A DNA stretch of 43,183 nt, from assembly GCA_964654875.1 (NCBI GenBank), contig CAZZKQ010000001.1, forward strand, positions 1-43,183. The letters are read 5' to 3'. The stretch comes from an uncultured Verrucomicrobiota bacterium (GTDB taxonomy: Bacteria; Verrucomicrobiota; Verrucomicrobiia; Limisphaerales; UBA9464). Within the stretch, counting starts at the first letter, position 1, and each line of letters opens with the position of its first letter. Below are positions 1 to 43,183 of this stretch, in pieces. The translations under genes were made by a program, and so were the position numbers. The notes beneath the pieces were generated by a model that made no database searches, had not been told where the DNA came from, and saw nothing but the letters and a program-made list of their open reading frames with translations.

Positions 1-2
1 GG

Positions 3-236
3 AAGAAGGCCTTCCAGCTCGCCAAGGCCGACCACAAGCTCGTCCGCTTCTACCTCCCTCTGGCGCCGGACGATCCGGAGCAGCCCGTCTGGTCCGTCAT
101 CCGCAAGCTCTCCGACAAGATCGGGGAAGGCGTCACCTCCCACATGCGGGCCATCGCCCGGCAGAATCCGCTCCTTCACGGCATTATCCACCGCGTCGAT
201 TTCAACGCCACCACCCACGGCCAGCGCGACCACAGA
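3..236 (+). pseudogene. hsdM: Type I R-M methyltransferase HsdM, N-terminal-domain fragment only (about 78 codons, no methyltransferase domain follows)
   Basis: Frame-3 translation reads [76 protein letters not shown]. This resembles the HsdM_N helical domain (the ...NP.L.gi...vdFn... pattern). The reading frame then runs into unrelated sequence. Confidence 0.5.
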
Positions 237-249
237 GGTGATTCCTTTG

Positions 250-593
250 CGAGGCCGGCCGCGATTGTCAGATACGCTGTTTCTATTCTTCTACCTGCTG
301 CATCCAGAAGTGCGGTCGGACCTTGCCGGAAAGATGGAGGGCAGCACGGAACGGCAGCGACTAAGCAAGAGCATCCTTGGCGACTGTCTCATCCCCCTTC
401 CCCCCTCCCCGAACAAAAGAAGATCGCGCACATCCTTTCGACGGTGCAGCGGGCGATCGAAGCTCAGGAGCGGATCATTCAGACCACCACCGAGCTGAAA
501 AATGTCCTCATGCACAAGCTCTTCACCGAAGGCCTCCGCCACGAACTGATGACCGCGAAGACCCGCGTTCACGAACTGGGGATTTCCGGATGA
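250..593 (+). pseudogene. hsdS: Type I R-M specificity subunit HsdS fragment (end of one TRD plus the central conserved helix), frameshifted and truncated
   Basis: One frame reads [45 protein letters not shown]. Another frame reads [45 protein letters not shown], the classic HsdS conserved region. The frame switch falls inside the C-rich run around 392-410. The stop comes right after the conserved helix, so there is no second TRD. Confidence 0.6.
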
Positions 594-617
594 AAACCAA
601 GAAACCAATGCAAAGCC

Positions 618-1802
618 ATGAGTCTTGAAAATCATTCAGCACCGGGTCCAGCAGCCGGGTATGCATTTGAGTTCGAACGTGCTCTCCATTGGCTCGCACG
701 GAGCTCGGCCGGTTTCTTGATCGGAATTGAAACCGACGATGACGTCGCCATCAGGCACCAGGATGGTTCACGGACTCTCGAACAGAATAAGCATTCGATT
801 CAGGAGGACGCAGAGCCATTTGGGAACCGCTCGAAAGACCTTTGGAACACCCTCTCAATATGGGTGACTGCACTTGAAGATGGAGAATTGGATGCCACCA
901 AAACGCGGTTTCTGATGGTCACCAACAAGGCCTTGCCCGACTGCATCGCGAAACGAATTTCACAAGCTAAAACAGACGATGAAATCACTGCATGCCTGCA
1001 GGAGCTGAAACTAGCTGCTGTGAAGCCGTCTGAAACCATCCGCGCATACACGGATAAAGTGCTCGCTGCCACATCGGAGCCACATCTGCGCGCTGTGATC
1101 AAACACTGCGAGTTGGCTGATGCAGCGAGCGGAGCCAGCGGACCCGACCTTCGGAGACAAACAATCGCTGAGCTTCCGATCCCTAATTGGTTCACTAACG
1201 ACGCTGATTCCATAGCGAACGAATTGCTGGGATGGGTTAAGACACAGGTTCTGGCACTATGGCAGGCTAGACAGCCCGCTTGGATCTCGCGAGACAGTTT
1301 TGTCACTCAATTCCATGCAGTCCTGAACCGACGCAAGCGTCAGCAGACACGAGAACGGGCAGCCAATCTGATTCCAGTGATTGATGAACAGTTAGGGCAA
1401 GAGAAAGGGCGGGTTTTCGTAAAACAGATCTACTTGGTCACGGATGAGGACAGCCGCGTTGATGAAGCCATCCGAGAGTTTATCCGCTGTCGGATTGAAA
1501 AGAGCCGGCTTTCAGCCGACGGGAATATCACAGATCAAGATTGGATTGATTTTGATGAATCGCTAAAGACGAGGTGGTCGAAGATTTTCAGTCTCCAGAG
1601 GCGCCTAAGCAAGGCTGACCCTGAAGAGGATGTCGGTTTCAAAGTGTTGTGCGAGACTACCGATGAGCACAGGGAGCGGCTCGCCGGGGTAGAGACAGAG
1701 CAGGTCTATTTGACCGCAGGCACCTACCACCGGTTGGCTGATCAATTGGATGTTGGCTGGCATCCGCGCTACGAGGAATTGGTAAAGCAGGAGGAACTAT
1801 GA
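618..1802 (+). CDS. lmuA: Lamassu LmuA / DdmA-like effector (ABC-3C effector component) with an N-terminal PD-(D/E)xK, DUF4297/Cap4-type nuclease head
   Basis: 394-aa ORF. The N-terminus has AGYAFEFERAL...IGIETDDDVAIRHQDGSRTLEQNKHS, matching the E-x-DD ... (E/Q)xK restriction-endonuclease-fold pattern typical of DUF4297. An ATGA overlap with the next gene lies at 1799-1802. Confidence 0.7.
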   Translation: MSLENHSAPGPAAGYAFEFERALHWLARSSAGFLIGIETDDDVAIRHQDGSRTLEQNKHSIQEDAEPFGNRSKDLWNTLSIWVTALEDGELDATKTRFLMVTNKALPDCIAKRISQAKTDDEITACLQELKLAAVKPSETIRAYTDKVLAATSEPHLRAVIKHCELADAASGASGPDLRRQTIAELPIPNWFTNDADSIANELLGWVKTQVLALWQARQPAWISRDSFVTQFHAVLNRRKRQQTRERAANLIPVIDEQLGQEKGRVFVKQIYLVTDEDSRVDEAIREFIRCRIEKSRLSADGNITDQDWIDFDESLKTRWSKIFSLQRRLSKADPEEDVGFKVLCETTDEHRERLAGVETEQVYLTAGTYHRLADQLDVGWHPRYEELVKQEEL

Positions 1803-2287
1803 AAGATATCCTTTTTGAACAGCAGATTGTGCAAAATCCCGGACTGGGAGCCGAAACGCTATGGTATGCAGTCAACGAAGCCTACGAGGAGAAGAATCGG
1901 ACTGGAGGCATGCCGCTTTTTATGGCGTTCATCGTTCTGCCCTTAACATTCCACAGGCGTTCCGCCAACGCACTTGCTTCCAAAGTAAAACCCGGAGCCC
2001 TTTACAAGGCTGTAGCAAGCGACCGCGAAATCAGGGTAGGCGTTCAACAAAGAATGGAGGCCCTCTCAGAACGCACGCTGCAGTCACTATCTGTCGCATT
2101 CTCGACAGGATTGTTGCTGCTCGATAGCGAGGAGAGTCCTCAGCTTATTCCTGGCAGGAAATCTCCCCCTGTCGCTCACGCCACCGAGGAAGTGAAAACC
2201 GTCCTCGCCGCGGCCAAGAGGGTTGGACAGGCGACTGCCGAACTGGCGTCCGCACAAATTGCCACACACCTCAATATTCGATTCTGA
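1799..2287 (+). CDS. lmuC: Small middle component of the Lamassu/ABC-3C system (LmuC / DdmB-like)
   Basis: 162-aa ORF translationally coupled on both sides (ATGA at 1799-1802, TGATG at 2285-2289). The call rests on its position between the effector and the SMC-like ATPase. I recognised no motif myself. Confidence 0.55.
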   Translation: MKDILFEQQIVQNPGLGAETLWYAVNEAYEEKNRTGGMPLFMAFIVLPLTFHRRSANALASKVKPGALYKAVASDREIRVGVQQRMEALSERTLQSLSVAFSTGLLLLDSEESPQLIPGRKSPPVAHATEEVKTVLAAAKRVGQATAELASAQIATHLNIRF

Positions 2288-4269
2288 TGAAACTCGCCAT
2301 ACTTAAAATCGTTCTTTGGCCAAAGCAGGCCCAGTTGCCTCCCCGAGTGATTCCATTTTTAGCGGACAAGATCAACGTAATCACTGGTGAAAGCGCGACT
2401 GGCAAATCCTCGTTAACGGCTATCATCGACTACTGTCTCGGCAGTGGGAAATGCGCCATTCCGGTCGGCTTGATACGCGATGTTAGCGAGTGGTTCGGTC
2501 TCCATATAAAGCTGGCAAACACCGAGCTGATTGTTGCACGGAGAAACCCAGGCGACCAACAGACCACAACCGATTTGTACTGGATTGAAGGCGTTAACCT
2601 TCAGGTGCCCAATCGAGTTGAAAAAAATGGCCGCGTCGAAGACTTGAAAAGCCGATTGGATCAAGCTGCGCAACTTCCCCATTTAGAGCTGAGTGCTGAC
2701 GATTCCATCGGATACGGAGGGCGTCCAAGTTTTCGGGATATGGCGGCTTTCAATTTTCAGCCCCAGCACATCGTTGCAAACCCATACACCCTATTTTTCA
2801 AGGCAGATACTACCGAACATCGGGAGAAACTGCGTGCGATGTTCCCATTGGTTCTTGGAGCCGTTGATTCGTCAACATTGGAAAAACAGCGTGAGTTTAA
2901 AGATCTCGCCAAAGAACACGACAAGTTGCGGCGGGAGCTGGACGCTCGTTTAGATGCGGCCAAAGTATGGGAAGCGGAAGTCGAGAGCTACTATCTACAG
3001 GCGAAGGCCCTTGGTCTCTTGCCCAACAGTCCGAACCCCGATGCGTCTTGGAAACTCGATAGATACGTGCTCGAACTGAGGCCTGTTCCTGAGAATATTA
3101 AGAGGCACGATATTCCAGAAATCAAAGAAGGAACAAGCGAAGAGGCTGTCGCGCAGCTCACACAAATCCTTGGCGAGGAGGACCGCCTTGCACGGCAGAT
3201 TGGGTCGGTTCGACAGCGGCTCTCGAAATTGGATCAACTCGCTGCCTCTGTTGGGGAGTATGGGGTGACGCTTTCCGACCAGAAGGATCGAATGCTTGGA
3301 GTTGGATGGCTAGAGCGGAAGTTGCAGGCGGCTCATACCTGCCCGGTTTGTTCGGCTGTCCATGAAGGAGGAAACGAACACCTCGGGGAGCTTCAAAGGC
3401 TGGCACACGAACTAAGTGTTCTGTCAAACTCGGTGGCCCAAGCTCCTGCGAAACTAGATCAGGAGCTTGCGGAACTTCGTACTGAGTTGCGTTCACTAGA
3501 GCAGGACATTTCGAAGACTCGCAAGAAGAGACAGTTCCTTGAATCCCAGTCCCAAGAGATGTCCGCGCAGCGCCAACGTGTAAGGCAGATCTATTTGTTT
3601 GTTGGTCGCGTGGAGCAAGCACTGGATAATCTCTCCGCAAGCAGGAATGTGGGCGATCTCAAAGAGCGCGTGGACCAGCTATTCCGTCGCATCCAAGACC
3701 TTCGCAATGAATTGGACCCACGGGCACAACGTGAGCGGGAGCGGGCGGCGATTGAATCTGTTTCATCCCGCATTCACGATCATGCGCGAGACCTCCAACT
3801 TGAGCACGCAGCGGAGAACGTCAGGCTGAACATTCGGGAATTGACACTCCAGTTCACTACCCTTTCAGGGCGGACGGACTTTCTCTGGGAGGTTGGAAGC
3901 GGGCAAAACTGGGTCGGCTACCACATCTCATGTTTACTTGCATTACATGAACATTTCTTCGGACTCCCCAATAGCCCAGTTCCTCGGTTCCTCGTGATTG
4001 ACCAGCCGAGCCAGGTCTATTTCCCCGAAGCGTGGCCGACATTGAACGAAACACCGGGCGGTAAGTCTGCGGATATTGAGGGCGTGCAACGGATTTTCTC
4101 CGCACTTTCCAAGTTTCTCGAATCATTGCCGGAGCCCTTTCAAATCATCGTTTCTGAGCATGCTGGCGCAATTACGTGGCAAGGCTTGAGGAATGTTAAC
4201 GTAGTGGCCAATTGGCGCGAGGGGCAAGGCGATTACCTGATTCCCGCATCATGGCTGAAAGACGTCTGA
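2287..4269 (+). CDS. lmuB: Lamassu LmuB / DdmC-like SMC/Rad50-type ABC ATPase (DUF3732 family)
   Basis: 660 aa. Walker A is GESATGKSS. A long central heptad-rich coiled coil carries a CPVC zinc-hook-like motif (AAHTCPVCSAV). The C-terminal FLVIDQPSQVYFPE is the Walker B/D-loop signature typical of DUF3732. Confidence 0.85.
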   Translation: MKLAILKIVLWPKQAQLPPRVIPFLADKINVITGESATGKSSLTAIIDYCLGSGKCAIPVGLIRDVSEWFGLHIKLANTELIVARRNPGDQQTTTDLYWIEGVNLQVPNRVEKNGRVEDLKSRLDQAAQLPHLELSADDSIGYGGRPSFRDMAAFNFQPQHIVANPYTLFFKADTTEHREKLRAMFPLVLGAVDSSTLEKQREFKDLAKEHDKLRRELDARLDAAKVWEAEVESYYLQAKALGLLPNSPNPDASWKLDRYVLELRPVPENIKRHDIPEIKEGTSEEAVAQLTQILGEEDRLARQIGSVRQRLSKLDQLAASVGEYGVTLSDQKDRMLGVGWLERKLQAAHTCPVCSAVHEGGNEHLGELQRLAHELSVLSNSVAQAPAKLDQELAELRTELRSLEQDISKTRKKRQFLESQSQEMSAQRQRVRQIYLFVGRVEQALDNLSASRNVGDLKERVDQLFRRIQDLRNELDPRAQRERERAAIESVSSRIHDHARDLQLEHAAENVRLNIRELTLQFTTLSGRTDFLWEVGSGQNWVGYHISCLLALHEHFFGLPNSPVPRFLVIDQPSQVYFPEAWPTLNETPGGKSADIEGVQRIFSALSKFLESLPEPFQIIVSEHAGAITWQGLRNVNVVANWREGQGDYLIPASWLKDV

Positions 4270-4306
4270 ATACAAGATTCCAAGCTCACACTGGAGAACA
4301 CACGAA

Positions 4307-4936
4307 ATGGCTAACATTCAGATCACCGACTACGAGGCCTTCGCTAAGGAGTTCATTGAGGAGTATTTATCGCGGGGGCTTGGCGCTCTGGGAAAACGTG
4401 ATATTGACATCTTGGTGATGCACTTGCTTGAGACGCATGGGAACACCCGTATGAAGGGGAATCAGGCCCTGAGCATCGACCTTCAGACCGATGTATCGAC
4501 GATCAAATTGTTGCGCTACAAATCAAAACTGCGATACCCATCGAAAGACGCCGCATTTGTCGCCAGAGACTTCCTCTACGTCCTCGCTTTAGCCCAGTTC
4601 GAAGCGGAAAAGGGGCGGCTAGTTTTCATCATCGAAGACTCCTTTATTCGGAACGTCATTCAGGGGCGTCTTAAATCTCAAGGGGCTCTTTTCGATAGCT
4701 CCTTCAACTCGGAGATTTTCAAGGTTCGGGTAGAACATCTCAAGCCAATCTTGATTGAATACTACGGCGCGTCGATTGCCGATCCCTTTGTCAAAGACAT
4801 GAACAAAATCGTGGCGAAGGAGGGCAAACTGAAGTTTTCAGAGATCAAGAACGCTTTTGTCCTTGGCGCTGCGAATGGACTTGGCGCCTCTGTTGTAACT
4901 CTTGTGAAGGGGCTGCTCACCCAAGGAGCCGCTTAA
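4307..4936 (+). CDS. Hypothetical protein, fourth gene of the cassette (no domain recognised)
   Basis: 209-aa ORF on the same strand, 37 nt after lmuB and ending 5 nt before the hsdR fragment. Composition looks coding. I recognised no motif. Confidence 0.55.
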   Translation: MANIQITDYEAFAKEFIEEYLSRGLGALGKRDIDILVMHLLETHGNTRMKGNQALSIDLQTDVSTIKLLRYKSKLRYPSKDAAFVARDFLYVLALAQFEAEKGRLVFIIEDSFIRNVIQGRLKSQGALFDSSFNSEIFKVRVEHLKPILIEYYGASIADPFVKDMNKIVAKEGKLKFSEIKNAFVLGAANGLGASVVTLVKGLLTQGAA

Positions 4937-4941
4937 TCAAG

Positions 4942-5286
4942 ATGCCCACACCCGGAGAACACAAAACCGTCCAAGCCCGGATCCTCGCCTACGCCGAGGC
5001 CATCGGTTGGACGATGGTGTCCCGCGAGGAAGCCGAGCAGCGGCGCGGGTTTGATCCGGAGGTGCCACCTGCCGACCGAGCCAGGAATCGCTCGCTCTTC
5101 TTCGACGACCTGCTCGACGCCAAGGTACGGGAATTCAATCCGCACTACGCCGAGGCCGAGGGCGCCTTGCTCGGGCAGTTCCGCCATCTCCACACCGACA
5201 TCTACGGCAACCGGGAATTTGTCGAGCACCGCGATCGTATTCGGGAAGAAATGGCGACCGTTGGCCGAATGCTGCTCGGAATCTGA
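4942..5286 (+). pseudogene. hsdR: Type I restriction enzyme HsdR, N-terminal fragment only (114 codons)
   Basis: MPTPGEHKTVQARILAYAEAIGWTMVSREEAEQRRGFD...HTDIYGNREFVEH resembles the N-terminal nuclease-domain lead-in of HsdR. The ORF stops long before any helicase motif. Confidence 0.55.
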
Positions 5287-5478
5287 AAGAATGACCCCTT
5301 TAAAACTGGAAAACCCGTCTTGCCCGCCAGACCGCAGTGACGGCCCACTGAGTCTGAATGAGTTAATCCGGTTTATTGATGCCATCTCCTGCCAGGAACT
5401 AATTGAATTTGAGTAAGATGGGTTTGAGATTGAAATGCTAAGTGGCTCGTTTAGGTTTTCAAGACAATCATCAATGGC

Positions 5479-6645
5479 ATGGTTACTCGTAAACATTATC
5501 TGGAACTGATCCGGGAGCGGCTGAAGAGCTTCCCCGTGGTGTCAGTGCTCGGGCCAAGGCAGGTGGGCAAAACAACGCTGGCCCAGGAGATTGCCGGCGA
5601 GCAGCCAAGTCACTTCTTTGACCTGGAAGACGTGGACGCGCTGGCGCGGTTGGCGGCACCGAAGATGGCTTTGGAACGGTTGGAGGGGTTGGTGGTGCTG
5701 GATGAGGTGCAGCGCAAGCCGGAGCTGTTCGCGATGCTGCGAGTGCTGGCTGACCGCAAGCCGGGGAAGGCGCGTTTTCTTCTCACGGGCAGCGCGTCGC
5801 CGTCACTGGTGCGCGGGGTGTCGGAATCATTGGCGGGCCGGGTGGCGCTGGTGGACGTGGCGGGCTTCAACCTAGAGGAAGTGGGCGAGGCGGAGTGGCG
5901 GAAGCTGTGGTGGCGGGGCGGATTTCCGCGGGCATATCTGGCTTCCACAGATGCCGGGAGCCGGCAGTGGCAGGAGGAGTTTGTGCGAACCTTGCTGGAG
6001 CGGGACATGCCGCAGTTGGGGATCTCTGTGGCCTCCTCGGCCTTGCGGCGATTCTGGACGATGCTGACCCATTACCACGCGCAGATCTGGAAAGGCTCGG
6101 AACTGGCACGCTCGCTGGGCGCGTCCGAACCGACGATGCGCAAGTATCTGGATCTGCTGAGCTCGACCTTCATGGTGCGGCAACTGGCGCCGTGGCATGA
6201 GAACCTCGGCAAGCGGCAGGTGAAAGCGCCGAAGGTTTACCTCAGGGATTCCGGACTGCTGCACTGCCTGATGCGGCAGTTGTCCTTCGCCGATCTGGAA
6301 GCACATCCGAAACTGGGCGCGTCGTGGGAGGGATTTGCTCTCGAACAGGTCTTGAGTATCACCGGCGACCGCGACGCCTATTTCTGGGCCACGCACGGGG
6401 GCGCGGAACTGGATTTGCTGGTGAACCGGGGCGGGAAGAAATACGGCTTCGAGTTCAAGTATGGAGACGCGCCGTCCATGACGAAGTCCATGCACACGTC
6501 GTTGAATGATTTGAAACTGGAGCGGTTGGTCGTGGTGCATCCGGGCAAGGATTCCTACGAGATGAACGACCAGACGGAGGCGGTGGCCATCACCCATCTG
6601 CGGGCGCGGCTGTCGCAACTGGGCATGGGAGGGGAACAAACATGA
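5479..6645 (+). CDS. AAA+ ATPase with a C-terminal DUF4143 domain (COG1373-type)
   Basis: 388 aa. Walker A is GPRQVGKTT and Walker B-like is LVVLDEVQ. The overall pattern matches the ATPase-DUF4143 family (...YLRDSGLLH..., FWATHGGAELDLL). Confidence 0.85.
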   Translation: MVTRKHYLELIRERLKSFPVVSVLGPRQVGKTTLAQEIAGEQPSHFFDLEDVDALARLAAPKMALERLEGLVVLDEVQRKPELFAMLRVLADRKPGKARFLLTGSASPSLVRGVSESLAGRVALVDVAGFNLEEVGEAEWRKLWWRGGFPRAYLASTDAGSRQWQEEFVRTLLERDMPQLGISVASSALRRFWTMLTHYHAQIWKGSELARSLGASEPTMRKYLDLLSSTFMVRQLAPWHENLGKRQVKAPKVYLRDSGLLHCLMRQLSFADLEAHPKLGASWEGFALEQVLSITGDRDAYFWATHGGAELDLLVNRGGKKYGFEFKYGDAPSMTKSMHTSLNDLKLERLVVVHPGKDSYEMNDQTEAVAITHLRARLSQLGMGGEQT

Positions 6646-6844
6646 TCCGGATCCCTTGAGTGAGTTCTGGGCAAAAGGAACTGGTACATCCAAAATCGGA
6701 AACCGTTCCCTGACCCCGTCTCCAATGCGCATCCACAATCGTGTTTCCGTAAACACAGAAATACGCCGACGGGAACTGGCCCGGTCGGCGTTTGAAGGAC
6801 CCTTCGGCAGGAAGGGCAGGGGACCTTGAGGGTCCGGAGCGCTT

Positions 6845-7072
6845 TTAGCGCCGGAGGAACTGGCTCAACAGGTCGTCGAAGACTTCCCGTGGAATCTCGA
6901 CGACGTCCTCGTGCCCGGGGACGGTCAGTTGGGCCTTGTCCACCTTGGGCAGCACATGGCCCTGGACGAGCACGGTGTTGCGATCGGTGACGATAATTCC
7001 GGGGCACATGCCATTGCCGCAGCCCCGCGGAGAGTAGTGGTCGATGACTTTCATCACCCCACACTTCCGCAT
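6845..7072 (-). CDS. Small hypothetical protein (69-75 aa), faintly DUF397-like
   Basis: Isolated ORF with an alternative start at 7054 (MKVIDHYSPRGCGNGMCPGIIVTDRNTVLVQG...). The family assignment is weak. Confidence 0.35.
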   Translation of the reverse strand: MRKCGVMKVIDHYSPRGCGNGMCPGIIVTDRNTVLVQGHVLPKVDKAQLTVPGHEDVVEIPREVFDDLLSQFLRR

Positions 7073-7147
7073 CTATTTCGGGGGTCCGTCCAATCTATTT
7101 CAGGAAAGTTGCCGACCCTGGACATTGGCACAAAACCTCAAGGTCCG

Positions 7148-7561
7148 TCAGGTCCCGGAGGGCTCAAAACGCTTCACGTCCTTGAACCGGTCGAAGTCCC
7201 GGTCAAACGAGGCGATGGGTACACCTTGGTGGGCCGCGATGGCAGCCACCAAGGCATCGGGGAAGTCGACCGGCTGGGACTTGAACCGCTCCAAAGCGTC
7301 CAGCGTGACCTCTTCCAAGGGCACCTTGAGGCGACACCCAGTGATGAGGTCACGGATGGCGTCCGCCACCTCCGCCTGGTCCTGCTTGTAGAAGCTGGTC
7401 AGGACGAACGCGGTCTCAGCGACAATCGTCGGTTCGAGGTGCAGCTCGACCTTTCCCGAGGCGCTCTGGAGGAAAAGGTCGGCGGCCGCCGAACTCATCG
7501 TCGGATGGTCGTTCTTGAGAAAACGGACCAGCAGGTTCGTGTCGAGGATGTAGCGTTTCAT
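7148..7561 (-). CDS. vapC: PIN-domain ribonuclease toxin VapC
   Basis: 137 aa. Acidic PIN residues are in the expected places (ILDTN, VAETAF, DFPDALVAA, SFDRDF). There is a 4-bp overlap with the upstream antitoxin gene. Confidence 0.9.
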   Translation of the reverse strand: MKRYILDTNLLVRFLKNDHPTMSSAAADLFLQSASGKVELHLEPTIVAETAFVLTSFYKQDQAEVADAIRDLITGCRLKVPLEEVTLDALERFKSQPVDFPDALVAAIAAHQGVPIASFDRDFDRFKDVKRFEPSGT

Positions 7562-7821
7562 CCTCGGCGATGCTTGGTGGCGTAGTGGCTGGCCCGGCTA
7601 GCGGCGACCGCGGCCTTCTCGGCCTCGATGCCAGGGAATGCCACATCCGACTTCAGGCAGCCGCGCAATTCACTCACGCCCCGGACGCGTCGGGCCACGA
7701 GCGTTTCTCCTTCGACCGACCAAGAGAGTCGAGACCCCGCCTGAACGGGGAAGATGCGGCGGACCTCCTCAGGAATGGTTACCTGCATCTTCGTGGTTAC
7801 GGTGGTGATGGTGCTTGCCAT
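7558..7821 (-). CDS. vapB: AbrB/SpoVT-type antitoxin (VapB-like)
   Basis: MASTITTVTTKMQVTIPEEVRRIFPVQAGSRLSW... is a swapped-hairpin AbrB-like N-terminus. The start is placed at the internal ATG at 7821 rather than the ORF-track start at 7881. The stop overlaps the vapC start. Confidence 0.75.
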   Translation of the reverse strand: MASTITTVTTKMQVTIPEEVRRIFPVQAGSRLSWSVEGETLVARRVRGVSELRGCLKSDVAFPGIEAEKAAVAASRASHYATKHRRG

Positions 7822-8055
7822 GATTCCAAGTATACCAGACGTCCAAGTAATGCTCAAGCGGCTCGAAATACCTCTTGCCATACAGTCCGATAAAATGGAT
7901 TATCAGACTAACAAGGCCAGAGAAGGGGACCCGTAGGACCGTATTTGTCCCACCTGACCGGTCAGATTCCCGCACAGTAAATGACGGAAATCCTTCATGT
8001 TCAGGCGGGTTTTCACCGACCATCGGTCAACACTCTCCTCTTCTGGCCACTGAGG

Positions 8056-9129
8056 ATGTCCGACCCCATGTCCAAAGACGGTCCTATCATTGTCCGGCGA
8101 AACAAACCTCAAGGCGTCGCCGTCAGCCCCCCACCGGAACTCACCGGAGAGTCGCCCGATGAGTCACGCCTCCTGGCCCCTGTTCTGCCTTCAGAACAGC
8201 GTCTCATCACCCAGGCGGAGTTCCAGCGCCTCGCCGACATCCCTCCCGAGGCGGAGTGGTTTGCGAACATCACCAACCCCCACACTCGCCGGGCCTACCG
8301 GAACGATGTTGGGCAGTTCATGAAGTTTGTTGGCATCGAGCACTTCACTGACTTCCGCATCGTCGCCCGAGCCCACGTCATTGCCTGGCGCAAGTCTTTG
8401 GAGGACAAGGCGATGGCTCCGGCAACCATCCGCCGGAAGCTCTCCGCTTTGTCCGACCTGTTCGACTACCTGTGCAAGGAAAACGCCATCGTTATCAACC
8501 CGGTCCACGGTGTCGAAAGGCCCACCGAAGGGGCGAATGAAGGGAAAACGCCCGCCATCTCTGACGAGCAGGCTCGGCAGCTCCTCAACGCTCCGGACCC
8601 CACGACCCTCAAAGGCAAGCGAGACCGGGCGATACTCGCTGTCCTCCTCTACCACGGCCTCCGTCGGGCGGAATTGTGCGCCTTGAAGGTTGAACACTTT
8701 GTGCAGCGCCGTGGGATCATGACCTTCACGGTGCACGGCAAGCGTGGAAAGCTCCGCTACCCCCCGGTGCACCCGAAAGCCCTCGCCTTGGTCCAGGACT
8801 ACCTCGATGCCTCCGGGCATGGGACGGATGCCAAGGGTGCCCTCTTCCGGCCAATGCGCAGGCCTGATGGGAAGTTGGAGAAGGCGCTGACCAGCGATTC
8901 GGTGTACCGGAACGTGGTGATGCACTACGCGAAAGCGATCGGCATCAGCATCGATGCCTTCGGACCGCACTCGCTCAGAGCAACCGCAGCAACGAACGCG
9001 CTCGAAAACGGAGCCGACATCGCGAAGGTGCAGGAATGGCTGGGTCATTCTGACATCTCCACGACCCGCCTTTACGACAAACGGCAGAGTCGACCTGCGG
9101 ACTCCCCCACGTTCAAAGTGTCGTATTAA
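8056..9129 (+). CDS. Tyrosine recombinase / phage-type integrase
   Basis: The C-terminal catalytic pattern is present: RDRAIL...LRRAEL, HSLRATAAT, LGHSDISTTRLY. The N-terminal SAM-like core-binding domain is also present. The start is uncertain (8056 or 8068, and the ORF is open from 7981). Confidence 0.9.
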   Translation: MSDPMSKDGPIIVRRNKPQGVAVSPPPELTGESPDESRLLAPVLPSEQRLITQAEFQRLADIPPEAEWFANITNPHTRRAYRNDVGQFMKFVGIEHFTDFRIVARAHVIAWRKSLEDKAMAPATIRRKLSALSDLFDYLCKENAIVINPVHGVERPTEGANEGKTPAISDEQARQLLNAPDPTTLKGKRDRAILAVLLYHGLRRAELCALKVEHFVQRRGIMTFTVHGKRGKLRYPPVHPKALALVQDYLDASGHGTDAKGALFRPMRRPDGKLEKALTSDSVYRNVVMHYAKAIGISIDAFGPHSLRATAATNALENGADIAKVQEWLGHSDISTTRLYDKRQSRPADSPTFKVSY

Positions 9130-9330
9130 ACCCTGTGCGTGATCGTGTTTACGTTGATCACGATCAATTCGTCTTCAACTCGCCGAACCCGGACTCTGAC
9201 CATCGTTGGGAGTCATGGAACGCGCACAGAGGACCTGTTCTTTTCCTTCTTTTTAGTAACCCGCTCCAGCAAGGCGGGATTTTTGCCGACCTTAGCCAGG
9301 TCGCACTTTGCATCTCTATAACCGTCGAAC

Positions 9331-10941
9331 CTATTCGGATTCGACTTTGTGGGCATTAGCCCAGCACCGATTCAATGCATCAAAAACCAAAGGCATCTTC
9401 AACTCGAAATCTGCCTGTGTAATATCATTCGCGACCCTCTTTGCTAGGTTCCGCTTTTGATGGGATTTGAGTTTTTCATCAGTTTTCCACTCACTAGGAT
9501 AGTATGATTCTATTTGGTTAACTGGCAGCACAAAGAATTGTTTACGCTTAATCAGAGAATCATTTTGAGATTTGAATCTACGGAAGCTCTCTTGCTTTTC
9601 TGGGCTAGGCGCATCGCACAAGACTATTAGCCTATTTCGATAAACTGCATTCCCGTAGAGAGGTTTGAAAACCAAGTTTAAGGCCTCCATGTTGGAATAT
9701 ATCCGGTCATGGTCTCCCTTCACGCTAACAACTTGAATAGCAGGTCTATCTAAGTAAAACCGCCGCGTGACTCCATCCAGGAGGTCCTTCTCGCTTTCCC
9801 CTTCAACCAATAGGAAGTTTGCAGGCAGCAATAAATCGCTAGGGCTTCCCCCAAGTAACTTATATACAACGTCATGTTTACCCTGCGCGTCTATGGGATG
9901 GATTGACGTCTCTTGATTGGTCTTCTCGACTCGGAAAATTGATTGCTTCGAGTGATCTTCCGCGATAAATACAGGCGAATGGGTTGTAATAAAAACCTGA
10001 TCAACCGATGCGGTTAACTCAAGCAATGCTGATTTTAGCTGGCGTTGGGCAGTCGGGTGCAAGTGAAGCTCAGCTTCGTCAATGAAAAATATAAATTGTC
10101 TCCCAAAGGCGTCTTCACGTCGATGATCAGCGTGCGTTTTAATAATTGCGAGCATCAGGGCGCGCTGCATTCCATCACCTTTTTGGTCGGCATTCGTATC
10201 AACCCCATCATCAACCTTGGTGTTGTAGTTCTTTAGAAACTCGTCAACCGAGGGCGCCGCGATTTCGAAAAACACCTTCGTGCAATCTGGAAACTGCAAT
10301 GACAAATGGCTACAAACCTTAGCGCTTAACTCATCGAGCGTGCGGCGAACGCCAGAATCTACACCTTGGAAAAATTTGTCAAAAGCCTTTTGAAATAAAT
10401 CATATGCGGGGTCTTTCGATATTTTCTCAGCAACCACAGCTCCAAGCATCTGCTCAATAGGTGTATTCTTTTTGTAAGCAGAAACCTCTTTTAGATTTTT
10501 TGACGTCTCAATGAATTCAAATCGAGGAATACAATTATTGAAGGTGCTATCAGCTCCTGTCGGGACTTTTTTCCATTGCCCGGAAGATTTATGGTATATG
10601 CTCCGCTCTTTTTCCAAATTTGATACCCGGCGGACGCGCATGATGTCAGAATCACCAATGATGCCAAGCAGCTTGGTTTTATTATCTTGATTGGTCATGC
10701 GCTCCAATCCTTCTTTTACACCAGTGAACTCAATTTCCACGGATACCACATCGGTGTTAGACGCACTAATGTGGCAAACGGAGGTTGCGTCGGTCTTTCC
10801 GGTATAAAACCATTCAATTGCTTGAAACAGATTGGTCTTCCCGTGATTGTTTTGGCCGACAAACACATTGAAAGAGGATGTGTTTATATATGCCTCTCGT
10901 ATAGATTTAAAGTTCTTGACTAGGATAGATTTAATCTTCAT
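9331..10941 (-). CDS. OLD-family nuclease (ABC-type ATPase fused to TOPRIM), solitary (class 1-like)
   Basis: 536 aa, about 40% GC. Walker A is GQNNHGKTN and Walker B/D-loop is FFIDEAELHLHP. The TOPRIM glutamate motif is FLLVEGESEKDLL, followed by acidic positions. No helicase partner lies on either side. Confidence 0.8.
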   Translation of the reverse strand: MKIKSILVKNFKSIREAYINTSSFNVFVGQNNHGKTNLFQAIEWFYTGKTDATSVCHISASNTDVVSVEIEFTGVKEGLERMTNQDNKTKLLGIIGDSDIMRVRRVSNLEKERSIYHKSSGQWKKVPTGADSTFNNCIPRFEFIETSKNLKEVSAYKKNTPIEQMLGAVVAEKISKDPAYDLFQKAFDKFFQGVDSGVRRTLDELSAKVCSHLSLQFPDCTKVFFEIAAPSVDEFLKNYNTKVDDGVDTNADQKGDGMQRALMLAIIKTHADHRREDAFGRQFIFFIDEAELHLHPTAQRQLKSALLELTASVDQVFITTHSPVFIAEDHSKQSIFRVEKTNQETSIHPIDAQGKHDVVYKLLGGSPSDLLLPANFLLVEGESEKDLLDGVTRRFYLDRPAIQVVSVKGDHDRIYSNMEALNLVFKPLYGNAVYRNRLIVLCDAPSPEKQESFRRFKSQNDSLIKRKQFFVLPVNQIESYYPSEWKTDEKLKSHQKRNLAKRVANDITQADFELKMPLVFDALNRCWANAHKVESE

Positions 10942-10959
10942 AGGTCCTTATTAAATTAA

Positions 10960-11320
10960 ATGAATTTTCTAGCAGGATCGATTGACTTGTAGGTTCTCGT
11001 TTTTGCACAGCTAGCCATCGTCATATTAACATTGGTTTGATGCATCGGTATGCAGCGCTGAAATTGCGTGTTGCCGATTTCCTGAAATCACGGGTTGGTT
11101 AAATGGTCTAACGCGTCATAACTGTGGGGTAGACAAATCACGGCATTCGCATAGACCTATAGACATTGTGAAGAAGCTGTCTCCATAAACATGATTATCT
11201 CGAGCAAAAATCCCATCTGATTTCTTGGCCCCTTTGTAATCGATGCCCAACAGTCTAATATTTTAGGCATCGAGACGAACCGGATCCGTTATTTTACCCG
11301 GGATTTGGGAGGCCTAATTA
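10960..11320 (-). pseudogene. Decayed YD-repeat (rhs core) fragment with multiple frameshifts and stops
   Basis: Minus-strand translation gives KVYANAVICLPHSYDALDHLTNP*, compared with KVYANAVTNLTYSYDALDRLTNRW in Rhs-1. It includes a 15-nt match to 15334-15348 (cattcgcatagacct). Flanking frames show GNTQFQ.. versus GNTEYR.. and ..IRW.. versus ..TRW... Confidence 0.45.
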
Positions 11321-11324
11321 CTGA

Positions 11325-11639
11325 TCATAGCTTTAGTAAATATCCCTTTTTAGCAAGCGCATTTTCCAATCGCAATTCTATAGGAGTCCAATGAATCGGC
11401 TCCCGAGCATAGTTAGAACGGTAAGACGCAAGATCAAAAAATAGACTGATGATGATTGGCTCTTTTTCATTCAATGGGTGGTCTAGAAGCTTAAGGGCTG
11501 AGGCGTAACAATGTTTTCCTGTACGCTTGATTGCCTCCGAATAATCCCCTTTTCTTTGAAGCTCTATGGCGCTTAAAGATGAAACAAAACTACTGCGAAC
11601 TGCAGCCCTGAAATCTCGTTGAGATTGTTCTTTGCCAAC
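11325..11639 (-). pseudogene. Start-less 104-codon ORF, possibly a remnant of an orphan immunity gene (helical/TPR-like)
   Basis: The frame is open from the stop at 11640-11642 to the TGA at 11325-11327 and contains no ATG or GTG. The translation ...LQRKGDYSEAIKRTGKHCYASALKLLDHPLNEKE... looks helical-repeat-like. It lies between two rhs fragments. Confidence 0.25.
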
Positions 11640-11886
11640 TCAATATGCTAAATATAAAACAACTATCTAGGCGCCAATATATATTGTGTTTTTTTTCATT
11701 TAGATTTTACTACAGCCCATATGTTTTTGAAAATTACTTTCAACAGTGGTAGTATTTCAGGTGGTGGGCAAGTCGGCCTCATTGGTGGAATTGGGCTCGG
11801 TGGTCGATCGGGGTCGTTTTCGCAGTTTGCATCACAGTCTTTAAAGCATTTCATGCGATCGCCTACGGGTAGGTTATCACCAAATG

Positions 11887-12762
11887 CTATGCTGCGTATA
11901 CATTTAGTCCAAATAGGTCAACCTTGTTTATAGAGGTATTATAAGCGAATTGGTGACGATTCGATTCTAAATTTCGGTAGCGACCCGCCGTTAGCCGCAT
12001 GCCTTCAAATCCTGCCTCTCCAATCGGATCCCTATTCAACCATCTCTGGCTCGAGGGATCATAGAACCGGTATCCATAGTAATAGAGCCCAGAGCTACCC
12101 ATTACGGGCTTACTGCTGAAGCGCATGCTGTTGGCTGAGGCCAGCGACCCGCCGCTAGCCAAGGTCTGACCGAAGGGGTCGTATTTGTAATAGGCCTTCA
12201 CGCTCGGGGATCCGCTACCCACCAGCATCGTGACATTGCCGTTTCCGTCGGCATAGTAGTGAGCCGAGGTCGATACGCCATACGGGGAAGTCGTGGCGTG
12301 CGCTCCACGGGAGAGCAACCCTCCGATTCCTCCAGCACCATCCAAGCTCCCACTCAGGTCGGCGCCACGGGTGTAGGTCACCAGCGGATTGTTCGCGTTG
12401 CTCCGCTCCTGGACGAGGAGCATCCCATCGTAAAGGTAGCGCGTCTCCGATCCCAGCAACCAGATGTTCCCGGAGCTGTACCATGTGTAGTCTTTCCGGA
12501 TCCGCAGCCGTCCATGTCCATCATGGATGAAATCGATCTTCCAATCATTGGTCGCCGTGACGCTTTGGAGCTGATTCTCCGCATCGTAGGCGTAGGAAAG
12601 GTCGCTAGACCCTCCAGTGGGTCGGTATGTCAGGTTCCCATTGGCATCATGGACCCAGCTCGATCCACCGTCGTTGCTGACCTGGTTCAGAACGTTGATC
12701 GCATAACTGGTCACTGCCGCATTGTTGGTCCGCTTCAGGATGTTCCACCCAGAATCATACAA
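11887..12762 (-). pseudogene. rhs: Displaced (orphan) rhs 3' cassette: the last ~245 core codons duplicated from Rhs-1, then a divergent 45-codon end with no toxin domain
   Basis: The amino-acid sequence is identical to Rhs-1 from YDSGWNILK... to ...SSQRWLNRDP. It then reads IGEAGFEGMRLTAGRYRNLESNRHQFAYNTSINKVDLFGLNVYAA*, so it stops 5 codons after the DPxGL-equivalent motif. It has no ATG (a TTG lies 2 nt after the upstream stop). Confidence 0.8.
12026..12760. repeat. Direct repeat copy 1 (735 bp, near-identical to 13881-14615, offset 1855 bp)
   Basis: Three ORF-track translations are identical between the copies (12215-12484 = 14070-14339, 12378-12584 = 14233-14439, and 12259-... = 14114-...). 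I saw only a few mismatches, all near the ends. Confidence 0.95.
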
Positions 12763-12764
12763 GG

Positions 12765-13439
12765 TTAACTAGAGGAAGAGAGAAAGTGACGTTCAATTTT
12801 TCTCTTGCCCAATTGAGCAATTCTGTTTGTTGGGTCCAATTCGATTGCTCTTTCGAGAGCGGTATAAGCCTGATCCCAATCTTCGAGATTGTGGTAAGAC
12901 ACTCCCAACGCGCAAAAGATGGCAGAATCGTCCGGTTTAATTAAAGCAGCCCTCTTCAAGTATTCCAAAGCAATCTTGTATTCTTCACGTAGATTGTGCA
13001 ATTCTCCAATACTTCGCAAAACAATATGATCGACAGGGCCGAGCGCTGCGGCACGCTTGTAGCTATCTATTGCTCGTTCTGTATCTCTCATTGCCCAGTA
13101 GGCCAATCCCCTGTTTGAAAACGCGTGAACGTCCTCTCCATTCAATAAAATGCGATCGTAGACCGCGATAGCGCGTTTATAATCTCCACTGTCGTAATAA
13201 CACTCAGCCTGTATGTGCATTAGTTTGTTTTTTGTATTATCAGAGATATTCGTACGTTCAGTCATCAGTCTTTGAATGAGTGCGATGGCGTTTTCGAATC
13301 GCTTTTCATTGCGCAAGAAGCAGACGGCTTTAATTAATTCATCTTCCGAAAACGCCAGAATACTGGCACCTTCAATTAAATTCTTGACCTCATCATTGAT
13401 ATTTTGAACCAACTTGGATTTAATGTGATTCCATTTCAT
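12765..13439 (-). CDS. TPR-repeat protein, candidate immunity protein for the Rhs-1 C-terminal domain
   Basis: 224 aa, low GC. Several 34-residue TPR-like units are present (...YYDSGDYKRAIAVYDRIL..., AYWAMRDTERAIDSYKRAAAL..., ...YKIALEYLKRAALI..., WDQAYTALERAIELDP). The start overlaps the Rhs-1 stop (ATGA at 13436-13439). Confidence 0.7.
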   Translation of the reverse strand: MKWNHIKSKLVQNINDEVKNLIEGASILAFSEDELIKAVCFLRNEKRFENAIALIQRLMTERTNISDNTKNKLMHIQAECYYDSGDYKRAIAVYDRILLNGEDVHAFSNRGLAYWAMRDTERAIDSYKRAAALGPVDHIVLRSIGELHNLREEYKIALEYLKRAALIKPDDSAIFCALGVSYHNLEDWDQAYTALERAIELDPTNRIAQLGKRKIERHFLSSSS

Positions 13440-16400
13440 AAATATTCACGCGGTTCGTCCGGATTGTCCCGCCCACCTCGACCTTCTCCTCTCTTTCCTT
13501 TTTCAATCCGACGCCTCAACTTCTCGTATTCCTCAGTTCCCTTTTTGGGACCCAATCCCTTGAATGGATCAGAGTCCTCTCCTCCCATCAAATCCGGTCG
13601 CGAGTCACGGTTTTTGGATTTATATTCGGGTTCTTCACTCTCGGAGTCATCGTCACCGCCGTTCGTGTTGCTATTGAAGACCGCATCCTTGACTGCGCAT
13701 ATCGCGGACCCGGCCGCTACCGATGCCGCAGTCAATGCTGCTGCGCACGCCCGAGGATTAGTAATGCACCAGAGAACTGCTCGTCCAATTATCGCGGGAT
13801 TTCTCCCGTCAGGGTCGATGCCGGTTACGGAATTATTCCTCACGAACCGATACAGGTTGATTCCACCCTCTTCTCCTAAAGGGTCCCTATTCAACCATCT
13901 CTGGCTCGAGGGATCATAAAACCGGTATCCATAATAATAGAGCCCAGAGCTACCCATAACGGGCTTACTGCTGAAGCGCATGCTGTTGGCTGAGGCCAGC
14001 GACCCGCCGCTAGCCAAGGTCTGACCGAAGGGGTCGTATTTGTAATAGGCCTTCACGCTCGGGGATCCGCTACCCACCAGCATCGTGACATTGCCGTTTC
14101 CGTCGGCATAGTAGTGAGCCGAGGTCGATACGCCATACGGGGAAGTCGTGGCGTGCGCTCCACGGGAGAGCAACCCTCCGATTCCTCCAGCACCATCCAA
14201 GCTCCCACTCAGGTCGGCGCCACGGGTGTAGGTCACCAGCGGATTGTTCGCGTTGCTCCGCTCCTGGACGAGGAGCATCCCATCGTAAAGGTAGCGCGTC
14301 TCCGATCCCAGCAACCAGATGTTCCCGGAGCTGTACCATGTGTAGTCTTTCCGGATCCGCAGCCGTCCATGTCCATCATGGATGAAATCGATCTTCCAAT
14401 CATTGGTCGCCGTGACGCTTTGGAGCTGATTCTCCGCATCGTAGGCGTAGGAAAGGTCGCTAGACCCTCCAGTGGGTCGGTATGTCAGGTTCCCATTGGC
14501 ATCATGGACCCAGCTCGATCCACCGTCGTTGCTGACCTGGTTCAGAACGTTGATCGCATAACTGGTCACTGCCGCATTGTTGGTCCGCTTCAGGATGTTC
14601 CACCCAGAGTCATACCCGTAGTCGAAGTTCTCCGCCGTCACCGTGGTTCCACTCCCGTCATAGGCCCGGGCCGTCCGTATCTCTCCGGCCGGATCATAGG
14701 TATAGACCCCATACCCATTCCACAACGTCGCCGCCGAGTTGGTCCGGGAGAGGGTCGTCCGCTGATGGGCAGCATTCAGGACATATCCGTGCCGGTTGAG
14801 CAGGCCATTCCCCGCATCCCGGAGTGAAGTGTCCGTCAGGCGGGCCAAACTGTCATACGTGTTGGTCACCCAGAATCCACCGGGCTGGCTGAGATTCCGG
14901 ATTCGGTCCCCGGCTCCAGCGAATAGATAGCTGAAACTACCCGCCGGACTGCTCACCTGGGTGAGCCGATACAAGGCATCCCACCCATAAGTATTAGTCC
15001 AGGCATTCCCCGTGGGTTGGAGGATGACCATTTGACTTCGTTTTCCAGCGCTATTGTAGCTCCAGGATACGGTGTCGGATGCCCAAGGACCATCCTCCGA
15101 ACGAAGGCGACCCTGTACGTAGGAGTATCCCGTCGTTCCAATCGCGTCCACCCGGTTCGTCAACCGATTCAAGGCGTCGTACGCCTGCGTCACATCCGTC
15201 GTCCCGCTCGGGTAGTTCACCACCGTGACATTCCCGCTCACGTCGTATCGGTATTCTGTGTTCCCCATCGCCTGACTCCACCGGTTGGTCAACCGGTCCA
15301 GTGCGTCGTAGCTGTAGGTGAGATTGGTCACAGCATTCGCATAGACCTTATGGCGAAGCCGCCCTTGCCCGTCATAGATCCACCGCGTCCCGTTGGTCGC
15401 CGACCCGCTCGTCGCCACCGACTGATTCCCGTCCCACAGTCCCACCATTTTACCCGCTCCATCGTACAGAAACCGGTTGGTCATCAGGCCCACAATCACC
15501 TCATTGGTCTTCCATCCGGCTGCATGGTAGGCATATCGGGTCACCTGATTGATCGCATTGGTGTAGGAAGTCGCCCCCTCCACGGCGGTGGTATAACCCC
15601 ACGACTCGGTGCCTCCACCCACCAATGCCCGAGACACCATCCGCCCAGCGGCATCATACCGATTGGTTGTCACCACGCCGTTCCTGTCGGTCGAGGAGAT
15701 TACTCGATCGAACGCATCATAGATCCAGGACCCTGTCGTACCCAAACTGCTGGAGGTCGACTTACGCCGACTCAGATTGTCATGGCTCTGTGATCGGCTC
15801 CCCAAGGCATCTGAGGTCGTGGTCAACCGCCCTAGGGCGTCATAGACATTGGTTACTGACGAGCCATCGGCTCGAGTCTCTTTCAACACCCGTCCCAGCA
15901 GATCCCGACTGTAGCTCGTTGTTTCTGCCAAACTTAGTCCATAACCCTGTGTCACCTGACTCAGCCCCCCACAGTCGCAGTACTGGAACTCGGTCAGCGT
16001 CCCATTCGGATCTCCCCGATAGGCCAGCCGCCGCAACCCATCGTAGGTGTAGGTCGTGCTGTTGTAATTGGTCCCACCAATGACATTCACCATGGCCGTC
16101 CGATCGAGGATCAGCTTCCCGCCAGTGCTCGATGAATAGCTCTGGGAAGGAAACAACTCGTAGTGGAACCATTCGGCCCGGTCGGGAGTACGTCGCTCCC
16201 ACAATCGCCCGAGGGCATCGTAGATGTTGGTGACGCTCAATCCGTAGGGTGTGGTCTCGACCACCCAGGTGGTCCGGTTCGTCAGCGTGTTGCTATTCAG
16301 TCCTGCCCGGGTGTAGGTGACTCCCAGGGACCGACTCCGAACATTGGTCCGATAGGCCACACCCGCATCCCACCAACGGGTCGTCCGGGTTAACCCATCC

Positions 16401-19273
16401 GCACTGAACACATTGCTCATCAGATTTCCCGAGGGGCTGAGCAGGGAAGTCAGGCGTCCCTGACTGTCGTAGGTGTACTGGGTCAGCTCCGAATTGACCG
16501 CATTGGTCATCCGAATCATCCGATGGTTCGTGTCATAGGCATAGCCCGCCTGGAACAGCCCACCTGGGCCGTAGTGAGTCAGCAGATCCTCCCCACTGCT
16601 GTCGTAGGAATAGCTGTTCGTCCGGTACAAGGTGCTCCCACTCTCGCGCCACCGTTCGATCACCTGCGTCGGATTCTGAACCTGATTCCAGGTCGTCGCT
16701 CGATACACGGAGGTGGCATCCGGCATCACCCACGCCACCACACTCGGAAGCAGATTCGTCCCTGCAAAGTTGTTCTTTCCTGAGACCTTCCCTGCGTAGT
16801 CGTACCACGTTGCCGGACCCGTGTTCACCCCATCTGGGCTGCCCTGACGCTCCCATTGGAGCACGTTCCCCACAAATCCGCTAGTCGTGCCATCATCTCC
16901 CCAACTGCTCCAATGCCGAATACGGGCATAGCGAAATTGGGTCGCACTCAGACTCGACAAGGCTGTGTTGATGTAGGTGCTGGCCGCCCGTCCCCAGTAG
17001 AAGGTGTTCCGTTGATTCGCCAGCGTGGTGTCGAGGGTTCCCAGCCATCCGGGCTCACCGCTGCTGACGCTGGGCACCGTCGGTGGCGAACTGGGGACGT
17101 TGCCATTGTTGTCGATATTGATCAGCGCAAAGATCTGCCGGGCCGAACCCGGTTCCGTGACGATAATGGAGCGGTCAATCTGATTGGTGTAGGTGTGCCC
17201 ATCGTAGCCTGTGTTGTCCTCGATGCTGAACGAAGTCGTCCCGTAGGGCGTCACCAAAGCCGAGGGGAGATCGGTGGTATCATAATCGATCCGCGACACG
17301 ATCCCGGCCACGTCCTGGATTGTCGCCAGATTGCCCTGCCCCTGATTGTCGTTGTAGGTGAAGGTCGTTGTTTCCCCATTCGGACCCACCACCCGCGTCA
17401 CGGTCTGTGGATAGCTCCCGTTGTCATAGTACAGGGTTGTCTCTGCCCCATCGGCGGCGATCACCTTCTGAAGCCGATGATACCGGTTTTCCGGCACCCC
17501 GTAGGCATTGGTCACCACGGTCCATGTCATCACAAACCGGGTCGTCTCCCCCTTCGGAGAAATCACAGCGCTTAGTGCAAAGGTGACCCCACCCTCGGTC
17601 ACCGCATTGGTGTACTGTTCCCTCCATCCGGTCGGACGCAGGGCCTCGTATCCGATCGCCGTTCCGCTGCTATACAGGATATCCACCTTCACCGGCACGG
17701 GTTTGCCCAGCCACCCCTCGGTCTCCGAGGTTCCAATCGGATAGGCATTCCCGTTCTGTGTGTCCGAAATCCAATAGGTCAGCTCTCGTCCATCGGTCCC
17801 CATCAACACCACCTGAGAGGTATCCCAGGGGCTCTGTCCCATCCGGGAGAACCACGGGCACTTCCACATCGGATCGGTCATTTGTCCCAAGCGGCTGTAA
17901 CCCGATACAAAACTCGCCTGCCGGCTCTTGTACATCACCTCCAACCGCACAGCTGGGCCGTACTTGGGCTTGTAGGTGAAGGGTCGATCCTGGATCCACA
18001 GATTCAGCCAGGGCTCATCCACGGACCACGTCGGCATTCCCACGGCACTCGAATCACACCCCAGACAGGGTTGGGTAGTGGTCCCCGCATCGAATCCCGT
18101 CCCAGGGAGTCCCGTTCCCCACGTCCCAGGGCCCCCTCCGACAGGCCCACCGGACATGCAGCAGGTTGGGGACTCCCCACCGTCCCCTTCATCCTCTGTA
18201 CAGCCACCGCCACCGCCACCGCCACCGGCATTGCCCGTGTTGCTGAGGGTTGGGAACCCCTTTCCAAACACCGTCCGAGCCTCGGCATCGGTCAACCACC
18301 GCCACCCCGCGGGCAGGTTTCCTGCCGGGATCAGAAATACCCCACTGGCCTCCTGGGCCACCTCCTCCACCTCCAACCACGTCCGCATCAAAAACGTGGG
18401 ATCCACGACCTGAACCCGATCCCCGTCCAGTGCCGTCAAAGCCGCATAGTGATCATCACCCCAATGCACCACCGAGGGCACCACCACCCCCACGCCAGAC
18501 TCCCGCCACGCCGCCCGCAATCCCAACCCAACCCCTTGAGCCTCCCGGACGAGTGCCGCAGCGCTGAACCCGCCGACCGGGGAGTCCAACCCTAGGAGCG
18601 AATAGAAACTCTCGCCCCGAAGCACCCGCCCCACCTCGAACAGCGCATACGGACCGCAGCGGAACGAGATCTCAGGATGCCGCCTCATCATTGCCAACGA
18701 CTCCATCGCCTCCCGGAACTGCATCGTCCGAAATCCTCCGTCCAACTTCCGACCCCGCATCTGCTCCTTAAGTTCCTCCAACTCGTCCACTCGTCCCAGA
18801 GAAGCCAAGACCTTCGCCCGTTCGGCCACGCACTCATCGGCCACTTCTTTCCCAAACCCTTCTGTAAATCCGTGGCAGGCCTCAAACCCCTCCCTCCACC
18901 GCTCCAACGCAAGGGCGTACCGCCCACTTGAACGGTAGAAACGACCCAGTTGGCGTCGGATGTCGGGATTGTAGGGGGAATCCGGATTCTCTTTCAGGTA
19001 GACCTCCAACTCCGCCATCTGTTGCCGGAGCATGCCCGGACTGGGATTCGCCCCCGCCCGGGCCATCGAACGGTACTTCGTCGACAAATCCTCCAACCGC
19101 GACACCTGTTCCGCCGAAGCCAACCTACCTCCCACGACGCGCACCTCATCCCGGAAACCTCGGATTTCAATCGCTTTGCCCGGAACTTCTCCGGCAATCA
19201 AACAAGGACCAAGGACTAGACTCAGGAGGAGCCCGCCAAGAAGGGCGAGACCTCGGAGGAAAAACAGGAACAT
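13436..19273 (-). CDS. rhs: RHS/YD-repeat polymorphic toxin (Rhs-1) with a signal peptide, TPR-like region, C39-like cysteine peptidase domain, poly-Gly linker, RHS shell and 122-aa C-terminal tip
   Basis: There are dozens of YD repeats (YxYDxxGRL). The core ends YRFYDPSSQRWLNRDPLGEEGGINLYRFVRNNSVTGIDPDG. The start is placed at ATG 19273 (MFLFFLRGLALLGGLLLSLVLG...). The ORF is open to 19444, and a conserved upstream TTG/ATG is discussed in the findings. Confidence 0.9.
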   Translation of the reverse strand: MFLFFLRGLALLGGLLLSLVLGPCLIAGEVPGKAIEIRGFRDEVRVVGGRLASAEQVSRLEDLSTKYRSMARAGANPSPGMLRQQMAELEVYLKENPDSPYNPDIRRQLGRFYRSSGRYALALERWREGFEACHGFTEGFGKEVADECVAERAKVLASLGRVDELEELKEQMRGRKLDGGFRTMQFREAMESLAMMRRHPEISFRCGPYALFEVGRVLRGESFYSLLGLDSPVGGFSAAALVREAQGVGLGLRAAWRESGVGVVVPSVVHWGDDHYAALTALDGDRVQVVDPTFLMRTWLEVEEVAQEASGVFLIPAGNLPAGWRWLTDAEARTVFGKGFPTLSNTGNAGGGGGGGGCTEDEGDGGESPTCCMSGGPVGGGPGTWGTGLPGTGFDAGTTTQPCLGCDSSAVGMPTWSVDEPWLNLWIQDRPFTYKPKYGPAVRLEVMYKSRQASFVSGYSRLGQMTDPMWKCPWFSRMGQSPWDTSQVVLMGTDGRELTYWISDTQNGNAYPIGTSETEGWLGKPVPVKVDILYSSGTAIGYEALRPTGWREQYTNAVTEGGVTFALSAVISPKGETTRFVMTWTVVTNAYGVPENRYHRLQKVIAADGAETTLYYDNGSYPQTVTRVVGPNGETTTFTYNDNQGQGNLATIQDVAGIVSRIDYDTTDLPSALVTPYGTTSFSIEDNTGYDGHTYTNQIDRSIIVTEPGSARQIFALINIDNNGNVPSSPPTVPSVSSGEPGWLGTLDTTLANQRNTFYWGRAASTYINTALSSLSATQFRYARIRHWSSWGDDGTTSGFVGNVLQWERQGSPDGVNTGPATWYDYAGKVSGKNNFAGTNLLPSVVAWVMPDATSVYRATTWNQVQNPTQVIERWRESGSTLYRTNSYSYDSSGEDLLTHYGPGGLFQAGYAYDTNHRMIRMTNAVNSELTQYTYDSQGRLTSLLSPSGNLMSNVFSADGLTRTTRWWDAGVAYRTNVRSRSLGVTYTRAGLNSNTLTNRTTWVVETTPYGLSVTNIYDALGRLWERRTPDRAEWFHYELFPSQSYSSSTGGKLILDRTAMVNVIGGTNYNSTTYTYDGLRRLAYRGDPNGTLTEFQYCDCGGLSQVTQGYGLSLAETTSYSRDLLGRVLKETRADGSSVTNVYDALGRLTTTSDALGSRSQSHDNLSRRKSTSSSLGTTGSWIYDAFDRVISSTDRNGVVTTNRYDAAGRMVSRALVGGGTESWGYTTAVEGATSYTNAINQVTRYAYHAAGWKTNEVIVGLMTNRFLYDGAGKMVGLWDGNQSVATSGSATNGTRWIYDGQGRLRHKVYANAVTNLTYSYDALDRLTNRWSQAMGNTEYRYDVSGNVTVVNYPSGTTDVTQAYDALNRLTNRVDAIGTTGYSYVQGRLRSEDGPWASDTVSWSYNSAGKRSQMVILQPTGNAWTNTYGWDALYRLTQVSSPAGSFSYLFAGAGDRIRNLSQPGGFWVTNTYDSLARLTDTSLRDAGNGLLNRHGYVLNAAHQRTTLSRTNSAATLWNGYGVYTYDPAGEIRTARAYDGSGTTVTAENFDYGYDSGWNILKRTNNAAVTSYAINVLNQVSNDGGSSWVHDANGNLTYRPTGGSSDLSYAYDAENQLQSVTATNDWKIDFIHDGHGRLRIRKDYTWYSSGNIWLLGSETRYLYDGMLLVQERSNANNPLVTYTRGADLSGSLDGAGGIGGLLSRGAHATTSPYGVSTSAHYYADGNGNVTMLVGSGSPSVKAYYKYDPFGQTLASGGSLASANSMRFSSKPVMGSSGLYYYGYRFYDPSSQRWLNRDPLGEEGGINLYRFVRNNSVTGIDPDGRNPAIIGRAVLWCITNPRACAAALTAASVAAGSAICAVKDAVFNSNTNGGDDDSESEEPEYKSKNRDSRPDLMGGEDSDPFKGLGPKKGTEEYEKLRRRIEKGKRGEGRGGRDNPDEPREYL
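13881..14615. repeat. Direct repeat copy 2 (inside the Rhs-1 core)
   Basis: See copy 1. Confidence 0.95.
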
Positions 19274-19412
19274 CGGAATCTGTAGGGTTGGTGGTGTTGT
19301 TTGGTTCAATCCACAGGCTCCCCTTTGGGGAAGACTGCGGGCTCTGGGATGCGAAACGCCCGAGTCCTTCAAAACCTTACGCGGAATCTTTTGATTTTTT
19401 TGAGGGGCCAAA
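19152..19412 (-). promoter_or_regulatory. Rhs-1 5' region (leader plus first ~40 codons), homologous to 36888-37140. The untranslated part (~19274-19412) is the best-conserved block.
   Basis: Manual alignment shows a shared core: CCTCAAAAAAA.C.AAAGATTC.GCGTAAGGTT.TGAAGGACTC.GGCGTTTCGCATCCCAGAGCCC on the minus strand of both copies. Confidence 0.6.
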
Positions 19413-19635
19413 ATCAAGAGGCCCAAGCGCAATCCGGACGGCAACTCGACACTCCCTATCTAGCTCAGCCCCAGGCTGTTTCACCACCACGAGACCTTAG
19501 GGTCCCCAGACCCAGTGTCCGCAGTGGCGTGGTGGAGTTGGCCTTAACAGGAGCAGAAAACACGGCCCACGCCGGCAGGAATCCGAATCCGGCCCCTACC
19601 GCTCCGCGAAAAACTCGGATATAAGGAGCAGGAGT

Positions 19636-20154
19636 ATGCCGACCCCATCCCAAACCATCCTTGGCGACATCGTTCGCTTGGGGAACTCCCCCATCAGCGA
19701 CAAAACAGTTCCCGAGCTCCAGACCCTGCTCGCCAAGGTCCTGGACTATGCGGATTCCCTCGCGGCGAAAGGGACGACTGTGGATAACCTTGCGGACTTT
19801 CAGGAGACGCTGGACGACCTGACGGGGATCGCTGACACCCTCGACGCCGCCTGTGACGCCTATGACATGGCGGACGACGACAACTCGCGGGAAGAGGCAC
19901 TCGAATCCGCCGGAGAGGCGCTGGCAGACCTTGCCGGGCCTCTCCAAGAACTCGACTCCATCGCCGAATACATTCCCAGCACGGAGACCGATGTTGCCAG
20001 GCGCTGGGCCGCCGACCTCAAACGCCTCGCAACCCTTCCACAGAGTCAATTCCGGAAGGCCCTGGACCTACTCCTCGACCAAACTCGGACCCCGAAGGAA
20101 TCCGCCGTCTTGATGGCTTTGGCCAAGGCGACAATCCTTGAGAACTCCCGTTAG
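19636..20154 (+). CDS. Acidic helical hypothetical protein. Its C-terminal third is part of a duplicated segment.
   Basis: 172-aa ORF with an AGGAG Shine-Dalgarno at 19626-19630, 5 nt upstream of the ATG. No motif recognised. It is followed directly by an out-of-frame Dam-like MTase remnant, so the ORF may itself be a chimera. Confidence 0.4.
   Translation: MPTPSQTILGDIVRLGNSPISDKTVPELQTLLAKVLDYADSLAAKGTTVDNLADFQETLDDLTGIADTLDAACDAYDMADDDNSREEALESAGEALADLAGPLQELDSIAEYIPSTETDVARRWAADLKRLATLPQSQFRKALDLLLDQTRTPKESAVLMALAKATILENSR
19887..20076. repeat. Direct repeat block 1, copy A (190 bp, about 95% identical to 21878-22067)
   Basis: Aligned by eye at an offset of 1991 bp. Translations are REEALESAGEALADLAGPLQELDSIAEYIPSTETDVARRWAADLKRLATLPQSQFRKALDLLL versus ...EAAGE...TEADVA.... 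Confidence 0.9.
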
Positions 20155-20159
20155 CGACA

Positions 20160-20338
20160 CGACTGTCATCGCCTTGGTTCCGCCTAGGACCAACTCCTCA
20201 TGGTGGCACAACACCATTGCGGGCAAGGCCGCCATCTTCTTCCTCAAGGGCCGCCTCAGCTTTGGCGATGGCAGCCAGCCCCCTTCCCTTCCAGCCTTTG
20301 CTGCGGGCGGTAGGCTCACGCCGAACGGGGTGCACTGA
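20160..20338 (+). pseudogene. C-terminal remnant of a phage-type DNA N6-adenine methyltransferase (Dam family), frameshifted
   Basis: The translation is ALVPPRTNSSWWHNTIAGKAAIFFLKGRLSFGDGSQP.... This matches the ...RTdt.WfH... and ...GRl.F... motifs of the phage Dam family. There is no N-terminal catalytic part in frame. Confidence 0.5.
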
Positions 20339-20382
20339 ACGACAAACCCGTTTTGTAAACCCCACTGGGCAAAAGTGGCTTG

Positions 20383-20408
20383 TGTTAAATAAACGTCGGT
20401 TTATTTAA
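20383..20408. promoter_or_regulatory. Perfect 11-bp inverted repeat GTTAAATAAAC-gtcg-GTTTATTTAAC, 47 nt upstream of fic, followed by a TAGTAAC direct repeat
   Basis: Read directly from the sequence. It is AT-rich in a GC-rich context. Function (operator, promoter element or recombination site) is unknown. Confidence 0.4.
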
Positions 20409-20454
20409 CGCTAGTAACACTTGTAGTAACCGCGCTTACCACAACCAAACGGCG

Positions 20455-21567
20455 ATGAAACCATTTCAGCCGGAGACACTTCCACCAAGTAACCTTGATT
20501 TGCTGGCGCTGATGCCATCGGTCGGCAAAGCCAACCGCGCCATCGCCACCCTAGAAGGCCTCTTCTACGGCATCCCCAACCCAAACGTTCTCCTTTCGCC
20601 GATCACAACCCAAGAAGCGGTGTTCTCCTCCAGGATTGAGGGCACACAGGCGGATTTTGAAGACGTTTTGAAGTTCGAGGCCGGCGAGTCACCGACGGAA
20701 TCGTCGCGGCGTGAGGACATCCATGAAATTATGAACTATCGGAAGGCGCTCCGTTTTTCCGAGCAACTTCTCAAGGAACGACCCTTTTGCCTCAACACGG
20801 TTCTCAAACTCCATGACGTCCTCATGGACAGCGTGCGGGGCCACGACAAGGGCCGCGGCCGCTTTCGGACCGTTCAGAATTGGATTGGGAAACCGGGCAC
20901 CACGATTGAGGAAGCCGCGTTCGTCCCGCCGTCTCCCTTGGACCTGCAGGACCACCTGAACCGCTGGGAAGCCTACTGGCACGCTGACGCCCCAGACCCA
21001 CTGATCCAACTCGCCCTACTCCATGCGCAGTTCGAGATTCTCCACCCCTTTATTGACGGCAACGGCCGTCTCGGACGCATGGTCATCCCGCTTTTCCTCT
21101 ACGAGAAAAAGATTCTCAGCCGCCCCTGCTTCTACCTGTCTGCGTTTTTTGAAGCGCGACAGGATGAATACATTGCAAGGCTCCGTGAGCTCGGACAACC
21201 CGGCAGCTGGACACGATGGTGCGCTTTTTTTGTGGAGGGCGTAGCCGTGCAGGCTGAAGCAAACACCACAAAGGCAAGGGCTATCCAAGACCTCTATGAG
21301 CGACTGAAGAACCAGGTGATTGACCTGACCCATTCTCAGTTCGCAGTGCCACTCCTCGATTTCATCTTCGAGCGGCCCATATTTCGCTCCAGCGACGTCA
21401 CCAAGCTAGAGCAGATGCCCAGCGCCCCCATGGTCGCCAACCTTCTCGGGAACCTTCGCCGGAACGGAATCCTCCACACCGTCCGTGAAGGTGCTGGCAG
21501 ACGACCCAACGTCCTCGCCCTAGCCGAACTCATCAACCTCTGTGAAGGAAGGAAAGTCCTCGGATGA
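20455..21567 (+). CDS. fic: Fic-family AMPylase with Fic_N and an N-terminal inhibitory helix (class II arrangement)
   Basis: The canonical HPFIDGNGRLGR motif is present. The inhibitory (S/T)xxxE(G/N) motif is SSRIEG near the N-terminus. The protein is 370 aa with a C-terminal wHTH-like tail. Confidence 0.95.
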   Translation: MKPFQPETLPPSNLDLLALMPSVGKANRAIATLEGLFYGIPNPNVLLSPITTQEAVFSSRIEGTQADFEDVLKFEAGESPTESSRREDIHEIMNYRKALRFSEQLLKERPFCLNTVLKLHDVLMDSVRGHDKGRGRFRTVQNWIGKPGTTIEEAAFVPPSPLDLQDHLNRWEAYWHADAPDPLIQLALLHAQFEILHPFIDGNGRLGRMVIPLFLYEKKILSRPCFYLSAFFEARQDEYIARLRELGQPGSWTRWCAFFVEGVAVQAEANTTKARAIQDLYERLKNQVIDLTHSQFAVPLLDFIFERPIFRSSDVTKLEQMPSAPMVANLLGNLRRNGILHTVREGAGRRPNVLALAELINLCEGRKVLG

Positions 21568-21599
21568 CCGCTAACCTTCGGCCCTTGGTATTGCCATGA

Positions 21600-21800
21600 A
21601 CTTTTGCGACTTCCGCTCTACAAAACCGAATCGCGGTGGAGTCGATCCGTGCGGAACAGGAGTACCTCGGAGTCCGGGTCACGCTTCGAGCGCGGATTGG
21701 AAATCCCCGCATTACGGTACAGGCCAACATCGGGTTCGACGACGCTTTCTCGATTGAGCCTGAGGATATTGAGTTTCCAGTCGGGCTAAGCGCGGGCCTC
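21600..21800 (+). pseudogene. Fragment (~65 codons) of an AbiEii/AbiGii-family nucleotidyltransferase toxin
   Basis: IAVESIRAEQEYLGVRVTLRARIGNPRITVQANIGFDDAFSIEPEDIEFPV resembles the ...Y.GvRv.l.a.lg.ari.lqiDiGfGD.i.P... segment. No NTase N-terminus is present and no AbiEi partner is seen. Confidence 0.5.
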
Positions 21801-21877
21801 GCGACCGAACCGACCAAGCAGGCGCACTGCAAAGCGTTTTGGCTAAAGGTCATGCGGACCTCACCAACGCCAAATTC

Positions 21878-22220
21878 TCGGGAAGAGGCACTCGAAGCGG
21901 CGGGAGAGGCACTGGCAGACCTTGCTGGGCCTCTCCAAGAACTCGACTCCATCGCCGAATACATTCCCAGCACGGAGGCCGACGTTGCTAGGCGCTGGGC
22001 CGCCGACCTCAAACGCCTCGCAACCCTTCCACAGAGTCAATTCCGGAAGGCCTTGGACCTACTCCTCATGGTGGCACAACACCATTGCGGGCAAGGCCGC
22101 CTCAGCTTTGGCGATGGCAGCCAGCCAGCCCCCTTCCCTTCCGCCCTGATTGTCTGGGGACTTAGCCCAGAAACTGCCCCCCTTCTCCGCGCTGCGATTC
22201 CCGAAGCCTGGTCACCCTGA
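21878..22220 (+). pseudogene. Second, internally deleted copy of the duplicated segment plus the Dam-like MTase C-terminus
   Basis: 21878-22067 corresponds to 19887-20076, and 22068-22142 corresponds to 20200-20292. Relative to copy A it lacks 123 bp (between ACTCCTC microhomologies) and 22 bp (between GGCCGCC microhomologies). It ends ...GRLSFGDGSQPAPFPSALIVWGLSPE.... Confidence 0.6.
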
Positions 22221-22501
22221 GGGTGGCCCGTTTGCTTAGCGTTTCAGAACCCGGGTAGAATCCTGCTGTTGGGGTTGCTCATGGCGCAGACCCCTCTCTC
22301 TGCGCTCCCACTTCAGGTTTTCACAGGGGCGGTTTGGTGAGGTCACTTTTTCGACCCTCCACCGCCCCGGAAACTCCCCTCCCGAAACACAGGTCCGCCG
22401 AAAGCGCCGGTGAGGAGGAGAAAATAATCAGCGCAGGCCAACCGGGGGCAATTCCCCGGCAGCCGTGGCAGGCCACAGGCAGCAACAGAGAGAGTCCCAC
22501 C

Positions 22502-23338
22502 ATGAGCACCACCATCAACTTCAAGGCCAGCGCCTTGAGCACCGAGACCCTGCAACTGGCCGCTCCGAGCATCTTTGCTCGGGGAGCCGCGCCGGGTTTG
22601 AGCCCCAGATACACCTTCGTCCCCACCGCGGACATCGTGGAGGGGTTACGCGAGGCCAACTGGGCTCCGGTGCACGTGGAAGAGCAGCGCCCCCGCAAGG
22701 TCGAGCGTCTGGGCTTCCAGAAGCACCTCCTCCGGTTCCGCCAGGTGGAGCAGATGCAGACCCTCGACGAGTGGAACGTGGAGCTGGTGCTCCTCAATTC
22801 CCACGACGCGGGCTGTGCCTATCAGCTCCATGCCGGAATCTACCGCCGGATCTGTTCCAACGGACTGGTGGTTTCCGAGGCGGGCTTCGAGGCGTTGCGG
22901 TTCCGGCACTCCGGCCTCGACCCCGTCGAGGTCGTCCGGGCCAGCCTGCGGGTGATTGAGTTCATGCCGCAGGTCAGTCGGCGCATCCAGGACTTCCGGA
23001 TGCGCTCGATGAGCTGGGGCGAGCAGCTCGCCTTTGCTCGGGCCGCTCTTGCGGTCCGTTTCGAGGAGGATGCTCCGGTGGACCCGGGCTCCCTCCTTCA
23101 GGCCCGGCGGGCGGAAGATTCATCTTCCGACCTCTGGACCATCCTCAACCGCGTTCAGGAACACCTGATTCGCGGTGGGGCTTCCGACGGACGACGAGAC
23201 CGAAATGGTCGACTCCGTACCGTGCGTGCCCTCCGGGGCATTGATTCGAAGGTGACGCTCAACAAGGCCCTCTGGGGTCTCGCTGAGCAGGTCATCCAAG
23301 GTTCCGAGCCCACCCCAACGGTGAGTCTGAGTGTCTAA
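22502..23338 (+). CDS. DUF932 (DUF945) family protein typical of integrative/conjugative element leading regions
   Basis: 278 aa from ATG 22502 (MSTTINFKASALSTETLQLAAPSIFA...). Also present are SPRYTFVPTADIVEGL..., LLNSHDAGCAYQLHAGIYRRICSNGLV..., and RFRH.... The ORF-track start at 22334 is probably too early. Confidence 0.8.
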   Translation: MSTTINFKASALSTETLQLAAPSIFARGAAPGLSPRYTFVPTADIVEGLREANWAPVHVEEQRPRKVERLGFQKHLLRFRQVEQMQTLDEWNVELVLLNSHDAGCAYQLHAGIYRRICSNGLVVSEAGFEALRFRHSGLDPVEVVRASLRVIEFMPQVSRRIQDFRMRSMSWGEQLAFARAALAVRFEEDAPVDPGSLLQARRAEDSSSDLWTILNRVQEHLIRGGASDGRRDRNGRLRTVRALRGIDSKVTLNKALWGLAEQVIQGSEPTPTVSLSV

Positions 23339-23858
23339 AACGCACCGGCTTCACTCGCGGACGGCTCTGAAGGTTTCCACGGCTTTTGAAGGATTGTGCC
23401 CCAAAACAACCCTTCACCCACTTTCAGGAAAACATGCTTACATTTATCGAACCGCCTCTCTACTTCGACGCGTCACCGAGGGCACCACCGTGGTCCGATC
23501 CAAGATACGCGCCGGGAGGAGCCTTTGGAGGACCCACCTTTCATTCGCTTCACCAACAGGAAGAGGCACTCCCAGCGTTAGACCCCCTTCCCTGCCCTGC
23601 TGCATCAGGCCCCGCACACGTTTCCCCGGCGACTGCCATTCAATCGGTGACGTGAGTCTCTCGGTCTCCGCCTTCTGCCCTCCTCCCGGGTTCCCTCCGC
23701 GCAGGCCTCGCGCCAGGACGGGCCCTGTCACTCGGACCTGCCCTTGCTCCGTGACCCCGTCCGTCAGGACGGCGGACCCGTGTTTCTTGCCGGAGCGGTC
23801 GTGCTCTCCCCGGACCTGCGAAGAGAGCACTCCCGCTCCTTCAAAACCCAAGAAACAC

Positions 23859-24395
23859 ATGACCGAGACGATTCACGCCACACCGATGATGCAGGCCATC
23901 GACGAGGCTTCCCGAACGGGAGCCAAGAAGTTCCGCAGCAAGACGCAGCCTCAGGAATGGGGGCTCATCTCACTGCGGGAATGCCCCCTCCCCAGCGAAT
24001 TGAAGGAATGCACCTGCCCTGCCCAAGCTGCCAGCTACTGGAACACCCACGTCCGCTCGAACCCATACTTCAACCCCGAGGTGGAATGCTTTGTGGTTCT
24101 GCTCCTCAACGTCCGCCGCAAGATCAAGGGGCACGTCCTGATCTCCACCGGCCTCATGGACCAGGTGCTCGTCCACCCCCGCGAAACCTTCCGCGCAGCG
24201 GTCATCGCCTCCGCACATTCCATCATCATCATGCACAATCATCCCTCGGGTGAACCCAACCCGTCTGAGGCAGACCTCCGAATCACCCGCGAACTGGTCC
24301 GCTCAGGCCAAGTGCTCCGCATCGAGGTTCTCGACCACGTCATCATTGGCAACGGCAACCATGTCTCTATACGGGAACTGGGCTATTTCAGCTGA
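23859..24395 (+). CDS. radC: RadC-like JAB/JAMM domain protein
   Basis: The JAMM motif is IIMHNHPSGEPNPSEADLRITREL. It is 178 aa from ATG 23859. The 528 nt of upstream open frame are Pro/Arg/Ser-rich and are not considered coding. Confidence 0.9.
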   Translation: MTETIHATPMMQAIDEASRTGAKKFRSKTQPQEWGLISLRECPLPSELKECTCPAQAASYWNTHVRSNPYFNPEVECFVVLLLNVRRKIKGHVLISTGLMDQVLVHPRETFRAAVIASAHSIIIMHNHPSGEPNPSEADLRITRELVRSGQVLRIEVLDHVIIGNGNHVSIRELGYFS

Positions 24396-24926
24396 GGTAT
24401 ACTCCCTTCAAAAATATGAGGAGGGCTTGGTGAGCTTGTTCGTCGCACTGACATTTTTGGTGCCACCTGCATTGAACTGGAGCCATCTATAGGCACTAGT
24501 GCCGAGAATCTGCATTCCATACGGCATTTGGTGCCAAGGATTTTCCGGGATGCGTGGTCAAACAAGGCGATGAAGGACAAGTCTCCATCGCCGTTAACCG
24601 AATCCGCATTAGACTCGCTATTGCGAACAGTACCCACCCCTAAATGGAAAAACACCTACTGGAAGGACTTTCCAGGACGCATTTGGCGTGACTTGAAGCC
24701 AGAACCAGGTGCCCGGTTTTTGAAGCCCCCACAGATACCAAAGATTCCCCGGCAAGGGAGCCGGAAATCCCGTTAGTGAGGTCGATCAAGTTGCCGACTG
24801 GACGCTCGCTATCCTGACAGATATTGCAGATCTCACCGACCCGGATCACACAATCTATCCACGTGGCAGGCATCTTACCCGACATGGCCTACCTGTTTTT
24901 TGAACCAAATTTTGGGCTCGAAAAGT

Positions 24927-26318
24927 TCAGTAGGCGGAGACAGTAACAATCGGACGGGCACGGCTCTTGTTGATGGTAACCTTGAGAGAATGCGTTTTTG
25001 AAACATTCACCCGAAGAATCCTTTTCCATCCTATGGTTGTGGCCGAAAACATCTGCTCACGTCCGTTGGTGTCCACCACAGTAAGTTCAAAATTCTCCAC
25101 CCTTTGCCCTTGGGTAATATCTTCCTGAAGAACGACGTAACGGAGCGACACTGGTTCGTTAAATTGGACCGTTTGCGAGCCGCTGTTATCGGGCAAAACA
25201 TTCATCGGATTGCAGACCGCATTGGTTGAAGCCAGGTGATTGGTCGAAAACAAAGCCTTCAGCGTATCCCCAAACTCCTGGAGCCGCTTTACATCCGGCT
25301 CTGGAATGCGTCCTGAACGGTCGGGGGCGATATTGAGCTGTAGACCGGCGTTTCTGCCCACCGATTCCTCATAAATTCGGACCAATTCGGGTACTGATTT
25401 GATCGTTGACTCGGTATTCGGCTGCCAAAACCAGCCTTGACGCAGGGAAACGTCGGCTACGGCGGGATACCAGTGAAGGTATTTAGCCCCCTCAATTTTC
25501 TCCTGACTGCCCAAATCTTCAGCAGTGAGATCCGGCCAATGATAATCTGATGGACGCTTTGGAATGGGTATGACACTCCACTCGCTTTCGCGCGCTCTCC
25601 CTATTTCGTTTCCGACCCAGCGGACATCGGGACCCCGGATACTGATCACTGCATTAGGCTGTAATTCGCGGATCAACCGGTAGTAGCGTGGAAAATCGTA
25701 TCCTTGCTGGCGACCCGGCGGATTGGCTCCGTCAAAAAACACCTGGCTGATGTCCCCATAACCAGTCAGCAGTTCTCGCAACTGATTGCAGAAGAAATCG
25801 TTGTATTTCCGGCTGTTTCGCCCAAAAGTGGGTTCATGAAGATCGGCTGGAGACAAATACACTCCGAAGGCCATGCCTGCTCTCCGACAGGCGGCGGATA
25901 GTTCCCCGATCACATCACCCTTGCCACCTTTCCATGGCGAATGTTTGACAGAATGTTCGGTGAACTTACTAGGCCACAAGCAGAATCCATCATGATGCTT
26001 GCATACTAGAATTGCAGCCTTTGCGCCAATTGCTCGCGCACTTTCAACCCACTGGACACAGTCCACATCAGATGGGTTGAACAACTTTTGACTCTCGCGG
26101 CCTGTGCCCCATTCTTGTCCGACAAATGTGTTAATTCCAAAGTGAATTAATACTTCAACCTCTAAAGCCTGCCAATTAAGCTGTTGAACAGACGGAGCAG
26201 CATAATAGTTTGCTTCACGCACTCGTCCGACTTGAGCGTGAAGAATCACACTAAAATTTAAAATCGCACTGTAAATAACACGGCACATTTGCAAAATATC
26301 TTTATAATGCCTCATCAT
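24927..26318 (-). CDS. Secreted GH29 alpha-L-fucosidase with a C-terminal F5/8 type C (discoidin)-like domain
   Basis: LIHFGINTFVGQEWGTGRESQKLFNPSDVDCVQWVESARAIGAKAAILVCKHHDGFCLWPS is a GH29 signature region. It has a signal-like N-terminus (a likely alternative start is ATG 26288, MCRVIYSAILNFSVILHAQ). GC is about 45%. Confidence 0.85.
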   Translation of the reverse strand: MMRHYKDILQMCRVIYSAILNFSVILHAQVGRVREANYYAAPSVQQLNWQALEVEVLIHFGINTFVGQEWGTGRESQKLFNPSDVDCVQWVESARAIGAKAAILVCKHHDGFCLWPSKFTEHSVKHSPWKGGKGDVIGELSAACRRAGMAFGVYLSPADLHEPTFGRNSRKYNDFFCNQLRELLTGYGDISQVFFDGANPPGRQQGYDFPRYYRLIRELQPNAVISIRGPDVRWVGNEIGRARESEWSVIPIPKRPSDYHWPDLTAEDLGSQEKIEGAKYLHWYPAVADVSLRQGWFWQPNTESTIKSVPELVRIYEESVGRNAGLQLNIAPDRSGRIPEPDVKRLQEFGDTLKALFSTNHLASTNAVCNPMNVLPDNSGSQTVQFNEPVSLRYVVLQEDITQGQRVENFELTVVDTNGREQMFSATTIGWKRILRVNVSKTHSLKVTINKSRARPIVTVSAY

Positions 26319-26910
26319 GCATAAACTCAGGCATGATTATCAATCCGCATATGACAGCAACAGCCAGTTCAACCAATTTTAAATCACACTTAACCTCCGC
26401 GTCACACCTAAAATAGCGACCTATCATTCTACCACAATTCACAAACTCTTTCGGAAGACACAATGGATTTTTTTCCGGAAAGTCATATCGCGCTTCGTTA
26501 AAGATACCGCTGACACCGGGAATTCCTTCAACAGTTAATGGTGATACCAAATTAGATCGATACTTTCTATCAACCACCACAGTGAATTTAGGCGATTGAT
26601 TGTAGAAAGTTAAAAAAGGTGCCTTACCAAACCGCACCAACTGAAAAGTGGCGACCTCTCGGTTTTTCGCTGAGACCTTTCCGTCAAGGTATTTGGGTGC
26701 AAAAAATCTTCGAATGCCTTTTCGCTCGTTCAGAGAACGCTCGGCCAGCACGTTTAATTCCTCGTCACAATATTTGCACGCAATGCTATACCGGTCTGGG
26801 AAATAGTCTAAATACTGCCCTGTCAACACGTCCGTGCTTCCGGATTCGTGACAAAGCAAGAGCGAGAACTTCCTCTGCGCAGTAAACGTCAGATATATGT
26901 CCGTAACCAT
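26302..26910 (-). CDS. Hypothetical protein, candidate immunity protein for the Rhs-2 C-terminal domain
   Basis: It is the first gene downstream of Rhs-2, low GC, with no signal peptide. It is 202 aa from ATG 26910 (the ORF-track start at 26979 is a TTG that overlaps the rhs stop). No motif recognised. Confidence 0.55.
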   Translation of the reverse strand: MVTDIYLTFTAQRKFSLLLCHESGSTDVLTGQYLDYFPDRYSIACKYCDEELNVLAERSLNERKGIRRFFAPKYLDGKVSAKNREVATFQLVRFGKAPFLTFYNQSPKFTVVVDRKYRSNLVSPLTVEGIPGVSGIFNEARYDFPEKNPLCLPKEFVNCGRMIGRYFRCDAEVKCDLKLVELAVAVICGLIIMPEFMHDEAL

Positions 26911-26962
26911 CTTGCGTTTAAATTTCACCCACGCTTTAATGCCACATAAAGAGTTGCTCGAT

Positions 26963-29900
26963 TTATTCGCTGCCAGCAAGGTTTATTGTATGAACATATT
27001 CGTATGAATTTCCGATTACTGGGACAACGAAAAATAGGGACACATCTGCTTGAAATCCAACTCTCATAACAAAATCCACTTTATACTTCCAAGGTGTCCA
27101 GTAGCAACCATTGTTTAAATCGCACTTAAATGTGCTTTGAAATGTACCCATTAACTCTGCATTCCCATATATCGTCGGGGCCTTTTTGAGCCAGCGAGGT
27201 TTGATCGAAGATATTCGAGCGCCAGCCGAGAGAGACACTTTTCTAATGCCGTGCCCCGACCATCTGTTCTGGCAGTAATCATATTTCAGCTGAAAGCCCA
27301 TGGCACCACTTCCCTGCACCCGCCCAGTTACTCTTGCAAATTCCCGTAGGAGTCTAAGCGGGCCTGGGAAGAAAAAGCTCGCTTCAACTTCCCCTTCAAT
27401 TGCTAGTTGAGCCTGCCCTGTGGTCTCAATGTCTGCCCCCTCTCCTCGCATGGTGCAGCATACGTGACAATATTTACCTTCAACCCGTCCTTGGCTTCTC
27501 AGTCGGAAATCAAACCCCGTCCAGTCGGACAGACTATCAAGAATCTTAGGTTTTTCAAAATCCCATGTTCTACGAAATGAATCGCAGTGTTTTAACAATC
27601 CTAACTCATCTAGTGACCCGATTGAATCATTGTTAACAAATGCATATATTGCGATACCTCCATTCTCTTCAATTGGATCTCGCGAGAGCCAGCGTCCAGT
27701 GGATGGTGAAAAATAGCGATAACCGTAATAGAGAAAACCGGATTCTTTTTCAGTATATTTGGTGGAAAACCCAAATGGATTTTGAACTGCAACTACCCCA
27801 GTCTCACGGATACGTTCTCCAAAGGGGCCATACTCGTAGGTCGCGGATGGAATAGCAGACGCTCCATCGACTAGAAGTATCACGTTGCCGTTACCGTCAC
27901 AGGCTGAGAAATGCAGAGTTCCAGAACCAGTGTTTACCGCGAGTAGCCCGCCGGTCCCGCCCGCACCACGAAATGTTTCGCTTATATCGTATCCCCAAAG
28001 ATACGATCGTATTATGGTACTGCTGCTATCTAGTTCGGCCATGAGGTTCCAACCATCGTAGAGGAACTTAAGATCGGTAGCAGGCGAACCGGTGCCACTT
28101 GTATTGTTCCAACCCTTTTTGCGGACACGTCGGCTATTCCCGTCATACTCGAAATCCAGCCGCTGCTGCGGACCGACCGCCGTGGCGGCAACCATGCGTA
28201 TGAGACGGTTTTCGGCATCCCAAGTGTAGTTCCAGCGTCCGTCACGGAGTTGGTTGCCGTCGGCATCGTAGCCTTCGTTGACCGTCGAGGTGGCCGGATC
28301 GTCATACAGTTCCGGCGTCTTGGGCACGTACAGGTTACCAGTGCTGGTGGTGCTGCTGGCCCCGTTGACGGCCTGGATGGAAAGCGACTGCCAGACCGGA
28401 TTGGAACCGTTGCTGACGCTGACCTCCTTCCAAAAATACTCTCCCCGTTCGTAGGCCGCAGCGCTGTTGACGGTCACTGTCGCGGCACCCTCCGCAAGGC
28501 CATTCACTTGAACAACACCGGGAACGGTCCGGCTGACATACTGGTTGAGCAGGTTTGGAGTGTAGGTGGCCGACTGGAGGTTCTGGCCGTTGGCATCGCC
28601 GCCAAACTTCGCAGACAGGCGGTTGCCGATGGTATCGAAACCGTATTCAAACTGCTGGCCGGCGACGGGAGTCCCGTCCAGCCAGTAGCGTCGTCCTGAC
28701 GTTACCTGCCCCAAGGAGTCATATTGGTAAAGCCAATAGCTGCCGTCGTTCAGCGTCACGCGGGTGCGCTGGTTCGTATCGTTATAGGCATAGCTGAACG
28801 AAACCGGCATCTGCCCGCTGCCAGCCGGGGTAGCCTGTGTGTCAATCAGCCGCTCCAAGCGGTCGTAATTGCGGCTGACCGTGAGCCGGGTGGTCGTGCT
28901 CTGCTTGGAGGTAATCGTGCTGATGAGGCGCGAGTTGGCATGGTAGGCGTAAGTGGATGAATAGCTGCCATCGGTGACCGATTGCAGGCGACCCGCTGTG
29001 TCGTAGGCATAGCTTTGGCTGATGGTCGTGGACGTGTTCGCTCCCAGCGAATTGCGCCGCAGATAGCCGTCGTAGCCCACCGTCACCGTCAGTCCGCTCA
29101 ACGTGCCACCGCTGTAACCTTCCCCGGTGAATAATCCCGCATCGTTGAAGTTGTGTGTGGTCGTTGAGGCCGCTGAGGCGGTGTCGTTGAGAATGGTGGG
29201 GGAGGAGGTTCCGGACGTGTAGAGCTTGGTGGTCGTGCGTCGTCCGCGCCGGTCATAGTTATACCGCAGCGGCTGGGTTTCGGCGTCGTTGGAGTAGATC
29301 ACGGCCGCCAGGTCGCCATGCTGGTCGTTGGTCACGGTATCGTCGAAGCCGTAGTGATAGGTGGTGAGGATGCGGTTGCCCCCGGTGCCATTGCGCGCCC
29401 ATTTCCGCGTTTTGAGCCGTCCGGAGTTGGAATAGGTATATTCGGTGCCCACCGACTGGCCGTGATATACCTTACTTTCCAACCATCCGCGGGTGCTGTG
29501 GTAGTTCCAAGTGGTGGTGGCCGCCCCACTGCTGCTGCCAAAGTTCTGCCACGTCACCATCGTCTTCATCCGGCCCTGGTCATCATAGGTATATTCCACC
29601 GGATAAGTCCGGGTGCCCCAGGTTTTCTTGAGCAGTCCGGTAGGGAAATATTGATTGTTCACCATCCCGCCATCCGGCAGAGAGACTGTTTCCACCTGCA
29701 GGGACGCGTTGTAAGTGTTGATGGTGGTTTGAGCCGCATGACCATTACCGGGAGCCGGCGTCGTCACCGATGCGATCAAGTCCGCCCAGTTGTAGGTCTG
29801 GGTGGTAGTTCCGTTGCGTGCATCCGTCTGGGTGCTCTGCCGGCCGTGCGTGTCGTAGCCAACGGTCACCGAAGTCACTTGGGAACTTCCGGATGTATAG

Positions 29901-32452
29901 GACTTGACGCTGGTCAAACGACCGCCGGTGAAAGTCTGTACCACGTAGGAGAGATCGGGGGCGGTGGTCCTGACCGTCCGTGTGGTTCCCGGAGTCGTCA
30001 GCGTCACTGTGGTCACAGGGGTGCTTTGATCCTTGTAGCTCACTGCCCAACGTTGCAGACCGGAAAGGGCTTCATCCACCGTGCTAACCAAGGCCGTGCT
30101 CGCCGAATTGACTGCGGTCCACACCCTAGTCTCCGTGCGTCGAATGGGCATGCCCCGACCGTTGCCAGCAGCGCCGGTATCCAAGTAAGTCACAAGTGTT
30201 TGTGTTACGCGATCCGGACCCGACTGCCCTGCATCGTAATTATCAACGTAGCTGTCCTGATCCAGATCCACCGCAGTGACGACCAGTTGTCCCTGGCCAT
30301 CGTAGCGGAACAACTGAGTGACCCCATCGGCGTCCACCTCCTTGGCCTTCTGGCCGTAGCCGTTGTAGTAAGTGTAGGCAGCTACCGAGCCGGGCCAGAT
30401 CACCTTCACCGGCCGTCCCGCTCCATCCTGGCACTGGGTTACCGTCTCACCCGTGTCCGTACCGTTGGCTAGCAGCTTGATCTGTTGCGTTGAACGCAGC
30501 GACCGGGTGGAACCGTTATAACTGGTGCTGGTGACACCGTACACATAGCGCACAAGGGACACCGCAGTTCCGGTCGTTCGCTCCGTTCTGCCGTCCGCCA
30601 GAAACCTGTCAACACGGGTTCCTCCGTCGGGATTGGTCTGCGTAACCTGGTCGAAATTGCCGGTGACTTTGGTTCGGGCAAAGGAGGTGACCCCGTAGAG
30701 AGTTGCCGAGAGGAAGTTGGTTTCCTTGGTTTTAAAACCGGTGGTGTCGTATCCATAGCCCTTTTGGCTGATGGTTGACGAATCAGTCCCGATTCGCCCT
30801 TCCTCAACCACCCTATCAGCCGCATCCAGAACTGTGAAACTGGTCACATTGTAACGGACCACGATGGTCTGACGCCCCAACGCATCATAGTCAAACGAGG
30901 TGACCGTGCCGTCCTTGTCGGTCTGGCTCGCAAGCCCACAGCAGGCATAGGTGGCCGTCTTGTAGAGACCGTCCAAGTAGTCAAAACGCTGGGGGCGACC
31001 GAAATCCTCAAAATTGCTGGCAACAGTGCTTTCAACCAATGGACCGACACTGCTGCCCTGAATGGCCCATTTTTTATGTGACTTCAAGATGCCGGTCGGC
31101 GAGTAAACATCTTCTACTCGGAAGCCTTCGGCGACCGTCCACCCGCTGCCGTCATGCTGCCCGGAATCGGCCACTGTGGTCTTGGTGCCATCCACATCGA
31201 TTGTGGTGGTTGGCAACCAAACGGTACCATCCTGGCTGACACGGCGCAGCACGATGGTGGTGTCATAATCATACTCGACCACCGATTCCAATTTGTCCGA
31301 TTCGCTTGCCAGTGCGGTGATCGAGGTGAGTGGATTTGGGCAGGTGACCATCCTGTGATAGGCAGGGGCGTACACATGGTACGTCCTGCCTACCAAGGTC
31401 CCCTTCCAAAACTCCTCTATTTTCCTCGGACTGTCCGGCTCACGATCCAAAGTATCATCAGCGTGCTGTGCGGCGTAGGAATAGGTCACCCGCCGGGCGA
31501 GGCTGGCGGTAGTTGTGGGCAATGAATCAATCCCGTGTAGCTCGGAGGTCACCCGCCCGCTGGCGTCATAGCTCTCCACGAGCCGCCATGAACCATCAGC
31601 CAGTTCTTCTGTGTAGATGGGGGGGGTGGAACTCGTCGGGGAAAACGGCAGCCCACTGGTGTAATAACTCCAACGATTGGTACGGACATCGCTGCCGACC
31701 CCTTCCACCTCCTGCAGCATGACTGTGCCCCAGGAAAGGTTGGTAAATACCTGACTACGCTGCGCAATAGTTGTCCCGGCGCCATCTTTGTAACGTTTGA
31801 TCAACGTCCAGGCTGTGGGGGCGTGGTTGGTCGAAATTAAGTCCACAGAACCGATACTAGTCGGCAAGGTCAGCGTCCATCCCGATATGCCATTACTATA
31901 GGCGAACAGCCATTCCGCGCTGGTCCCCGTATCCCGGACCTTGACCCGATTGTTGGCACTGCTGGTGTCTGGGTTTTCAATGGTAAATTCACGAAGCAGA
32001 TAGGCAGAACTCGAATTCACAGCATAGCGGCCACCGCTCAAAGAGCCTTTAGCTGCAAGCTTCATAATACGGAAAGTATATTTGTAGGATGTGTTGACGC
32101 TGATGTTAATGAACACACGAGGCGTCACGATCTGGGCAAAACGACCGGAGCTGTCATAGACCACTTCCAATTCGGACGAGGTGATATCACCCTCGAACTG
32201 CAATCCAGCAGGATCACCCAATAGGTTAGAACCCTCGGTACTGCGAAGCACCAGTGCCCCCAAATGCGATTGCATGTCGCCGGGACCAAGATCCGCCCTG
32301 AACAGGGTGCCCACGTCAATTTCACCGGTGCTGTTACCCGTGCCGCAGGAACCGCAGCCGCCAACGGCCAAAGGCACGCCCCACCCTGGGATTTCGCCCG
32401 CATGTGCTGTGTGGAGAGTCCAGACTGCGAAAAATAATAGGAGCCACTTCAT
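26963..32452 (-). CDS. rhs: RHS/YD-repeat polymorphic toxin (Rhs-2) with a Sec signal peptide and a 210-aa unclassified C-terminal domain
   Basis: The signal peptide is MKWLLLFFAVWTLHTAHA. There are many YD repeats. The core ends YRYFSPSTGRWLSRDPIEENGGIAIYAFVNNDSIGSLDELGL. The tip (26966-27595) is low GC and beta-rich. Confidence 0.9.
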   Translation of the reverse strand: MKWLLLFFAVWTLHTAHAGEIPGWGVPLAVGGCGSCGTGNSTGEIDVGTLFRADLGPGDMQSHLGALVLRSTEGSNLLGDPAGLQFEGDITSSELEVVYDSSGRFAQIVTPRVFINISVNTSYKYTFRIMKLAAKGSLSGGRYAVNSSSAYLLREFTIENPDTSSANNRVKVRDTGTSAEWLFAYSNGISGWTLTLPTSIGSVDLISTNHAPTAWTLIKRYKDGAGTTIAQRSQVFTNLSWGTVMLQEVEGVGSDVRTNRWSYYTSGLPFSPTSSTPPIYTEELADGSWRLVESYDASGRVTSELHGIDSLPTTTASLARRVTYSYAAQHADDTLDREPDSPRKIEEFWKGTLVGRTYHVYAPAYHRMVTCPNPLTSITALASESDKLESVVEYDYDTTIVLRRVSQDGTVWLPTTTIDVDGTKTTVADSGQHDGSGWTVAEGFRVEDVYSPTGILKSHKKWAIQGSSVGPLVESTVASNFEDFGRPQRFDYLDGLYKTATYACCGLASQTDKDGTVTSFDYDALGRQTIVVRYNVTSFTVLDAADRVVEEGRIGTDSSTISQKGYGYDTTGFKTKETNFLSATLYGVTSFARTKVTGNFDQVTQTNPDGGTRVDRFLADGRTERTTGTAVSLVRYVYGVTSTSYNGSTRSLRSTQQIKLLANGTDTGETVTQCQDGAGRPVKVIWPGSVAAYTYYNGYGQKAKEVDADGVTQLFRYDGQGQLVVTAVDLDQDSYVDNYDAGQSGPDRVTQTLVTYLDTGAAGNGRGMPIRRTETRVWTAVNSASTALVSTVDEALSGLQRWAVSYKDQSTPVTTVTLTTPGTTRTVRTTAPDLSYVVQTFTGGRLTSVKSYTSGSSQVTSVTVGYDTHGRQSTQTDARNGTTTQTYNWADLIASVTTPAPGNGHAAQTTINTYNASLQVETVSLPDGGMVNNQYFPTGLLKKTWGTRTYPVEYTYDDQGRMKTMVTWQNFGSSSGAATTTWNYHSTRGWLESKVYHGQSVGTEYTYSNSGRLKTRKWARNGTGGNRILTTYHYGFDDTVTNDQHGDLAAVIYSNDAETQPLRYNYDRRGRRTTTKLYTSGTSSPTILNDTASAASTTTHNFNDAGLFTGEGYSGGTLSGLTVTVGYDGYLRRNSLGANTSTTISQSYAYDTAGRLQSVTDGSYSSTYAYHANSRLISTITSKQSTTTRLTVSRNYDRLERLIDTQATPAGSGQMPVSFSYAYNDTNQRTRVTLNDGSYWLYQYDSLGQVTSGRRYWLDGTPVAGQQFEYGFDTIGNRLSAKFGGDANGQNLQSATYTPNLLNQYVSRTVPGVVQVNGLAEGAATVTVNSAAAYERGEYFWKEVSVSNGSNPVWQSLSIQAVNGASSTTSTGNLYVPKTPELYDDPATSTVNEGYDADGNQLRDGRWNYTWDAENRLIRMVAATAVGPQQRLDFEYDGNSRRVRKKGWNNTSGTGSPATDLKFLYDGWNLMAELDSSSTIIRSYLWGYDISETFRGAGGTGGLLAVNTGSGTLHFSACDGNGNVILLVDGASAIPSATYEYGPFGERIRETGVVAVQNPFGFSTKYTEKESGFLYYGYRYFSPSTGRWLSRDPIEENGGIAIYAFVNNDSIGSLDELGLLKHCDSFRRTWDFEKPKILDSLSDWTGFDFRLRSQGRVEGKYCHVCCTMRGEGADIETTGQAQLAIEGEVEASFFFPGPLRLLREFARVTGRVQGSGAMGFQLKYDYCQNRWSGHGIRKVSLSAGARISSIKPRWLKKAPTIYGNAELMGTFQSTFKCDLNNGCYWTPWKYKVDFVMRVGFQADVSLFFVVPVIGNSYEYVHTINLAGSE

Positions 32453-32487
32453 TTTCAGCGGTATAGATTGGTTTGAAAGTCCCCTTT

Positions 32488-33543
32488 TTAGTCCTCAACC
32501 TCAATTCTCACACCAACGAGAGCCTTGCTATAGCTGTAACTGCAGGCCTCTGATTCCTTGAACTCCAGCGGTTCACCGCTTTTACCTGGATAATACCATT
32601 CCGTCTGATCCGACCCCGATGCGAAACGCGTTTCCTCAGAAGGAGATGACTTTCCATTAATCGTCTCGACCCACTTCAAGGTAATCTTTAATTTATCATC
32701 AGATGTTGTACCGGTGATTTTTATCCTCCACTTTGCCTGCAGGCAGGAAGCTGTGCTGGAATAGTTGTTTAGACTTAGGCTAGCAATAGCACTTCCTCCA
32801 CACCCCCCGCAGGCGTCAAACGATTTCGTATTCAGGGAGGTCTCGGCGCACTGCCTCGCCTCGTCAATAATCTCCTTCGTCGTATACTCGTCCTGATATC
32901 CAGGGTCACTGGACGATGTTTCCTTCAGGATTCCCCAAGACTCCAGTTTTCCAACCGCATCAAGTATCTGGTAGTTATAAATTGTAGTTGTGCTCGTTAC
33001 CCCACAAGTATCTGTTGTAGTCGTGGAGCTGATCTGCGTGTAACCCGGGTCACTTGAGTTTGGACACTGGAAACTACAATTCCCAGTAACGGTAGACTGC
33101 CCATTATCAGTAACCGTCACCTGCCGGCAGGATGAATTCTCCCATTTCACATCGGTGTAATTCCAGGTTCGCTGTTGCTGCGAGATAACCTCCGTGCTGT
33201 CGGCAGTCCCAGTAAGCGTGACCGTAGATGCACAGTTAGCCGGGTCCGCCTTGATGTTAAAAGAGAAGTTAGAGCCACCAACCGTCGAGACAGTCAGTTT
33301 TTTCCGATTCACCTTGTTCGCATGCGGCGAACTATTACGTGTAAATATGGTTGAATCGCACTTGGATAAAGTATTAGCATTTGAAGTGCGATAATATTTT
33401 GTATCACAACCCGAACCACAGGAGAAACCAAGCTTACTTACCGACCCAGTTCCTGTTAGAGCCTCTATCTCGCATTGTGGACATCCAGCCGACAACTTTT
33501 CACCTCCCGCGAAAAGGCTGCTAACCAATAATAGCGGAGTCAC
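32488..33543 (-). CDS. Cys-rich secreted hypothetical protein (about 20 Cys), start ambiguous
   Basis: The 351-codon frame begins at GTG 33543. An ATG at 33604 with a good signal peptide would be in frame if the A8 tract at 33580-33587 were A7. It is low GC and lies between the beta-helix protein gene and Rhs-2. Confidence 0.6.
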   Translation of the reverse strand: MTPLLLVSSLFAGGEKLSAGCPQCEIEALTGTGSVSKLGFSCGSGCDTKYYRTSNANTLSKCDSTIFTRNSSPHANKVNRKKLTVSTVGGSNFSFNIKADPANCASTVTLTGTADSTEVISQQQRTWNYTDVKWENSSCRQVTVTDNGQSTVTGNCSFQCPNSSDPGYTQISSTTTTDTCGVTSTTTIYNYQILDAVGKLESWGILKETSSSDPGYQDEYTTKEIIDEARQCAETSLNTKSFDACGGCGGSAIASLSLNNYSSTASCLQAKWRIKITGTTSDDKLKITLKWVETINGKSSPSEETRFASGSDQTEWYYPGKSGEPLEFKESEACSYSYSKALVGVRIEVED

Positions 33544-33632
33544 TAAATGGAGAATTTTATTAAGCCCCGCGAATGATTGTTTTTTTTGATTGGGGGTTAT
33601 TCATCTTACTAAGAGTCCATTGATTTTCTGTA

Positions 33633-36600
33633 TCACTGCAGTGGTGTAAAAACCACAAGAGCGGCAGTTCCAACACCGACTCCATTCGATACGGCAGGAT
33701 CGCTTTCGCCTGTATCTAAGTAATTATTACCGTTTCGGTCCTCAACGTAGTCCGGTATACCGTCTCCGTCGGCGTCATTTGGAACTCCAAATGTATTGAG
33801 ACCGATGTAATGAAAACCTAAATCCACCGTGGATGGAGTATCAGCACCTTCCTTAGTGGAGTTGGCCGACTTCACCGTGAAATGATACAAACCTGCCGTT
33901 TCACGAGTCCGACTGCCAGCGTCGATGAGCGTTGCCAAACTCGGTGCTCCTCCCGAAGCAGGGTAGTACCGAACACCCCATACTGCGTTGGTTTGATAAT
34001 CTATACTTAAGCCCGTTTTGTCTCCGGAACCGACGTAGGTATTGGTCGTTCCAGAGGTAAAACCATTATTCGAGCGCGTGACCGAGGCCGTGGAGTTTCC
34101 ACTCAGTGTCTGACTCGTGCCATCGAACAAGTTATCCTTGATGACCCATGTTGGATTGGAAGTTCCGCTGTCATACGCAACCTGAAGCGCCCCTCGCCAG
34201 AACAGGTTGTTGTAGGCGGAGAATGTCAGGGGCGTGTTGTACGAATAGTAAGAGTGATTGACGCTGACTGTAGCGCGTTCGAAGAGGTTGTTTCGCAGAA
34301 CCACAGCCGAGCTCGAACTATCGATCGGCCAAAGGTTTGGGATTCCCACGTTGCACGATTGGCAGAACTCGACGGTGACCGAGGCGAACGGTTGCGTGTT
34401 GCCCGTGTCCAAGAGGGTCGTTCCCGATTTGCTGAGCGCTGTAAGTTCCGTAAACCGGACGGAGACCACCGGCCGCGTACCGTAGCTGGCGGTGATCTTG
34501 GTCATCGGCCCCCCGTTGCCCTCGCCTGTCCACTGCTCTTGGACATTATGCCAGCGAGTCAACCGGTTCATATTATCGGCACGCCCCTCGCCGATGAATT
34601 GACTGCCGTCTTGGAGATCCACCCCATAGGTGCCCGCCACTGCCACCGCTACGCCGTTGGTCAGTCGTAGGGGGACAGTGAGGTTGACCGCCTTGAGAAC
34701 GTAATCCAGCGGGACATAATGGTAGCCTTTATCCGGCTGATCGGTGTCGCGCTGGACGCGCGGTGATAGCGTGGTATCCAGATTGACCGCACCGGTCAAA
34801 ACCAACGGGGCCTCCGTGGTCATGACCTTAAGTTCCGTCGCCAATTTGGAGTCAATGTTAGTGGTCCCCGAATTACGGTAAGAACTACCACTCACCAGAT
34901 AGTGGCTGCCCCCGGAGACCACCTGAAACAAGCCAGTGCCTGCGCTCGCGGTCTCTACCGAACTATTTTGATTGGTGTAACTCCCCGGAGTCGCAACCTG
35001 AACCAGCAGGGAGTTCCTCAGGGTCACGGCAGCCGCCGAGTTGTAGTTGAACTGGGTTGCTTGATTCACCGTGAGATGTTGGCCATCCACCGTGGCTGTG
35101 GACCCAGCGAGTACCCTGTTGACGTTGTGGAACAGCACGTTATGGAGGTGGACCGTGCTGACCGGATCCACCCCCTCCTGGCATCGCACCACCTGCCCGT
35201 GCCGGACGGTATGCTCGGTGCCCCCGGAGAACTCCAATGCTCGGCGCTGATGAGTCAGACGCACATGAGTCAGCGTGACATTTGTGCCATTGTTCAAAAC
35301 CAAGGTACCGCCAGCCGAACCATAGTAGCTGTTCGTGGGAACTCCCGTCGAACCCGTGATCAGCTGTCCCACCGTGTTGTCGTCCTTCGCCGTGAACACC
35401 ACGGGCCGGTAGGCGGTTCCACCGAGATCCAGCGCCCCTTGGACCTCGAGCTTGGCTGTCGTGCTCGAGTCGATTTTCAAGACCGTCCCCCCTTCGAACG
35501 TGGTCTTACCTGTCAGAACCACCGCACCAGAGATGTAATAGGTTTCGTCGCTCGCGAACGTGTAGTTGGTCTGTGAGGTGTTCAGTGTGAGGTAATCGAG
35601 CACCAATCCTGGACGGGACAGATTCGCAACCACATCAGACTCACGCCCACGATCCAACCGGCGCACCTGAAGTTTTTCGACATCCGGACGGCGCACCTTT
35701 GCTGGCCGCTTGTTGACAACCTCAAATCGATTCTTCTGCGGCCTCCCAAGCGATGCACCACCCTTTGACCCAGGAAGTTCATCCAGGCCGCCAGCAACGG
35801 CTGACAAATCAACAGACTCCACCAAGAAGCGTCGCCCACCGGGATCCACCATCCAGTGCTTGACCACCAACGTTAGCGACTCGTTTTCCCGCCCTAGGCG
35901 AAACGTGCGGCCACTTCCGATCTTGGCGAGGCCAAAATCCAATTCCTCATCCACTGAATGTTCAACAGCCCGACCTTCACCTCGGCGCTGACGCCGCACT
36001 GGCTCAGGGGCCTGTTCGAATTCAGTCCAAACCTCCAAACGGGTTGTCTCCGGGTTCAGACCGTAGGCCGTTGGATCCGGTGGGGTTTCCCGAAGGATGA
36101 TGTCCTGCTCAAAGCCCGCTCGGGTGTAGGTGTAACGAACATCCGCTCTCACCCCATTGAACGCATCCGGATAGACCAGCTCGTTCGGTGACACCAGGAG
36201 CCCCTGACTATCCTTAACTTCAGCCACCAGGACCGACTGCCCGGATTTCATGTCGAAGTACGCCAACCCGTAAACATGACTCGACATCAGACCTCCGTCT
36301 GGCAGGCGCATCTGTACTGCGCCTGCCATGTTAAGGTTGGCCGCAAGACTCACCTTGTGCTGTCCCTTCCAGGCAATAGCTGCACCTGGAATCAGCTCGA
36401 ACTCGGCACGGCTTTCCTCCCACTGCCCCGACTCATTCCAATAGTTCAAACCGGTCTCAAGCTGCACGTAGGAGTTGGTCTCGGTCAGGGTATTCCCCAG
36501 TTCGTCCACCCATGACACCACAGATTCAACCACCTGATGGTGTGGCCCACGTTCACGGATATAATGCTCACTTTGGGCACGGCACGGGGGGAGCAAAAAC

Positions 36601-36662
36601 AACCCAATGGCACAGGAGAAAAAGAGGCAGTTGAACGTCCCGGGAGGAAAGATCCGTTTCAT
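33633..36662 (-). CDS. Large secreted protein (1009 aa) with a parallel-beta-helix-like central region and a C-terminal Ca-binding (thrombospondin type 3-like) Asp-rich repeat
   Basis: The signal peptide is MKRIFPPGTFNCLFFSCAIGLFLLPPCRAQ. It has repetitive N/G/T/V-rich beta-strand periodicity and DADGDGIPDYVEDRNGNNYLDTGESDP near the C-terminus. It is the first gene of the locus-2 operon. Confidence 0.7.
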   Translation of the reverse strand: MKRIFPPGTFNCLFFSCAIGLFLLPPCRAQSEHYIRERGPHHQVVESVVSWVDELGNTLTETNSYVQLETGLNYWNESGQWEESRAEFELIPGAAIAWKGQHKVSLAANLNMAGAVQMRLPDGGLMSSHVYGLAYFDMKSGQSVLVAEVKDSQGLLVSPNELVYPDAFNGVRADVRYTYTRAGFEQDIILRETPPDPTAYGLNPETTRLEVWTEFEQAPEPVRRQRRGEGRAVEHSVDEELDFGLAKIGSGRTFRLGRENESLTLVVKHWMVDPGGRRFLVESVDLSAVAGGLDELPGSKGGASLGRPQKNRFEVVNKRPAKVRRPDVEKLQVRRLDRGRESDVVANLSRPGLVLDYLTLNTSQTNYTFASDETYYISGAVVLTGKTTFEGGTVLKIDSSTTAKLEVQGALDLGGTAYRPVVFTAKDDNTVGQLITGSTGVPTNSYYGSAGGTLVLNNGTNVTLTHVRLTHQRRALEFSGGTEHTVRHGQVVRCQEGVDPVSTVHLHNVLFHNVNRVLAGSTATVDGQHLTVNQATQFNYNSAAAVTLRNSLLVQVATPGSYTNQNSSVETASAGTGLFQVVSGGSHYLVSGSSYRNSGTTNIDSKLATELKVMTTEAPLVLTGAVNLDTTLSPRVQRDTDQPDKGYHYVPLDYVLKAVNLTVPLRLTNGVAVAVAGTYGVDLQDGSQFIGEGRADNMNRLTRWHNVQEQWTGEGNGGPMTKITASYGTRPVVSVRFTELTALSKSGTTLLDTGNTQPFASVTVEFCQSCNVGIPNLWPIDSSSSAVVLRNNLFERATVSVNHSYYSYNTPLTFSAYNNLFWRGALQVAYDSGTSNPTWVIKDNLFDGTSQTLSGNSTASVTRSNNGFTSGTTNTYVGSGDKTGLSIDYQTNAVWGVRYYPASGGAPSLATLIDAGSRTRETAGLYHFTVKSANSTKEGADTPSTVDLGFHYIGLNTFGVPNDADGDGIPDYVEDRNGNNYLDTGESDPAVSNGVGVGTAALVVFTPLQ

Positions 36663-36887
36663 GAGGGGAAGCAGGTTTGATTGCAGAACGGGAAGGGAGA
36701 GGGCGCGAAGCAGTCGGTAGGTTTGCTAGGGTCGGAATCCAGAATTCCTCACACCAGCCCCTGGCTTGGTTTCTTCTCGGGTATGAAAACCGAGTACTAG
36801 AATGCTCTTCTGAGGGCAATTATTTTTCTTTCTTTTTCTTATTTTCCCATCCTGGGTGCGTTTAGGAAGGCCGCGGTGCCCTATGTC

Positions 36888-37140
36888 AGAAACCCCGGAT
36901 TCCAGCCGCTTTGCCAGAGGCCTCCCCGGTAACCAAGGGGAGACAAAAGGCGGGACTCGAGAAGATCCCGCCAAGAAGGGCGATGCCTCGGAAGAACAAT
37001 GGGAACATCGAGATTGGGTGATGTTTGTTAGGTTCAACCCAAAGCCCCCCTTTGGGGGGAAGACCACGGGCTCTGGGATGCGAAACGCCTGAGTCCTTCA
37101 TAACCTTACGCAGAATCTTTCGCTTTTTTTGAGGACCAGA
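36888..37140 (-). promoter_or_regulatory. Second copy of the rhs leader plus a signal-peptide stub (truncated by a stop at 36886-36888)
   Basis: MKDSGVSHPRARGLPPKGGLWVEPNKHHPISMFPLFFRGIALLGGIFSSPAFCLPLVTGEASGKAAGIRGF* aligns with the Rhs-1 N-terminus. The upstream ~130 nt align with 19274-19412. Confidence 0.6.
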
Positions 37141-37215
37141 ATTATGGCCCAACTTGGACCCCAGCCAATGTCACTCTTTGGCTTGGCCACAGGTCGTTTT
37201 GCTCCTTACACGACC

Positions 37216-37905
37216 TCACATGAGCACCAGCAGGGACGAAACCACGAACCTGATGGACTCCATGCACACGGTCGCCTGACAGCGACCGGCGGTCCCCAGA
37301 TTCAGAAGTTCATCGGTCAGGACCACCAGGTGCCGCATCAGTTTGCGGGAGGGCTCGTCCAGGTTTTCCCCAAGGCGCGAGGCGAAGAAGGAGTCCAGGA
37401 CGTGAACCGCCACCCTCGGCTGGCTCACATCGACCCCGCTTAATTCCTTGGGGTACACGCGGGCCACCACATGGGCCGCGGCGCACAGGACCCGCTGACA
37501 GAGGACCCCCACCCGACGGTAATCCGGCTCAGGCATGAAGAAGCAATCGTCCAACGACTGGACCAGTCGGTGCAGCTCCCGGATTCCCAAGGCTTCAGCC
37601 CTCTCGGATTGCAGAAATGCACCTGTTTCTTTCGGGGTCGGTTTCTGGACGGGCGTTTCCTCCCACGGGGGGAGGTCGGCCGAACGACCCGAATCTGCTG
37701 AAGACTTGGAGCACACCCCAACGGGGCGCCTTTTGGGGCCGATGTCGGACATCAGGACCTTCCACGAACTCCCCAGACTCGCCTGAGCACGTTGCCATTC
37801 CTCCACCGTCTCCTCGCTGACCCCCTCGATGGGCTCAACGTCACTGCGCTCCTCCAGAAGCACCACATTCGTCTGACTCGTCTCCTTCTTCGCTGCCTTT
37901 CCCAT
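37216..37905 (-). CDS. Hypothetical protein (229 aa)
   Basis: The ATG at 37905 is preceded by GAGGAG at 5-nt spacing and lies 12 nt after the upstream stop. No motif recognised. Confidence 0.55.
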   Translation of the reverse strand: MGKAAKKETSQTNVVLLEERSDVEPIEGVSEETVEEWQRAQASLGSSWKVLMSDIGPKRRPVGVCSKSSADSGRSADLPPWEETPVQKPTPKETGAFLQSERAEALGIRELHRLVQSLDDCFFMPEPDYRRVGVLCQRVLCAAAHVVARVYPKELSGVDVSQPRVAVHVLDSFFASRLGENLDEPSRKLMRHLVVLTDELLNLGTAGRCQATVCMESIRFVVSSLLVLM

Positions 37906-37917
37906 TTTCACTCCTCA

Positions 37918-38565
37918 TCACGACATCGGTCCCGACTCGAACGGCCTCACCGGCCGTCTTCGCCACGGCAGGACCTCGCGTGGCACGGGCTCCAACCCGG
38001 CGACCTTCCGCCGCCGGTTGATGGCCCTCCAAATCATGAACACCTGGTTCCTCACCGGCGCGTACCGCTCGAAGGGAAGTTGCGCCAACTCCCGTGTCAG
38101 CCTTTCGACCGTCCACCGGGGAGCCATCTCCTCGAAGTACGCCTTCAACTCCAGGTACTGGCGGCGCTCGATCCGGACCGAGGCGTGCCAACGGCCCCCT
38201 CCCCTGCCCCGACGGTAACTCACCGAGTACCCGCAATAGCACAGGGGGCTCTCCCGGATGTCCCGCACCCGGTCCCCCTCGGCCTCGAAGAACACACCCT
38301 CGCCCCGGGTGGCGATCACCACCCAGAAACGCTCGTGCCTCAGGTAATGGAGGTTGGCCTGTCCGGCCTTCTTCTTGCGGGCTCGGGCCCACTTCGAGAT
38401 GCCAATGCCGTACTGGGTCATGAGCTTCCGGTCCGTCCGGGCGGGGTCCTTCCTCTCAGGAATCACCCCGCTCACGTAGAACCAGTACCCCTTGGCCACA
38501 TACGCCACGGCGAGCTGCTGAATGAACCCGGCCAGGGTGACACATTCGTGTTGGTATCTGACCAC
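37918..38565 (-). CDS. Arg-rich hypothetical protein (215 aa from the GTG start)
   Basis: The GTG at 38565 is preceded by GGAGG at 7-nt spacing. The ORF-track start at 38718 would add 51 codons overlapping structured RNA-like sequence. Notable segments are KGYWFYVSGVIPERKDP... and ...YCGYSVSYRRGRGGGRWHASVRIERRQ.... I could not place the family. Confidence 0.5.
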   Translation of the reverse strand: MVRYQHECVTLAGFIQQLAVAYVAKGYWFYVSGVIPERKDPARTDRKLMTQYGIGISKWARARKKKAGQANLHYLRHERFWVVIATRGEGVFFEAEGDRVRDIRESPLCYCGYSVSYRRGRGGGRWHASVRIERRQYLELKAYFEEMAPRWTVERLTRELAQLPFERYAPVRNQVFMIWRAINRRRKVAGLEPVPREVLPWRRRPVRPFESGPMS

Positions 38566-38599
38566 GGCACAACCTCCACACGGGGTTATGGTGGAAGCA

Positions 38600-39697
38600 T
38601 GGGTGGAGGTTGCTTGGGAAAGGCGCAATCCTCCTAAAGCCCTGAAATCCTTTGGCCGGTTCGTACGCCCCACAGGGGTACTCTCCGACACATCCTTTTC
38701 CCGGTCGCAGACCGGCAAAAACTCTCACCTTCGCTCAAAACCTGGTCGGATTGCGGCAACGCTTCGGTCGACCCCGCTCTTGCTCGGGGGGTCTTTCCTC
38801 CTCGTTGCTGCATTCCCCTATGGCTGCTTCGCAGTAATAGAGGTAGCGCCTACGGCGCTTCCACAACCTCCGGCCACACGTCCGGTGCCCGGCCTTCATG
38901 CAACTGACACCCCACACCGCTCCTCCCGGAACAGTCTGAGGCACCCGCTTCGCTGGACTTCCCAACCCGGGGGCATGGAATGGACTCCCGTCCTCCCACG
39001 CCCCCGGCGGATACCAGTCGAGTTTTCTCGTCACCCCTTTCGGTCCGTCTTCCTGGCCTCGGCACCACCCGGTCGGCCTGACGACACGAACGCCACTGCC
39101 TTGCAGCGTCCCTGTGGCCCTCCCCCTTGGCATGGGGGCAAGCACTCCTACTTGAGGCACTCTCCCAGACTACAGCGTCCACCTGCCCTGACTTGGGCAG
39201 AACCCGGGCATCACCCCGGTGGCTGTACTCCTTCCCCGTTTAGCAATGACCTGCTGTCGAACCGAGTCACGTCGGCTGCCCCATTTCTGGAGCGAGGAAC
39301 GGATGACACGTCACGGGCTTCCCAGCCCGCCGTGGTTTGCAACCGGCACTCCCCTCCCCTTTTCAGGGTCGGGTTGCCTCCGGTCGATTTCGGGGGGCAG
39401 AACGCAGAAGCGCCCCCCTACCCACCATCCTTGGTTCCCTTCCGATTCGGCTCCGTCTCTCGGTTCCGTTACCGCTTCGCCCTTCCTGGGCTTTGCACCG
39501 TTGAGCTATTCGCGTTCCGCTTTTTCGGCGGATACCCGGTCCTGTCAGACCGGCTGGGGGTGTCACCACCCTCCAGGCTCCCGGCAGCGGCAGACGTTGA
39601 ACGAACCCATCACAAGGACTTTCACCCCGATAGCCTCTTGGGCTTTGGTCCGAACCCCGTCCGGAGGATTTGCGTCGGGCTCTTCCCGCACGCGCAC
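38600..39697 (-). ncRNA. Candidate group II ribozyme domains I-III(IV), starting at the 5'-splice-site consensus GUGCG (39697, repeated at 39691). The 3' limit is uncertain.
   Basis: About 1.1 kb of GC-rich sequence shows no credible protein signal (its only long ORFs are Pro/Arg/Ser-rich). The minus strand begins GUGCGCGUGCGGGAAGAGCCC... and is rich in purine-rich single-stranded motifs and loop-capped hairpins (CCGCCGAAAAAGCGG, GGUAACGGAACCGAGAGACGG) reminiscent of domain I. This is not verified by a covariance model. Confidence 0.4.
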
Positions 39698-39793
39698 CTC
39701 TTGAGTCATCACGGCCCCACTCTCCAGAACCCTTGCGGCACTGGTGTAGCGGGGTCTTTCACGGTCGCCCGCGAACCAGGCCGTTTCCGGCCC
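39698..39793 (-). other. 96-nt segment bracketed by the predicted 3' splice site (upstream) and 5' splice site (downstream). It is the predicted back-spliced (circular) RNA product if the ribozyme is circularly permuted.
   Basis: Its position lies between ...CUAUCUCAU| at 39794 and |GUGCG at 39697. It contains its own hairpins (GGCCGGAAACGGCC). The boundaries are predictions. Confidence 0.3.
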
Positions 39794-39896
39794 ATGAGAT
39801 AGAATCTGGCGATTACTCCGAACCCCTTGCGGGTCCCGGGATTACTGCCAAAAGCCTCTCTCGAACCGGACGAGCACGTCTCCGTGCATCCGGCTC
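39794..39896 (-). ncRNA. Group II intron domain V (39863-39896) and a domain VI-like hairpin (39796-39862)
   Basis: The minus strand reads GAGCCGGAUGCACGGAGACGUGCUCGUCCGGUUC. This is 34 nt with the AGC triad, a 2-nt bulge on the 3' arm and a GAGA tetraloop. It is followed by a long imperfect hairpin with a GCAA loop. The basal helix GAGAGAG/CUAUCUC leaves A39800 unpaired, 7 nt from an AU end. Confidence 0.7.
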
Positions 39897-40289
39897 TACG
39901 AGACACGAACCTGACGGGTGATGAAATCCGTCCCCTTATGCTGGTTGGTGACCAGCTTTACCGGGTGTTCGCGCCCGACTGGCACCGCCTTGGAAAGCGT
40001 TTGCTGACCATGACGACGACAGGGCAAAACCCTGCGCCAAGCACACTACCAGAACGGCGTTTGATAACCAATGGGGCTGGACGGCAGGACGTTATACTCA
40101 GCCGTTTCGGCGAACTTCAGTGGTTGTTTGAAATTATTGACCTTCACCCCCGTCTTAAAGGCAACGAACACCATCTAGGATGGTCTGCCTCACCGCATCC
40201 GGCTCTTCCGCAAACTGGCATAGACCGGCTCCACCACGTTTTCAAATCTGTCTCTCATCTCTGGCATAATGTTTTGGGCCTCCCTGCCT

Positions 40290-40934
40290 TTAGGCAATGC
40301 GATTCCATGGGCGACGCTGTGGGTTAACGAGCGTGCGAAGGCGGTCTGAAACGAAATTGTCGGTCTCTTTCACGTAGCGTTTTATCACAACTCCTAGTTC
40401 TACGAGTTGCCCGAATCGAATGTACCTACTTTGGCCGCCGCGATGAGCCACTTCTCCACGCAGAACAACGAAGTTGTCTATTGGTGCGAAACCCGTGCTC
40501 CATGCCGCGCCGATGTCTGAAATGGCGAGGAAGTCCTGAAAGAGGGGGCGCAACTTGTGGTACTTCGGCGTGTTAAGCTTTTCTACGCGCACTTTAATTG
40601 CGTCGGCGTAGACCTTAACCCACACCGGTGTTGAAAGGTGAGCCACATTCCATGCGTTCGCATTGTTGTTTGCGTGTTTCGTCACCTCCTGTTGAACGGC
40701 TGCGGGCAATCCGTTGATGTTCGGAAGGCGGTTAGCGGTGATCTGCGCGCCTTCGGCAATGACAGTCTCTACATACCGTTCCCACGCGGCGCATAGGAGC
40801 AGGAGACCTCCTCGTGTCAAGTGAGCTAATCCGCGCCTTCCTCTTCCTGTACCACTTTCTCGCCTGTGGAGCAGGACCAGCCGATGAACATCGGTCAAAT
40901 TCCGATTGAACTCTGTGTACGCTTCGGACGGCAT
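40290..40934 (-). CDS. HEPN-domain protein of the RiboL-PSP / MAE_28990-like (Abi-type) family
   Basis: 214 aa. The RxxxxH motif is LRGEVAH. The N-terminal pattern FNRNLTDVHRLVLLH...LLLLCAAWERYVE is as in RiboL-PSP-HEPN proteins. Confidence 0.7.
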   Translation of the reverse strand: MPSEAYTEFNRNLTDVHRLVLLHRRESGTGRGRRGLAHLTRGGLLLLCAAWERYVETVIAEGAQITANRLPNINGLPAAVQQEVTKHANNNANAWNVAHLSTPVWVKVYADAIKVRVEKLNTPKYHKLRPLFQDFLAISDIGAAWSTGFAPIDNFVVLRGEVAHRGGQSRYIRFGQLVELGVVIKRYVKETDNFVSDRLRTLVNPQRRPWNRIA

Positions 40935-41055
40935 CCTTGTAGTGGCCTGAAGGCCAAGCTCAGCGACGGCCTTGTGGTGCGCAAGGTGTGCTCACGAATT
41001 CCCGCTACGCTCGAAAGTGGGTCGGAGAGTCTTTTTACTGCCGCACTCTGTTGAA

Positions 41056-41298
41056 CTAGCCATTCTGCCTAGCCAACTCCGTAACACGAGCAATCTCTTC
41101 CTCCCACTTATCCAAATCTCGTTCGGTACGAAAAACCCGGCGGATGTCTGGTGACGCGTTGCCATACTCCGTCTGGACGACAACAACTCCGCCTCGCCGA
41201 ACAACCTCGCGCGCTATGTCTAGGAGCGCGGTATTGAACTGGCTTCCGCCGAGCGCAAGTGTGTCGTCGTATTGGTCTGATGTGATAGTCAGCCTCAT
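41056..41298 (-). CDS. Small hypothetical protein (80 aa) upstream of the HEPN gene
   Basis: It is on the same strand, 121 nt upstream of the HEPN gene. No motif recognised. Confidence 0.4.
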   Translation of the reverse strand: MRLTITSDQYDDTLALGGSQFNTALLDIAREVVRRGGVVVVQTEYGNASPDIRRVFRTERDLDKWEEEIARVTELARQNG

Positions 41299-41900
41299 AA
41301 GTATGATGTGTTACTGGGCCTAGCTGTATTTAGTATGCTTACAGGCGGGCTAACCACTCGGCACCACCGGTCAACCGCGTGGATTCACTGGGCCCCCTAC
41401 CCTCTTTTGTTTAGCGCAGCCAGCCATGGTAAAACCGAGGGGATGGTTTCAAGAGGTTTGAAACCCGCTGTCTCCCACGTTGGTGGGGACGCCCTGCAGG
41501 TGGGGTTCACCTGCTTTTTGCGACACATACCATGACAGGAAATCGACGGAATAAAGTGCGAGGTCATTAAGCGTCTCGGGAGGCAGGCCATTCATCGGGG
41601 CCCACACAGACAGATCACCTGTCCCCGCCTCCTCCAAGTTGTTGTTTCAGGCCGCTTGAGCATCTTTCAGGGTTCGGGACGTGTTTAGGCCAGCTGTGGT
41701 TTGGGGTGACGGTCAAAGCTTCAGCGACTCTTGAACAAGGTCGGTGCGACGGCCAACTCCGCCAAGTCCAGTTCAAGTTTGGTCTCCTTCACCTCCACAT
41801 TGACTCCGACTGTGAAGGCTGACTAGGTGGCGCGTTGCAGCTCGGCAGCGTCCTTGACAGGTGAAACCACCACAGGGGCCAAGGCAAATACACGTTAAGG

Positions 41901-42563
41901 TCATGGCACTGCAATGAATCGATGTTCTCGATTCGAATATCTCCACGATTCACTATTTGTGGATGCATAACTTGGAGTCGACGATTTATAATCTTCAATA
42001 GATGAGAATACAGCATTTTTACGAACAACCGTAATGCTAGGTAGTGATTCTATCGTGAATGCACCAATAAGCAAATCCGATTTAGATGAACGCAGCTCGT
42101 GGTCTGACCAGTTGTCCGCATTGATCTCCGCTGTCTTTCGTAACTTCCCATTAACTATAGACAATAAAAAATATTTTGCTTTCATTTCGCCAGTTCCGTA
42201 GGCTTCGATAACATATATAACCAAATGCGATACTTTTCCTGAAGCGTTCCACAAGGGTTGAACATTAAAAGCTCCCGGCCAGGCAATTTTATCTTTTATG
42301 CGCCCGTCATTTGACAACAACAAAAACAATCCCCGAGCCGCCGTCGGCGTTTGCCACAGGCAATAAGCAAAACGAAATGTCGCCCCAGTTGCCGCATCGG
42401 TGCCAGCAACAACCTGGTGGCTATCCGCCTCACTTTCCATACTCATTTCAATTTGTCTCTCGAAGGAAAACACATCACTATTGGATTTTTGCTTAGCAGC
42501 AGATGCGCATGAAGCGACACAAAGCGCTGCAAAGCATAGTGACAAAACTGGCCATATCTTCAT
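41901..42563 (-). CDS. Lipoprotein, candidate periplasmic immunity protein for the Rhs-3 cell-wall hydrolase tip
   Basis: The start is placed at ATG 42563 (MKIWPVLSLCFAALCVASCASA, lipobox VASC), which overlaps the Rhs-3 stop (ATGA at 42560-42563). It is low GC. Confidence 0.65.
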   Translation of the reverse strand: MKIWPVLSLCFAALCVASCASAAKQKSNSDVFSFERQIEMSMESEADSHQVVAGTDAATGATFRFAYCLWQTPTAARGLFLLLSNDGRIKDKIAWPGAFNVQPLWNASGKVSHLVIYVIEAYGTGEMKAKYFLLSIVNGKLRKTAEINADNWSDHELRSSKSDLLIGAFTIESLPSITVVRKNAVFSSIEDYKSSTPSYASTNSESWRYSNREHRFIAVP

Positions 42564-43183
42564 GCGATGGGGCGATTCTTGCATTTCCATATGTCTTGGC
42601 TGCAACCACGAACGGTAACCTTCTTGCAATTTCCCTTGCGCACCTCATCTTCTTTCATCCATTTAGGAGTCTTGTTCTTCGTCCAGAAATACTGAGCTCC
42701 TCCTGTTGGGTCTGTTCCTGGATTATCGCATATACTAACGATTGGTTTTAATCTTTTCGCCGTAGCCGAAGCGTCGTTTTTGCAACATTGGTCAAATTTT
42801 GGCGCTTTTGATTTGTTAAATCCGCAACCGAATGCTGAAGACATTGCTTGACCGCAAAAGTCGGTTTCGCCTTTAAAATCTGGCCAGTTTGTATTCTGTC
42901 GATTGGTCATTATCCAATAATCAACGCGTTCACATCCGGCTTCGCCTTCACAATACAACATACAGACACAACACGAATAATCATCTCCGTCGTCACTACA
43001 ACATCCATCGGTATCTCCCCCTTCTCTGGTTGGGGCAAGTCCCATTGAATCTATCAGGTTCAATGCGTTATTCAGGACATAATCATAACTCTGTGTAATA
43101 TATTCATATTCCACAAGGTCCCTGCTCGCCCATCGTCCGAGACCTGTGTGGTAGTAGCGGTAGCGGACCTGGTAGAGGCCTGA
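42560..43183 (-). CDS. rhs: 3' end of a third RHS/YD-repeat toxin (partial, continues beyond the window) with a SleB-like cell-wall hydrolase C-terminal domain
   Basis: The frame is open to the window edge: GLYQVRYRYYHTGLGRWASRDLVEYEYITQSYDYVLNNALNLIDSMGL, the RHS core end plus a DPxGL equivalent. The tip has MLYCEGEAG...IMTNRQ...GGAQYFWTKNKTPKWM, compared with SleB VYSEARGE...VLNRV...GGALYYYNP..TSKW. Confidence 0.8.
   Translation of the reverse strand, partial: SGLYQVRYRYYHTGLGRWASRDLVEYEYITQSYDYVLNNALNLIDSMGLAPTREGGDTDGCCSDDGDDYSCCVCMLYCEGEAGCERVDYWIMTNRQNTNWPDFKGETDFCGQAMSSAFGCGFNKSKAPKFDQCCKNDASATAKRLKPIVSICDNPGTDPTGGAQYFWTKNKTPKWMKEDEVRKGNCKKVTVRGCSQDIWKCKNRPIA

Follow-up and report, generated by a model that had tools for sequence, protein, structure and literature searches.

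A circularly permuted group II ribozyme of a described class and its co-oriented acpG-family gene in an uncultured Verrucomicrobiota bacterium

The window (the whole stretch of DNA analysed here, 43,183 nt of contig CAZZKQ010000001.1) carries on its minus strand a structured RNA at about 39989–39002, a tail that follows it and, immediately 3' on the same strand, the acpG homolog (37918–38565, 215 aa), which has a GTG start 7 nt after GGAGG. The surroundings are an island mosaic with integrase and RHS genes, and the defence and toxin context that had been noticed from the sequence alone was confirmed. A HEPN gene lies upstream of the leader of the RNA. [quoted passage not shown] Its domain order on the minus strand is a leader with a P2-like hairpin, D5, D6, the 3' splice site, a 23-nt linker, the 5' splice site GGGCG, D1, D2, J2/3, and D3. 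The sequence-only reading had proposed this very kind of ribozyme, a proposal upheld here by homology to validated members and by covariation, and had placed it at 38566–39896. These limits are slightly off, as the conserved RNA starts some 85–130 nt upstream of D5 (about 39989–40032), the core ends near 39002, and the remainder (39001–38566) is tail. Two unknown genes had also been pointed out downstream; the first belongs to the AcpG family and the second, an ORF of 231 aa, is not conserved in any related locus. A tblastn search with this ORF, the HEPN gene, and three other neighbours gave no match in 85 related loci.

The D5–D6 segment is found by the Rfam model Intron_gpII (RF00029) at 39898–39794 on the minus strand, with 49.9 bits against a gathering score of 40 (E 5.5e-7) and the whole model covered. 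Domain V (39863–39896) reads GAGCCGGAUGCACG-GAGA-CGUGCUCGUCCGGUUC and has the AGC triad, the GNRA loop (a GAGA tetraloop), and the 2-nt bulge on its 3' arm exactly as first described. In the window the bulge reads UC, and throughout the family it is pyrimidine-N; compensatory changes occur in 8 of the 14 D5 pairs. Within domain VI (39796–39860) the branch adenosine, A39800, had been proposed to be unpaired, and the RF00029 alignment agrees, placing it 6 nt before the terminal U39794; the D6 helices are 95–98% paired, with compensatory changes in 10 of 15 pairs. The intron 3' terminus (...CAU) ends at U39794, which sets the 3' splice site between 39794 and 39793, and UUCUAUCC(C/G)AU is kept across the family.

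About 1 kb of RNA with covariation support follows D5–D6. Helix support was drawn from an alignment of 42 sequences, the controls being the same helices with their partners slid. The downstream helices are 79–100% paired compared to 10–62% when slid, and most of their pairs show compensatory changes, so the stretch that had merely looked structured does hold a conserved fold. At the D5–D6–linker–D1 junction, 94.1% of the alignment cells are paired versus 72.2% in shuffled alignments (0 of 500 shuffles reach the observed value) and 29 of the 41 pairs are compensatory, with slid controls at 35–51%. Together, the RF00029 placement and the covariation-supported helices of D1, D2, and D3 downstream put D5–D6 5' of D1–D3 on the same strand. 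The short ORFs that overlap the ribozyme lie in covarying helices, and the 25 ORFs of the window that were scanned against Pfam include no RT/maturase, as the sequence-only reading had also found.

The linker, predicted to be the excised circular RNA, is 23 nt long (39771–39793, GGGCCGGAAACGGCCUGGUUCGC) and is delimited by the splice-site motifs of the class, 3' NU and the invariant 5' GGGCG (Roth et al., iScience 2021). It holds a GAAA-capped hairpin (predicted fold of −11.6 kcal/mol), and its last six nucleotides, GUUCGC, are IBS1. Linkers of the family measure 12–142 nt (median 26), the published range of the class being 15–86 nt (Roth et al., iScience 2021). Directly after it stands GGGCGA (39765–39770), the 5' splice-site motif of the CP class, with G39770 as first intron nucleotide and predicted 2'-5' branch partner. 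This motif is invariant in 42/42 family sequences, apart from one C at the third position, and it is also present in Polaromonas, Thermus, Geobacillus, Calothrix, Leptolyngbya, and B. cereus relatives.

A different 5' splice site had been put forward from the sequence alone, namely GUGCG at 39697, which would turn the same kind of ribozyme into the source of a 96-nt circle (39793–39698). The motif is indeed there (39697–39693 and again 39691–39687), it fits the 5' consensus of canonical group II introns, 34 of the 42 family members have it, and the D5–D6 of this lineage is nearer to that of canonical introns, matching RF00029 while those of Thermus and Polaromonas do not. However, GUGCG lies inside D1, downstream of its covarying basal helices: the segment 39764–39704 forms these helices with 39251–39236, and excision of 96 nt would destroy D1. 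Also, the predicted fold places G39697 itself in a base pair, the stretch that covaries with EBS1 precedes GGGCG, the published class uses GGGCG, and the published circles exclude it. At the equivalent site, the validated Polaromonas RNA and the relatives from Calothrix and B. cereus lack GUGCG; GGGCGAC, in contrast, is universal. We thus regard a splice site at 39697 as very improbable and take GGGCG at 39770 as the 5' splice site, with a predicted circle of 23 nt (39793–39771) in place of 96.

Domain I (39236–39764) was delimited by the consensus fold and covariation. Its basal helices (39764–39761 with 39239–39236, and 39712–39704 with 39251–39243) are 93–99% paired, with 4/4 and 8/9 compensatory pairs, respectively, and the hairpin of its first subdomain is found at 39754–39715. 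Another D1 hairpin (39418–39392) presents the EBS1 loop, GCGUUC (39405–39400), identified by its covariation with IBS1; at this one aligned loop, 34 of the 42 sequences have complementarity of at least 5 out of 6, compensatory changes included. Domain II (39167–39231) has a base helix that is 98% paired (9 of 10 pairs compensatory) and contains a hairpin, 39220–39203, whose loop GUGAUG is complementary to UCACC in the P2-like loop of the leader, a putative counterpart of the class-specific P2–D2 pseudoknot. Support for this contact is modest, with a mean loop complementarity of 5.1 bp against 3.9 in shuffles. The purine-rich J2/3 (GGGAGAG, 39160–39166) is invariant at five of its seven positions in the 42 sequences. 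Domain III (39032–39159), also with a base helix 98% paired, carries near its base an E-loop-like AGUAG / CGAAA motif in nearly invariant columns.

The core is closed by long-range pairing between its two ends. According to the consensus fold of the 42 sequences, the 5' leader (39898–39989) contributes two strands, 39989–39974 and 39903–39898, that pair with the segment after D3 (39002–39031), which takes the D4 position and ends the ribozyme core. Between these strands, a stem formed by 39973–39967 with 39910–39904 encloses two hairpins, the P2-like one (39956–39940, loop UCACCAA) and a second one at 39932–39913. The closing helices are 79–99% paired, with four to eight compensatory pairs each, versus 25–61% when slid. 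Nucleotide homology to relatives starts at about 40032–39976, and nhmmer similarity to the more distant (Planctomycetota) relatives stops near 39002–39031. Beyond it, the tail or acpG 5' untranslated region (38566–39001) has hairpins kept only among close (Verrucomicrobiota) relatives and reaches the acpG start codon. A promoter/terminator scan of the minus strand revealed no terminator-like site between ribozyme and acpG and no promoter, and none of its signals exceeded those of shuffled controls.

Might the window copy be a member of the class by descent that has become a catalytically impaired or decaying relic in a variable island? The pairing between IBS1 and EBS1 is weak here, with GUUCGC/GCGUUC giving four Watson–Crick pairs plus two U-U mismatches where most relatives pair at five to six of six positions, and the mosaic setting with integrase and RHS genes points in the same direction. 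On the other hand, every invariant core element is intact (the AGC triad, the branch A, GGGCGA, J2/3, the D3 motif, and all helices), and at one EBS1–IBS1 position the A-U of the family consensus has become G-C, a compensatory change suggesting that the pairing is maintained. The acpG ORF is intact as well, and the 99%-identical cluster of its protein comprises 195 member sequences. Decay of this copy therefore appears unlikely to us.

The relationship to the validated CP ribozymes was assessed with R1, a covariance model of the D5–D6–linker–D1 junction built solely from Verrucomicrobiota and Planctomycetota sequences. R1 matches the validated Polaromonas ribozyme over its full length (37.7 bits, E 1.6e-10) and the validated one of Thermus pTT8 (E 1.3e-4), in both cases inside the published coordinates, and it also matches the relatives from B. 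cereus and Calothrix. In Polaromonas, D6 and GGGCGAC are spaced by 32 nt, the size published for the circle of this ribozyme (Roth et al., 2021). By plain nucleotide similarity, conservation upstream of the protein extends over the full 1.4-kb RNA, with nhmmer E-values down to 1e-134. A single-sequence nhmmer query found no match in pTT8, a profile query gave weak, collinear matches to the published members, and the covariance model was needed for clear detection. There is a second R1 match in the window (23312–23463, minus strand, E 0.0013), which we attribute to chance: it falls inside plus-strand ORFs and has no D5 hairpin.

The D1–D4 models of Rfam gave no match across 36000–43183 at E up to 10, as would be expected of an orphan D5–D6 fragment, or of a canonical or tandem (twintron) group II intron whose 3' end happens to adjoin unrelated sequence. 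The sequence-only reading would have counted this absence as decisive against a permuted ribozyme. The null is nonetheless uninformative, because the validated Thermus and Polaromonas RNAs likewise match no group II model in Rfam. Against an orphan or canonical intron end, conservation and covariation extend over the junction and every downstream domain in more than 60 loci from several phyla, no second D5–D6 exists (the sole other R1 match in the window being the weak one already mentioned), conservation starts at about 40032, and what lies upstream of the leader is the HEPN gene. A canonical D1–D4 upstream of D5, another outcome that had been named in advance as contradictory, was looked for and none lies upstream of 39990. 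Taken together, these data make such a fragment or intron end extremely improbable, and the permuted ribozyme is the reading kept below.

The product of acpG is a real but distant homolog of the AcpG protein that was already reported beside the CP group II class (Roth et al., 2021). BLASTP of the window protein against TTHC007 detected no similarity, and hmmsearch of the family profile against a six-frame translation of pTT8 had no match. The homology emerges from profile–profile comparison (hhalign probability of 94.2%, E 1.2e-7, 156 columns, window AcpG against the TTHC007/AcpG family) and from the published JackHMMER alignment of AcpG (Data S3), which already contains sequences of the window branch. 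Identity to the Thermus founders is about 19%. The window protein resembles the TTHC007 family in its similar size, its stand-alone architecture, and its genetic linkage to the RNA, and differs in that its branch is far larger and has a fixed position 3' of the RNA. It had no match in Pfam, PADLOC, NCBIfam, or by PDB sequence profile, none of its 1,215 homologs carries a Pfam domain, and the longer family members offered no informative domain fusions. An AlphaFold model (pLDDT 93.5) compared by Foldseek with the PDB retrieved nothing at E <= 1e-3; the weak top structural matches were retron RTs, the group II intron RT LtrA, Prp8, and Cas6-type RNases. At 50% identity, the AcpG superfamily amounts to 1,952 clusters; both Verrucomicrobiota and Planctomycetota have it in abundance.

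When 80 loci were examined with R1, the permuted junction turned up on the acpG strand and 5' of the gene in 61; of the remaining 19, 11 have no upstream sequence. Linkage thus holds in 61 of 69 assessable loci, mostly from Verrucomicrobiota and Planctomycetota; in the other eight, acpG is present with ample upstream sequence and the RNA was not detected. In this branch the two make up a fixed unit of about 2.1 kb in which RNA and acpG share one orientation. It resides on plasmids and in islands, genomes often hold several copies of it, and its two parts may be transcribed together. One of the loci comes from a cultured organism, Tautonia sociabilis GM2012.

The locus is a new member, in new phyla, of an already described class, for which the published set of roughly 290 RNAs comes from Deinococcus-Thermus, Firmicutes, and Proteobacteria (Roth et al., 2021) and to which cryo-EM has been applied with Cte 1 of Comamonas testosteroni (Ling et al.). 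Shared features are the order D5-D6-linker-D1-D2-D3, both splice-site motifs (3' NU and 5' GGGCG), a short hairpin-bearing linker, the pyrimidine-N bulge of D5 (in the class five pairs to a 2-nt 'UN', where canonical introns have AY), the bulged branch A, and an EBS1 loop complementary to the linker end. The same is true of the purine-rich J2/3, the E-loop-like D3 motif, the lack of an ORF inside the RNA and of an RT nearby, and the adjoining AcpG gene, and perhaps also of the P2-like hairpin with its loop matching a D2 loop. In the class, P1 and P2 are the specific 5' elements, and pseudoknots join the P2 loop to D2, the P1 loop to the 3' tail, and a D3 loop to D1 (Roth et al., 2021). The window lineage departs from the published members in its hosts (Verrucomicrobiota, Planctomycetota, and Cyanobacteriota plasmids), in a D5–D6 canonical enough for RF00029 with the A of AGC paired, in the long leader/post-D3 helices that replace the local P1 and D4 hairpins, in an extra D1 hairpin beside a GUGCG, and in having acpG almost always immediately downstream on the same strand, while published loci vary in orientation and distance. 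With canonical group II introns it shares the D5 hairpin, the D6 branch adenosine, D1 with EBS1, J2/3, D3, and, presumably, the two-step transesterification chemistry. It differs from them in its permuted order, with the splice sites internal and reversed, in having no RT/maturase and GGGCG instead of GUGYG at the 5' site, and in showing no apparent route to retromobility. Canonical introns yield ligated exons and a lariat, whereas the predicted products here are a circle and a T-branched RNA.

A Mg2+-dependent self-processing reaction is predicted at this locus by analogy with the five CP homologs tested in vitro (Roth et al., 2021). The 2'-OH of A39800 would attack the phosphate between C39771 and G39770, and the 3'-OH of C39771 thus freed would then attack between U39794 and G39793, at the 3' splice site. 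This should release the 23-nt circle (39793–39771) and leave a T-shaped branched RNA, in which leader-D5-D6 would be joined 2'-5' to G39770 of D1–D3. Pairing of the strand after D3 with the leader closes the wheel at the place of D4, and if transcription runs on through the tail, the acpG message would be carried on the branched RNA.

To our knowledge, CP group II ribozymes are proven makers of RNA circles for which no biological role is known. The most likely picture is that ribozyme and AcpG work jointly as a small two-part module carried along by plasmids and genomic islands, AcpG acting as an RNA-binding partner. One could also imagine AcpG as the remnant of an intron-encoded protein, with RNA and acpG descending from one domesticated group II intron that was permuted at the 3' side of its ORF. 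We hold this to be unlikely, although in this lineage acpG comes right behind the strand closing the D4-equivalent helix, topologically the canonical position of the RT/maturase ORF, and RTs and Prp8 are among the weak top structural matches of AcpG. Were it true, the acpG message would carry a 2'-5' branch at its 5' end after back-splicing, and AcpG would be a maturase-like cofactor, dead as a polymerase, that binds the ribozyme. Annotation that relies on Rfam sees only an orphan D5–D6 match at this locus and misses the published members entirely. The window locus itself adds no new kind of element. The survey around it shows that CP group II ribozymes and AcpG reach far beyond the approximately 290 RNAs first reported, and the fixed RNA–acpG arrangement makes this lineage a cleaner system in which to ask what the two do jointly.

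The minus strand of the window carries an RNA that matches the Rfam model RF00029 (group II intron D5-D6) over its full length at 39898-39794, scoring 49.9 bits (E 5.5e-7), where the gathering score is 40. Domain V (D5, 39896-39863, GAGCCGGAUGCACG-GAGA-CGUGCUCGUCCGGUUC) shows the AGC triad and a GNRA loop, with two nucleotides (UC) bulged out, D6 contains an unpaired A39800, and the intron-like end ...CAU stops at U39794; GUGCG is found at 39697 and a second time at 39691. Every sequence feature on which the sequence-only reading relied was thus recovered. In circularly permuted (CP) group II RNAs the domains follow the order D5-D6-D1-D2-D3-D4, with P1/P2 at the 5' end, a short stem-loop linker between the reversed splice sites and, often, an adjoining gene for the protein AcpG/TTHC007 (Roth et al., 2021; PMC8637638). 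The published rows of this class and the window family have a common junction motif followed by a stem-loop (Thermus GGGCGACCCGGACAG, Polaromonas GGGCGACGCAGAAAC, window GGGCGACCGUGAAAG). R1, our covariance model of the D5-D6-linker-D1 junction, was built from PVC sequences only and matches, over the full model, the experimentally validated Polaromonas RNA (136-340, within the published 33-834; 37.7 bits, E 1.6e-10), and although R1 E-values are rough this match is far outside that uncertainty. The model also detects Thermus pTT8 at 5800-5723 (E 1.3e-4; within the published 6026-4860), a B. cereus relative and two Calothrix copies. With these matches and the covarying helices described below, the assignment to CP group II ribozymes was correct, and the window element is a new member of this already known class, in phyla absent from the list of the original paper. 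One further weak R1 match in the window, at 23312-23463 on the minus strand (15.6 bits, E 0.0013), was rejected as chance; no D5-like hairpin is present there, and the match falls within two plus-strand ORFs (DUF932 and RadC).

The sequence-only reading had proposed Rfam D1-D4 models as a check. None matches in the window, a result that is uninformative and does not refute the ribozyme, because the validated Thermus (pTT8, locus L005) and Polaromonas (pPNAP05, locus L086) RNAs match no group II family either, Rfam 15 having no model for the CP class. Standard annotation misses the class wholly or, for this lineage, gives an orphan D5-D6 match only. An orphan fragment does not fit the window RNA, which is a conserved module. 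In an alignment of the junction (D5, D6, linker and start of D1; 22 sequences), compensatory changes were seen in 29 of 41 pairs, and 94.1% of the cells were paired, compared to 72.2% in column shuffles and 35-51% with slid partners; none of 500 shuffles equalled the observed value on any of five measures. A full-length consensus fold of 42 sequences, controlled with slid partners, gave 79-100% pairing for the closing, leader, D1, D2 and D3 helices vs. 10-62% when slid, which places the ribozyme core at about 39989-39002, roughly 990 nt. In this fold (all minus strand), the closing helices, at the position of D4, pair 39989-39974 and 39903-39898 with 39022-39002 and 39031-26, and the leader junction has a P2-like hairpin (39956-39940, loop UCACCAA). 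Next come D5, D6 and the linker, followed by D1 (39764-39236, basal helices 39764-61/39239-36 and 39712-04/39251-43), D2 (39231-39167), a J2/3 reading GGGAGAG, and D3 (39159-39032) with a near-invariant AGUAG/CGAAA motif. Conservation of the tail (39001-38566) is restricted to close relatives.

For the published class, circle junctions have been sequenced, giving circles of 15-86 nt and conserved splice-site nucleotides NU (3') and GGGCG (5') (Roth et al., 2021; PMC8637638). From the D6 terminus to GGGCGAC the published Polaromonas row counts exactly 32 nt, the circle size published for it. [quoted passage not shown] This pair is the EBS1-IBS1 interaction described by Roth et al.; the window's own IBS1/EBS1, GUUCGC/GCGUUC, carries two U-U mismatches. 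The GUGCG at 39697, previously taken as the 5' splice site, lies downstream of the D1 basal helices, is predicted to be partly paired, is found in 34/42 family members and is absent at the equivalent site of the validated Polaromonas RNA and of the Calothrix and B. cereus relatives. That splice site was therefore misplaced, and instead of the circle of ~96 nt proposed with it, the invariant GGGCGA, the EBS1-IBS1 covariation and the position of GUGCG lead to a predicted circle of 23 nt (39793-39771, GGGCCGGAAACGGCCUGGUUCGC) that contains a GAAA-capped hairpin. Linkers across the family measure 12-142 nt (median 26).

Directly 3' of the RNA there is a 215-aa gene on the same strand, most likely starting at GTG 38565, 7 nt past GGAGG. 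The sequence-only reading had listed it as unknown; by profile comparison it is an acpG homolog. BLASTP of its product found no similarity to TTHC007, and no close relative was found encoded on pTT8; its 1,215 homologs (E ≤ 1e-3) are all without a Pfam domain. However, profile-profile comparison of the window and AcpG families gave 94.2% probability (E 1.2e-7, 156 columns), and the published AcpG JackHMMER alignment already includes sequences of the window branch (e.g., ...GYWFYVSGWIPER..SKWARLRRKRA-GYANIQYLR). When 1.84 billion representative proteins were searched with the profile, 1,952 clusters (E ≤ 1e-3) were retrieved, nearly all stand-alone proteins of 200-300 aa, with no informative domain fusions. 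AcpG has no entry in Pfam, PADLOC or NCBIfam, a PDB sequence-profile search was empty, and later papers in the literature searched assign it no function, a 2026 structural preprint on the class being confined to the reaction pathway. The AlphaFold model of the window protein is confident (pLDDT 93.5, pTM 0.87), but the PDB offers no convincing structural counterpart (best E 1.9e-3, TM ≤ 0.33); since its weak top matches include retron RTs, LtrA, Prp8 and Cas6-type RNases, the model suggests at most a nucleic-acid-binding fold of palm- or RRM-like type. A 231-aa ORF (37216-37911, minus strand) starting 7 nt past the acpG stop codon matches nothing in Pfam, PADLOC or NCBIfam, lacks homologs in all related loci, and may not be a real gene.

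Scanning one genome per species gave 197 relatives, and 80 loci were retained, mostly from Verrucomicrobiota and Planctomycetota MAGs but also from Acidobacteriota, Nitrospinaceae and others, with more than one copy in several genomes. The R1 junction was found upstream of acpG in 61 of the 80, on the same strand every time. Among the 19 misses, 11 have <850 nt of upstream sequence, so that the rate becomes 61/69 assessable loci; the others (L007, L022, L042, L044, L050, L055, L079, and L080) have an acpG homolog with at least 3.2 kb upstream and no junction match at E ≤ 1e-5. A 1.4-kb non-coding stretch of the window is homologous to DNA upstream of the relatives' genes (nhmmer E down to 1e-134), and in about 25 loci the match covers its full length. 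On plasmids of a Planctomycetes bacterium, Leptolyngbya, Calothrix, and B. cereus, each homolog is preceded by 1.4-1.7 kb free of annotation, and two of these gaps gave RF00029 matches.

Eight loci (L056, L065, L012, L049, L025, L073, L014, and L015) have an RNA-acpG distance 1-3 kb above the usual. Two of them, both from Limisphaerales/Verrucomicrobiota, contain between ribozyme and acpG an ORF of ~340 aa with a TrwC relaxase domain (L049:2862-3905 and L012:2839-3849, both plus strand; Pfam E 7e-14 and 2e-11), and the module-carrying Planctomycetes and Calothrix plasmids were typed MOBF, a hint that the module may be connected with conjugative DNA. Plasmid5 of Calothrix sp. NIES-4101 has two same-strand junction copies ~2.1 kb apart (L003:1645-1832 and L003:3796-3973; R1 110 and 124 bits, neither matching RF00029) upstream of one acpG homolog. 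Two or three separate RNA-acpG units were found in OY760937.1 (L009, L019) and CAVTMT01 (L014, L015, L033), and JADJXS01 (L061, L068) and CAINDV01 (L011, L081, L083) are also multi-copy; such separate copies are compatible with spread of the RNA-acpG unit.

The window itself is a mosaic island. A defence cluster at 618-6645 (plus) and 9331-10941 (minus) comprises ABC-3C/Lamassu genes (CTD7, MC3, and LmuB, the last at PADLOC E 2e-126) and two ATPases, one PDC-S01 (E 4e-84) and one of the OLD family (E 3e-62), with a tyrosine integrase (7981-9129) between its halves. Two very large RHS-repeat proteins of 2,002 and 1,829 aa (13436-19444 and 26963-32452, minus strand) are accompanied by small ORFs downstream, among them one for a TPR protein, by Fic/DOC (20455-21567) and by a DUF932-RadC pair (22334-24395), a stretch that looks like a polymorphic-toxin region in an ICE-like context. 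About 260-300 nt separate the conserved RNA from the end of an upstream HEPN RiboL-PSP gene (40290-40934, minus strand; PF18735, E 1.8e-9), which was not found beside the module at any other related locus. None of these island genes is conserved beside it elsewhere, related loci have no common neighbor other than acpG, and nucleotide similarity between the window and relatives is limited to 40032-37935.

Neither a sigma-70-type promoter on the minus strand nor a terminator-like site between ribozyme and acpG was found, and co-transcription of the two is plausible from the sequence. In this RNA, for which the fold, family membership, splice-site motifs, EBS1-IBS1 covariation across the family and linkage to acpG are established, A39800 would, by analogy with homologs tested in vitro, attack at 39771|39770, the 3'-OH of C39771 would then attack at 39794|39793, and the products would be the 23-nt circle and a T-branched RNA. 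More speculatively, the acpG message might reside on the branched RNA, AcpG might bind this RNA, and the two together could serve mobile DNA as a small accessory module. The window element brings no new principle, and what the survey gives is a set of loci, much larger and more regular than before, in which to find what CP group II ribozymes do.
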